A stretch of DNA of 64,000 nucleotides from Camelus dromedarius (lineage: Eukaryota): contig NC_087436.1 of the NCBI RefSeq assembly GCF_036321535.1, positions 32,180,001-32,244,000 on the forward strand, in the 5' to 3' direction. Shown piece by piece: positions 1-64,000 of this stretch. Both the position numbers and the translations under genes were made by a program. Position 1 is the first letter of the stretch; every line of letters begins with the position of its first letter. The notes beneath the pieces were generated by a model. It did not search any database. It was given only the letters and a program-made list of their open reading frames with translations, and had not been told where the DNA came from.

Positions 1-2225
1 CCAGGAGGCGTGCCAATCTGGTTTCTTTCTATATCCTTTTTTTTTTTTCTGTCGTAGGGAGACACGCATCTAAATCCACGTTGATTATGACTTAATTGTG
101 TTTTCACTGAGGAGAAAAAAAACTTTCAAAAAGCTATGAATTCCTATTCCCATGCACCAGTTCTGCAAGTTTAAAGATTTTTAGAACTTTGCTTTCATAG
201 AACTGTTTATGTAGGGCACTTGGTTTAGAAACTTCTTTTACGATGTAGTTGGAGCATACATTTCAGATTATGCTGATAAACTTCAGTTCAGACTCAAGGA
301 ACCTGTTGTACCGTAAAATTGAGCAACATTGTACATGCTGGTTTTGTAGTTATTCTAAGCTTTAGAAAAAAGTGACTACAATAAAAAGTAAACAACAAAA
401 TTAGAAACCTAGAGTGACCTGTTAATTTGAAAGAGTACATCCAAGCCTTAATTCCAGGGGATTGGCAAATCTAAAAACAAGTTGGTTTCCTCGTTGATTT
501 AATCTGTTAGTGAGATGTATTGACACTTGAAAATATATACTTCTGATTTTTGTGGTTAGATATGTTAGAAGTGCTGGAAGATATTTTAGAATTGCTTTGG
601 TTTGTTCTTTCTTAATAAGAATAGAGAGAAGAAATTGGAGATTCTACATGTTGAAATATATATATGTCTTAGTTGCTTGTATTTTATGTGTATATCTGCA
701 TTCAGTCCAACCAAGTCATTTGCTTCTGGTTATATAAATATGAAAACCAGATGTCTCCCTACTCATATCAGCTGAAATGGTTAACATACTTTTTTGTTTG
801 TTTACTTAAGAGCGTGTGGGATAACACGGTAGGGCCAAAGTACAAAATTTAAACGGACAGACCAAGTAGTTAATTTTTTTTAGTCAAGGATTTATACAGT
901 ATATATATTCAATGATTAGGAATTGTGTACAGATTTAGATTTTTAACGTAGAGTTTAACCAACTAGAAGATGTGCTTTTGTAGCCCCTATCTGAACTGAC
1001 AGTGAAGCAACCGAAGTATTAGTGCAAAGAAGCATATGAGTCTTCATAGATAATGCCTTGCCACTATCTGAAAATAGCTAGGAAGAAACAGTCATAGACA
1101 GTTTGGCAGCATCCAGTGGCAAATGTTCTGCAACAGAAATTTTAAAATTAAGATAAGAGTCATAGTTATAATTTAGATAGCCTTTGTGTGGCTTGAGCCA
1201 GTTAGCACCCTCCCCCCAGATAACAACAGAGAAGCTAGTTTAGGTTAGCTTCCACTGACTCCTAGGTCCTGATGAGCAGGCTAAGAGTGATATTCAGTTA
1301 TTTCATTCTAAGTACTTCTTGATTAACAACCTAATAGAGATATCTGGAGTATTTTATTATTGAAAGGTACCTTAAAGTTAACCAGATCATCTTATGGGCT
1401 TGAATATGTTGATATTTCACATCAATAGACGATATAACACTTTTCCAAAAGTCCTGAAGCCAAATTTCTGGCTACGAAACGGACTTGAGTTTTGATTTTA
1501 ATTTTCATTTCTGTCCTCAAATCAATCAAGCAGTTTTGTAGCAAAATAATTCAGAAGCAATAATCCTTATCTGAGACTCTTCGCAACTTAAGAATGAGCA
1601 AAGGAAACCAGAAAACCTAGTTTCAATGCCTAGCCAGTATCTACTCTCATTTCTCAATGGTTTTAGCATTAAAAGATTGTTTTGTGAGGCTTTTTTGACG
1701 TTGACGATATTGTTCTTGTTAGGCATACATTTTTAAAGTTCCAGTTCTTAAAAAATTAAATAATAAGTTTAATTTAGTGGAGAGAACACATAATGGCAAA
1801 CAGTTGGCATTAACTACATTTGTCAATATTAAATTTAGTAACAGTTCAGGCACTTGGCCAGGAGAATGGTCATGTAAGGAACAATGAAGATGGGAGGAGA
1901 AAAGAAACCAGGTTTCTTAAGCACTGACCACATCAGATCCATTGATTTGTCATTTCCACAATGCTTCAGTGAAGTTAGTAAATATTCCTGTCCTTCAGAT
2001 GGGGAGTCTGAGGTTTAGGAATTTGGGGTAAATTGGCTTGGGTCACACAGACATGGCATTCAAATCCAGATATATTTGAGAACAAATCCTATCAACTCTA
2101 TTTTAGGTAAATTGCATTCTGGGATAAACTTGTAGAGAATCTCACTGCTGTTATTTTGTATGACCTGTCCTGGTTCTCATAAAGATTTAAAGCCTCAAAG
2201 AAACACACTTTCATAACTTTATATT

Positions 2226-2372
2226 GTGCTGTTTGATATGGTAGCCACAAGCCAGGGGTAGCTGTTTAAATTTAAATTAATGAAAAGTAAATGTAATTGA
2301 ATATTGAGTTCCCCACACTAGCCACATTTCAAGAGCTCAGTAGCCACATGGCTACCATATTAGACAGTGCAC
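2226..2372. mobile_element. hAT-Charlie MITE (MER3/MER33-like)
   Basis: gtgctgt..atatggtagccac ... tggctaccatattagacagtgc form terminal inverted repeats. Confidence 0.75.
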
Positions 2373-5300
2373 TTTATAGAGTAGCTCCATCTTCCCAGAG
2401 AGTTGTATTCAACAGCATTGATTCTAAAGGTCAAGGTAGAAGAAGGACACTCCATTTTGAGTTTATTATCTCACTTAATCTTCAAACAGCCCTAGGAGAT
2501 AAGTAATGTTTCCATTTTACACATGTGGAAACTGAAACTCAGATTTTTCCCAAAGTCACATATCTAAGTGGCAAAGCTAGAAATCAAACCCAGTCTAACT
2601 GGCTTCACAGGCTGTCCCCTCTCACTGTGTCGCAATATAATACAATTTCACATTTCCAGAGTTGTAATAGATGAGGAAGACTCCAACAGATGGTTTAATT
2701 TTAAATGATTTGATGTAATATTACTGCAATGGAACTCTACCAAAACAGTGTTTTTTAATACATTATTATAATACATATTTAATGTATTCAAAATGGCAAG
2801 AAATGATACAATCCACCTTTGTAATAGTCTATCCACATTTATATATTTTGATATATAGCTTTCCCCTCATCCTATGTAGAGTATTCTTTGACACATACCA
2901 ACTCTGTATTTTCTCCAACATAACCTTGTAAATTCCACTGGAAAGAAAAGTATATAAGAAGTACCCCCATGAGATGCTTATTGTTTAGGAGGTAGGGGAA
3001 AGGAGCACATATACCTTTCGTGTGTTTTTCCTCCTTTTTTAACTTTATGTTCAATATGTTAACTTTTGTTTAAAGTTTGCAAAATGCAGCTGAAACAAGA
3101 CTTGCAACATATAGACAAACCTGTTCTTTCCTGAATGTCCTGTTAACACTAGCCTCTCATCCTAGTTTCTTGCTTTGAAGCCAGCTGGGTTTGTTGTTAG
3201 GGCAATTGCTCACACACATTCATTACCTATCAGTCAGATAAAGGGATGAGCTAAGTTTTCTAATGAATTTTGATACTCTGCCCAAATTTATACTAGTTAT
3301 TTCTACAGTACCTACTTGGTTAGCTCCTCTGAATTTAATACCATTTCATTTTTTGTAATCTATGAGAGAATTTTGTATTAAATACTAACACAGAGTATAA
3401 GAGGATAGTTTAAAGCATATATGGGACCAGAAGATGTTGTTCAAGTTGGAGGGAAGGAGTAGATTTAGTAACATCTGGAGTTAGCCATTTAAGTTCTTTA
3501 AATAGTTCTTTTAACAATGTGACATAGACCACTCCTCCCCCATGTACCTGTGACAGACATCACTAAATAACTACTGTACTCTGAGAGCCTGCATCCTGTC
3601 TCAATATCTTTAATACAGGATTTCATCTCCACTTTTAAAATCTAAGAAGGAATTGCCTGAATTTCATTACATCGTTGGCTAAATAAGATGTTTTGAGAAA
3701 TGCGAGTTCTCCGAGTCTTCAAAACATGCCTCTCTACCCTATGGAGTTTCTGGTCTTTTGAGAAAGGCAGACGATAAACAAGCATTTGATGATTATAATC
3801 TGTAATTAAATATGCTGTGAAAGAAATGAACAGGATATATAATAGAGGATAACAAAGGACTTTAGATGGTTAAGAAAGGTACCTTATGTGTATTAGTCTG
3901 TCAAGAAAGTAGGAGTGGATATTTAAGCAAAAACCTGAAGGAGCCAGCTATACAGAGAGAGGTTGGGTGTTTAAGTGTTTTGAAGCTTTCTAGCACTAGA
4001 TCTAGAACTGACAACACTGTGTTAATGAGCAAAGGAATAAACATCCTTATCACTGGTACTGATTTTCAGATTTGACTTCAGCCTTTGTTTGATTAGTATT
4101 ACCTCAGTGTTTCTTTTTCCATCCTTTTACTTTCAGCCAATCTGTATTTTACTTTTCCCTTATGAATAACATAGCTGGATTTTTTTCATTAAATTTAAAA
4201 TCAATACTGTCTTAACAACTTAGTTTAATCAGTTTATATGTTTTGTCACTGCTAGTATATTTAGATTTATTTCTGCCCTCTTATTTAGTAATTTCTCTTT
4301 GTCATACTTTTCTTTGCCTTTTTTCCCCACCTTTTTTCCTTCCCAGACTGATACTTTTCATCCACTTTTTCTGCCCTATTGATTTGGATGCATTCTATTT
4401 TTTCTGTTATTACAACTAGACTTGGTTTTACTGTGGTTTTTCAAACTCTATCCCCAAATTAGTTAAATTAGTAACTTTTTAAAAATAGTCTTCATTTAAA
4501 TTTACCAATATAATTATCATTTTCTTTATTCACTGTCATTTCTTGCATCTCATTCTTTTGTTCAGGGTTCAGTTTTCATTTTAGTGAGGTAGAAAAAATT
4601 AGATAATCACTCTAATAGTTACAAAATTATCTGTTATACATATTAAATATTTACTTCCTCCTGCAAGTTTCTGCTCATTAAACTTGTGTCACCCTATTGT
4701 ACTTGATTGTATTAAAGAAAGCAGTTTGAGGATGCACTAACTGGTAGACTTATTGATTTCTGAACTTTAAAAATCTGTACCATAAGTTGTACTAACTCTT
4801 AAAACTATTAATGAAATCTGAATTCTAACTAGTATAATGTCATTTTGGTATATTTAACAATATCTTAGAAATAAGATTTATCTTTAAAATGATGTCCTAG
4901 AATATTTGTTATATAAGTACTTTTCAGCATTATATTTTAGTCTTTGATAAAGCAAGAGTATGATTCTCTTAGTTATTACTGAAATGTTAATGTCTAAATG
5001 AGCCTTAATAGTCAAAATAATCTGATTAGTTTATATAAGCTAGCTTTTTAAAAAATTATATCATACCTAAAGACCTAATACCATTTAAAATTTGCTTTTC
5101 TTGAGTAGCTCTGTTATTATGGATAGCCAAGTATAGTTAGCAAAATAGTAGAATCAGTAACATTTAGGTTTGTTATGTTAAGGGGGTAGGTAGTGAAAAG
5201 AAGTATTACTGACTTCTCAGATATGCTTCTGATTGTGTTAGGAATGCAGAGAAATATGCTTTAACTAGACTTCAAATCCTTTCTCTGAGTAACCCATCCT

Positions 5301-6365
5301 TTTCCAACTATAGTTCTTAATATTATTTTCTTTATGGTCTCATGGGAAAAAGCAAAGAAAACTGTTTTCAAAAAACCCTTTTCAGAAGTTAATGCTTCCT
5401 GAGGGAAATTCAAAACATGTGGAGAGGACAGCTTAATATAGTTTAGAGAGTGGGGAAATATGTTAATCATTGAATCATTCTTTTCTATTCAACAGTTAAC
5501 AAAACATCATTTTCTCTAGAATTAGCCTTGGATTATTAACTGTTGATTCAAGTTCACTCTTACCAAGCCAAAAAAAGAACATGTTTTATAAAGTTTTGTT
5601 TTTACATCATTCAATGTTGAGACTTCCCTAGGGGAGCTGATGGAGAATTTTGCTAGAGAATGTGCTGGTATATTACTATACTGAAAGATGGAGGGTTTTC
5701 TGACTCCTATTTTTATAATGACCATCTTTTTTCTCTCTCCTTTTTACCATCTGGATGTGCTTCATGGTTGATACTCTCAAGTGTCCTGAAGTAGACTGAC
5801 TTTTGTAGGTCAAGGAGGGAAATATTACAACACAGCGCTAAGAAAAGCTGTTGATGTCTCCTACACCTTTTTTGTTCATGCTCTTCCATTTTGATTTAAC
5901 AGGTATTCTAAACTAGCCATTCACCTGAAGTTTTGTGATTAGTGAAATGCTTCAGTTTTCAGGGTTATCATTCCATCTTTGGGTTTGTGTTAAGTTTTCT
6001 CAAAATGTACTGTGTTTGGCGAAGTTAGAAAAGTAGAAAATAGTACTTCCCAATTCTGTCAGTAATTTTAGGCAAGTCACTGAATGCCTCTGCTCCTGTT
6101 CATCTGCCAAATAGGGAAGGCAAAAACTGTCCCTTCCACTTTGCAATACTGTGAGAGGAGTCAGAATGCTAGGAAATGCTCGACAAATTTGAAATTCTCA
6201 TTTTACATTTGTAGGTATTCATAACCCTGATCAGTTTTATTTTTCCTTTTGTGTGTTTGATTCACTGTTTTAAGTTTGTAAGCACTGATTCAATCAGCAT
6301 TAAGAGCCTATATAATGTTCAAAGATTTTTTTTGTTGTTTCTCAAGAAAAAAAAATCGCACTAGT

Positions 6366-6392
6366 TGTGTGTGTGTGTGTGTGTGTGTGTGT
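6366..6392. repeat. (TG)n microsatellite
   Basis: About 13 perfect TG units. Confidence 0.95.
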
Positions 6393-7377
6393 ATGATGTC
6401 CTTGCTTAGTTTTAAAAGTTAATGTTTCTCCAAAATAATCAACTCCAATGAAAGATCTTCAGATTTTACTCTGTAAATACAAACAGTATTGAGTTTCTTT
6501 CTCTTAAATGTTTCATCATACCCTTTTGAATGCCAGTTGAGATAATGGGCAAAGTTTGAAAGCTGTAAATGTTGCCCAATTGTTAATTGAAAGTGTCCCA
6601 TTTTCTTATATAGAAGACAAGTTTAAACATATAAAATGGTAGCCTAAGTTTATATTAATAGGAGAATGGTTAAATAAATTATAGGTATAGCCATTCAGTG
6701 GGAAAATATATAACTATTAAATGTTAATTGTGATAGTCACCTAATATTAAGTAGCAGTATGGAAAATAATTAAGATTGGAAAAGCAAAATAAAAAAGTAT
6801 ATTACTAGAAGTATTACCTTTATTTTAGGTAACATCTAATGTTAGATATTAATATATTTATTTAGATAAAAAGATATTTTAAAATATATTTTTAAATTTA
6901 TTGCTAATGCCACTTCTGATTTCATGCAATAAACTTTTCAGAGAACTTTATGGCATAGTAATTTCTGAAGTTCAAATTAATGCTCATAAAAGTTAAGATT
7001 TTTTTCCAAGTAAATTCTTGAATTCTATTCTTAAAGAGACAGTTTTCTGACACATAACTTTCAATTTCCTAAGTGCTTTCAAATATGAATATGGCTATAA
7101 ATATTATTTTGCTCATTTAAAAATCAAGGAATTTCCTTTTTTTTTTAACTTGTATACTTATTAGAAAATACTTTATTCTGTTAACTGGACAATAAGCTCT
7201 CTTATTGACTACTCTGTTGCTCATAATAGTTAAACCAGTAAATCTGGTTTTTAAATTACTTTCTCTAAATTACCTTTGTCATATATGGATAACTTTAAGA
7301 CTCAGGAAAACAGTATTTTCTTTTGTAAAATTATGTTATTTTAGAAATCTTGTTTATTAGCATGTGATTTTTTTAAG

Positions 7378-7514
7378 GGGTTTTTTTGTGTTTTTTGGGG
7401 GGTAATTAGGTTTGTTTGTTTGTTTGTTTGTTTTAAATGGAGGTACTGGGGATTGAACCTAGGACCTCGTGTGTGCTAAGCATGCACTCTACCATTGAGC
7501 TATACCCTCCCCCC
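7378..7514 (-). mobile_element. tRNA-derived SINE (camelid-type)
   Basis: Minus strand GGGGGAGGGTATAGCTCAATGGTAGAG...GGTTCAATCCCCAGTACCTCC with A and B boxes and an A-rich (AAAC)n tail. Confidence 0.85.
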
Positions 7515-8717
7515 ACCATGTGTAATTCTTAAAACATTTTAAACAGGAAATTTAAGTGGTCCTCTCTCTGCGGCCTAAGATGAAGACAAAATTAACCCTT
7601 AAAAGATTTGTATTATAAAAATCATTTTTTAAATGGCCAGACTTAACCAATTGTATGAAGTAGAATTCTCTCCTCCCCAGAAACATTGCCACTGTTAAGT
7701 ACTTGGTCTGTATTCTTCCTGATGTTTTTCAATGCATATACAAACATGGGTAAAATGTGTGTATGTGTATATTCTTTTTTAATTCAGAGCAAGTCATACT
7801 ATATACTCTTCTGAATTCCTTTTTTTAGTTAATATGTCATGGACTTCTTTCTGTGCCTGTACATGTAGAGTTGCCTCATTCTTTTTGATAGCTATATACC
7901 ATTCCATTAAAGTAATGTGCTATAATTTATGTAACCAAATTCTTGATATAGAAAAGTAGGCTGTTTGGATTTTGTCTATTATATGTGTTTTTAAAAAGTG
8001 AAATGTCTTTATCATCATGAATTGGGGTGGAGATTTTACCATAAGTGAATCTTTTTAAAGGGTCAAAATCTAGAGTTTCTCCTTATTTGAAATTGCAGTT
8101 AATTCATATGAAGAAATTTATTATGTTCCTACTTCATGTCAGGCACTGTGTTGGGCACTGAGGAAACAGAAGTGCGAGACAGTTTCTGCCCTCAAGGACA
8201 AACTTTGGGAATGGCTCACTTCTGTTAGCTGTTCCTCCTTAGACAGGGTGATTCCTGATTCCTTGGACAAAATGCTAATCATTTTGTGTCAGTTGAAAAA
8301 ACTGTTCCTTATGGCCATATACATATCTAGTCGATGTTCTGTTGATTATTTTTAGATGCCACAGTTAATTAACAGTAATCAGTAAAGCATCATTTCGTCT
8401 TAAGAAAACTGGCTTCCAAACCAGACTGTTCAAGTTTCCTCTTCTCCCTAATACTTCACAGTCTTAATCTTTGAATATGTTTCTGAGTATCTGAAATAAT
8501 TGAAATTTAAAGTTTAAATTTTTAGTGAAACACTTTACTTTGGTCAAAAGACAGATTTCCAAGAAATTTCTTCTCATTATTGCATCTAGTGTCTGTGCAT
8601 GTTTTGAAATTAAGGGTTTGCACCAAATATGTCATGAGGTTTCTTTTATTTGACTTTTTTCTTTGAGACATTCTAAAGTATTGTTAGGTAATCTAAATAA
8701 TTTCTTTTCTTCCCTAG

Positions 8718-8873
8718 AGGGTCCGTATGGAATATTTGCTGGTAGGGATGCCTCCAGAGGACTAGCAACATTTTGCCTAGATAAAGATGCACTTAAAGAT
8801 GAATACGATGATCTCTCAGATTTGAATGCCGTACAAATGGAAAGCGTTCGAGAATGGGAAATGCAATTTAAAG
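8718..8873 (+). CDS. PGRMC2: PGRMC2 internal coding exon (cytochrome b5-like heme/steroid-binding domain)
   Basis: Acceptor ttccctag|AG and donor AAAG|gtacc; 156 nt, phase 1 to phase 1. Encodes (E)[51 protein letters not shown], a MAPR-family sequence with the PGRMC2-type [15 protein letters not shown]. Confidence 0.97.
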
Positions 8874-8949
8874 GTACCTTTTTTGTCGGGTTCTTTTTGC
8901 AAATATTAAATTTATGGCCAAAGAAAGTACTTGCTATTTCATCACTCTT

Positions 8950-9033
8950 TAAGAGCCTAATGATACCTTCTGTTTTAATCCCCATCATTACTAAGAGCCT
9001 AATGATACCACCTATTTTAATCCCCATCATTAT
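8950..9033. repeat. 42-bp tandem duplication in PGRMC2 intron
   Basis: taagagcctaatgatacc..ttttaatccccatcatta occurs twice with few mismatches. Confidence 0.9.
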
Positions 9034-10360
9034 TCGATGATTGTTACATGTGATTATTATTTATAAAATCCATATTTAAATATTGAATCTAAAATTTACA
9101 AAAATTACGACACCTTTAGTCTTAAAAGGTTTGTTCACTAAGGTATACTTTTTAAAACATAGGCTTATAGTTAAAACTGAATTGATTACTGATATTGATA
9201 CTATAATTTTAAGTTTATTCCAAAATGATTTTATTGATCTTACCTTCAAACTATAAAGAAAAAAATGTTATTCCCCTTTATTATATATCCTTGTGACATC
9301 ACATATTACTACCTCTGTGACACTCTGGACAACTATTTAAATGACTGTGGATCCCTTTGAACAGTTCTGGCTTCTTGGCACTTTCTTAGACTGGTTCTGC
9401 TGTATGAAGCAGTCCTCCTATCTCATCCCCTTGGTTTTTCAATTGATTCATTTAACCTAGGTTCAAATTCTTGATAAGGAAATGACTCAGCCTTGGGTAT
9501 GTCACCTTGGACATAACAATGTTCTAAATTAAACACCTAGTAACATAAAACAAGCAATGTAACAGAGATCTGAGGAGAGAGTTTGATGGGAGAAAGAACA
9601 ATAATGTACTAGGGGCCACTCACTGAGATCTCAAAGAACACAGGGTAATAAGTAAATTAATTTTCATCTCCTCATTTGGTTTGTTTTCTTGGTGACCACT
9701 CACATATGTCACATCTTCTCCCCAAGAATAATTCTTGGTTGGATCCACTTTCCATGTGATTTTCCACCCCATGTACTCTTCTCCCTACTTCCTCTGTCCC
9801 AAGAAAGTCACCATTTTCTGTTTTATGGTCCTCTCTAGTCCAAACTAGAGTTGTATACAAAATCCAGTATATTTATAGATTTCAAATAACTGTTGGAAAT
9901 TCCATATATTGCCAGCTTGTCTCTTTAATTACAATACGTTGGGCTATTAAGATTTAAAGAACTATTCTGAGACTCACAGTGCACATTAAACCAGTTTCAG
10001 AGTACATGTCCCCAAACCTGTTCCAAGAGCCTGGAATGGGTGGCTCCAAGGTGGATCCTGGACATGCATATTTCTAAAAAAGATCTTCAAGTGATTCTGA
10101 TGCAGTATCCTTGATTAAGAACTATCCTTGATATGGAACACTCTTCTGCAAAGCACAATTCCCAAGCTTTATAAGTTCCCTGATCCTGTTTTCTTCTGTT
10201 CAAGCCTTACTTGAGTACAAAGACCAGACAAGGTAAACAATAGGAAAAACTTAGCTTGTTCTATATGATTCTAAAAAAGGGACAAACACCTTCCTTGCTG
10301 TATAATGAAATAGTGAAATAAATTTGATCACTACTGATTTTGTATTGATGTATCTTTCAG

Positions 10361-10458
10361 AAAAATATGATTATGTAGGCAGACTCCTAAAACCAGGGGA
10401 AGAACCATCAGAATATACAGATGAAGAGGATACCAAGGATCACAATAAACAGGATTGA
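10361..10458 (+). CDS. PGRMC2: PGRMC2 last coding exon
   Basis: Acceptor tctttcag|AA. In phase with the previous exon it reads (E)KYDYVGRLLKPGEEPSEYTDEEDTKDHNKQD then TGA (10456-10458), the PGRMC2 C-terminus. Confidence 0.97.
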
Positions 10459-12545
10459 ACTTTGTAAACAACCAAAGTCAGGGGCCTTCAGAACTGCAAT
10501 TCTTACTCCCTCTCACAGAATGTCCAGCATCTTTGGGTTTGGTTCACCTGCTGCAAAAAAACATTCAACAGATTGTCTGTGCAAGCTAAATGAGTCTCAC
10601 TATGAAGATTCAAATACGAGACATTATTTATGCTGCCAAACTCATTTGTTGCAGTTGTTTGTAATGTCTGGTGGGGCTTCTTCATCCTGAAAAGGAGAAG
10701 ATAGGGATTTTTTAAAGAGCAAGAAAGTGATGAGATTACTCTTTCCTTTTTTCTCTTTTTTCTTTCTTTCCTTTTTTTTTTTTTAATCGAAGACAAATTG
10801 ATATGTATTTGCTACTTATGTGTACAAATCTCAAAAAACAGTAAGGGATTCCTATTTCATGTGCTGTGGTTTTGTTTTAGCAATGAAGGAGGGAGAAAAC
10901 CTGGCCCGCAGAGTTGGGGGTCCACATCAATTCGAGTACTTAGGGCTACTGAAATATTGTAATGTGAATTCCCAGACTTTTCTTTTTGGGTTTTATCAGG
11001 GAAAAGAAGGATTAAAAGAAAAAAAAAGAAAAAAAAAAAAAAAGAAACCCTATTTCTAAGAAATCTTTGGAAATTAGGAGAAGGGATTTCAAGTGGATTT
11101 AAGTCAAAGCTAATTCTCCAACTGTAAGATTGAAACTAGTTTTTAGCCCTTTCCTTCCCCTGGATCAAATCAATATTAATTGTGCCTTATTTCACTTACA
11201 TAGACTTGAATTATTTTTAGGGAAAGCCCCTGTGTGAATTGAGAAGTCACTACAAGCAGCAATGAGACTGAAGTTGGAATATTCTGTTGACTGCAAAACC
11301 TTGATGTCATTCTGTGTATATAGAATGTAAAAGGAATATTCAGTGTTACTGCCATATATGTTAATACACACAAACTTAATTAGCATTGTAATGGCCAAAT
11401 GCATTCCCCCATGCTTTTCTCTTTTCAAAGAAAATTGAAAAACAAATCAACAACTCTGTCCCCCAACAGCTGCCTAATTTTGGGAGTCTGACTCTCACAT
11501 CTCACTGGTGTGGGTACAGGGGGCTGGAGTATGGATGTTGTATGGGTGTGTCTGAGTGTGTGAGAGCGCCTTGGAAGGGACTCTGCAGATACTGTAAATA
11601 CCCATACCATTTTAATAAAGCATGTACAATAAACCAAAATAAGCTTGAGTTGAACTTTATATACAAACTGTAAGCCAGTGGATTATGAAATGATCAAGAT
11701 TGTGCATTTGATTCAAGATAAGGAAAAATCTTGGAAATGAAAGGCAGACACTGGTTAACCAAGTTGTACACATTGTACCACATTCACTGTAACTTTAGGA
11801 AGAAATTCCACTTTGTGGAATGTTCTCAAGAGATCTGAGATTATTCAGGTAAGAATTGATATATTAAAATGTACATATTTTTACTTTATATTTTGATGCC
11901 AACTGATTATACTAGCAGTAATAGTACTCCAGGTGTAGTTATTGAACACAAAACAATGAAGGATCTTATACTGATAGGTATTAAATTCTTCTATTGTTTG
12001 AAAAAGCCCTTACTAAAAGTCCAATATATGTCCATTATTTGAGTTCATCATGACTATTTAGGTTCTCAGTTGGGGACAAGTTACACCAAAAAGACAACTT
12101 TATTTAATAAGTCACCAGTTAAAGAATTCTGCTTTATGAGTATAATATATGTAGAAGCCATCAAAGAAAGAGGAACTTTTAACTGCAATAATAAGCTAAA
12201 GTATGTAAAATACTACATTCTGTTATATTCAGTCTTGGAATGTTTGGTAGAAAATGATGACCTTCAGCCAAATCTTTGCTGAAGACTGGTTGGAACGACT
12301 GAAGAGTGTTGGTAAATGCTTTGTGTGTTTTTATGTAAAATGTTTTCTAAACAGATTTGTTAAAGTATATGTCCTCTGTAGTAAGCTGGTATATATATGA
12401 ATCATTTGAGCCTAAAGTTAAGAAAACCTACACTTGTGAATAGAGAAACCCTAAATATTCATGCGTAAAAATTATGGAATCTGTTTAAAAAAGATGAGTA
12501 ATTTTGTGTTTTGGACTTGAAATAAACAGTGTTCTATGGACAATT
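10459..12545 (+). other. PGRMC2: PGRMC2 3'UTR with proximal and distal poly(A) signals
   Basis: No recognisable interspersed repeats after the stop codon. AATAAA at 11614-11619, 11628-11633 and 12521-12526. The end coordinate is approximate. Confidence 0.7.
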
Positions 12546-12852
12546 CCTCAGTTTCAGTTGAGTGTTGTCATTCTCAGGTAAGTTGATGGGCAGTCACTGA
12601 GTAAGGGGATGGGAGCTGTGGTGGTATTTTTGCTGTTGTTTTCCCCTTTAATCACTATTTCCCTAACTTGCCTGATTGTTAGAACCACTTGAGGTGCTTT
12701 AAATACAAATTTTTTGGTTGCCAGTCCAAAGCTACCACCCACTGAGCCAGAATTGAAAGAGAATGGATCTCAGACTATTTGTAAGAAGTGCCTTGGGTAA
12801 TTCTTATGATTGGGTCCTTTGAGAAACACCACAACAATCTTTTCATGTTACA

Positions 12853-13073
12853 CAATTGACCCTTGAACAACAAGGGTTTGCACTGTGTGGGACCACTTAC
12901 ATGCAGGTTTTCTTCAATAAACAAGTACTACAGTACTTCACGATCCACACTTGGTTAAATCTGCAGATGTGGAACTGCAGATCCAGAGGGCCATAAGGGG
13001 AATTTCATTCAGCAGAGATCAGCATCTCTAAACCCCCAAAAGATGTGCGGGGGGTGGGGGTGGGGGTCAACTG
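12853..13073. mobile_element. Tigger-family MITE (MER8/Tigger2-like)
   Basis: Terminal inverted repeats caattgacccttgaacaa ... gggtcaactg, followed by TA. Confidence 0.75.
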
Positions 13074-15828
13074 TATTGTCTTTGTCATCTACTTGAAATG
13101 GACCTTAACCTTAGATAACTTTGGTCTGATTCCCTGTATTTGGTTTTGTATCATTCCCGAAATTTCCATAGCATTTCTGAGTTAAAAATCAGGAGATTTC
13201 ACATAAAATTAATATGTGATTTTTTTAAATAATGAAATTTTATTTTCAGTTTTTTTTCTTTTGATAACATCTCCAAGTTGGCATGTTTCCCAAATAAAGT
13301 CTATACTGTGTGTACCAGCCAGTGTCTCCATTAGGAAGCGAACCCATTCAGGTTATAGATCAAGTTTTTAAAAACTTGACTGGTGCTAAGGCTGTTTATG
13401 TTTTCCTGATAGTCATTCTGCCTGCCTTTTTTTAAATATGCAGAATCTGACACTTTACCTGCCTCTATCCACAACCCAGAAAGCTAAAGTTAATATATTG
13501 AACTAGTACTGGAGAAAACTGTTCTCTAGAAAACTTGACATAAATCAGACTCTCCTCACCCAAGTCCATTTACCTCTATTGGTAACTAAGAAGTACAGCA
13601 CATTGCTAGAAATAGATGCCACTTTCACGTTAACACAGTGTATAGCCTTACAGTGCTTTTATGGATTCGAGTAAGCTGGTACTACTATAATACAGAATAT
13701 ATAAAATGTATAAATTGCTTTGGGCATAGTGGAAATAAACATTAAATGTGATGGTTCTTTTCCTCTAATGAATTAAAACTAGCAAATGCTCAAAGATTGC
13801 TTTTGAGTATGTATGTTCCATTAAGGTCAGCTATCAATTTGGTAGATGGTACTAATCACAGATTATGATGTATTTGTTGTGGAAAGAAAGTTCAAGTAAG
13901 GCCCACCCAACTTCTCTTTACTGTTAGTAGGCGAGACTCATCACTCCCAGGCGATGTCAGAAAAGCCTGTACTTTCTCACACATGTGAGTCAGACTTTGC
14001 ATTTGTTCTACCATCACTAATAACAACATTTGGTCTGCCGGTGATCACTCCACTCAAGAGAGCACTTGAGGTGCTGTGAACACTGGTTTATTCTCAAGAG
14101 ATTTTTCTGTCTTACTATATCTGCATACTTACTATATCCCAGCTAAACCAAATTGTGAAGTTTGGTGTAACAAGACTGGTAAACATTTGCATATTTCTTT
14201 GCTACATAGCATTTTTAGTGATGACTCATGTTCTCGCTCAGAGAGCCACTGCTGTATACTCTCCTGACTTGTCTTCCTGCCTCCATCGGTTCATGGTCCC
14301 TGTTGGCAATCTGAAACAAATTTGACTTCTTTGTTTCCCTACTTAAAGACCTTCAGAATTTCCCTGCTCCCTATTTCAAGACAAGGTTTAGGCCCTCTTC
14401 ATCAGTTCCCACGGCACTACCTGCTGCATAAAACCACTTGTAACTCCCAGAACCACCCTAGGTATTTGCCCACTCCATTCTTCATTCTGTATTATACTCT
14501 TCCCCACACCTTCCCAAGTTAATACCTTCCTAGCTAATTTGCTCAGTCTTGGAGACTCAGGTTCAGACTCAATGCCTCCAGACTGAATTAGGCAACCCCA
14601 ATTCCATGCCACCATATTAACACAGGTGATTCTGTATTGCTGAATTTACTATGTTGTGTTATAATCATCTGTCTCCCTTGATAAGCCAGGGACCAGAGCA
14701 TACCCATATTTTAGGCCCAGTTTCCCAAATTTAGTTCAGGGCTAAACAGTATTTGCTCAAAACTTTTTGTTACGTAAGTTCATAAAATGAGAGGGAAGAC
14801 TAATGGCAATACATTTTAAACAGGGCTCCAAAGTAATATTAAGAACTGAGTAGAGAGCCTAGGAATTTATCAGGGCAGCACCTTTTCTTGGTTTCATTTG
14901 TGGGCTTGCAAGTAAGAGTTTCAAGAGGTTTTTGTGCTGTAAAGAAAAATGTGGGGAAACCACTGAACTAGATGATTTCTAGCACCCTTTCAGTTGATGG
15001 ATACAATTCAAGGATAGAACCATGCAGTCTGATTTATATCTAGCAATGCTATATGACAGCAAAATACAGATTTGTCTTCACAACTGGATGAAAGCATAAA
15101 CAGCAGAGTGCAACCTTGACCTGAGTGCCTAACTAATCAAAGCTGTTCTGCAGCAACAACTGCTTACAGGCTTCATCAAAGAGGGAACCAAAAGAAAATG
15201 GAGGAAATTTTTTTCCTTACAACTGAAAACACTCATCAATGCCTTTGAAATCCTACCCAGGGAATCCTTTGCTCCCTTCCACTATGGCCCCCTGGCCTAC
15301 CACTCCCATCAGAGGCACAAATTTCATTTCCTAGCCTACTCCAGCGGTAATTTAGAAAAAAGGAAGTTTAAATTCGATCTTACCAATGACAAACTGCAAT
15401 GTAATAAAAGCATAACGAACAGCCCCTCTTGTGGCACTTGCCTGGAAAGAAATGCCTTATTTGTAGGCGGGAAGACCTTTGTCCTTACAACTGTGCTAAA
15501 GAAGACAAAGCAAGATAAGATAGGAATAAATAACCTTTTTCATGTAAGAAATGCAGGAGCAAGCATTTTAATTCCTTCTGTTTCAGCTATGTCTGTGGTG
15601 GAACAAGTTGAGGCCTTGAACGGGGTCTGAGGCTTTCTGTTGACCTTGAGCAAGTTTCTGAATTTCTATGATCCTAATTTTCCTCAGTTGCAGAGAGAGA
15701 CTAATAATACCTACCTCAGAGGCAGGAAATAAGATAAAGGCCGCCAACTCCATGACAGACTACACATTATTCCTTCCTTCCTCTACTTTGCAGTGGTAGA
15801 GAAATATTTTAAGTATCTTTCTAGGTGG

Positions 15829-16442
15829 TGAGACAGGATGGAAGGGAGCAGGGCACAGCCATTCAAGGAATGCCACAGCAATTAACATCAAAATGGTGAA
15901 AGATTCAACCCCCAGTAGGCCTTGAGGCTCAGGATGATGAGATTTAACTTCTAGTAGATCCTGAGCTTCATCATAGGCCCACTGTACTATATTAACATGA
16001 TGAATAACACGCCCACAGGCGCCACAGCAGCCCCAAGGCTAGCCACAAAAGGTCAAAGAGTGGGAAATGGCCAATTTCCTGGGAATCCCAGCCCCTTCCC
16101 CAGGCTACTTAGACTGGTGCTTCCACTTAATAGCATATGAAGCCACCAAGCCCATAAAAACCAGCAACACGGTGCCTCCTAGCTGCCCCTGTCTCTCCCT
16201 CTTCGGAGATGGCCCACACTCTGTGTATGGAGTGTGTACCTACTTTTAATCTGAGCACCCAACCCCGACACCTCGTGGCCTTTCTCTTGCCTTTCAATGT
16301 ATCTCTCTGAATAAATTCACTCAACTGTGGCTGGCTCTTGAATTCTTTCCTGCATGAAGCCAAGGACCCACACTTGGCGGGGCACATCCCAGGGGCTCAA
16401 CTAAGACCTAGGACACAGCCCCACATCTGTTTTCCTGCATCA
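15829..16442 (+). mobile_element. Solo ERV1-class LTR
   Basis: TG...CA termini, perfect 4-bp TSD GTGG (15825-15828 and 16443-16446), TATA-like CATAAAA near 16153 and AATAAA at 16310. Confidence 0.88.
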
Positions 16443-17177
16443 GTGGTATGTAGTTTTTTTTTTTATTTAAAGTTAACAATCTGAATAACCTTTTGTTAAT
16501 TAAACTGATAGTTCTAAATCTGAAAAATGATTACTAGCTTTACTTCAGTTTATCAGTAACAAAGTATTGATGTGTTTGATAACAGAGCATCAATGTAATA
16601 CTAAAGTTCAGGATCCACATTTATTAATATCCTCACATGCCCAACTCATAATTTATTTAGAATCTAGATTTGGGTGGAGGTTACCCTGAAATCACTTGCA
16701 CAACTTGGTTAATCATTTGTGTAAGTTGTAGATGAGATGTCAGAGACAAAACTGATTATATTAAATTTAAAACACTTCATTACTGACCACGTTTATTATA
16801 GAACAGTATGCACATTGTGTATAAGTTAACTGTCTTTAGGAGCAAAATTGAAAATGCAAGATTACGGCAATGCAATGAGTTCACCAGTGTGTTTGCTGTT
16901 TAGCGTCACAGATTTGTGTGCATTGTTTTAGTAAACCTTATTTCAACTGCCATGAAGTAATTCAGAATCATCTCACAATCCAATTTGTGTTAAGCAAAAC
17001 TGGTGATTAGAATGGCTAAATATATTGCAAATGCACTGCTCAAAGATTTTCCTCAAATGACTGAATCTCTTGAAGTAAATTAGAATTTCAGTCATCATAA
17101 ATGAAAAAAATCAGACTGACATATTTCTAACATGTATTCTTGAGCAGTCAGAATTTAGTTTAAATTAGACTTAACTC

Positions 17178-17721
17178 ATGATACTTAACTATGTGTCAAC
17201 ATGGCTCGTCTATGGTGCCCAATTGTTTGGCTAAACATTAGTCTAGATGTTGCTGTGAAGGTATTTGTGTATGTGAGTAACATTTACAACCAGTTGACTT
17301 CAAGTAAAACAGATAACCCTTCATAATGGAGGTGGGAGTCGGGGATGGAGGTCATCCTATCAGTTGAAGATCTTAAGAGTTAAAACTGTTTCCCAAAAAA
17401 GGAAGCAATTCTGCCTCAAGACTACAACATAGAAATGTTTGCCTCAGTTTTCAACCTACTGATTTGTCTCATAGATTTTTGGATTTAAGATTGCACATCA
17501 ACTCTTACCTGAATTTTCAGCTGGTCAGCCCTATACATTTCAGGTTAACCAGCCTCACAATTATGTAAGCAAATTCCTTAAAATTAATCATTCTCTCATT
17601 ATAGATAGAGAGATGGAGATATCTATATATAGATTTAGCTCTATGTTCAAAGATTTAGATATATCTCCATCTATCTATCTGTATCTCCTATTGGTCTATT
17701 TTTCTGGAGAACTCTAATACA
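17178..17721 (+). mobile_element. MLT2-like ERVL LTR
   Basis: tgtgtcaacatggct...gtctagatgttgctgtgaaggtatt ... ctcctattggtct..ttctggagaactctaataca. Confidence 0.8.
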
Positions 17722-18513
17722 CAACTATTTCCTAATTATTAGTACATATGAGACTTAAAAGTTCATTTTTGTAATTAAATAACAAATCCCTTCTTGATTT
17801 AGTTCAATACTTTATACTTGATCTTATATGGCTACCTAGGCTTCAGTTTCTTAACTCTGAAAGACATTTTAGCCATGAAATATAATACTTTAACCAATAT
17901 GCCTCCCATTGTTTCCAGATAAAATCTGAAATAGCTTTTTATTTAATCTTTGAAATAAGATGTCATCAGAGGTCATGAGACTGACAAAGAGGAAAGATGA
18001 ACAAAATTAATCCTCTCGAAGACCAAAGTCAATGTGAAATTTAAGATAAGAGCATAATCTAGTAATTTTATTCAAAATCACTTCCCTTAACCCAAAGATT
18101 GATTTTTAAAAACATTTTTAACAAAAGTAACATGAAATCATTGTCTTTAGGGGAAAACAAAACCCTCAAACATTGCAGCTAATAGAGTGTTTGACCCTGC
18201 CCTAACTCCAACTCCTGATTCCTCTCCAAAGACAACCATGATTTTCAGTTTAGCGTGTACCCTTCTGATCTTTTTTGTAAGCGTTTACATTAATATAGCT
18301 GTACTTGTGGAAATATTGCAAAGCTTAAGTTCCAGAAACTGTAGACAAGCTGCCTGGGTTTAAATCCTAGCTGTGCAACTTTAGGCAAGACATTCAACTT
18401 CTCTATGCCCAGTTTTCAAGTCTGTAATATGGGGATAATTATAGTACCCAATTCATGGGGATGTTTTGAGGTTCAAATGCATTCATCTATGGAAAGCACT
18501 TAGAACAGTGTCT

Positions 18514-19874
18514 GACTGGACAGCAGCATGTAAATCAGTGAAGCTAGAACACTCCATTATACCATACACAAAAATAAACTCAAAATGGATCAAAGACTTA
18601 AACATAAGACAAGATACAATAAACCTCCTAGAAGAAAATATAGGTAAAACATTATCTGACATACTTCTCAAAAATGATCTCCTAGGGCAGTCTACCCAAG
18701 CAATAGAAATAAAAGCAAGAATAAACAAATGGGACCTAATTAAACTTACAAGATTCTACACAGCAAAGGAAACCATAAGTAAAACAAAACGACAACCTAC
18801 GGAATGGGAGAAAATTTTTGCAAACGAAACTGACAAAGCCTTGATCTCCAGAATATATAAGCAGCTCACATGACTTAATTAGAAAAAAACAAAGAAGACA
18901 ATCCAAAAATGGGCCAAATACCTAAACAAGCAATTCTCCAAGGAAGAAATACAAATGATCAATAGACACATGAAAAAATGCTCAATATCACTAATTATCA
19001 GAGAAATGCAAATCAAAACTACAATGAGGTATCACCTTACATCAGTCAGAATGGCCATCATTCAAAAGTCCACAAATGACAAATGCTGGAGAGTCTGTGG
19101 AGAAAAAGGAACCCTCCTACACTGCTGGTGGGGATGCAGTTTGGTGCAGCCACTGTGGAAAACAGTATGGAGATTCCTCAAAAGACTAGGAATAGACTTA
19201 CTGTATGACCCAGGAATCCCGCTCCTGGGCATAGATCCAGAAGGAACCCTACTTCAAAATGACACCTGCACCCCAATGTTCACAGCAGCACTATTTACAA
19301 TAGCCAAGACATGGAAACAGCCTAAATGGCCATCAACAGATGACTGGATAAAGAAGAGGTGGTATATTTATACAATGGAATACTATTCAGCCACAAAAAT
19401 GGACAATGTAACGCCATTTGCAGCAACATGGATGTTACTGGAGACTGTCATTCTAAGTGAAATAAGCCAGAAAGAGAAAGAAAAATACCATATGAGATTG
19501 CTTATATGCGGAATAAAAAAAAAAAATACAAAACAGAAACAGACTCATAGACAGAATACAAACTTTTAGTTGCCAGAGGGACAGTGGGTGGGAAGGGACT
19601 GGGATTTCAAAATGTAGAATAGATAAACAAGATTGTACTATGTAGCATAGGGAAATATATATAGCACCTTGTGGTGGCTCACAGCAAAAGAGAATGCGAC
19701 AATGAATGTACGTATGTTTATATATAACTCAAAAATTGTACTCTACACTGGAATTTGACACAACATTGTAAAATGATTATAACTCAATAAAAAAAAGTTT
19801 TTTAAAAAAGAAAAAAGAAATTATAGAAAATTACAATTAAATAAATTATATTCAAACAAAAGTAAAAAAAAAAA
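18514..19874 (+). mobile_element. Relatively young 5'-truncated L1 (ORF2 C-terminus plus 3'UTR) inserted in a MIR
   Basis: ORFs 18466-18873 and 18955-19569 carry ORF2 C-terminal motifs ([35 protein letters not shown]), broken by a stop. Poly(A) tail; AACAGTG on both sides (18504 and 19873); MIR halves at about 18330-18510 and 19875-19915. Confidence 0.92.
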
Positions 19875-22829
19875 CAGTGGCACACAGGAAGCAGTATAAA
19901 GTGTTAGCTATTATCATTTTCATCTCCCCTCTTTTTTAAAAAATCATAAATGGCATCCTACTGTATATATGTTATTTTGCAAATTTGCTTAACCCATTCA
20001 TGTATTTTGGAAATATTTCCACAATATTCCAGATAAAATCTACCTTTTTTTTTTTAACTACTTCAAGTCTCATTATCCATATAATGATTTCAAACAATTC
20101 CTCAGTACCTAGAAGAAATATCTTCATTTGCCCAAATAGTTTTTCTCTGTTTTCTATATGATTCAGTGAACTAATGTATTGGGGGTTGAGGGGAGGGAGA
20201 GTGCTTGATAAACTGAAATCCATTATGGAAAAATTTGTGCAGTGTCTGGATACCAAATGGGTATCAAATGGGGAAGGAGATAAGACCCTGCCTTATCTGG
20301 GTCATACCCATTACTACCCTTGGTAGCCTCCAATTTTTGAGGCTTGTCTTGCATTTACTAAAGACAGTGACTCACCAAAGATGCAAGCAGTCATTTGGCA
20401 AAGTTATCATATTCTAGCTGTCCTATTTCTGCCTTCTTCCAGTAACTTGAGTTGCTGCCTCACTGCCTTGAATGAAGCTGCATGTGTGTTTAAAGAAAGG
20501 CAAGGCTGGGGGACAAATGATTGGCATGGTTGAAGGTGATGTTTACATTGTTCTTTTACTCCCTTTCGAGGGCATGTCCTCCTTTAGACCCAAAAAGGAT
20601 TAGGAAGTGCTGCCACCTCATCTCATGCTGTCAGTGTCCATCCCCAGAGTGCTGGGTGAAAGGGCAACAGAGAAGGGCAAAGGGAAACGAGGCAGGCTGC
20701 TTCTCTGATCTTCCTAACATTACCCTCAGGCTGCTCTTTAAGTAGACTCCTGGGACAAAGCAGGCATTTGGCAAATGTTTGCTGATTAAATTAATGAATC
20801 ATGACACCTTTTCTTGCCACAGCAGGACAAAGTATATTTCACATTAAAATTTAAAAAGTTGGGGAAAAGGGCTCTGTATTATCAGCATCTATTTGTATGT
20901 ATCTCTTCCCTCCCTCTCTTAAATCCTCACCCTATTGCATGAATTCTTAGGAGCAGAAGTTGAATATAATCTATTATTTTATCCCTAGCTGTAGGACAGT
21001 GTCTGCTCATAAATGTTAATGAACAAATGAATGAATGAATGAATGAATGATTTTGCTAAATTAGGTTTGTCCTAAAGCATCACTTACTCCTTAGGTTAAC
21101 TCCAGATACACAAAAGCCCATGAGTGTGCTCCAAAAGGTGTAAGACCTGAAGTGAGGATCACTCCATCTTCCTCTAGGGCACACCCACCTTTATCAGACT
21201 GGGTCAGAACTAGTCAGCTTGTGAATCCTTTAGGAACTGGGGACCACGGCAAATGTTCCTGGGGCATTTTGTATTTTTGCCATCCACCAAGCTGGGAAGT
21301 ACTCCTCACTCTTAACCAGATGGTCTTTGAGCTGATATTTCTTCCCAGTCACATGTCTGAACTGACGTAATTGTGTTCCAGAAGTTATTAGAGAAAAGTT
21401 GCTAGCAATACTATCTGAAAAGAGCCAACGCCTTATTTCTGTTTATGTGGCAAAGGTTTTCACAACAATCAGCCTTCTCAAGAAGTATATACACAGCTTC
21501 CCTAACCAGGCCCCATGGGAGACAGCATGAAGCCATGGTCAGGTGGAAAACACTGTTTGCAACTCTGAAAGAATAACATCAGTCAGCACACTTGCCAGGA
21601 TGCTCAGAGAATGACAAACAAATACTGTGCCTTATAAATAAGAAAGAACAGAAATCTGAGTCCTGTTGAGAGTTTTCAAGTGGATCCCAAGGCTAAATAA
21701 ATGGTCTCTCTTCAACCAAATGTAGCTAGTAAAGGAACAGGATAGAACATTCAAGCGGGCCCAGCAAAGACACTGAACTTTTCATTTTTACAAATGATGC
21801 TGTGAATGTGAGAGCTAAGTGCTGGGATGAAAGTTAAAATGGCATCCTAGCAAATGAGGGCTTCCTTTGCTTACCACACCTTGCAGTGCTCATATTTGTC
21901 TAACTCAGTTGGCAGAAAGGATGTCAGCAGCAGATTAGGGAATCCAGGTCCATTTCATACACTAGTTCTGAATCCCCAGAGAATCCTGGGGAAGATAGGG
22001 CTGATCTGATTTGTTGGGGCAGAGGAGGGGCAACTCCAAGAGAGGAAAGGGGCCAAAATAGCATTTTTCAAATGAAGAATTCCTCCCCGCCTTCATTCCT
22101 AGGACCCGAGACTTTTACTTTCCTGGTGAGATCACAGGTACTGAGTGTGTCAACTCCAAACTCTTTGGCATTGATTCTTTAGAGGATGTTATAAACGGCA
22201 ACTCCACCCTGTCCCATCTCATTCTGGATGTGGTATTTAAAATAAAGGCAGTCAACATTTTCCTCTAAATTGGCTTCGTTTACGTACATTAACCCTGCAG
22301 TCCCTTATAGCTACATTCGGCCAGGCCTTATCTTTTTTTTTTTTTTTTTTTTTTTATAATTGAAGTAGAGTTGATTTTCAATGTTGTGTTAGTATCTTGC
22401 TGAAACAAGTTCAGGTATTGTGAACTTCACGTAAAGAAGAGATAATTTCACAAAAGATTTATACATTTAGACCTTAGATAAATTATGGCCCTAGGCTATT
22501 AAAAAGCTATACTCTTTATATATCTCCTCATATAAAGCAGGGCCTAAGTTTGGGGGGCTCTAAAAGTGGATTTCTTACCTGAGCATCCACCAGGAGTTGA
22601 AGCAGCCAAGAAATAACTCGTTGGAAAGAGTCAGACAGACACCCTTTCTGCAAGTTCTCAGTCCTGTTGAAACATACCTCACAAGGACATGAAAACTTTC
22701 TTCAACACAGCCCCATTGCAACCATTCGAGCAGGTGCTATTCAAGCCAGGTACTCGAGAATACAATACACAGAAGTTCTTTTTTTCCTATAACCCAATTC
22801 AATCTATATTTTGAACTTGCATTTCCCTT

Positions 22830-23292
22830 TGTGTTGGATGTAAAGTGGCTCCAATTTCTTTGTAGCTCCTCACACTGAGGTGAAACCTATTTCTCCACTC
22901 CCTGAATCTGGACTAGCCCTGTGAATTGCTTTGACCAAAAGAACGTAGTGGAAGTGCCAGGTGATTTCTGAGCCCAGCCTCAAGAGGCCCCGTAGCTTCT
23001 GCTCTTATCCTCTTGGAAAGCTTACACCATTCTGTGAAGATGGAGAGAGAGAGGCCAAACCACACCAGCTGAGGCACCAGAACTGTGAGTGAGGACCTTG
23101 GATGGTCCAGCCCCAGGCAATCCCCAGAGAGCTGCAGCTGCATGAGTGACCTCAGGCAAGAATGGCAGAAGAGCCTCTCCAGCTAAACCCAGCCCATTGT
23201 CAGCCCATAGAAACTATGAGCAGATGCACAATAGCTTTTTGAGCCATTAACTTTTGGGATGATTTGCTGTGCAGCAATAGATAACTGATACA
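22830..23292 (+). mobile_element. MLT1-type MaLR LTR
   Basis: Characteristic 3' end tttgctgtgcagcaatagataactgataca and internal tgctttgaccaa..agtggaagtg. Confidence 0.8.
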
Positions 23293-25779
23293 ACCCTGGT
23301 AATTGAAACCATAATTGCAGTCAATACCAAAAAAATAAGTTTGATTTAAATTTAATCAATTCAAAATTTCCTTATCAAAGTTCCATACAACTCCTATATC
23401 TAAGACCTAAACAATGCATTTAATAAGCTCAAGCTATTATATAAAAACCTACATTCAACAGAGAATATACTTTCAAGAACACATGAAAGATTTACAAAAA
23501 TATTTCATGCATTAGGAAAAACGGAAGTCTAAATAATTCTGAAGGATTGCTATGCAGACTAAATTATCCTACCATAATATAATAAACTTAGAAATTAACC
23601 AAAAGATACCTTTTAAAAATCTCCTTTGTTTAGAAACTGAAAAATATTACTAAATATGAGTCACTTTTATAGCCCTGGAATGGAAACACTATGTATATGC
23701 TAAAATCTATGAAATTCATCTTTGTGATACTTAAAAGGGAATTTATAACTTTACATGAAATTTTAGGAAATAAATATTAAAATAAATTATCTAAGTCTTT
23801 AAGCTATTTTGGTTGGGCTTCCTGGAAGTTGCAATCAAAATTATGCTTGTGAAACCAGGCCCTCAGTTTTTATAAAGGTTGCCATCCCTCCTATTTTTCA
23901 GTCTAATGTTCTCCCAATGGAGCTATTTCGGTGCCCTTCCGTCCCTCCCATTCTTGATTGATTCTGAAAGTCTATGCTATGGATCTTCTCTTAGACAACT
24001 ATGGAGAATATCTGAATGTCAGCCCATGCAAAATTTTATGCATTGAATTCTCTCAACTTAAAAAAAATTCAGCTCTATTGAGGTGGAGTTGACATATAAA
24101 ATTGTAAGATATTATTTAAAATCATAATGGTGAAAAGATTCCTCCCATCTAATTAATTAACACAACTACCAGGCTCCAGATCAACCTTTATCAAAAGTCC
24201 AACTGAAAGAAAAGTGCAAAGAGGATATCCTGAAGAATGTACAGTTACTTCATCTCCTTAGATATCTCAGCTTTTACTCCCTGGATTATCACAGGAATGC
24301 ATATGGAATCTACTGTCTTCCTTTGGATCACCTTTTTGAATTACATATACTGTTACATCTTTGGTGTACACAGAGGAATGGTGGAGGAAACTACTGACAG
24401 AACCTAGTATTGTGTTTATTGAGGAATGTTGTCAAAAATGTCCATGTGGCACTTGATGCCCACATATGAAAACCTACACTCGAAAACCCACACACACGTC
24501 TTATAGACCTAAGTAACAAGAACAGTTTCCTTTCCCCTTTGAAACTGAACTGTTATCATTTTAATGGACCATGAAGTTTTGTTTGTTTGTTTTTGTTTTT
24601 CTTATTTAAGTATAGTCAGTTTACAATGTTGTGTGGACCGTGAAGTTTTAACTTATCATGTTTCTCTTTTTACCTCAGATATTAAGCAGCTCAGAAAGTT
24701 ATTTGCAGCCCAGTTTTAGTAACCATAAACTACTTTGTGACTTATAAATCTGCTTGCTATCCTAGCTTTAAATCTTTTGTTTAAACCAATATTTTTATTT
24801 TGATAAACCATTTATCATAAGGTTAAATTTCTTGTAAATAATCTCAATTCCTTTATAGAACGAAGTAGGAAAATATACATTTTAAAAATACCAAAAAAGA
24901 ATTGATATTTTGAGGAGTCCTTGAACTAGGATGACATCTTCCTATGATGCACCCATACATCTTCCTAGCTGGTGAGTTACATCTGACAGATAATTTTCAC
25001 TCCATTTAGTGCTTTTCAGTTTTCAGAAAAAGAATGTTATCCACGAAAGTGGCTTACCTGACCAGTCTCAGGTTTCCCAGAGGCTATCAATTGAGTAAAT
25101 GATAGGCATCCTAACATCAGGTGTTTCTTGCAACCTCTGTTAACCATTCCTTCAGGGGTGACCTGAGGGGCATCTGGGCAGGAAGACAACTGCTCCCCAA
25201 GGGGCCAGTGCCCCTCCCCTGCCTTCACTCGACAGCCTTTATACATAATAATCCTTCTCAGGGCACCAGAATGTTATTAATCTTCTTAGGAATCAGATCA
25301 TTTTGATGGCTGCTCCTCTCAAGGGAAATGGGATTCACCAAATCTCTTCAAATAAGCCAAACTGCAATTAGTCCCTCTAGACATACACTTAATGGTGTTA
25401 GAGTGTGATTGTAAAGAGTCTTTAAAAAAAAAAAAAGGTATTGACTTTCAGAGCTTTGCTTGTTTCTAAGCAAGTGTGAAAGAAAAGTCACTTCCATTGT
25501 TTAATAACAATAAAAACATTCTAGTGTCACCTCCTGACTTCCTGAGCCAAAATATAGAAGTTAGTTCCTTTCCTCTCTCCCCCTTTTCATTAGTCACTAA
25601 ATCACAAAATGTATGCTTCTTGGATAAGTCCTTAATATTTTTTGACTTAATAGATTTAAGTGGGAGAAGGAGGACATACTAGGTAGGAAGAAACAATAAA
25701 GGCATATTTGGAGTCTTGAGATGATCCACTGGGAAAAGTGCTAGTGGTGTGGAGAACATTAAAAAGGAATGTTTAGCAA

Positions 25780-26660
25780 ATTAGAACAATTAGATACCTC
25801 TATACACCTATTAGAATGACCACAAGCAGAACACTGACAACACCAAATGCTTGGGAGCGTGTGGAGCAATAAGAACTCTCTTTCATTGGTAGTGGGGATG
25901 CAAAATGGTACAGCCACTTTGGGAGACAGTTTGGAAGTTAAAAAACCAAACCAACTCTTACTATACAATCTAGCAATCACCCTCCTTGGTACTTACCCAA
26001 AGAAGCTGAAAATTTATGTCCACACAAAATGCTACACTTAGATATTTGTAGCAGCTTTATTTCTAATTGTCAAAACTTAGAAGCAACCAAGCTGTCCTTC
26101 AGTAGGTGAGCGAATAAACAAATTGTGGTACATCCAATGGAATATTATTCAGCGCTGAAAATAAATGAGCTATCAAGCCATGAAAAGACATGAAGGAATC
26201 TTAAATACATATTACTAAGTGAAAGAATACAATCTGAAAAGGCTACATACTGCATAATTCTAACTATATGACATTCTGGAAAAGACAGAACTATGGAGAC
26301 AGTAAAAAGATCAGTGGTTGCCACAGTTGGGGGAGGGATAAATAGGTGGATTTGAGGATTTTTAGACAGTGAAATACTCTATATGATATTATAATGATGG
26401 ATACATGTCATTATACATTTGTTCAAACCCATAGAATGTACAACACCAAGAGTTAACTCCAAGTTAAACTACGGACTTTGGATGACTATATGTCAATATA
26501 CATTCATCCTTGGTTAAAAAAAAAAAAGTACCATTCTAGTGAGTGATGTTGATAATGGGGGAGGCTGTGCATGTGTATGGGCAGGGGGCATATGGAAAAT
26601 CTCTATACCTTCCCCTTCTCAATTTTGTTGTAAAGCTAAAACTGCTCTAGAAAAAAAATG
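25780..26660 (+). mobile_element. Old L1 3' fragment (L1MC-like)
   Basis: Degenerate ORF2 end plus 3'UTR ending ctcaattttgttgtaaagctaaaactgctctagaaaaaaaa. Same family as the copies at 50.6 kb and 60.3 kb. Confidence 0.85.
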
Positions 26661-26865
26661 TATGTATGTACATATACATACATGTTTTTTTTTCTAATGG
26701 CATGTTTAGAAACCCTCTGAGAAAACTTCTGGAAGGGTAACCAGGAAATGAATGGGGGAACTGGGAGAAACAGGTGGGAAGAAAGACTTTTCTCCAAATA
26801 CTAATGTGAATTTTAAGCTAAGTGAATGTAATGTCTATTCTAATATATATATATATATATGTATG

Positions 26866-26906
<41 letters not shown>

Positions 26907-28004
26907 TAAAATATATCAAGATACCAATTTGGAAGGTCTAAATGCTAAGGAGTTTCTTTTCGGCAACACTGAGTGACATGATTAAAGGAGCATTTATGAA
27001 AGGAATGTCTAGCATTAGAGGACAGGACAGTGAAGAGTGGGAGGGATGCTTTGAAGTAGAGGCTTAAACTTTTATTTGTAGCTCTGGCTAGTAGCTTGCA
27101 CCTGTTAGGCTCTGATAACATGTCCGTTGCTACTGGGGTTGTCACTGCTGTGGTTAATGATGATAATAACGTCCATGATGGTGAGGGCAGTGAGGGCAAT
27201 GATAACACTTGGTATGGTAGGAATTAGGGAAGGTTTTGGAACAATCCACACAGAGATTCTGCCTATTTCTCTAAATTCCATCTTCTGTTCTGACAGTCAT
27301 TGCTCTAGTTTAAATCCTGTCCAAAACAATGAATAAGAAAGAGTCTTTGGCATTGAGAAATTCAAAAATGGTGGAAGAGTATGAGAACCATCCACTAAGT
27401 GAAACACCCACTAGGGTACAGAGCACTTTAAAAGAAGTCTCAGCCTCTAATGGTAGCATAGAGGATAGAGCCATCAAAGAATACAAAATCTTTAGGTATA
27501 TTTAGAATTTTCGAGCTCAAAAAATCCTTATTTAACCCTTACGATAAGCTTGTGTGGTGGACATTGTTGTTTCTGTTTTTAACGGAAAAAATTGAGATCA
27601 ACAAAATAAGAGTATGAGTTCTAGAGGTGATAGACTGGTTATAAATTCTGGCTCTGCCACTCAGTCTTGAGCAAGTTATTAACCTAAAATTCAGTTTCCT
27701 CACACAAAACATTAGGTTAATAACAGTACCTACCACACAATTGAGGCTGAAATGAAAAAAGTATATGAAAGTTTTTCAAGTCTGGTAAATAATGAGTACT
27801 CAGTATCTTTTGGCTCTCTTTCCTCTTCTTATTCCTCTGTCTTCTCCATGATGGTGTCTCCAACTCACTGCTCTTGGTTTCAGCCACTCAAGTTCTGTCT
27901 GCCTCTTTTCAGCTAACTTTTTATTTGACTATTTTCTGAGCAATTATGAGTTTCTGCTTCTCCCTCGCTGTAAAGCACTTAGCCCATCATTTATTCTTAA
28001 ATCT

Positions 28005-29580
28005 TTTTTTATAGTGGTAAAATACATATGGCATAAAAATGTACCATTTTAGCCATTTTAAAGTTTATTCAGTGGTATTATGTACATTCACAATATTGCA
28101 TAACTGTCTTCAAAACTTTTTTATCAACCCAAACAGAGACCTTATACCCATTTACCAGTAAAAACTCCTCATTCTTTCTCCCCCTAGGTCCTGGTAACCT
28201 CTGTTTTAGTTTCTATGAATTTGCCTATTATAGGAGCCTCATCTGACTGGAATCATACAATATCTGTCCTTTTGTGCCTGGCTTCTTTCACTTAGCATAA
28301 TGTTTTCTAGGTTCATCTATTCTGTAGCATGTATCAGAATTCCTTTTTATGACTAAATAATATATTCCATTATATGGATAAACCACATTTTGTCCATTCA
28401 GCTGTCAGTGAACATTGGGGTATTGTGAATAATGCTGCTATGAACATTGGTGTACAGGTATATATTTGAGTCCGTGTTTCTTTTACGTATATACCCAGAA
28501 GTAGAAGAGTTGGGTCTCAATGGTAATCCAATGTTTAACATTTTGCAAAACTGCCAAGATGTTCTCCAAAGCAGTTGCACCATTTCTGCCAGCAATGCAC
28601 AGGGTTCTAATTTCTCTACATCCTAACACTTGTTATTTTCCTTTTTTTTTTTTTTTGGATTTTTGTTTTTATAATAGCCATCCTAATGGGTATGAGTGGT
28701 GTCTTCATGGTGATTTTGATTTGCATTTCCCTAGTGACTAATGATGTTGGTCATGGTTTATTGGCTATTTGCTTATCTTCTTTGGTGAAATGTCTATTCA
28801 AGTCTTTTGCTCATTTTTAAATTGTTTTATATATATGTGTGTGTGTGTGTATGTATATATATATATGTATCTCCATTTTAAAGTCCAGTATTTTATCTTT
28901 TTTGGGGGGGGGAGCAGATTAGGTTTATTTGTTAATGGAGGTAATAGGGATTGAACCTAGGACCTCGTGCATGCTAAGCATGCACTCTGCCACTGAGCTA
29001 TACTCTCCCCACCGAGTCAGGTTGTTTTTGTTGTTGAGTTTTAGGAGTTCTTTATATATTCTGGATTATTAATCCCTTATCAGATTTATGACTTGTAAAT
29101 AGTTTCGCCACTCTGTAGGCTGTCTTTTCAGTCTTTTCATAGTATCATTTAATGCACTAAATTTCTTAATTTTGAAGAGGTTCAATTTATCTATATATTT
29201 GGTTGACAATGCTTTTGGTGTCATGCTCAAATCATTGTCTAATCCAAAGTCATGAAGATTTTCCCTTATATATATATTCTGAGTTAATTTTTGTATATGA
29301 TATACAGGAGAGGTCCAGCTTCATTATCCTATATGTTGGCTATCCAGTTTTCTCAGCACAATTTCTTGAAAAGATGGTCCTTTCCCCATTGAATAGTGTT
29401 GGCACTTCTGTTGAAAATTGACTATATATGAGAGTTTGTTTCTAGGCTCTCTATCCAATTCCATTGGTCTATATGTCCATCTGTGTGCCAGTACCATGTT
29501 TTGATTATAGCTTTGTAGTACATTTTGAAATTGGTAAGTGTGAGTCTTCCAACTTTGTTTTTTTTTTCAAGATACTTTTG
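28005..29580 (-). mobile_element. Old L1 3' fragment containing a SINE at about 28895-29012
   Basis: Minus-strand ORF2 remnants (YYKAIIKTWYWHTDGHIDQWN) and a 3'UTR. Confidence 0.85.
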
Positions 29581-29738
29581 GTAGTATACACATGGACTTG
29601 AATACGTGGTGGTCACTTTCAAGAGGAGAAAACTCAAACTCATGCTATCTCATAGTTCTTCAACTTTGGCGAGGTCCCAGTCAATATCTTTTTGGTCTAG
29701 CTGGTCTACTCTGCACTCTTAGAGATCTAGTGCAGTTT

Positions 29739-30274
29739 TGTGGAGGAACAAAATTTCCTCTCCCCTTCTGGGTTCTTCAGGATGGTCTAAGAATTAAACT
29801 GACATGAGCTAGATTAACGGGAGAAAATCAAACAAAGCTTAATAACATGTGTACATGGGAGAGACCCAGGAAAACTGAGCAACTCGCCAAAATGGCCAAG
29901 GCCCTTACCTTAAATATCATCCCCAGTTAAAGACAAACGAGAATGTTGATGGTGGGGAGAGACAGTTATGGGAGGTTACCAGGAAAAGCAGAGTAAACAA
30001 AGGTAAGGCTGTTATGCAGATTTAAGTCCTTGCCTTCTCCACTGATAAGAGCTCCTAGAGATTCATTTGGTCCTTCTCCTCTTCCAAGTATACAGAGGGT
30101 AATACCCTTACAAATGGAGATTTCCCTTAAAAATGTAAGTTTCTTAAAAAAGGCAACTCTTACTTGGTTTTCAGAGCCCTTCTTATGTCTGCTGTTTATC
30201 AGAAAATAACCAGCCTAAAACAATTAATATGCCAAAGAGATATATTTTGGGGTGGTAAGTTCTGCTCCCCTACA
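29739..30274 (-). mobile_element. ERV1 LTR (MER34/MER39-like), copy 1
   Basis: Minus strand starts TGTAGGGGAGCAGAACTTACCACCCCAAAATATATCTCTTTGGCATATT and ends in CA. Confidence 0.75.
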
Positions 30275-30593
30275 ATAGCTTGTGGTCACATTATGAATAA
30301 ATGGTAGTGACATTATGGTGCTGTAATTAAGGAAACCCAGAAACCCCATCAGGGTACTATATCGGTAAGAGTACTTCATAAGGAGAGCAGAATTAGGAAT
30401 TCTAGTTGGAACTAGAATTCCAAATCTAGTTCCAACTCTGCACTTACAAGAAGTGACCTTAACAAATCTCACCTCTCTAAGGGTTAATTTATTTTCATTC
30501 ATCTATAAAATGGAGATAATACACCTGTTCTGCATACCTCATGGGGCTATAATGAGGCTCAAGTGACATGAAACGTTTGGCAGACATGGTATA

Positions 30594-31121
30594 TGTAGGG
30601 AAGCAGAATTTGCCATCCTAAAATATATCTCTTTAGTATATTGCTTTAGGCTGGTTATTTTCTGGTAAACAGCAGGCATGAGAGAAGCTCTGAAAACTGG
30701 GTAGAAAGACTTTTGTAAGAAACATTTATATTTATAAGAAAAATTTATATTCATAATGTTGTCTCCCTCTCTACACCAGGGAGAGGAGGACCAAATCTCT
30801 AGTAACACTCATCAGTGGAGAAGGCAAGGACTTAAATCTGCATAAAAATCTTACTATTGATTACTGTGCTTTTCCTGGTAACCTCCCATAACTGACTCCC
30901 CACCAACATCTTATTTTGTCTTTTGTTGAAGATGGTATTTAAGGTGAGGGTTTTGACCATTTCAGGGAGTTACTCAGTTTTCCTGGGCATCCTGCATATA
31001 TACAGGAAGTATACACATTACCAAACTTTTTTTCCCCTCCTGTTAATCTGTTTTACATCTATTTATTAGAACAGGCAAAGAACCTAGAAGAGAAGTAGGA
31101 AAAGTTTTTTCCTCCCTTAAA
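30594..31121 (+). mobile_element. ERV1 LTR (MER34/MER39-like), copy 2
   Basis: Starts TGTAGGGAAGCAGAATTTGCCATCCTAAAATATATCTCTTTAGTATATT and is alignable to copy 1 in inverted orientation. Confidence 0.75.
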
Positions 31122-33134
31122 ACTGCTTTAGTCAATCTATTTCATGCAGGCAAGTGTAAGTACCCTGTAAGAAATGTGGAAGCCTGTGGGAGCTAAAACT
31201 CAGGCATCAGGGAAAATCTCTCATTCTACCTCCTGAACCTGAAAGGAAATATAGGACTGCTTATTCATTTATGAGACTGCCTTTGGCTGGTGAAACAGCA
31301 AAGGCTAGTCACAACGGGAGGCCTTTTAAAAAAGACAAAACAAGCAAAAACAACAAAACCCCTCCCCCATTTACTGTTGGTTTCACTTATAAGCAATTGC
31401 CAGGACTCTGGCAGCAAGTCATTTTGGTTCCCTTTTGACAAGATTCACACGCAATCCACAGAAGGTAGGGAGAAATCTCCTCATCTCTGCATGTTAATTA
31501 AGGAAGACAGATGGCCCTGTGATTATTCAACCATATGTAGGTCAAGACTAAATGAATTAATAAGCAACTTAATTCTCAGCTGCCTCTAAAAGCTTATGGG
31601 GCATCTATGAACAAACAATTGCCATAGTATCCTGGGAAACAGGAGATGGGAGCAGGGAGAGAGATTAAATTTCCCTCATTACACACTAAGTTCCACAGCC
31701 TGGGAAGGGATCTCAGTCCCTGCCCCACACATTGTCTTCTATATTGGATTTGGGATGTTAAAATGTATCAAAAGTTATAAATCTTAGTTTCCCACATACA
31801 AACTATATAATTGCAGTACATAGGGGTCCTCCCCGACCCCGAAGTTAAGCTTCCTTAATTGATTTTAGGGCTGAAAAACACAAGCACTAGAGCCTAGAGC
31901 CATAAGGAGAAACATAAGACAGGCAACACATGTTGGGGGCCAAAGGTGGGGCAGAGAACAAGTTCTGAAATGGCTCAGAGGAGCAAGGGGCTGTGGGAGG
32001 CAGAGCTTGATCTGGACCTGAAAAGGCAAATGGGCACCAGTGGGGTGGGGGAAGGGAGACCAGGGAAACTGCAAGGCAGGGAGTTGTGCAATGTACACCA
32101 GGAACAGTAATCAAACCAGTGTGACGAGGTGATGTAAGGGAATTAGGAGAGATCAGTTGGAACAGGTGAGGAGCAGCAAATAAGAGTCCTGGATGACAGC
32201 AATGCTGGGTGCTTACAGAAGAAACCAATCTTTCCTCTTGCCAGCATTCCTACCAGAGTCCACAGAACAGAAACTAAAAACCCTCCAGGATTTTATACTG
32301 GGAAAAGTCATTTCCTCCCTCCAGTCCGCTCTTCCAGCATGAGCGACTGGTAACAGTAGCAAAGGAATTGAATCGCCCTACTCAGCTCCTCTCTAGAAGT
32401 ACTTAAGAGTCTTAAAAGCAAGAGCAGGTTAGTGCCAGATAGTAAGTAATTTACCTGTATTTTCATTTAAATATTGGAGTAGAAAAAGGGAAGGTGGGTT
32501 AACCTAACTTATTTAGTGTCCCACAGAATCAGAATTTGGATGCAGAACTACTTAACTACAAAGTCTGCATTTTCCCCCCTCCCATCAGTCTTTAAACATT
32601 TTTCCTTGAAAACCCCCTAAAATAATTTCCATAAATGTATATATCTTCCACAAATTTTAAGTTGATGTTTGAAATTTTTTCATTTTAGTAGTTTCAAAGG
32701 TCATAACTTCCAGCATATTATAAATACTGACTTAGAAAATTATGTCACTTTTTAAGTGAATTCAATGATATAACAAATACAACAAATATAACATTTATAT
32801 CCATTTTTAGAAGTGTAGAAGCAAGCTCTTTTTTAACATTTAGAAAACTTATACCTTTCTCTTTTCTCCTTGAACTTATATTTCCATTCCATTTTCTCCA
32901 GATTTTTATCCTAATACATTTCAATGTTTGAAAGTCTTATTGAACATCAAATATGTATCTACAACCAAAATAAATATATAATTAAAAATTTTATTTATTT
33001 TCCTCTGACTATAAGTGGTTCTAATTGAAATTTTTTTCTTCTCAATTGAACTACTACAAATATTATAAATAATGGTCGAGATAACATATATACACATTTT
33101 GGCAATTATTACACATAAATAGTAAATTTTTCAT

Positions 33135-33512
33135 TATCAGTTAAGGTAATGCTAACTACTGTAACAGATAAATGTCAAGTTCTTGATGGCTTAATACAGT
33201 AAAAGACTATTTCTTGATGATATAGAGTCCCAAAAGGGACTAGGTGGTGATTCAGGGACACAGATTCCTCTTACCTTGGGGCTCTGCTATCTTCCACATG
33301 TAGTTTCCACAAAGTCAAGAAAGGAAAGAATGAGTGTGGAGATAGCACGTGGGCAGGCCTCAAAGTAGTGCCCCTTACCTTCTCTGCCTTCCAGTATCCA
33401 GAACCAGTTATACTAGCAAGTCTAAAACAGCAGAAGGATGAGCATGCAGTCTAGCAGTGTGACCAGGGGAAGGAGAATTGGACTGGATAAACAGCTTGAC
33501 AATCTCCACCAC
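33135..33512 (-). mobile_element. MLT1-type MaLR LTR (old)
   Basis: tcagttaaggtaatgctaactactgtaaca...ggcttaatacagtaaaag resembles the reverse 3' end of MLT1. Confidence 0.6.
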
Positions 33513-36381
33513 CAAGTTTTATTAGAAATGCTTATCTTGAGAAGAATCATGATTCAAGTTTTTAAAGATATTTAATGAAAGAGAAGGTTTTCATCTGCTA
33601 AAAACAAATTTGTTTGGCAGCTATTTTAAAAATAATATATCCTATAAATAGGAAGTAGAAAAATTAAAAATATTTTATCAGATGCAGTAAGATGAGGACT
33701 GGCAGTAACTGTAGTACATATTTTATATAATTTGATAAAAACACGTTCTAACTCTCATTGAATAACACAATGAACCAACCAAAAATACACACAAAGCCTT
33801 ATCCTTAATAAAAATATTTATTAAGTAGAGAAATTCAGCGAGTCTTATGAATTTATGAGAGCTCGATGAATCATTAAAGGTTTCATTTTTGTGTGGCCTG
33901 ACATGACTTTTCACATCTAGAGTAATATTTGGGATGGCTAAGGGCAATCTATATTTCTTTTAAAATGTAGGAAAAAGACTTAGGAACTGGAGCATATCAT
34001 CAGATAAATCAGTTTTAGGAAAGAGTTCTTATGGCAGTTGAGAATTTAGAAATCAATTCCTTTGAAATGATCTATGCCTATGTAAACTCTTAAAGTATTT
34101 ATGTACTCCTGGGCATACCCCCAACTTGAGGACCACCGCATTATACCATAGTGCCTTGACAACCCAAAGGGAGTTTCTAACAGTGTGTTTTTGACAAGCT
34201 TGTGAGATATTTCAGTGCCTCCCTTGCTCCTTATACTATATACTAAGGTTCATGTGAAAGAAAGTAAGTGGCAGGGGAGATCACTGGACTGTCACTGAGC
34301 CTGGGAGAGGTCATGGAAAGGTAGATTCTCCTATCCTGCTCAGGAACTGGATATTTAAAACGAGGCAAAAGTAACAAGATTGTGGTGATGTTGGGAAAAT
34401 ACAATGAGCAAAATTGTTAACTGAATAAACAAGAGGGAAGAACTAAAAGTGAGACATGATAAATTAGATTCATAACTTGGTGACCGCTTCACGGAATTCA
34501 TACCCTTGTCGGTTGTTCACAGTCAGCAGAAATAGCAGCATCCAGGCACCCTACTACTTCTCACGTGGAGGTAAGTGAGCCACCACAAGGGCAGAAAAGT
34601 GTTCATAACTTTATTATCCTAGGACAACAAAACAATCACAAGGAATCTGACTTTTATTTACCAATTAATTGTTTTAGGTAGGTTTATTTCACATGAAGAT
34701 TTAAAATGATATTCATAGCCTATTGGAGAAAATATCTTCACATACCTGAAGATAGCCTGGTCTAGTTCTTAGTCCAAATAATAGCTAGTGTTTACTGAGT
34801 GCTTACTCAACGCCAGATACTGTGTTAAGTACTTTATATTTAATCTTTATAACACTATGAGGTAAAGGCAATTTTGTAGCTGAAGGACTGTAACTTAGTG
34901 AGAAGAACCAGGATTCAATTCATGTTTCTATCAAATCAGCTACGTTGTTTCTAGAGCAGTGGTCATTAAACTTATTTAAGATCATAAATCTTGGTAGGAA
35001 TCTGATAAAAGCTATGGATTATCTCCTCCAAAGAATATATAAGTACGTAAAATTCTACATATTAAATTTTGGGACCTCAAAGACCCTTCTTCTCAAAATC
35101 CTTCTCTTAACCCATTATAAGACAGTCTCACCTTAGATTATACTCAAGGGCATTCAACTAGAAACCAGAAATTTTTAATATTAAAAACATTACAGTACTT
35201 TGATTACGTTCATGTTGCAATGAAAGTCTAACATACCTTAAAACACCCTGAGAAAGGTATTCAATTTTGTAGACTTGATACACTCACTATCTGGAAAAAA
35301 AGAAATCAAAACAACAAACAGCAAATTCTCTTTTTAATCTGAAGCAAATATGTATAGTATATTGGTAGAAACCATTTTATTAACCAAATCATGTCTTAAC
35401 TGGCAAAGTTAAAAACAGGCTCATTATAAAGAATTCAATAATCTGGTATAAAGCTAGAGATGCTTCCTGTAAATTAACCATGTGGCATATTTCCTTCAAG
35501 CTTTTTAAAGAATAGAATACCACTATTTCTGATTGTATCTTCAGTTGACAATAATAACCCTAATGTAATCTAAAATTTCTAATTGTATTCTGAATAAAAT
35601 GTTTCATTTTTATTTTACCTTACCTAATTCTAGGAAAACATTTAAACACATATATGATATTATCCCTAATCACAATACCCCCCACCAAAGAGGATTTACC
35701 ATATAGAACTTAATACATGTAAGTATTCCACTAGACCATTCATTACTGAAGATGCCTGTGATACAACTTCACAGTCTTAACCACAAGAATCTAATCTTGA
35801 TTTTATAATAGTTAAGAATCACTGCAGTTGCATTTTAGAGTCAGTGTCATATGTTCCAATATTTCAAGCTATTAAAGATTTCAAGCTGTTAAAGTCTGGT
35901 TAAGATGAATAGCTTGAGGTCTGGAGCCAGACTACTCAAGTTTAAATCCTTGCTCTGCCATTCAGCTAGCTACGTGACAAAAATTTGTTCTAGTCATGAG
36001 TACCATCTAGTTTTAAGTTTTAAGTTTCTCATGTTTCAGGCAGGATTTAACTACACAGCTTAGGTTAGCTAGACATTTAAATAGATGCATCTTACAATTT
36101 TCTTGCCTTGTTTGCATCTTTGAGAGTTAATCACAAATAATGCTAATAAAGTACTTCAAGCTTTTAAGTGAAATGACAAAAAAATTCAATGCAATAGTAT
36201 TTTTATCTTTAACCACACACAAATCTTAACACTGTTACTGTATTTATTTACTAGTAACTAAGCACAGTTAGGCATTGCCCTAACAAAGTAATCATGAGTT
36301 GTTTAGACACATGTGACTATTAGGAATGCAAGAGTAATTGATATAATTATATATCACCACAAGATGGAGTAAGAGTTCTCC

Positions 36382-36384
<3 letters not shown>

Positions 36385-36416
<32 letters not shown>
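36385..36416. repeat. (AC)16 microsatellite
   Basis: Perfect AC run. Confidence 0.95.
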
Positions 36417-36421
<5 letters not shown>

Positions 36422-36448
36422 AGACTTACGCATCTGAGTTATTCCATT

Positions 36449-36462
36449 CTGCCATCTAGTGG
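36449..36462 (-). promoter_or_regulatory. CTCF core motif
   Basis: Minus strand CCACTAGATGGCAG matches the CCASYAGRKGGCRS consensus at every position. Confidence 0.65.
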
Positions 36463-36523
36463 CGATATAGTTAGGTATTACTCTTGGATCAGTCTCCTAT
36501 GTAATAAAATAAAAATAAGCAGT

Positions 36524-36693
36524 TTCCAAACAAGGATTTACTGTAAAGCACAGAGAACTATACTCAGTATCTTGTAATAACCTATAAAGGAAAAGAATCT
36601 GAAAAAAATATATATAACCTAAACACTTTGCTGTACACCTGAAACTAACACAATATTGTAAATCGACTATATTGTAATTTTTTAAAAAAAAAA
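36524..36693 (+). mobile_element. Short L1 3' end (cetartiodactyl-type)
   Basis: cactttgctgtacacctgaaactaacacaatattgtaaatcgactat plus an A tail; aagcagt on both flanks. Confidence 0.8.
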
Positions 36694-38623
36694 GCAGTGT
36701 CATGGATCTAACAAATTAGGCAAAAGATACAATTAAGCACAGAAAGGAAAGAGGTAGCATCATTCAGGATAATGGCAAAGAGAAGTATGAGAGAATGTCA
36801 GAGTGAAGTCCCAAACTGGTAAAGCCAGTTTAAAAAGAAAATCTATTTAACAACTAAAGTGGTATCTATTTTAGAACATAATTTTCTTTCTTAATTCCTT
36901 TTAGTATAAAGAATTCCAAAAGTGGCTTCAATTATTCCTTTAAAAGCACAAGTAGTATGGATTTAAACATTTTAATGTTGCCTTTTTTTATTTAATAAAA
37001 TTGAAAGATGCAAAATCACAGAAAGGAAGCATCTAAAGTCTCTAGGAACTTACATAAATTTTGAGTAGAGCTATTTAGACTTACAGTCAATAATGTTTTT
37101 CTTTTCAATGAATAACAATGCTTTTATTTGCTTGAGATTCACATTTGGAATTTAGGGAGTATAATTTTTAAAATTTTATCAAAGAAATGTACATACCATG
37201 TCAAACATACATAAACAAAAGTAGAAAGCAAACGGTTAATAATCTGGATAAGTAAAAGAGGTCTATAAATCAATTAGAAAAAGAATCACTCCAAAAGGAA
37301 AACATTAAGGATATGATCAAATCATCTACAAATAATGTAGTTAATAAACAATAAAAATTATCACTCATTAGTAACCTGATTAAAATAAAATTTAAAAAAT
37401 ATTTTTCTCAATCTATCAAAGAAAAATAATTTTAATAACCAGTGTTGCTGAGGATACAGAAAAGCAGATGCTGTTGGTGAAAGTATAAACTGCTCAACCA
37501 TTCTAGAGTGCTTCAAATGGGAATACATTTTTACATAGAATTTCAACTTCTAGGAATTTATGCTAGGCAGTAACTCCAAGTTTATATATCAAGATTTATC
37601 TGTAGGGGTATTATTAATTAAATTGTTGTTTGTAACATCCCAAACCCGGCCACATGCTAAAGTCAACCACAGGGGATTTAGCTAAATAAACTATGGTACA
37701 TCCACATGCTGTAATACTATGCAACTTGTAAAAGTCATGGTGTAGAAATATTAATGACATCAGAAAATGCTCACCTCCATGTGAAAAAAGCAGGTTATAA
37801 TGTTATATGTATATCATGATACCAATTTTGGTTTTTTCCTCTTAAAAGGGTATTTTATTTTCTTCTTTGTGCTTTTCTAAATTTCCCAATGTACATGTGT
37901 TGCTTTTATAATCAAAATAATATAAAATTATTAATTTATTACATATTATAAAACTCTTGATTACTGTGTTTTCATACAATTTCCCAATCAAATTTACACC
38001 TGCATATTTAGGTGAGTAGAAGTAACCTTAGGTTAAATACAGGTTTCAGATGTATGTGTTCAACAAAAAAAGGATACTGAGAAAAAGAATAAACGAGGTT
38101 TGGAAATTTCTCACTGGAAAGCCAGAACTATATACACAGTTAATAAAACATTAAAAAATTTATTATTCTAAGTCTATTAGCTGTTTTGCATTCTCTTTCC
38201 AAGATCTAAGTAGATTTTGAGTTTTTGAATTTGACAATTTCTTAAAATTAAAACATCAAAATGACCTCAAATATTAAATATTACAAAACTACAGATTATC
38301 ATTTATTCATAGGAAATAACCTAATGAAAATCTCTTATTTAATGAATTGTCCATTTATCCAAAGATATGTATTTCAATGCTGTCATTCTATAAGAACAAT
38401 ACATCAAAAAGAAAATAAATTAATTAAGTGTATTAAACTAGCTGCATCTGCCAATACAAGAAAATATATGAGCTAAATAAAAATAGATACAAGTTTAAAA
38501 CTGAAACTTCATTCACAAAATGCAATGGTCTTCTACCAGCAGAATTTGAAAATTACAGCTTTTCAACTATATTCTAAAACAAAAATAATTAAAAAATCAA
38601 TTCAAATAATTTAGAATAAGTGC

Positions 38624-38629
38624 TTTATT
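38624..38629 (-). promoter_or_regulatory. Candidate LARP1B poly(A) signal
   Basis: AATAAA on the minus strand about 1 kb past the stop, followed by U-rich sequence. Other candidates are at 38302, 38159 and 35376. Confidence 0.5.
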
Positions 38630-39612
38630 TTAATTCCCACAAAAACTGAAACTATTATTTACATCAGTTGCAACAGCAATAAAAACTAGTTTGTTTCTTG
38701 AAAACACTTATAGGCATAAAATAAAACTAAAAGACACAAAAAGGAAAAACTAGGTACTCCTTTTAAATTGAAGATAATCTGACTGCTTGTGACATACACA
38801 TCTGCAGAATGTACAACAGCAGATGTATTCAAAACAATGTAAGATTTAGTTAATTTAGAACAATATTCCAACCAATCCCAACCCAGTTTTCAATTACTCA
38901 CACAGGTTTATATAGTCACAAAAAGTAAATCGCTCCTGATACGTAACCAGCTGAAGCCAATTCAGAACACTGCACCAACACAATAATAACTATGGAAATC
39001 ATGAGTTGTGACTGGGGGGGAGAAAAAGCAAAACACAACATCCAAAGTGCACATACTTCAATCTAACCACAATATATTTCCACTTTTGTATATAAAAAAA
39101 GTTCCCTTTAAACTATACATCTAAAAAGAAAAGTAACTGTATCATTTCATATTCTTTTTTTGAATTTAAAAAATATATACGTAATCATCCTTTGTTTTTG
39201 ATAAGTTCAAATATGAATTGATGGTTGGGGTAATTGGATTCTTCAAGAAAGCTCTATAGAAGAGATGAATACAACATACTATATCTTCTTTAAGAAGTAT
39301 GAGCCAAAATGTTAGGCATTCCTGCTGTTTTTGTATATATTTAAGGAATGCTGTTCTTGTAAACAAATGGCTTTGAAAAAGAAATACTGAAACCAAAATA
39401 CATTACTAGAGGATCTCTATAAAAGGTCACCAAAACTATCCTTGTTCGTGAAATCAGGAAAAACGTTTCCAGAATTTATCTTGCTAGAAAAAATGCTACC
39501 ACTTTTCTTCCTTTTTCTTTTTCTGATTATCATAATTAAACATCAGAAGATTTTCCCAAATAAATACTGATGTAAATGTTGATTTCAAGGGCAAACGACT
39601 TTTGTTAAGAGT

Positions 39613-39858
39613 CTATTTCTCAGGCAGTTCACCATTTGTTGAGACTGAGGCAGCACTGTTCTGGTGTGAATTGTCACTGGACTGCTGGGAAGTACTCCTT
39701 CTGGGAGAGTTTGTTGGGACCTGAAGCTGATTGGCAGGTGTATGCTTAGCAGCATTCAGTGGCTTTGCAGAGGAATAAGATGGAAGTCTGTGACGATTAC
39801 TCTCCTCACCAGAAGTAGATGAATGTCTTTTTCTTCCAAATTCCTCAACAATAGGGGG
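39613..39858 (-). CDS. LARP1B: LARP1B last coding exon
   Basis: Acceptor ttgcag|CCC. Encodes PPIVEEFGRKRHSSTSGEESNRHRL...SSDNSHQNSAASVSTNGELPEK then TAG. Confidence 0.93.
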   Translation of the reverse strand, partial: PPIVEEFGRKRHSSTSGEESNRHRLPSYSSAKPLNAAKHTPANQLQVPTNSPRRSTSQQSSDNSHQNSAASVSTNGELPEK

Positions 39859-41048
39859 CTGCAAATTATGAAATACAACATAGTGATGATTTTACTATTT
39901 TTTCTCCCTTCAAAATCTAAAGCCAGATTTTTTCTAACAGAGGGAAACTACGTTGGTGCTTCAGTAGATTTTATTAGTGTTACGAAAACTTAACAGTAGT
40001 ATAAGATATTAAACTTAAATTTCCTCCCTAACTATAACAGCCTACTAGTATTTTCACTCTTTCATTCACATTTATTAAGCTACTCCTGTTTTAGGCTTGA
40101 ACTACATAGTAGAATATAACCATAAGGCTGGGTTCCTTGCCTCCGAGAAAATGTTACAGAGATGCTATTTTTCTTCTTTATTCAACTTCTGTCAACTGCA
40201 AAGCATTTATAACTCTAATCCCTTCCTTCTCCAAACTTCCATCGTATTTAAAAGCAGAGGCCTGAATTCTTAGCTGCTGTTCAGATAGGGCAAAGTTACT
40301 CTTACAGAGCACGGATGTCTTTGTGACAGAACTGGCTGGACCACTCTAGAAACCTAATTCTTTAATTCCAGAGACATAGGCAGTTCTGTTAACTCCATTA
40401 TGGAGCTATCAAATCCATTTATATAAAACTACAATCAAACAAATTGTAAGGTTAAGCAGAGATGCACCTAAACTTTCTTTTTCCTTATTTCTCTTTTCTT
40501 CCTCCTTCTCTTTTATCTGCTTATATTCACTCCATTCTTTTTTTTTTTTAATGTTTTCCTTTTCCTCTTGAAATCAAATTGTTTAAAGCCTATTCTCCTG
40601 TTTCTACAGATGCACATATGACATTCTTGCTCTCATTTTATTATGCATGGAAACCTAAATCCATGTTATACCAGCACATGTTATAAAAACTAGAACATAA
40701 GTACATAAAAAGTGAAAAATTTACAAACTGTAGTGAGAATTTAGTAACATAGCCACATAAAAGTTACTAAATCTATAAAATGTTTAATTATAGGTGCGTA
40801 ACAAAATTAAAGTGACCTGACAAGTGTACTGTGGTTATGTAAGATGTTAACATTTAGGGACTCTGGGTAAACAGAGTATATGGGAATTTTCTATACTATT
40901 TTTGTACCTGTTGTAAAGTTTGATTTCAAAACTGGAAAGTTAAAATATCAAAATAAAAGTTAAAAAATAAAAATTTTTAAAGTTCAGAAAGTCACTGATT
41001 AAATATAAGAGTAATAAAAAGATACAGGGGAAAGGACTTAAAACTTAC

Positions 41049-41176
41049 ATCAACACGGAAGTCTTCCAACTTCTTAAAGCTACAGAGGTATTCTTGAAGT
41101 TTTGGGTCAACAGACTGCATCTTAGATTGAGAATATTTTAGATAAGCCCAAAACTTTTCTAATCCATATAGCTGAC
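41049..41176 (-). CDS. LARP1B: LARP1B coding exon (DM15)
   Basis: Acceptor ttag|GT and donor GAT|gtaagt; 128 nt. Encodes (G)QLYGLEKFWAYLKYSQSKMQSVDPKLQEYLCSFKKLEDFRVD. Confidence 0.96.
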
Positions 41177-41879
41177 CTAATAACAAAGAATATACATGAC
41201 AAATTATACAGAATCTTTAAAAAATGATGCATATTGAATATGAGCCTACCAGCGTTAAACCATGTCTTCTAATACACATTTTATCTAGATCTTGAGAATA
41301 AGACACTGTAATGAATACTGGCAGCTAACATTTACTGAGCATTTGCCACATATTTAGTTTTATGCAAATGGCTTATTATATACTAAACTAATTTGAACTA
41401 TATATAACCCTGTAATACAGGTGCTCTTGTGTATATTACTGATGGGTAAACTGAGGCTAACAAGGGTAAGTAACTTACTGCCACAGAGCTACTAGTGGAA
41501 ATGGGATTCAGACTTAAGGATCTAGCCCAGTGCTTGTACTGCTAGCCACTGTGCTGTTCCACATTTCCAAGCGTATCTGCTCATGTTAACACAGAAATTT
41601 CATGTAACAGGACATCAGTGAGTAGTCATGTTTGTCAAAGGAATAATGGCAAAAAACAAATCCATAAAGGAAACACTTGGGAGTGCTTATTTTTCCAACA
41701 CCTCACAGGAAAGGCCTTCTTACTATATGGTGCTCCATCCTTCATCATGAACTGTAGTGTCCTGAAAGTCTTAAGTGGTTTTCCCTGAAAAATAAGTTAT
41801 GAACTACCCCCCTATTTATTGACAGACTTAGGTTTACAATTTCCAAGTAGAATAAGGTTGTTGTTTTGTTTTGTTTTAC

Positions 41880-41989
41880 CAGATTCGTAGTCTTTTTTGG
41901 TTTCTTCTTCGAAATCCTTAAAAATTTCTTGTCTGAATTTTTTTTCCAGTCCATAACTATAAAACCTGAACAGACACTCTAATCCATAC
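41880..41989 (-). CDS. LARP1B: LARP1B coding exon (DM15)
   Basis: Acceptor cgacag|G and donor G|gtaaaa; 110 nt. Encodes (R)[36 protein letters not shown]; the frame is intact across the A8 run. Confidence 0.96.
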
Positions 41990-44034
41990 CTGTCGAGCAG
42001 AGGGGGAAAGGTTTATAATAAAATTTTTGCTATAATAATGCAAACATCTCATATTAACTAATAGCATTGATACAAGCAAACATGGCACAAATAATCCCAA
42101 ACAAAAATGTTTAAATGTATGTAATGTTTAGTATGCAGATTTTTAGCTGAAGTGGTAACTAGAAATCCATAGCTGGCTTTGCTATTTTTGTTAACTCAGC
42201 CATAGCATTTCATGGAGGTACACTGGGAATCTGCAGAATAAGAGGCAACCCTTGGACAACTAGAGTATGGCTTCTTTGGACAGACAGAGAATCTCTCCCT
42301 GGTATTTCGAAGAATTGGTTAAAATGTTTAGCGACACACAACATTGTAAATCAACTATACTTCAATTTTAAAAAAACATTTAGTGACAAATTGGCAATGT
42401 TTTAGATTTTTTTTCCTAAACTAAGGTTTATAATGATGTTAGTGCATGGTATTAAATACTATTGAATATTTTTTTACGGTAGAGAGATAAACACCATACT
42501 CTTGGGCCATAGACCCTAGGTGTGGTTGACTAAACTATAAAGGGACAAACCTAATTAAATGGCCTAAGAGAGCCTTCCTGCTTTAGTTATAAAGTACATT
42601 TAATAAAAGATATTTTGCCAAAAGAATTGTAATCACTACATAAATCAGAAAATAAATGTTTCCTCTTATAACTACCTAGAGAAACTGAGGCAAGTTTTGG
42701 ACAGTGAATCAGGAAACTACATGGGCTCAATCTTCAACTAATGGTGATGAGCAGAACCCATGAGAGTGGACATGGACAAGATCAATGGACAGCAGTAAAA
42801 GGACTGCCTAGTTCACTCAACTAAAACATGTCACAATCAAAAAACTCCTCAGCTGGAATCCTTAAGTCATTCTGGGTGCCTCACTGGAGTAGAAGCCACA
42901 ATTTCTTTAGTCCTGGTAACATAATACTGCCTGGTTGTTATTTATAGGAAGAAGGGTGTGTGTGTCTGTGTCTGTATGTATATGTCTTTTGTAACCAGCT
43001 TATTTACAAGATGGAGACTAATGGTCTCTTCAGAAGAATAAAGAGGTCTCTTGGCAAGGTGCCGAGAGAATTCTAGGACTACCAATGAATCACTACCATG
43101 AGCTTTTTCCTTTGGTAGCCATAAGTGATGCCATTCTTTGAGCCTGTATTATTAAAGGCTAAGGAAACTGAGGACTAAAGTAACACCAGCTCAAATGACA
43201 AAACTGCCTTGACACTCCCCTATGGGCTCAGATTATATTGATACCAGTGGTTCTCAAACTTGGTTACAGATACAGAGTATCTGGGGAGCTTTTAAAAGAT
43301 GCCTAGATGCTAATGCCCGGTCTCTTCTCCAAACCAATGAAATCATAATCTTTGCAGGTGGATCCTAGGCCTCCTTCTTTCTTTCTTTCTGGAAAGCAGA
43401 ACTGAGAAATCTGGGGTTTTATCGAGTAAATGACATTTTAGAGGAATGTTAGAATTCTTAGATTATTGGTAAAGGCCAATGAACCACTACAATATTTGAA
43501 TTTCTAGTCTTATTTTTTAGCAAACTAGTTCCAAAGGTCCAAAATATGACATTAATAACACAACCCAAATATGCAGCATAAGTGCTGGAGTGAAGAGCAG
43601 GAGCAAATGACCAGCTTCTTTCATTTGCTCACTTACTCCTCAGCTCAGAGGAGGGGAAAACATAAAGGCTGAGAACCAGAAAGAACTATATTTGAATTCT
43701 AGGCTTATAATCATATCCCTAAAAATGAGAATAATAATAATATCCTACTTTTCAAGAACAGATAATATTTGTAAAGCACTTAGACCAGAGCTGGCACATT
43801 GCAGATATGTATGTAATAAATGTTATTTCTCTCCTTCCTTCTTGAAACCATCTTACTGCTGTCATTAGTCAATGGATATATTTAGTACTAGTCTTCTTCC
43901 CAACAGAATAACCATTTATTCAAGACTTATCATGTATATCAGATATGTTAAGTACTTTACATGTTCTGTTTTGTTTAATCTTCACAACAACCCTATGAGG
44001 GTATCTACCTACCATAATTTCCCCCCACTTTATT

Positions 44035-44160
44035 CTTTTTTTGTGTGTGTGGGGTATTGGCTTTATTTATTTGTTTTCTTAGAGGAGGTATTGGGGAATG
44101 AAGCTAGGACCTTGTGCATGCTAAACATGCGCTCTACTACTTGAGCTATACACTCTTCAC
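44035..44160 (-). mobile_element. tRNA-derived SINE within a MIR
   Basis: Same family as 7378-7514, more diverged. Confidence 0.8.
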
Positions 44161-44622
44161 TTTAAAAAGAACCTAAAACTTACTGGGATTATAACTTGCC
44201 AAGGTCACAGTAAGTTACTGAGCTGGGACTCAAAACCAGGTTTGATTTCAAAGCCTTCAGGTGCTTAACCACTGTGCTATACTTTCTAAGGAGTAGCTAA
44301 TCCAGTCTAGTTATGAATACTGCAGAAACAGACCAAATTAGAAAATTGTTTTAAAAAGCAATTAGAAACATACACAGAATACCACAGGAACAAAGAATAG
44401 GAACTCTCTATCTAGACTTGGGTAGAAATGGGATCAGAATAGTTAATAGAATGTCCTGAGGAACAAACAAATTGTGTGCCTAAATAGCTAAATAAACTAA
44501 GATTAATTATAACAGAGGCTTTCATACTTTTCTAAATCCAATAGTAATAAAATATTTTACCTTGTGACCAAGTCAACACATCACTCACATATATGTGTGT
44601 GTACATAAAAGCATATATAAGT

Positions 44623-44760
44623 GGGGGAGGGTGTAGCTCAAGTGGTAAAGGACTTTCTTAGCATACACAAGGTCTCGAGTTCAATCCCTAGCACCTCCTC
44701 TAAAAATAAGTAAATAAACCTAACTACCTCCCCTCACAAGCAAAAAGTTAAAAAAAAAAA
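44623..44760 (+). mobile_element. tRNA-derived SINE with TSD
   Basis: GGGGGAGGGTGTAGCTCAAGTGGTA...GTTCAATCCC, an A tail, and TSD aaaagcatatataag on both sides. Confidence 0.9.
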
Positions 44761-45669
44761 AGCATATATAAGCTTTGCAAGTAATTCTTAAATTTGTATG
44801 CATGTATGAATTATAATACATATTAATCCTACTATGATCAGTGTAGTCTTATATTTTCCACTGTATTTTTAAGTAAGTCACAACCACTAAACTGATTTCA
44901 CAACCCACTAGTGGGTAGAAAACCATAGTCTGAATGAGAACACTGAGATCAGAAATGGCAAATTTTGCCTTTTGTGCCAAGTTTGGTAAACTGGCAGAAG
45001 CTATTAAAGCTGTGATAAAGACTATAAATCTGAATTCAAGAACAATATTAAACAATGCTGGGATGATTAAAGATGTCAGTAATGGACAGAGGAGAGGGAA
45101 ACAGAGGTACACATGCCATGTATCTGTCATTCCTTTATCTGATAAAGATTCTAGATGAAAATTAAATGGGCTTTATTTTTACACAAGTCAGTGCAAATGT
45201 AAATTTTTTTCAGAAAAATTTATTTGTAACATCTTGTATTCCTCTTGAATACCACAATATCTGATTAATAATATATTCTTATTTGAGATTTACAAGAGGA
45301 ATCTATTTTTAGAAACTGAAGAAGGGTAAATTCAGGTAAATATTCAGTGGGAAATTATCTTTTTTCTGCTTCCATCTCATCTTTCCTTCCTCCCTTTTCC
45401 CAGGAATAAAAAGCTTGCATGAGTCCATTTCATGTTGCTTCTCTCCCTCTTGGTCTGGTCTCAACTCAGTCCTACAGGCACAAACTTAACCCTAAACATT
45501 TCTCAAGGAAGCAAGATCTAATCTGGGCAAAAAAGAAGAGTTAGCAAAGCAGAGGGAGGAAGAAGAGAAGAGCAAGCAGAGGTAAAAATATGTACAGATG
45601 TCTAGAGGCTACAGAGCTCAGTTCATTTGCAGAGTATGTATTTCAGTACTACTGTGGCCTGGAAGACTA

Positions 45670-45902
45670 CAGCTGACCCTTCAACGTATGAGGGTTAAGA
45701 GCTCCAACGCTCCCAGTCAGAAATCTGAGTGCAACTTAAGGTTGGCCCTTCACATATACATGGTTCCTCTGTATCTTCAGTTCCTCATCAGCAGATTCAA
45801 TCAAGCACGGATTATGCAGTGCTGTAGGATTTAATACTGATTTTTCAGATCTGCATATAAGGACCTATGCAGTTGAAACCCATATTGCTCAAGGGTCAAC
45901 TG
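45670..45902. mobile_element. Tigger-family MITE
   Basis: Terminal inverted repeats cagctgacccttcaac ... ctcaagggtcaactg. Confidence 0.75.
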
Positions 45903-46102
45903 TTGTAGGAAAAAACGAGATTGAACAGGTGAGTCAGGATGTACCATGAGAGGCCTTACTTTTTCTGGACTCAAGGAATCTTAACAACTGGTTTGGCTCT
46001 AAGCATGTATCAACTTGGGGATGCATATGCACATCCAAGATAAATCTGTAATGGTGGGAACAAGAATGAGAAAAATCTCTCTTTTAAATTTCATTTGGCC
46101 TT

Positions 46103-46604
46103 TGTATCAGACCCTAAGATGGTTCCAAATAATCCTACCTCTCGATACGAGCAACTCTGTGTAGTCTCCTTCCACACTGTACCAGGGCTGGTCTGTGTGA
46201 ACACTATTAACATGACAGAAGTGATGTCACTTACAAGTACAGGTTATATAAGACACTGAGGCTTCCATCTTGGAAGTTCTCCCCGTTTCTTAAATCATTC
46301 ACTCTGGGTGAAGTCATGTTGTGAAATGCCCTACGGGGAGGCCTATTTGGTGAGGTGCTGAAGCTTCCTGCCAACACACATGCAAATGAGCTTGAAGAGG
46401 ATCCTCTAGCCTGTTAAGTCTTCAGAGACTGCAGCCCTGTCCAATACCTTGACTGCAGTCCTGTAAGAGACCTGAGCCAGGGCCATCCAACTAAGCTGTT
46501 TCTGGAGTCTTGACCTTCAGAAACTGTGAACTAATAAACGTTCGCTGTTTTAAGCTTCTGAGTTTTGGGGTAATATGCTATGCAGCAACAGACAACTTAA
46601 ATAT
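46103..46604 (+). mobile_element. MLT1-type MaLR LTR
   Basis: 3' end aataaacgttcgctgttttaagc...gggtaatatgctatgcagcaacagacaact. Confidence 0.8.
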
Positions 46605-46706
46605 AGCCCTCTCTTCGGTTTCACAATTCAAAATCAGGCTACTTCAGTACTAGTTTTTAGTATTTTTAAAAAACTCCAAGTGTAAAAACATGAGAAAATA
46701 TTTGAC

Positions 46707-46851
46707 CTGTAATTTTCTTTTGCATCTTCCCAAGCAAGTTGTCTAAATTCCTCATACATTTTTTTATTGAAATGATCTCTGAGGAAAAAGGACCAGAAAC
46801 GAAAGAGGGTATTCATTTCTTGGGACTGGCCAATTCCCAAGCGTTTTCTCT
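46707..46851 (-). CDS. LARP1B: LARP1B coding exon (DM15)
   Basis: Acceptor ttccag|AG and donor AG|gtcaaa; 145 nt. Encodes (E)[47 protein letters not shown]. Confidence 0.96.
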
Positions 46852-47201
46852 CTGGAAAAAAATCAAAACAGCAGATGTTTTATATAACTTAAAAAAAAAT
46901 AAAGCCGAAACATGAATCCTCAAAACGTATTTGGGTTTCTTCTAAACAAAGAACTAATAATCCATTTTCTGACACATTGCTCAAATTTAAGTATTTGCCA
47001 ATAGTAATAAGATATACTAAACTTTACTTCATAATATGTCTAAAGTACAAAATACATGAATAAAGAATATATATATAAGCACATCTACTTAAGGAAATTG
47101 TAACAGAAGAATATTTTAACCTGATATTAAATGTCACAATTTTAATTTTTTAGAATTATATTTTAATTTTAAATATAGATATACAAAGGAAGGTATCTTA
47201 C

Positions 47202-47362
47202 CACTTAGGCATCTTCGACGATACTTGTGGTATACTTGTTGGGTAAAGCCATTTTCCTTCAAAAGTTCATGAGAAGGGTGCTGGAACTTCGGGAATGAAT
47301 GAGGAGTACATCCATAACTTCCTACTAGTGGTGCACCTTCTGAAGGCGAAGCATTTGAACTG
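47202..47362 (-). CDS. LARP1B: LARP1B coding exon (start of DM15 region)
   Basis: Acceptor aacag|CAG and donor G|gtaaga; 161 nt, phase 2 to phase 1. Encodes SSNASPSEGAPLVGSYGCTPHSFPKFQHPSHELLKENGFTQQVYHKYRRRCLS. Confidence 0.95.
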
Positions 47363-48609
47363 CTGTTTGAGGAGGGGGAAAATGTGTTCAAACTGAAATA
47401 TCAAGAACCAAGTGCTTAAACCAATTTGAACTATTTGTTACTGAGAGTCTGAGCAGTGGAAAAGACATTAGTCCCCAAAACTCACCTAAACTACTGAACA
47501 TACAGATCTACATATGAATTGCTATTTATGTTCAATACATGGGTAAATTCCAAAGTTGATAAAGAACATAGTCATAAATTCTCAAACTAAAACTGTAAGT
47601 AGAAGCACATAATTAAATAATTAGCTTATTCCTCTTCTAGATCCATTATTAATTTAGTTTAGATTAGTTTATTTTTCTTATGTTAGCAGGGAAATTTTCA
47701 GTCGTCATAAGTAATTAGGTTAATGATATACACTGAATCAGCAGAAACAAGGGATAAAACCTGGTACAAAGGCAATAATTTCATTATCCCAAAGACACAC
47801 TTGCAATTCTGTAAATCTATTCCATTTCTGATATTTCGCCTATATCTTTTCTTTCTCATCTGCACTTCATTATTCAAATTGAGGCTTTCCTCCTCTTTCA
47901 CTTGAATTAACTGGTCTCCTTGTTTTTCCAATCTCTCTCCTCTTTCTGCCACCAAAATGATCTGTCTAAGACTGATCTAAATAAATGGTTCTCAACATGT
48001 GGTCTGTAGATGCTTGGAGGGGTTCCCAAAAACCTTTCAGAAAGTCTGCAAAATCAAAACTATTTTCATAATAATACTAAGATATTATTTGCCCTTTTCA
48101 CTGTGTTCACATTTGTGCTGATAGTGCTAAAGCAATGATGTATAAAACTGTTAATGTAAACCCAGGCAGTGGTTACTAGTGGTTGTATTATTCACTGCTA
48201 TGTACTTGAATTTTTTTTTAAATGCCAGTTTCAACTTAGGATGTCCTTGCTGAAGAAAAAAAAAAAAGTAACTTTATGAAATTTCAGCCCTTGAGTACAT
48301 GTCTTACTTACTGTGTGTGACAAAATGGGGAAAGAAGCTGTAGTTTTGCAAAATGAAAAAGTTCTGCAGATGTTTCACAGCAACGTGAAGATACTTAACA
48401 CTACCAAACCATATTCTCAAAAATAGTTAAGATGGCAAATTTTATGTTATATGTTTTGTTTTTTATTGTAATAGTTAAGGGGGAGAAAGCACTTTAACAG
48501 CACATCAAAGTACGATGGCTGCTGTTATCAACTAAATATTTGTTGAATTCCTAATTTCCAATGTGATGGTATTAGGAGGTAACTGAGTCTTGACGGTAGA
48601 GATCTCATG

Positions 48610-51600
48610 GCCTCAGAGAATAAGCATTCCCTTCTCTTCAATTTCTCAAAAAAAAACTGAGAAGGATTAGTGTTAAATCTTCAAATATTTGGTAGAATTC
48701 ACTAATGAAGCCATTTAGTCTAGAATTTTGTTACGGATTTTTGATTACTGATTTGATCTCTTTACTTCTTATAGGTAGGTTGAATTTTTTATTTCTTCTT
48801 AAATCAGCTTAGGTAATTTATATGTTTAAATAAATTTATGCATTTCTTCCAGGTTACCTAATTTGTTGACGTATAATTTTTTATAGTATTCTCTTAGAAT
48901 CCTTTTTCTCTCTGTAAGGTCAGTAGTAAAATCTCCATTTTCATTTCTGATTTTAGTTACTTGCATCTTCTTTTGTCCCCTGGCAGTTTAGCTAAAGAAG
49001 GGTTTGTCAGTTATGTTGATCTTCTCAAAGAACCAACTTTTGGTTTCATTGATTTTCTCTATTGTTGTTTTCTTCTCTATATTGTTTATCTTTGCTCTAA
49101 CCTTTGATATTTCCTTCCTTCTGCTATCTTTGGATTTAGTTTGCTCTTCTTTTTTAAGTTCCTTAAGGTATAATGTTATGTTATTGATTTGTGATCTTTC
49201 TTCTTTTTAAATGTAGGCATTTATAGCTACAAATTTCCCTCTAAGCACTGCTTCCCCTGCACCCCATAAGATGTGGTACGCTGTGTTTCTGTTTTCATTT
49301 ATCTCTAAGTACAGTCAGTCCTCAGTATTTGTGAGGGATTAGTTACAGAACCCTCCACAGATGCAGAATCCATGGATGTGGAAGGCCAACTGTATTTTCT
49401 AATTTCCATCATGATTTCTCCTTTGACCTAGGAGTTGCTTAAAAATGTATTGTTTAATCTCCACATTTTCAGTTTTCCTTCTGTTAAGGATTTCTAACAT
49501 CATGCCACTGAGGTAAAAGAAGATAGCTTGTGTGATACTTCTACTGAAACTTCTATTATGGCCTAACACATGGTCTATTGTGGAGAATTTCCCATGTGTA
49601 CTTCAGAATTTGTATTCTGTTGTTGTTGGTTGAAATATTCTATAAATGTCTGTTAGTTCTAATTGCTTATAGTGTTATCCAAGTCCTCTATTTTGTTACT
49701 CATCTTATGTTGGGTCGATCTATGCATTATTGAAAGCAGGGTATTGAAATCTCCAACTATTCTTGTAGAATTGTTTATTTCTCCTCTCAATTCCATCAAT
49801 TTCTGCTTCATATATCTTGAGCAGCTGCTATTAGTTACATAAATGTTTATAACTGTTATATATTCTTTTATACTGAACTTCAATTAATATATAATGTCCT
49901 TATCCCTTATAATTCTTTTTGGATTTAAAGTGTATTTTGTCTGATATTAAAATATCAGCTCTCTTACATTTGCATCTTTTACCACCATTTCATTTTCAAT
50001 CTATTTGTGTTTTTGAATCTAAGTCTCCAGTAGACAGTATATATAGTTGGATCATGTGTTTATACCATTCTGCCAATCTCTGTCTTCTGACTGGAAAATA
50101 CAATCTATTTACATTTGAAGTAACTACTGATAAGGAGGCACCTACCACTTTATTAGTTTTCTATGTGCCTTATAGATTTATTGTCCCTCACTTCCTCTGT
50201 TACTGCCTGCTTTTGTGTTGTTTTTTTCTTTTGAGTGAAATATTTGATTCCCTTCTCATTTCCTTTTATATATATTCTATTGATTTTTTTTTGTGGTTAT
50301 CATGAAGATTACACTTAACAAAAACTCTGCTCTTATACACTTCTGTTTTCCCCTTTCTATTACTGATGTCATAGATTACATATTTATATACTGTATACCC
50401 AACATAGATTAATTTTTTTAATGCATTTGTCTTTTAAATCACATAGAAAGTTGAAACTGGAGTTGCAAATTAAATTGCATTTTTACCAAAGATCTTTCTT
50501 TCTTCATACGGCTTCATGTTACTGTCTAGTGTCCATTCGTTTCAAGCTAAGGACTACAATTTCTTGCTGAGAAGGTCTAGTGGTGATGAACTCCTTCAGC
50601 TTTTTTTTTTTTTTTAATAGACTTTATCTTTTAGGGCAACATTAGGGTTACTGAGTGGAAGGTACTGAGCTTTCCCTAAACCCTCTGTATTCTGGCTCCC
50701 CACACCACAGCTTCCCCCACTATCAACATTCACCACATCTAGCACCAGAGTGGTACATATGTTACAAATGAGGAGCCTACACTGATACATCATAATCACT
50801 GAAACATCATAATCACTGAAAGTCTGTAGTTACATTAGCGTTTACTCTTGGTGTTGTACATTTCACTGGCTTGTAAATGTATAACCAGATGTAGCCATCA
50901 TTATAGTAGCATACATGGTATTTCACAGCCCAGAAAATCCTCTTTGGTCCACCTATTCATCCCTCCCTACCCACAACCCCTTGAAACAACTGGTCTTTTT
51001 TATTATCTCCATAGTTTTCCTTTTCCAGAGTGTCAAATAGTTGAAATCATACAGTATATAGCCTTTTCAAATTGGATTCCTTCACTTAGTAGTATGCGTT
51101 TACAGTTCATCCATGTCTTTTCATGGTTTGATCACTTGTTTATTTTTAACACTGGGTACTATTCCATTGTCTGGATATACTACAGTTTATTTACCCATTT
51201 GCCTAATGAAGGACATCTTGGTTGCTTCCAAGTTTTGGCAATTATGATTAAAGCTACTATAAACACTCATGTGCAGGTTTTTGTGTGAACATAAGTTTTC
51301 AGCTCCTTTGGGTAAGTACCAAGGAGGGCAGTTGCTAGATTGTATGGTAAGAGCATGTTTAGTTTTGCAAGAAACTTCCAAACTGTCTTCCAAGGTGGGT
51401 GTACTATTTTGCATTCTTACCATCAATGAATGAGAGTTCCTGTTGCTCCACATTCTCACCAGCAGTTAGTGTTGTCAGTATTCTGGATTTTAGCTTTTCT
51501 AATATGTGTGTGTAGTAGAATCTCATTGTTGTCTTTCTTTCAGTTCTCTGATGATATATGATGTGGAGTATCTGCATATGCTTATTTGCCATGTATATAT

Positions 51601-54370
51601 CTTCTTTAGTGAGATGTTTTTCCAGGTCTTTGGCCCATTTTCTAATCAGTTTTTTTTTTTTTAAACTCTTGAGTTTTAAGAGTTCTTTGTATATTTTGGA
51701 CAGTAGTCCCACCAAGTCTCTTGCAAATATTTTCTGCCGTTCTGTGCCTTGTCTTCTCATTCTCTTGTCAGTGTTGTTCCCAGAGCAAAAGTTTTTCATT
51801 TAATGAAGTCCAGCTTATCTATTTCTTCCTTCATGAATTTTGCTTTTGGTGTCATATTTAAAAAGTCATCACCAAACCCAAGATCAGGTAGATTTTTCTC
51901 CTCTTATCTTCTAAGAGTTTTATGGTTTTGTGTTTTACATTTAGGTCTGTGATCCATTTTGAGTTAATTTTTGTGATGGGTGTAAGATCTATGTTTATAC
52001 TTATTTTTTGCATGTGGATGTCCAACTGTTCCAGCACCATTAGTTAGAAAGATTATCTGTGCTCCATTGTAATGCCTTTGGTCCTTTCGTCAAAGACCAT
52101 TTGACTATATTTATGTGGGTCTATTTCTGGGCTCTCTATTCTGTTCCATTCATCTATTTGTCTATTTTTTCACCAATATCACACTGTCTTCATCATTGTA
52201 GCTTTATAATAGGTCTTGAAGCCAAGTAGTATCAATTTTATAACTTTGTTCTTCTCTTCAAATATTGTGTTGGCTATTCTGGGTCTTTTGCTTCATCATA
52301 TACTTCAGAATCAATTTTTGTTTTTAAATGGAAGTATTGAGGATTGAACCCAGGGCCTCGTGTATGCTAAGCATGTGCTCTACCACTGAGCTATGCCCAC
52401 CTCCCTGAGAATCAGTTTGTTAATATGCACAAAATAACTTCCTGGGATTTTTTTTATTGGAATTGTATTGAATATGTAGATCAAGTTGGGAAAAACTGAC
52501 ATCTTGACAATATTGAGTCTTTCTATCTTTGAACATGGAACATATCTCCATTCATTTAGTTTCTTGATTCCTTTCATCAGAGTTTTATAGTTTTCCTCAT
52601 ATAAATCTTGTACATATTCTGTTAGGTTTATACCTAACTATTTCTTTTTGGTGGATGATAAATAGTATTTCACTTTTAATTTCAAATTCTACTAGTTTAT
52701 TGCTAGTATATAGGAAGTGATTGACTTTTATATGTTAATCATGTATCCTGTAATCTTGCTATAATTATTTATTAGTTCCAGGAGTTTTTGTTCATTATTT
52801 ATGACTTCCTACATACGCAATCATGTCATCTGTGAACAAAAGCAGTTTTATTTCTTCTTTCCAAATCAATATATCATTTCCTTTTCTTTTCCCTCACGCT
52901 TTGTTTATCTTTGAATATCTCTCTCAATTCTGAAGGGCAGTTTTGCCAGATATGGAATTCTTAGTTCAGCTGATACATTTAGTAAGGATTCCATGTATGT
53001 GATGAGTCTCTTCTCTCTTGCTGCTTTCAAGATTTCCTCTTAGTCTTTGATTTTTAACAGTTTGATTATATTATGTCTTGGTGCGAGTCTCTGTGGATTT
53101 AATCCTACCTCAAGTTCATTAAGCTTATCAGATTTGTAGATTCATATATTTCATCAAATTGGGAGGTTTTCTGTCACTATTCTTTCAGCGCCTTTTTTCT
53201 CCTTTCCTACTGAGATTCCCACAATGTATGTATTGGTTCAGTTTATGTGTCCTACAGGTCCCTTAGATACTATTTATTTTTTCTTCATGCTTTCTGTTCC
53301 TCAGACTTGATAATTTTAAATTGCCCCATCTTTAAGTCTGCTGATTCTTCTTTCTTCTGTTTGATGAAATCTGCTTTTGAACACTCTGATGCATTTTTCA
53401 TTTCAGTTATTATATTTTCTTCTCCAGAATTCCTTTCTGGGTCCTCTGTAAAATTTCTATTTCTTTATTGATGATCTTGTTTTCTTCATACATTGTTTTT
53501 CTATTTTTACCCATATCTTCCTTTAGCTTTCTGAATATCTTTAAAATAGCTGTTTTAGAGACTTTGCCTAGAAAAAATGGCATCCAAGCTTCATCAGGTA
53601 CATTTTCTGTCTATTAATTTTGTTCCTTCAAATGGGCCATATTTTCTTATTTCTTTTTTTTAAGGCTTGTGATTTTTTGTTGAATGCTGAACATTTGAAT
53701 CTTATGATGTGGTAACTCTGGAAATCAGATGCTCCCTCTTCCCCAGGGTTTCCTGTTTTTTGTTTGTTTGTTTGTTTGTTTTTCAATTGTTGCAGGGTGC
53801 TTCTGTGCTGGGACAAGCCTGAGGTGAAAGCTTAAATTCTCCTAAGGTCTTTTCCGAGCCTACAGCTGTCCTTGGGCATGGGTGGTAGTTTTCTAAATTT
53901 ACTGCTATTAGCAGTTGTTTCTGAACATCAAAAAACAAATAAAAAGGACAGTCACACAGTGAGACGAAACAATGGCCACCAGACTATGTCTGCACTTTGT
54001 TGCTAAGCGGCAATTAGCAGTCAAAACACAGAACTCCAATATTTGGAGGATATGGTCCTTCCTGCCTATTCTGGATCCAGCAAGCCATACCAGAAATGTG
54101 GGTTGCCATCTTCCCAAATACCTGTCACAGGGCTGAGGCGGGGGTGGGAAATGCTACTAGAGGATCAAAGGCTGACATCAACCAGTATTAATAATTTACA
54201 AGACAAGCTTTCCCCTGGAAGCTATATGTGTTCAAGTAGACTATACAATTCCATAATGTCAATGCCGACAGTTTCTGCTAGTAAAATTGTCTAAGTGGTG
54301 AGAAGGATTCCTGTTCTTTCCCCCTCTGCTATCTTCCTGACATTACTCTCCCTTGTGGTTATTTTTTTAA
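48610..54370 (-). mobile_element. Old L1 (ORF1/endonuclease region) interrupted by a second L1
   Basis: Minus-strand endonuclease remnant (ITVINIYV...IVGDFNTLLS, ORF 49659-49883). The sequence breaks at ccttcagcttt (about 50600) and resumes at cctcacgcttt (about 52892). Confidence 0.8.
50601..52890 (-). mobile_element. L1MC-like 3' fragment, copy A (contains a SINE at about 52314-52405)
   Basis: T-run tail at about 50600-50615, 3'UTR and ORF2 remnants ([24 protein letters not shown]). Confidence 0.88.
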
Positions 54371-54819
54371 TGTCATTTTTTTTTTGAAATTGCATTTTGA
54401 GATAAGTCAACATTTAGAAGTCTGCATAACTCAGTCAATCAATATTTCCAAATGACCAATGCATGATGTTACAAAAGCATGCACAGACAAAAAGATCCAT
54501 TCAAAGTGTAGGATAGTCCAATGGCTTTTAATGTAAGAGTATAAAAACTTCCTGGGTATAAAAAGGTCATTGATATATGGTTTCAGATTCCATATTGCAA
54601 TTAACTTTAAAAAAACCTGCCACTTGTTCAGCTTTGATATAATAGCAAAGAATACCAACAATGATCCAAAAAGGCTATAAAATACTCCTCCTTTTCCTAG
54701 ATTTTATTTCTATACTTCAACAATAACAAAAAACAAATTATAAGCATTTTATATATAGAAACATATGAGAATCTAGTTACCTCATATTAAGTGAAACACT
54801 GAACAAATATGCAAAACTT

Positions 54820-54933
54820 TTTTTGGGGGGGGATTAAGTTATTAATTTGCTTGTTTATTTGTTTAAATGGAGGTACTGGGGATTGAATCCAGGACCTCGT
54901 GCATGCTAAGCACACTGAGTTCTACCCTCCCCC
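54820..54933 (-). mobile_element. tRNA-derived SINE with TSD
   Basis: Flanked by aacaaatatgcaaaactt and aacaaatacgcaaaactt. Confidence 0.85.
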
Positions 54934-57008
54934 AACAAATACGCAAAACTTTAAAACAATACCTCTCTATTCAGGAATTTTTGTTTAGAGAAATATAATT
55001 ATACTTTATAAAGATATGTTATTTACATTAATATATAATAGCTTTATTATGTTATTTAAATGAGTATTCAAATTTTTTTGTTTTACTTTATAATTCAATT
55101 TATTTTTTTATTTTTTAATTATATAACTCCCATAAACAAAAGTTCTTTGAGGTGCTCAGTAATTTTTAAAAGAATAAAGAGTTTCTTAGACTAAAAAGTC
55201 TGAAAAACCATTTAACTAAATCATATCACTTTTGGCACTTAGAACTCATTGCCTACAGAATAAGCTATGAATCTGCAGCCATACCTAGATCCATCATAGA
55301 ATTCTATATTCAATGAGAATGTCTTTCAAAATGAAAAGAAGAATCCTTTTTCTGATAAACAAAAGCTAACAGAATTCACTGCCAATAGACCTACACAAGA
55401 AATGGTTAACAAATGAAAAGCATTGAAAATGGCAAAAAGAATATTTTTAAAATTTCCTTTTTCATGTTAATTGCTTTAAAAGATAACTGTCTAAATAAAA
55501 AATAATAACAAAATACAGCACAAAAGAGGAGGCAACAGAACTTTACTGTTGTAAGATTCTTATATTATACACGTAATGGTATATTATTTGAAAGTAGTCT
55601 ATATGTTAAAATGTATATTTCAAACCCAAGAAGACCAGTAAAAAATAAGAGATATAACAAGAAGTCAATAGTAGAGATAAAACAGATGCATTATAAAAAG
55701 TAAGGTGATTCAAAAGAAAGTAGGAAAAAAGAACAAAGAATATAAGATAATAGATTTAAACCTAATCACACCAATAATTACATTAATATAGATGGTCCAA
55801 GGATATGAATGCTCACAGTGGGGAGGCTATGATGTGGGAAGCAGAAAGGCATAAGGGAACTCTGTACTTTTCACTCAATTTTGCTGTGTACCTAAAACTG
55901 CTGTAAAAGATAAGTCAATTAAAAAAATTTCACCCCTCATTATTGTAATTGCAGACTTGTCTGTCATCTCTGAATTAAGATCCAGTAAAGTAGGGACTGT
56001 ATCTATCTTGCTTCCTGCTATATATAAGTGCAACACTTTTCACCATTACCTATTGATCTCTTAACTATACTGCTCCAATTAAAAAACCTGGGAAACAAAC
56101 TGTCAAAATGACTTAGAACACAAAATAACTATTAGTATACAATAGGTGCCCAAGAAGAATACGTACATATTTTAAAGACAATATATCCAATGAGAACAAA
56201 ATGTAAAAGTACCAAATAAGTATCACTGAAAAGACTTGGAGATTTTCAGATCATGATAAATTTCCTAGCTTTTCCTTGAATGAAACTAATTCTTACCTTA
56301 TAGTAACCAGTCAAAAAAAAAAAAAAAAAAAACTTTGCTAAAGCTCATTTTTCAGTTAGAAAGCTGTTCAGATAATTATTCTGAAAATATCTTCACAAAT
56401 ACAGGATACGTTTTCAAGAGACAAAAAGCAATTAGTAAATCACCTCTGTATCCACTCTACAGCACAAAACAGCCATACTCTGTTGGATTTCACTGGCATT
56501 GTAAAAGGTTTGCTCTATCATCTCTTTTTAGGTAAATAATAGTATTTTTTAAAAATTAAAGCTAAAAGAAAAATCACTTACTGTTAATAACCAGTTAATA
56601 TAAATTATTTCCCCCAAAAGGAAAAATTCTGAACTATTAATGTGTTTTATTTCCATATCCTTTATATAGGTTGAGTAGATTGTTTAGCACAATAAGAACC
56701 TACTGTGCTACAAAAAATCTGGAATCTTTCCAAAGATAGTAACTTTCATAGACCTAAATATTTTTAATAAGAGTATACATTTGTGGAAATTACTTTAAAT
56801 GGGAAAAAAAAATGTCCTACTGAATTATTCCTTAATGTACTTATTGTAAAACTGTCCCACTTATCTTCTTTGGCTTCTTGTTTTACTGTTTTCATTGTTC
56901 AATAATTTGCTAACATACTAATTCTTAAATATTCCCAAATATCTAATTAGTAACTGTTTTCAACAAACTTAAAATCAAAAACAAAACAATGTTTGACAAA
57001 TACAGTAC

Positions 57009-57115
57009 CTGACAGAGGATGTTCTTGGCCCATGATCTCTGGAATCCATTACCCAGCCAACATGACACTCTAGAGGAGGATTTGTACTATGTCTTGTTTT
57101 TCTCTTTCTTGGACT
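57009..57115 (-). CDS. LARP1B: LARP1B coding exon
   Basis: Acceptor ccttag|AGT and donor AG|gtact; 107 nt, phase 0 to phase 2. Encodes SPRKRKTRHSTNPPLECHVGWVMDSRDHGPRTSSV. Not in the ORF track; translated by hand. Confidence 0.95.
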
Positions 57116-57572
57116 CTAAGGAAAAAGAAGTCAAACATTGCAATTACTTTCAGTAGTGTGAACCTCACAAATAAATTAAAACCCTCTGACTGTAAACCAA
57201 CTCAAACATTTTCATATTGTGGATGACACATTATGAAATCATATGAAGTCACAAAACTCAAACATCTCACATACAAGTTACAAAACTTAACAAACAAGGC
57301 TCTTTGCTAGGTTTCAACACACAGATTAAAGGAAATACAATAGAATGAGTCTTCATTATACCTTCTGATCGTCTTTAATTACACTACCCATGGTAAAGAA
57401 GTTATTCCTCAACCTGAGAAAACACTGCTATGGTAAAATATCATTTTTAAATGAATTCTTGCAATCTAAAATGTACTTTTTTTTCTTTTACTGTGATAGA
57501 AACTAAAAAGTCTCATTTTGTAATGTTAAAGTATATAAAATGCAGGCTTTATAGTCCTGGTGTTTTGTGTAC

Positions 57573-57784
57573 CTTTACATCAACGGCTTTTGGTTCTTTA
57601 ACAACAGGATAAAATCTTGGTGTTTTATTCGGATCTTGTAATCTGGGTGTTCGAGGTGTTTTGGCTGCCCTGGCAGGATAAATTGTAGGAGATCGCGGAA
57701 CTGCTGTAGGCAATGAATGGGCAGTTGTTGCTGAAGACATATCTGAAACATCAAACAGTTTCTGAGCTAGTTCATCAGTCAAAT
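57573..57784 (-). CDS. LARP1B: LARP1B coding exon
   Basis: Acceptor ttttcag|AT and donor AAG|gtacac; 212 nt, phase 1 to phase 0. Encodes (D)LTDELAQKLFDVS...KTPRTPRLQDPNKTPRFYPVVKEPKAVDVK. Confidence 0.95.
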
Positions 57785-58989
57785 CTGAAAAATAAAAACC
57801 TGTTAAAATATTTGGGTGCTAGGAGAATATTTTACTTTGAGAAGAAGGAAAATTCTAAAATTCTCTAAACTCAGAGGATTTTTTCATTAGAAACATTTCA
57901 AATATATAAGAAAGAATTTTAAAAAACACTTCTCTACATATCACTTACTAAATTTTAATTTTGCTTTCTTTCTGGTTTATTTATTAAAGAAAAAGAAGTT
58001 AAAGCCCATTGTGTAACCTTTCCTAATCCCATTTTGCTTTTCCTCCTCAGAGATAACCAGGCTCTTAAATTTGGTATTTTTATCTATTACTATATATATA
58101 TAATATATATAATATAATTTTGCATAATTAACTTTATATATGTGGTATCACACTATATTATCATTTTGCAGCCTTTTTTGGTCAATATTTTGTTTGAGAA
58201 GATTATTCAAGTTCTATTCATAAAGCTTTGGTTTACTCATTTTCACTGAAGAATATCAAACTGTTATACAACTATCAAAAATTACTCATTATCCTTAAGA
58301 CACTTAAGTTATTTCCAAATTTTTGGTATAATCAAAAATGCTTCAATGAACATTGCTGAACATGTCTCTTTGTATATGTGTGAGCATTTCTCTAGGGTTT
58401 ATAGTTGAAATGGAAATGCTGAGTCAAATGGCACATGTATCTTCTGACTCACTAAATACTGATTGCCAAGCTGAGTTCTATAGTGGTTTTATCAATTTAT
58501 ACTTCAACCAGCAGCATATAAAAGTCCCAGCAATTTAACATCCTGGCTAAGACTGGTTTTTGTTTAGACTTTTAAATATTTTTTTCCATCTCATGGGATT
58601 TAAATGGTATTTGTATTTCCTAGTAAGTTGAGTGTATTTTCATAGATACAGTCATCATTCAAATTTCCCTTTTGTGAACTTGCCTTTTTGACTGTTCTTC
58701 TGTTAGATTGTTTTACTTACAAGTTTGTGAAAATCTTAAGGTAAGATACTAAATAAGCAGATGAGCAAATAGTAATATCAAAAATATAAGCTTTAGTTCT
58801 ATATGGTTTTTCTTCAGACTTATCAACCTCTTTTGGTTCATACAATAACTTTTTGTTCATTCAACAAATATTACTGAATGCCTATTATATGTAAAGCACT
58901 ATTCTAGACACAAGTTTGTAAATTCAAAAGTGAACTTACCCACTCTATTACTAGTATTCCTGTATTAACAATTTTCCTCCCAATTCATT

Positions 58990-59545
58990 TTCCTTACTAT
59001 AACCAGAATGATTATTCTGAGGAGCAAATTAGGTAGTTTCATATTTCTATTAAAAATCTTTCAGTGTTTCTCTTTTGGCTTTAGGAGAAGTTGAGGCTCT
59101 TTACTATGGCACATAAAAATTTCCTGATTTTGCTTCATCAATTGTCATTCTCCACTTCAATTTTGGTGCCCCAAATAGCAACCTACTTATTGTTCCCGTT
59201 TTCTTGCTTCATGTCTTTTTATATGCTTTTGCTCTACCTAAAAGTCTCTTCCCCTCATCTTTTTACATCCAGGTGGCTTCATATCATCCCTTTAATATCC
59301 AGAACAAATGTTACTTTCCCTGGGAATGTGTAGCATTCTTGAAAATCTTCTGCCAACAGAATTAATCTATTCTTTCTGGTGAAACCTCTGCATTTTATCT
59401 ACTTATTTTTTTTAAATTATGAAGTTAAAATTAATTTTCTTACAAAACATTCCATTAGATGCTAACAGTAAGTCCCAGTGCTTCCCTGAAAGCAAGGGCC
59501 ACAATTTATATTACTATACCAGTGTCTACAATTGTGCCTGGGGAA
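58990..59545 (+). mobile_element. Degenerate L2 fragment
   Basis: tcatccctttaatatccagaacaaatgttactttccctgggaa and gcttccctgaaagcaagggcc...tgtgcctgg resemble L2 3'-region motifs. Confidence 0.6.
59315..59349 (-). other. Cryptic or degenerate 35-nt LARP1B micro-exon inside an antisense L2
   Basis: ggcag|AAGATTTTCAAGAATGCTACACATTCCCAGGGAAA|gtaaca. The 3' part reads MLHIPRE, resembling the human LARP1B GGVQGVLHIPKK segment as I recall it. The pyrimidine tract is weak. Confidence 0.5.
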
Positions 59546-60278
59546 AAGTATATCCCCACCAAATGACTGATACACTTAACTCAATCGTGTTAATGCCATT
59601 TATCTGTATAGCAAAAAGATACAAAATCTCAGAGATAAAAATACGATCACACACTGAAAAACATATTAAATCCAATGTCCTTGTAAAAGAAATATTCAAA
59701 GAGCTAGGAGCAATAACTCAGAAACAGTAAGCTTCCTAGCATCCAGATTATGGTCTCTAAATTCTATTTCCCACTGATCCGGTCTCCTGAAAAAACAGTC
59801 TGAAGCACAAAGTATTATATGAGTCGAGGAAATCTTGAGCCACAAAGCAATGAAGTTTAAAATGAAAATATTAGCATAGTTCATGAAGAATAGAAGAAAC
59901 TTTAGGGGAATACAGTGGTCAAAAATGAACTGATATTATCACTAAAAACGATGACTGAATTGAATTAAAACACATAAATATATTCCATCAGTTCATAATG
60001 GTATTTTAAAACTTAATCATATTTCTAGGTTGCTCTGAAGATGATAAACTGAATACAAAGAAAGAAATAAGAATATATCCTTCCATTCTTAAGGTAAAAA
60101 CTGAATTTCAGGTAAACAAAGTTGATAAAAATATTCTTATACATAGAATTCTAGGTAAGAAACACAGAAGAAAAGACAGAATTAGAAGATGACTACTTTG
60201 CAACTCTAATGAAATAGAGGATCAAGGGAATGTTCATCATTAGTTGCTAAAATTATTTGGTAAAATGTTGACTAGAGA

Positions 60279-61530
60279 TTTCACAACCCACGAAACAAAT
60301 AACTGATAAGCTGGATTTAATTAAAACAAAAACCTTTTGCTCTGGGAACAACACTGACAAGAGAATGAGAAGACAAGGCACAGAACGGCAGAAAGTTTTT
60401 GCAAGAGACTTGGTGGGACTACTGTCCAAAATATACAAAGAACTCTTAAAACTCAAGAGTTTAAAAAAAAAAAACTGATTAGAAAATGGGCCAAAGACCT
60501 GGAAAAACATCTCACTAAAGAAGATATATACATGGCAAATAAGCATATGCAGATACTCCACATCATATATCATCAGAGAACTGAAAGAAAGACAACAATG
60601 AGATTCTACTACACACACATATTAGAAAAGCTAAAATCCAGAATACTGACAACACTAACTGCTGGTGAGAATGTGGAGCAACAGGAACTCTCATTCATTG
60701 ATGGTAAGAATGCAAAATAGTACACCCACCTTGGAAGACAGTTTGGAAGTTTCTTGCAAAACTAAACATGCTCTTACCATACAATCTAGCAACTGCCCTC
60801 CTTGGTACTTACCCAAAGGAGCTGAAAACTTATGTTCACACAAAAACCTGCACATGAGTGTTTATAGTAGCTTTAATCATAATTGCCAAAACTTGGAAGC
60901 AACCAAGATGTCCTTCATTAGGCAAATGGGTAAATAAACTGTAGTATATCCAGACAATGGAATAGTACCCAGTGTTAAAAATAAACAAGTGATCAAACCA
61001 TGAAAAGACATGGATGAACTGTAAACGCATACTACTAAGTGAAGGAATCCAATTTGAAAAGGCTATATACTGTATGATTTCAACTATTTGACACTCTGGA
61101 AAAGGAAAACTATGGAGATAATAAAAAAGACCAGTTGTTTCAAGGGGTTGTGGGTAGGGAGGGATGAATAGGTGGACCAAAGAGGATTTTCTGGGCTGTG
61201 AAATACCATGTATGCTACTATAATGATGGCTACATCTGGTTATACATTTACAAGCCAGTGAAATGTACAACACCAAGAGTAAACGCTAATGTAACTACAG
61301 ACTTTCAGTGATTATGATGTTTCAGTGATTATGATGTATCAGTGTAGGCTCCTCATTTGTAACATATGTACCACTCTGGTGTGGGACATTGCTATGAGGA
61401 AGGCACATCTTTCACCACATGGGCTTTAGCTAAGCAAGTTGGGGTCAAGGAGTAAATGGGAAATCTCTATATCTTGCTCTTAATTTTGCTATGAGCCTAA
61501 AATTGCTCTAGAAAAAAAAAATCTTTAAAA
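60279..61530 (+). mobile_element. L1MC-like 3' fragment, copy B
   Basis: Has its own 3' tail taattttgctatgagcctaaaattgctctagaaaaaaaaaa. It interrupts another old L1 3'UTR that resumes at about 61531. Confidence 0.88.
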
Positions 61531-63111
61531 AAGGTGAAGGGAAACTTTATGATGAATAGATCAGGCTGACAACATCTAAACCCAATGATCAATCATAGCA
61601 TAAGTAAATGTGAGCCTGAAAGATATTGTATGATGCAATAAGAAATAAACAACTCCTGTGAAATAGGCTTGCCACCACAAAAATAAAAATCCTAAATATA
61701 CTAAATTTGTATCTAAATACCAGTTCACAAGAAATAGAGGAGATAAAAGAACACAGGTAAACATGAATCATAAGAAATCCTATGATAAAGTAACTAGTTT
61801 CTTCAATAAATCTTTAGAATGGAAAAAGAAGAGAAGAAGAATGATTAGAGATTATGAGTGACTTAATGGTCTTATCAATCAAATGCTACATGTGTACCTT
61901 GTCTGGTCCTGATTCAAACAACAAATTAGAAAAATTATATTTCAGACAATCAGAGGCAATAAATATATACTGAGTAGTAGATGATATTAAGGAATTATTA
62001 CTAATTTAATGTGAAATAATGATATCATAAAAATATATATATACAGTGGGTATTTACAGAAGAAATAATGCAGTGTTTGAGATTCGTGGGCCATCTCTCG
62101 TACATGAACGTTCAAAATAGCATTTTTCATAATAGCCCAAACTGAAAAAAATCCAAATATCCATCAACTGCCATACAGGTAAACAAAATGAAGTGTGTCC
62201 ATGCTATAAAACACCACCTCATAAAAAGGAGCGAAGTACTGATCTAAGCAACAACATGGATTAACCTCAAAAAATATATGAACTGAAAGAAGTCAAGACA
62301 CATTGATTACATATCACATGATTCCATTTACATGAAATTTCCTGAAGGTAAAAAAAAACATACAGTCAGCAGATCACCAGTTACCTCAGACTGAAGCTGA
62401 GTGTTGAGACTTGACTGCAAATGATCATGAAGAAACTTTTAGCATGATGGAATTCTAAAACTAAATCATAGTGCTGGTGTACAAGTATACAAATTTACTG
62501 AAATTCATCAAAATATACACTTAAAGTGAGTTAATTTTATGTAAATTATACCTCAAAAAAGCTTTACAAAACAAAAAGATCAGGCCATCTGCTCTTCAGG
62601 GAATCTCAGTTGTGATTGTCTACCATACAGTTTCTGCTAAAAGTAGTATCAAATCAGAGAGGGCTGATATTTCAGAGGATCAAGCTAAAACACTGATTTT
62701 GAAAGTACAGTCCCACCAGTGGCATCAGCATAACCTGTGAACTTGTTAAAAATGCATATTCTCAGGTCCCACCTCATTTTACTAAGTCAAGAAACTCTGG
62801 GTGCAGAGTTCTTTGATTTGTTTTAACAAGCTTTCCAAGTGAACCTGATGCTTGCCAAAGTTTAATAACCACTGGACTGAAAGGTATGCTAACTATTCTA
62901 CTACTTAAGATTTTCCATATTTTATTGGTACCAAATAATTGCACAGGTGCTTATGGACCTTCTCCATAGCCCCCAATGTCTTTATAGACAGGAATTGCCT
63001 TTATAAAAGCAGAACTTAATATTAAGCTATTGGTGTTCACTGAAGGCTGATAATAAAAATGCTATATAAGGACGGACACTTTATTTTTTATGTAAATAAA
63101 ATGCTACTGAA

Positions 63112-63310
63112 GCAGGACTCAGCAAACTTTTCCTATAAATGCCAGATAGGAAACTTTTTTTTGGTTTTTCAGATCATAAAGTCTCTGATGAAACTATTCA
63201 ACCTTACCACTGTAGCATAGCCACAGACTATAAGTAAATGAAGGATATGGCCAGATTGGACCATGGCAGGCCAGTTCTGGCCTATGGGTAATAAATTTGC
63301 CGATCACTGA
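63112..63310. mobile_element. MER58-like hAT MITE
   Basis: Termini caggactcagcaaact ... atttgccgatcactg. Confidence 0.7.
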
Positions 63311-63329
63311 ACCAGAGCAGTCAGATAGA

Positions 63330-64000
63330 TGGGGATCCAAATACTAGATTTAAATTTGCTTACAAAAAAGTCATTATAACTATATTTCATGTATTCAGTA
63401 AGGTAGAGGAAAGTATGACCACAGCAAAGAGATACAGGCAATAAAAAAGAACCCAATACAACTTCATGAGAGGAAAAACCCAACAGCTGAGATTAAAAAA
63501 AAAAACAAGGAACAAAAACCAAAACAACCCATACTAGATGGGTTTAAAAATAGATTAGACACTGCAGAAGAAAAGTCTAATGAACTTAAAAACATAGGAG
63601 TAGAAATTGTCTAAAACAAAACACAAATTAAAATATGACTGGGGGGGCAGGAGGAGGGCATTAGTGAACTGTGGGAGGTGAAGTAGCTTAATATATATGT
63701 AACTGGAGTCAAAGAAATAATTTTAAAGTACATAAAAATTATTAATTTTTAAAATTTAAAATGCTAATTTAAAATATGGCTAATTTTTTTTTCAAATTTG
63801 ATTTAAAATATAAAAACACATAGGTACAAAAACTCAATAAGCCTAAAGTACAAGAACACTAAGAAATCACAACAAAGCAATCGCAAACTGCTTACAACAG
63901 GTGATAAAGAGAAAATATTAAAAGCAGCCAGAATCAATAGCAGTTATTGAATCTGATCAACAGAGCCAAAAAAAATTGGAAAAATTAATCAAGCCTCAGG
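63330..64000 (+). mobile_element. Degenerate L1 ORF1-region remnant
   Basis: tagattagacactgcagaagaaaag..tgaact and gataaagagaaaatattaaaagcagccaga are L1 ORF1-like. Confidence 0.65.

Follow-up and report, generated by a model that had tools for sequence, protein, structure and literature searches.

A near-identical 1-kb inverted tract in LARP1B introns of the dromedary, very probably the product of gene conversion between two old L1 copies

We analysed a window of 64,000 nucleotides from the dromedary, Camelus dromedarius (contig NC_087436.1 of assembly GCF_036321535.1, positions 32,180,001 to 32,244,000). The feature described here lies in LARP1B, a gene on the minus strand. La-related protein 1B of whale and deer matches the exon at 57573-57784 with 84% identity, and the pig protein, aligned to extended sequence, gives 18 exon matches, all 18 of them collinear on the minus strand across 39.6-141 kb. 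Two LARP1B coding exons, together 319 nt and thus not a multiple of three, lie between two nearly identical stretches in opposite orientation:

57573..57784, minus strand: LARP1B coding exon in the spacer, 212 nt, bounded by AG/GT
57009..57115, minus strand: LARP1B coding exon in the spacer, 107 nt, bounded by AG/GT
50743..51791, minus strand: left arm, the putatively homogenised tract in an old L1 copy (end of the ORF2 region and 3' UTR; alignment and repeat finder)
60334..61381, plus strand: right arm, the inverted counterpart of the left (alignment), carrying both derived substitutions (60395 and 60397)

Elsewhere in the window, on the strand opposite to LARP1B, an exon at 8654-9040 (plus) encodes a membrane-associated progesterone receptor-like peptide, which we take to belong to PGRMC2.

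The initial annotation had described 50743-51791 as the reverse complement of 60334-61381 across an 8.5-kb spacer. A global alignment of the left arm with the reverse complement of the right bears this out: 1046 of 1048 aligned bases are identical, there is one additional 1-base homopolymer indel, and the full-arm spacer measures 8542 bp. The three differences are the indel at 51650 and the substitutions at 51728/60397 and 51730/60395, the same T13/A12 length difference and two substitutions near 51728-51730 that had been noticed earlier by eye. No difference of any kind is found over 50743-51649 (907 bp), and no substitution over 50743-51727 (984 bp). A repeat finder returned the same pair of arms, with 922 nt at 100% identity and 8795 nt between them. 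The 17-bp tandem duplication at 50787-50820, previously proposed to be private to the two arms, is exact in both and missing from all 19 other aligned family copies. Open reading frames are mirrored as well, with coordinates that add up to 112124, as had been stated: one pair, read from stop to stop, encodes 149 amino acids (50839-51288 on the plus strand, 60836-61285 on the minus strand) and the other 92 (51187-51465 minus, 60659-60937 plus); the lengths of 146 and 90 given earlier differ only by the definition of the frame. These frames were rejected as genes; they are chance frames in decayed L1 sequence, the longest being 92-149 amino acids.

Each arm is part of a longer L1 copy, presumably L1MC-like in both cases, as judged from the sequence of the 3' end. 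The copies and their surroundings are as follows:

50604..52890, minus strand: whole left L1 copy, about 2.3 kb, with approximate ends; it has an A-tail of its own (near 50604-50620), and its 5' part (51792-52890) is unconverted
60285..61530, plus strand: right L1 copy in full, about 1.25 kb, truncated at its 5' end near 60285 and with its own 3' tail at 61382-61530
50000..50600, no strand assigned: outer half of an older, L1-like host repeat split by the left copy (genome search)
52890..53490, no strand assigned: inner half of the same host repeat (genome search)
52317..52405, minus strand: tRNA-derived SINE inside the unconverted part of the left copy

The tract makes up about 84% of the right copy. 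Read in L1 sense, both copies run in register past the tract at both ends and each finishes in its own A-rich tail; 5' of the tract the left copy extends about 1.1 kb further, while the right copy ends about 50 bp out. The SINE we take to be of the camelid Vic type. An Rfam search of 48000-64000 returned the tRNA-like head of a SINE and a single miRNA match below threshold, and nothing else.

The earlier description had given each copy diverged flanks, a 3' tail of its own and a host element of its own. The flanks and tails held for both copies, and the host element for the left one. Both flanks of the left copy match five common loci in the genome, where they are collinear and 525-837 bp apart, compared with about 2.6 kb here, so the left copy split an older L1-like element whose halves are still in order; a degenerate candidate target duplication can be seen by eye at its two ends. 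This split host element shows that the left copy was inserted separately. For the right copy, two flank searches for a host element (with 7 and 28 non-self matches) had no locus in common, and a search for a clear target duplication found none. From its own truncation point, its own tail and its unrelated flanks, we infer that it too was inserted separately.

The limits of the tract were located by scoring each copy against the majority letter of the 19 other copies. The features that define them are:

50787..50820 (mirror 61304-61337), no strand assigned: exact 17-bp tandem duplication, private to the arm pair (multiple alignment)
50610..50742, minus strand: unconverted 3' tail of the left copy, 66 of 122 positions identical to the right tail (54.1%, a rough figure given the poor tail alignment)
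51792..51835, minus strand: unconverted homologous 5' flank, 32 of 44 positions identical to the right copy (72.7%), with no private sites in common
50743..50758 (mirror 61366-61381), no strand assigned: outer edge window of 16 bp, in which both copies have the family majority

Within the tract, 136 of 994 sites in the left arm and 137 of 993 in the right are off-majority, and 135 of these carry the same letter in both arms. Nine private indel events are also common to the two, including the 17-bp duplication. The picture changes abruptly at both borders: the 44-bp 5' flank has five off-majority sites in the left copy and six in the right, none in common, and the tails have 29 and 25, four in common. 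At the outer edge the last common derived site is 50759 and the first arm-specific site 50741, which places the end of the tract within a 16-bp word; at the inner edge the switch occurs between 51788 and 51792, that is, within 3 bp. Both substitutions that separate the arms are derived in the right arm; they lie 2 bp apart, about 60 bp from the inner edge, and may represent one event. Just beyond the outer edge, each of the unconverted tails carries a private insertion, and the two have in common a 10-base word, TTCACCACAT, in direct orientation (50729-50738 and 61411-61420, both on the plus strand). A match of this kind was reached in 15 of 3000 shuffles, in a test chosen after the word had been seen; the word may be left over from template switching or have arisen by chance.

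The L1 family itself was characterised genome-wide (171 contigs, 2.31 Gb; 11,813 candidates, of which the best 40 were scored) and against a local background of 164 kb (the 64-kb window and 100 kb adjoining it) plus 18 loci. The tract is 99.8% identical between the arms and 74.6-78.5% identical to the 19 other copies, which among themselves are 75.3-83.0% identical (171 pairs, mean 78.9%). A tree of the family, with the third copy (25785-26660) left out, is star-like with a median end branch of 0.13, and the arms join on a stem of 0.16 with 100/100 support, so that the family appears as an old, star-like one. The many equally identical copies that would mark a young active family were looked for: of the best 40 among the 11,813 candidates, none but the two arms is above 78% identity, the other scored copies being 72-78% like the arms, and a search with the whole right copy agrees in finding no young family copies. 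A young active L1 subfamily was rejected as a candidate, with 2 of the best 40 scored matches above 78% and longest frames of 92-149 amino acids. No other pair of at least 200 bp above 80% identity was found in the 164 kb. By these comparisons chance is excluded as the origin of the arms' identity.

Other members of the family lie close by:

25785..26660, plus strand: third family copy, an unconverted control; identity to each arm 76.9%, longest exact run 23 bp

That this copy differs from both arms had been reported before, and the figure of 76.9% to each was obtained over 25785-26493. Patchy conversion was sought in three other nearby pairs, involving this third copy, a copy about 41 kb beyond the right arm and the inverted pair at 29865-30987, and none was found, the longest exact runs being 23, 30 and 35 bp. 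A few further observations concern the surroundings. The two halves of the inverted pair (29865-30283 and 30584-30987, about 300 bp apart) are not homogenised: their identity is 77.7% and their longest exact run 35 bp. A fourth family copy inside LARP1B (contig positions 32282461-32283298) is 76-78% like the arms and unconverted. A younger L1 3' fragment at 18445-19600 (plus strand) has a stop-free ORF2 stretch of 228 amino acids and is about 64% like the arms, and an AT microsatellite (26836-26923) and an AC/GT microsatellite (28813-28876) give several weak inverted matches of an ordinary kind. Look-alike windows in other genomes numbered zero.

Our preferred explanation, which we consider very probable on the sequence evidence, is that two old L1 copies, separately inserted in opposite orientation, were later homogenised in one direction over about 1.05 kb across the 8.5 kb between them. 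Intrachromosomal gene conversion had been suggested at the outset, and it is supported by the common private substitutions and indels within the tract, the independent divergence at both edges, the in-register borders, the star-like family and the lack of young copies. Three features of non-allelic conversion are found together here: homologous copies that existed beforehand, a bounded tract (99.8% identity inside compared with 72.7% and, roughly, 54.1% outside) and a non-reciprocal transfer. The transfer is read as one-way because a reciprocal exchange would swap differences and not erase them; the flanks are read as not exchanged because the left host element is continuous at the five loci and the exon order is intact (18/18 on one strand).

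The course of events may be pictured as follows. Two members of one old L1 family would have inserted separately, in opposite orientation, into the introns that flank two LARP1B exons, and each would have decayed on its own. About 1.05 kb of one copy would then have been overwritten by the sequence of the other with no exchange of flanks. A break or a stalled fork in one copy may have been repaired with the neighbour 8.5 kb away as template and without crossover, by either non-allelic gene conversion or template switching, and the copying was perhaps primed at the conserved 16-bp word of the outer edge, as a microhomology. Which copy was the donor cannot be read from the unconverted 5' part of the left copy, which is 70-80% like 11 of the 18 loci, the range of the tract itself. 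With two substitutions in 1048 bp and assumed rates of 1.5-2.5e-9 per site per year (our own range), the last homogenisation dates to 0.38-0.64 Myr ago (95% range 0.05-2.3 Myr); the camel rate given in the available part of PMC8605555, 2.5e-8 per five-year generation, leads to about 0.2 Myr. The last copying thus probably took place less than about 2 million years ago.

How many events were involved is a closer question. The unconverted flanks are at present 54-73% alike (the lower figure being rough), compared with an optimum for conversion of 89-100% quoted in the accessible text of PMC8230782. In yeast, homeology reduces template switching by a factor of about 400 and gene conversion by one of about 230,000 (PMC4215184, as excerpted), so a single event between such diverged templates would be intrinsically rare, and continuous exchange since the copies were young is a serious alternative. 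Mammalian conversion tracts are, according to the part of PMC3961182 at hand, rarely above 1 kb. The alternative, a variant of the preferred explanation and compatible with it, is long-running concerted evolution with occasional crossovers, in which exchange between the arms began soon after insertion and has gone on since, and the orientation of the spacer alternates in the population. It is a possibility of some weight, although the less probable one: it requires no single event between copies 25% diverged, and an earlier tract of greater width could explain the two substitutions near the inner edge, but it does not fit easily with the abrupt edges and the fully independent divergence just outside them, nor with a spacer in ancestral orientation. 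GC-biased conversion gives it no support either. No excess was found in the arms (weak-to-strong and strong-to-weak changes of 50:62, compared with 745:1048 pooled, p=0.55; equal or higher GC* in 6 of 19 copies), in a test of modest power; the result does not speak against one event, and lends no support to long-running meiotic conversion. From the abrupt edges, the full divergence just outside them and the lack of a GC-bias excess, we modestly prefer a single long event, or a few, to homogenisation that has continued ever since insertion.

Crossovers between such arms have precedents. In the portions of PMC3961182 and PMC6748972 available, human inversions with near-identical repeats are validated and many are recurrent, which favours concerted evolution with crossovers; they include HsInv0347, with THE1C arms of 1.6 and 1.6 kb around an inversion of 7.1 kb, and HsInv0341, with L1PA3 and 6.2 kb. 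These polymorphic inversions resemble our locus in having transposon-derived inverted arms a few kb apart, an architecture suited to inversion by homologous recombination. They differ in that the arms here are shorter than any in the table of PMC3961182, as far as it was available, that no inverted allele is known, and that the spacer holds two frame-shifting coding exons. Similarly, LINE-1 pairs in opposite orientation underlie human inversions in PMC9675761 (median similarity 97.1%, median size 5,487 bp in the text available); there the similarity is that of the L1 pair as found, whereas here an old pair acquired it later, and no rearrangement is visible.

The arms had accordingly been proposed as a substrate for inversion of the enclosed LARP1B exons. 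Near-identical inverted arms do stand at both ends, but the assembly studied has the spacer in normal orientation, and what stands is the potential only. A fixed inversion of the spacer was considered and rejected, as the exons are in normal order (18/18) and the halves of the left host element are in order. A crossover between the arms would take 319 coding nt out of the message. Six candidate combinations of exon boundaries leave the normal frame open, and in each of them skipping of the two exons leads to a stop within the following exon, after 1-12 codons, a cost that also argues against regular flipping of the spacer. The C-terminal part of the protein is encoded downstream of the spacer exons, so that an inverted allele would probably amount to loss of function; conversion without crossover would presumably be harmless.

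An artefact of assembly or polishing, by which the sequence of one arm was copied into the other, is unlikely. The 984 bp without a substitution, and two lone substitutions about 60 bp from the inner edge, where reads anchored in the flank would resolve them, do fit polishing that hides a few interior differences, but polishing of this kind acts only between arms that are already near-identical. A swap in the assembly graph, on the other hand, needs long exact matches at both ends, and two runs of at least 31 bp at least 900 columns apart occur in 0 of 190 unconverted family pairs (3 of 190 at 21 bp). Further, the right arm has derived alleles of its own, and 171 contigs for 2.31 Gb with no N in the 164 kb suggest long reads. 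In 14 sequencing runs that are of DNA type or unlabelled (two organism labels), 0.94-0.96 of the words of 50301-60300 are present, a measure that cannot distinguish one arm from two.

The arms also bear on the RNA. One arm lies in each flanking intron, and in the pre-mRNA they are predicted to form a duplex of 1045 pairs with -1949.5 kcal/mol, a pairing geometry that could promote editing, skipping or back-splicing. Three runs labelled or guessed to be RNA (X15-X17) contain 0.55-0.76 of the words of the mostly intronic 50301-60300, and may hold the stretch as DNA. A known circular RNA of the same gene, circLARP1B, is driven by reverse-complementary intronic repeats that flank the circularised exons (PMC10787103, in the part available). 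It might be proposed from this and from the fitting geometry that selection keeps the arms identical, with the duplex looping out the two exons for LARP1B regulation, either by skipping into decay or as a 319-nt circular RNA. We regard this as quite improbable. The known circle consists of exons 2-4 (294 nt) with Alu/B1 pairs (PMC10787103, same part), in another part of LARP1B, while the exons enclosed here are two late ones. In addition, the arm ranks at or near the top of the family in divergence (0.137 off-majority compared with 0.098-0.146) and has no sign of constraint, and the duplex energy is a trivial consequence of identity at the DNA level. The homogenised pair is most likely a neutral by-product. 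Least probable of all is that a recent inverted segmental duplication or an L1 transposition made the second arm: the arms are indeed near-identical and have a single partner, but both ends pass in register into older, diverged L1 sequence of one family with a tail of its own in each copy, no unique DNA was copied, and the element lacks a long reading frame and has no other young copies among the best 40 scored.

Conversion between neighbouring repeats is a known process, of which gene conversion between these two L1 copies is a new and unusually clean instance. For neighbouring Alu and LTR elements, the available parts of PMC6598467 and PMC8230782 describe the same one-way replacement, a tract of reduced divergence and distances below 10 kb, with conversion raised between Alu copies less than 10 kb apart. 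The present case differs in the old L1 fragments involved, in its near-perfect tract of about 1.05 kb and in unconverted flanks that are (roughly, at the lower end) 54-73% alike where the quoted optimum is 89-100%; what is unusual is that copies about 25% diverged have a 1-kb tract in common. In yeast, microhomology-dependent template switching allows copying from one highly diverged sequence to another (PMC4215184, as excerpted); that is a laboratory system, and for the tract in the LARP1B introns such an origin is a conjecture from the sequence. A literature search for LARP1B together with an inverted repeat or an inversion found no description of the locus in the texts available, and supplementary inversion tables could list the orthologous site; the LARP1B-related material in the part of PMC4976967 at hand concerns a rat pseudogene.

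The tract in the LARP1B introns does not open a new kind of system. Its value is that of a clean, datable natural case in which about 1 kb was overwritten between repeats whose unconverted parts are at least 25% diverged, an event that, to judge from laboratory data, is very rare. The locus allows a cheap test of one-off template switching versus continuous concerted evolution through assemblies of sister species. It is conceivable, though improbable, that the arms have been homogenised independently in several related species and are active in RNA, the duplex looping out the two frame-shifting exons (as regulated skipping into decay or as a lineage-specific 319-nt circle) and rare crossovers yielding LARP1B alleles that lack the C-terminal part; if this were true, conversion would have turned a dead L1 pair into a maintained regulatory and mutational switch. 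More generally, the locus indicates that an old, safe pair of repeats can be made anew into a substrate for inversion that encloses coding exons, with a potential 1-kb duplex in the pre-mRNA created alongside.
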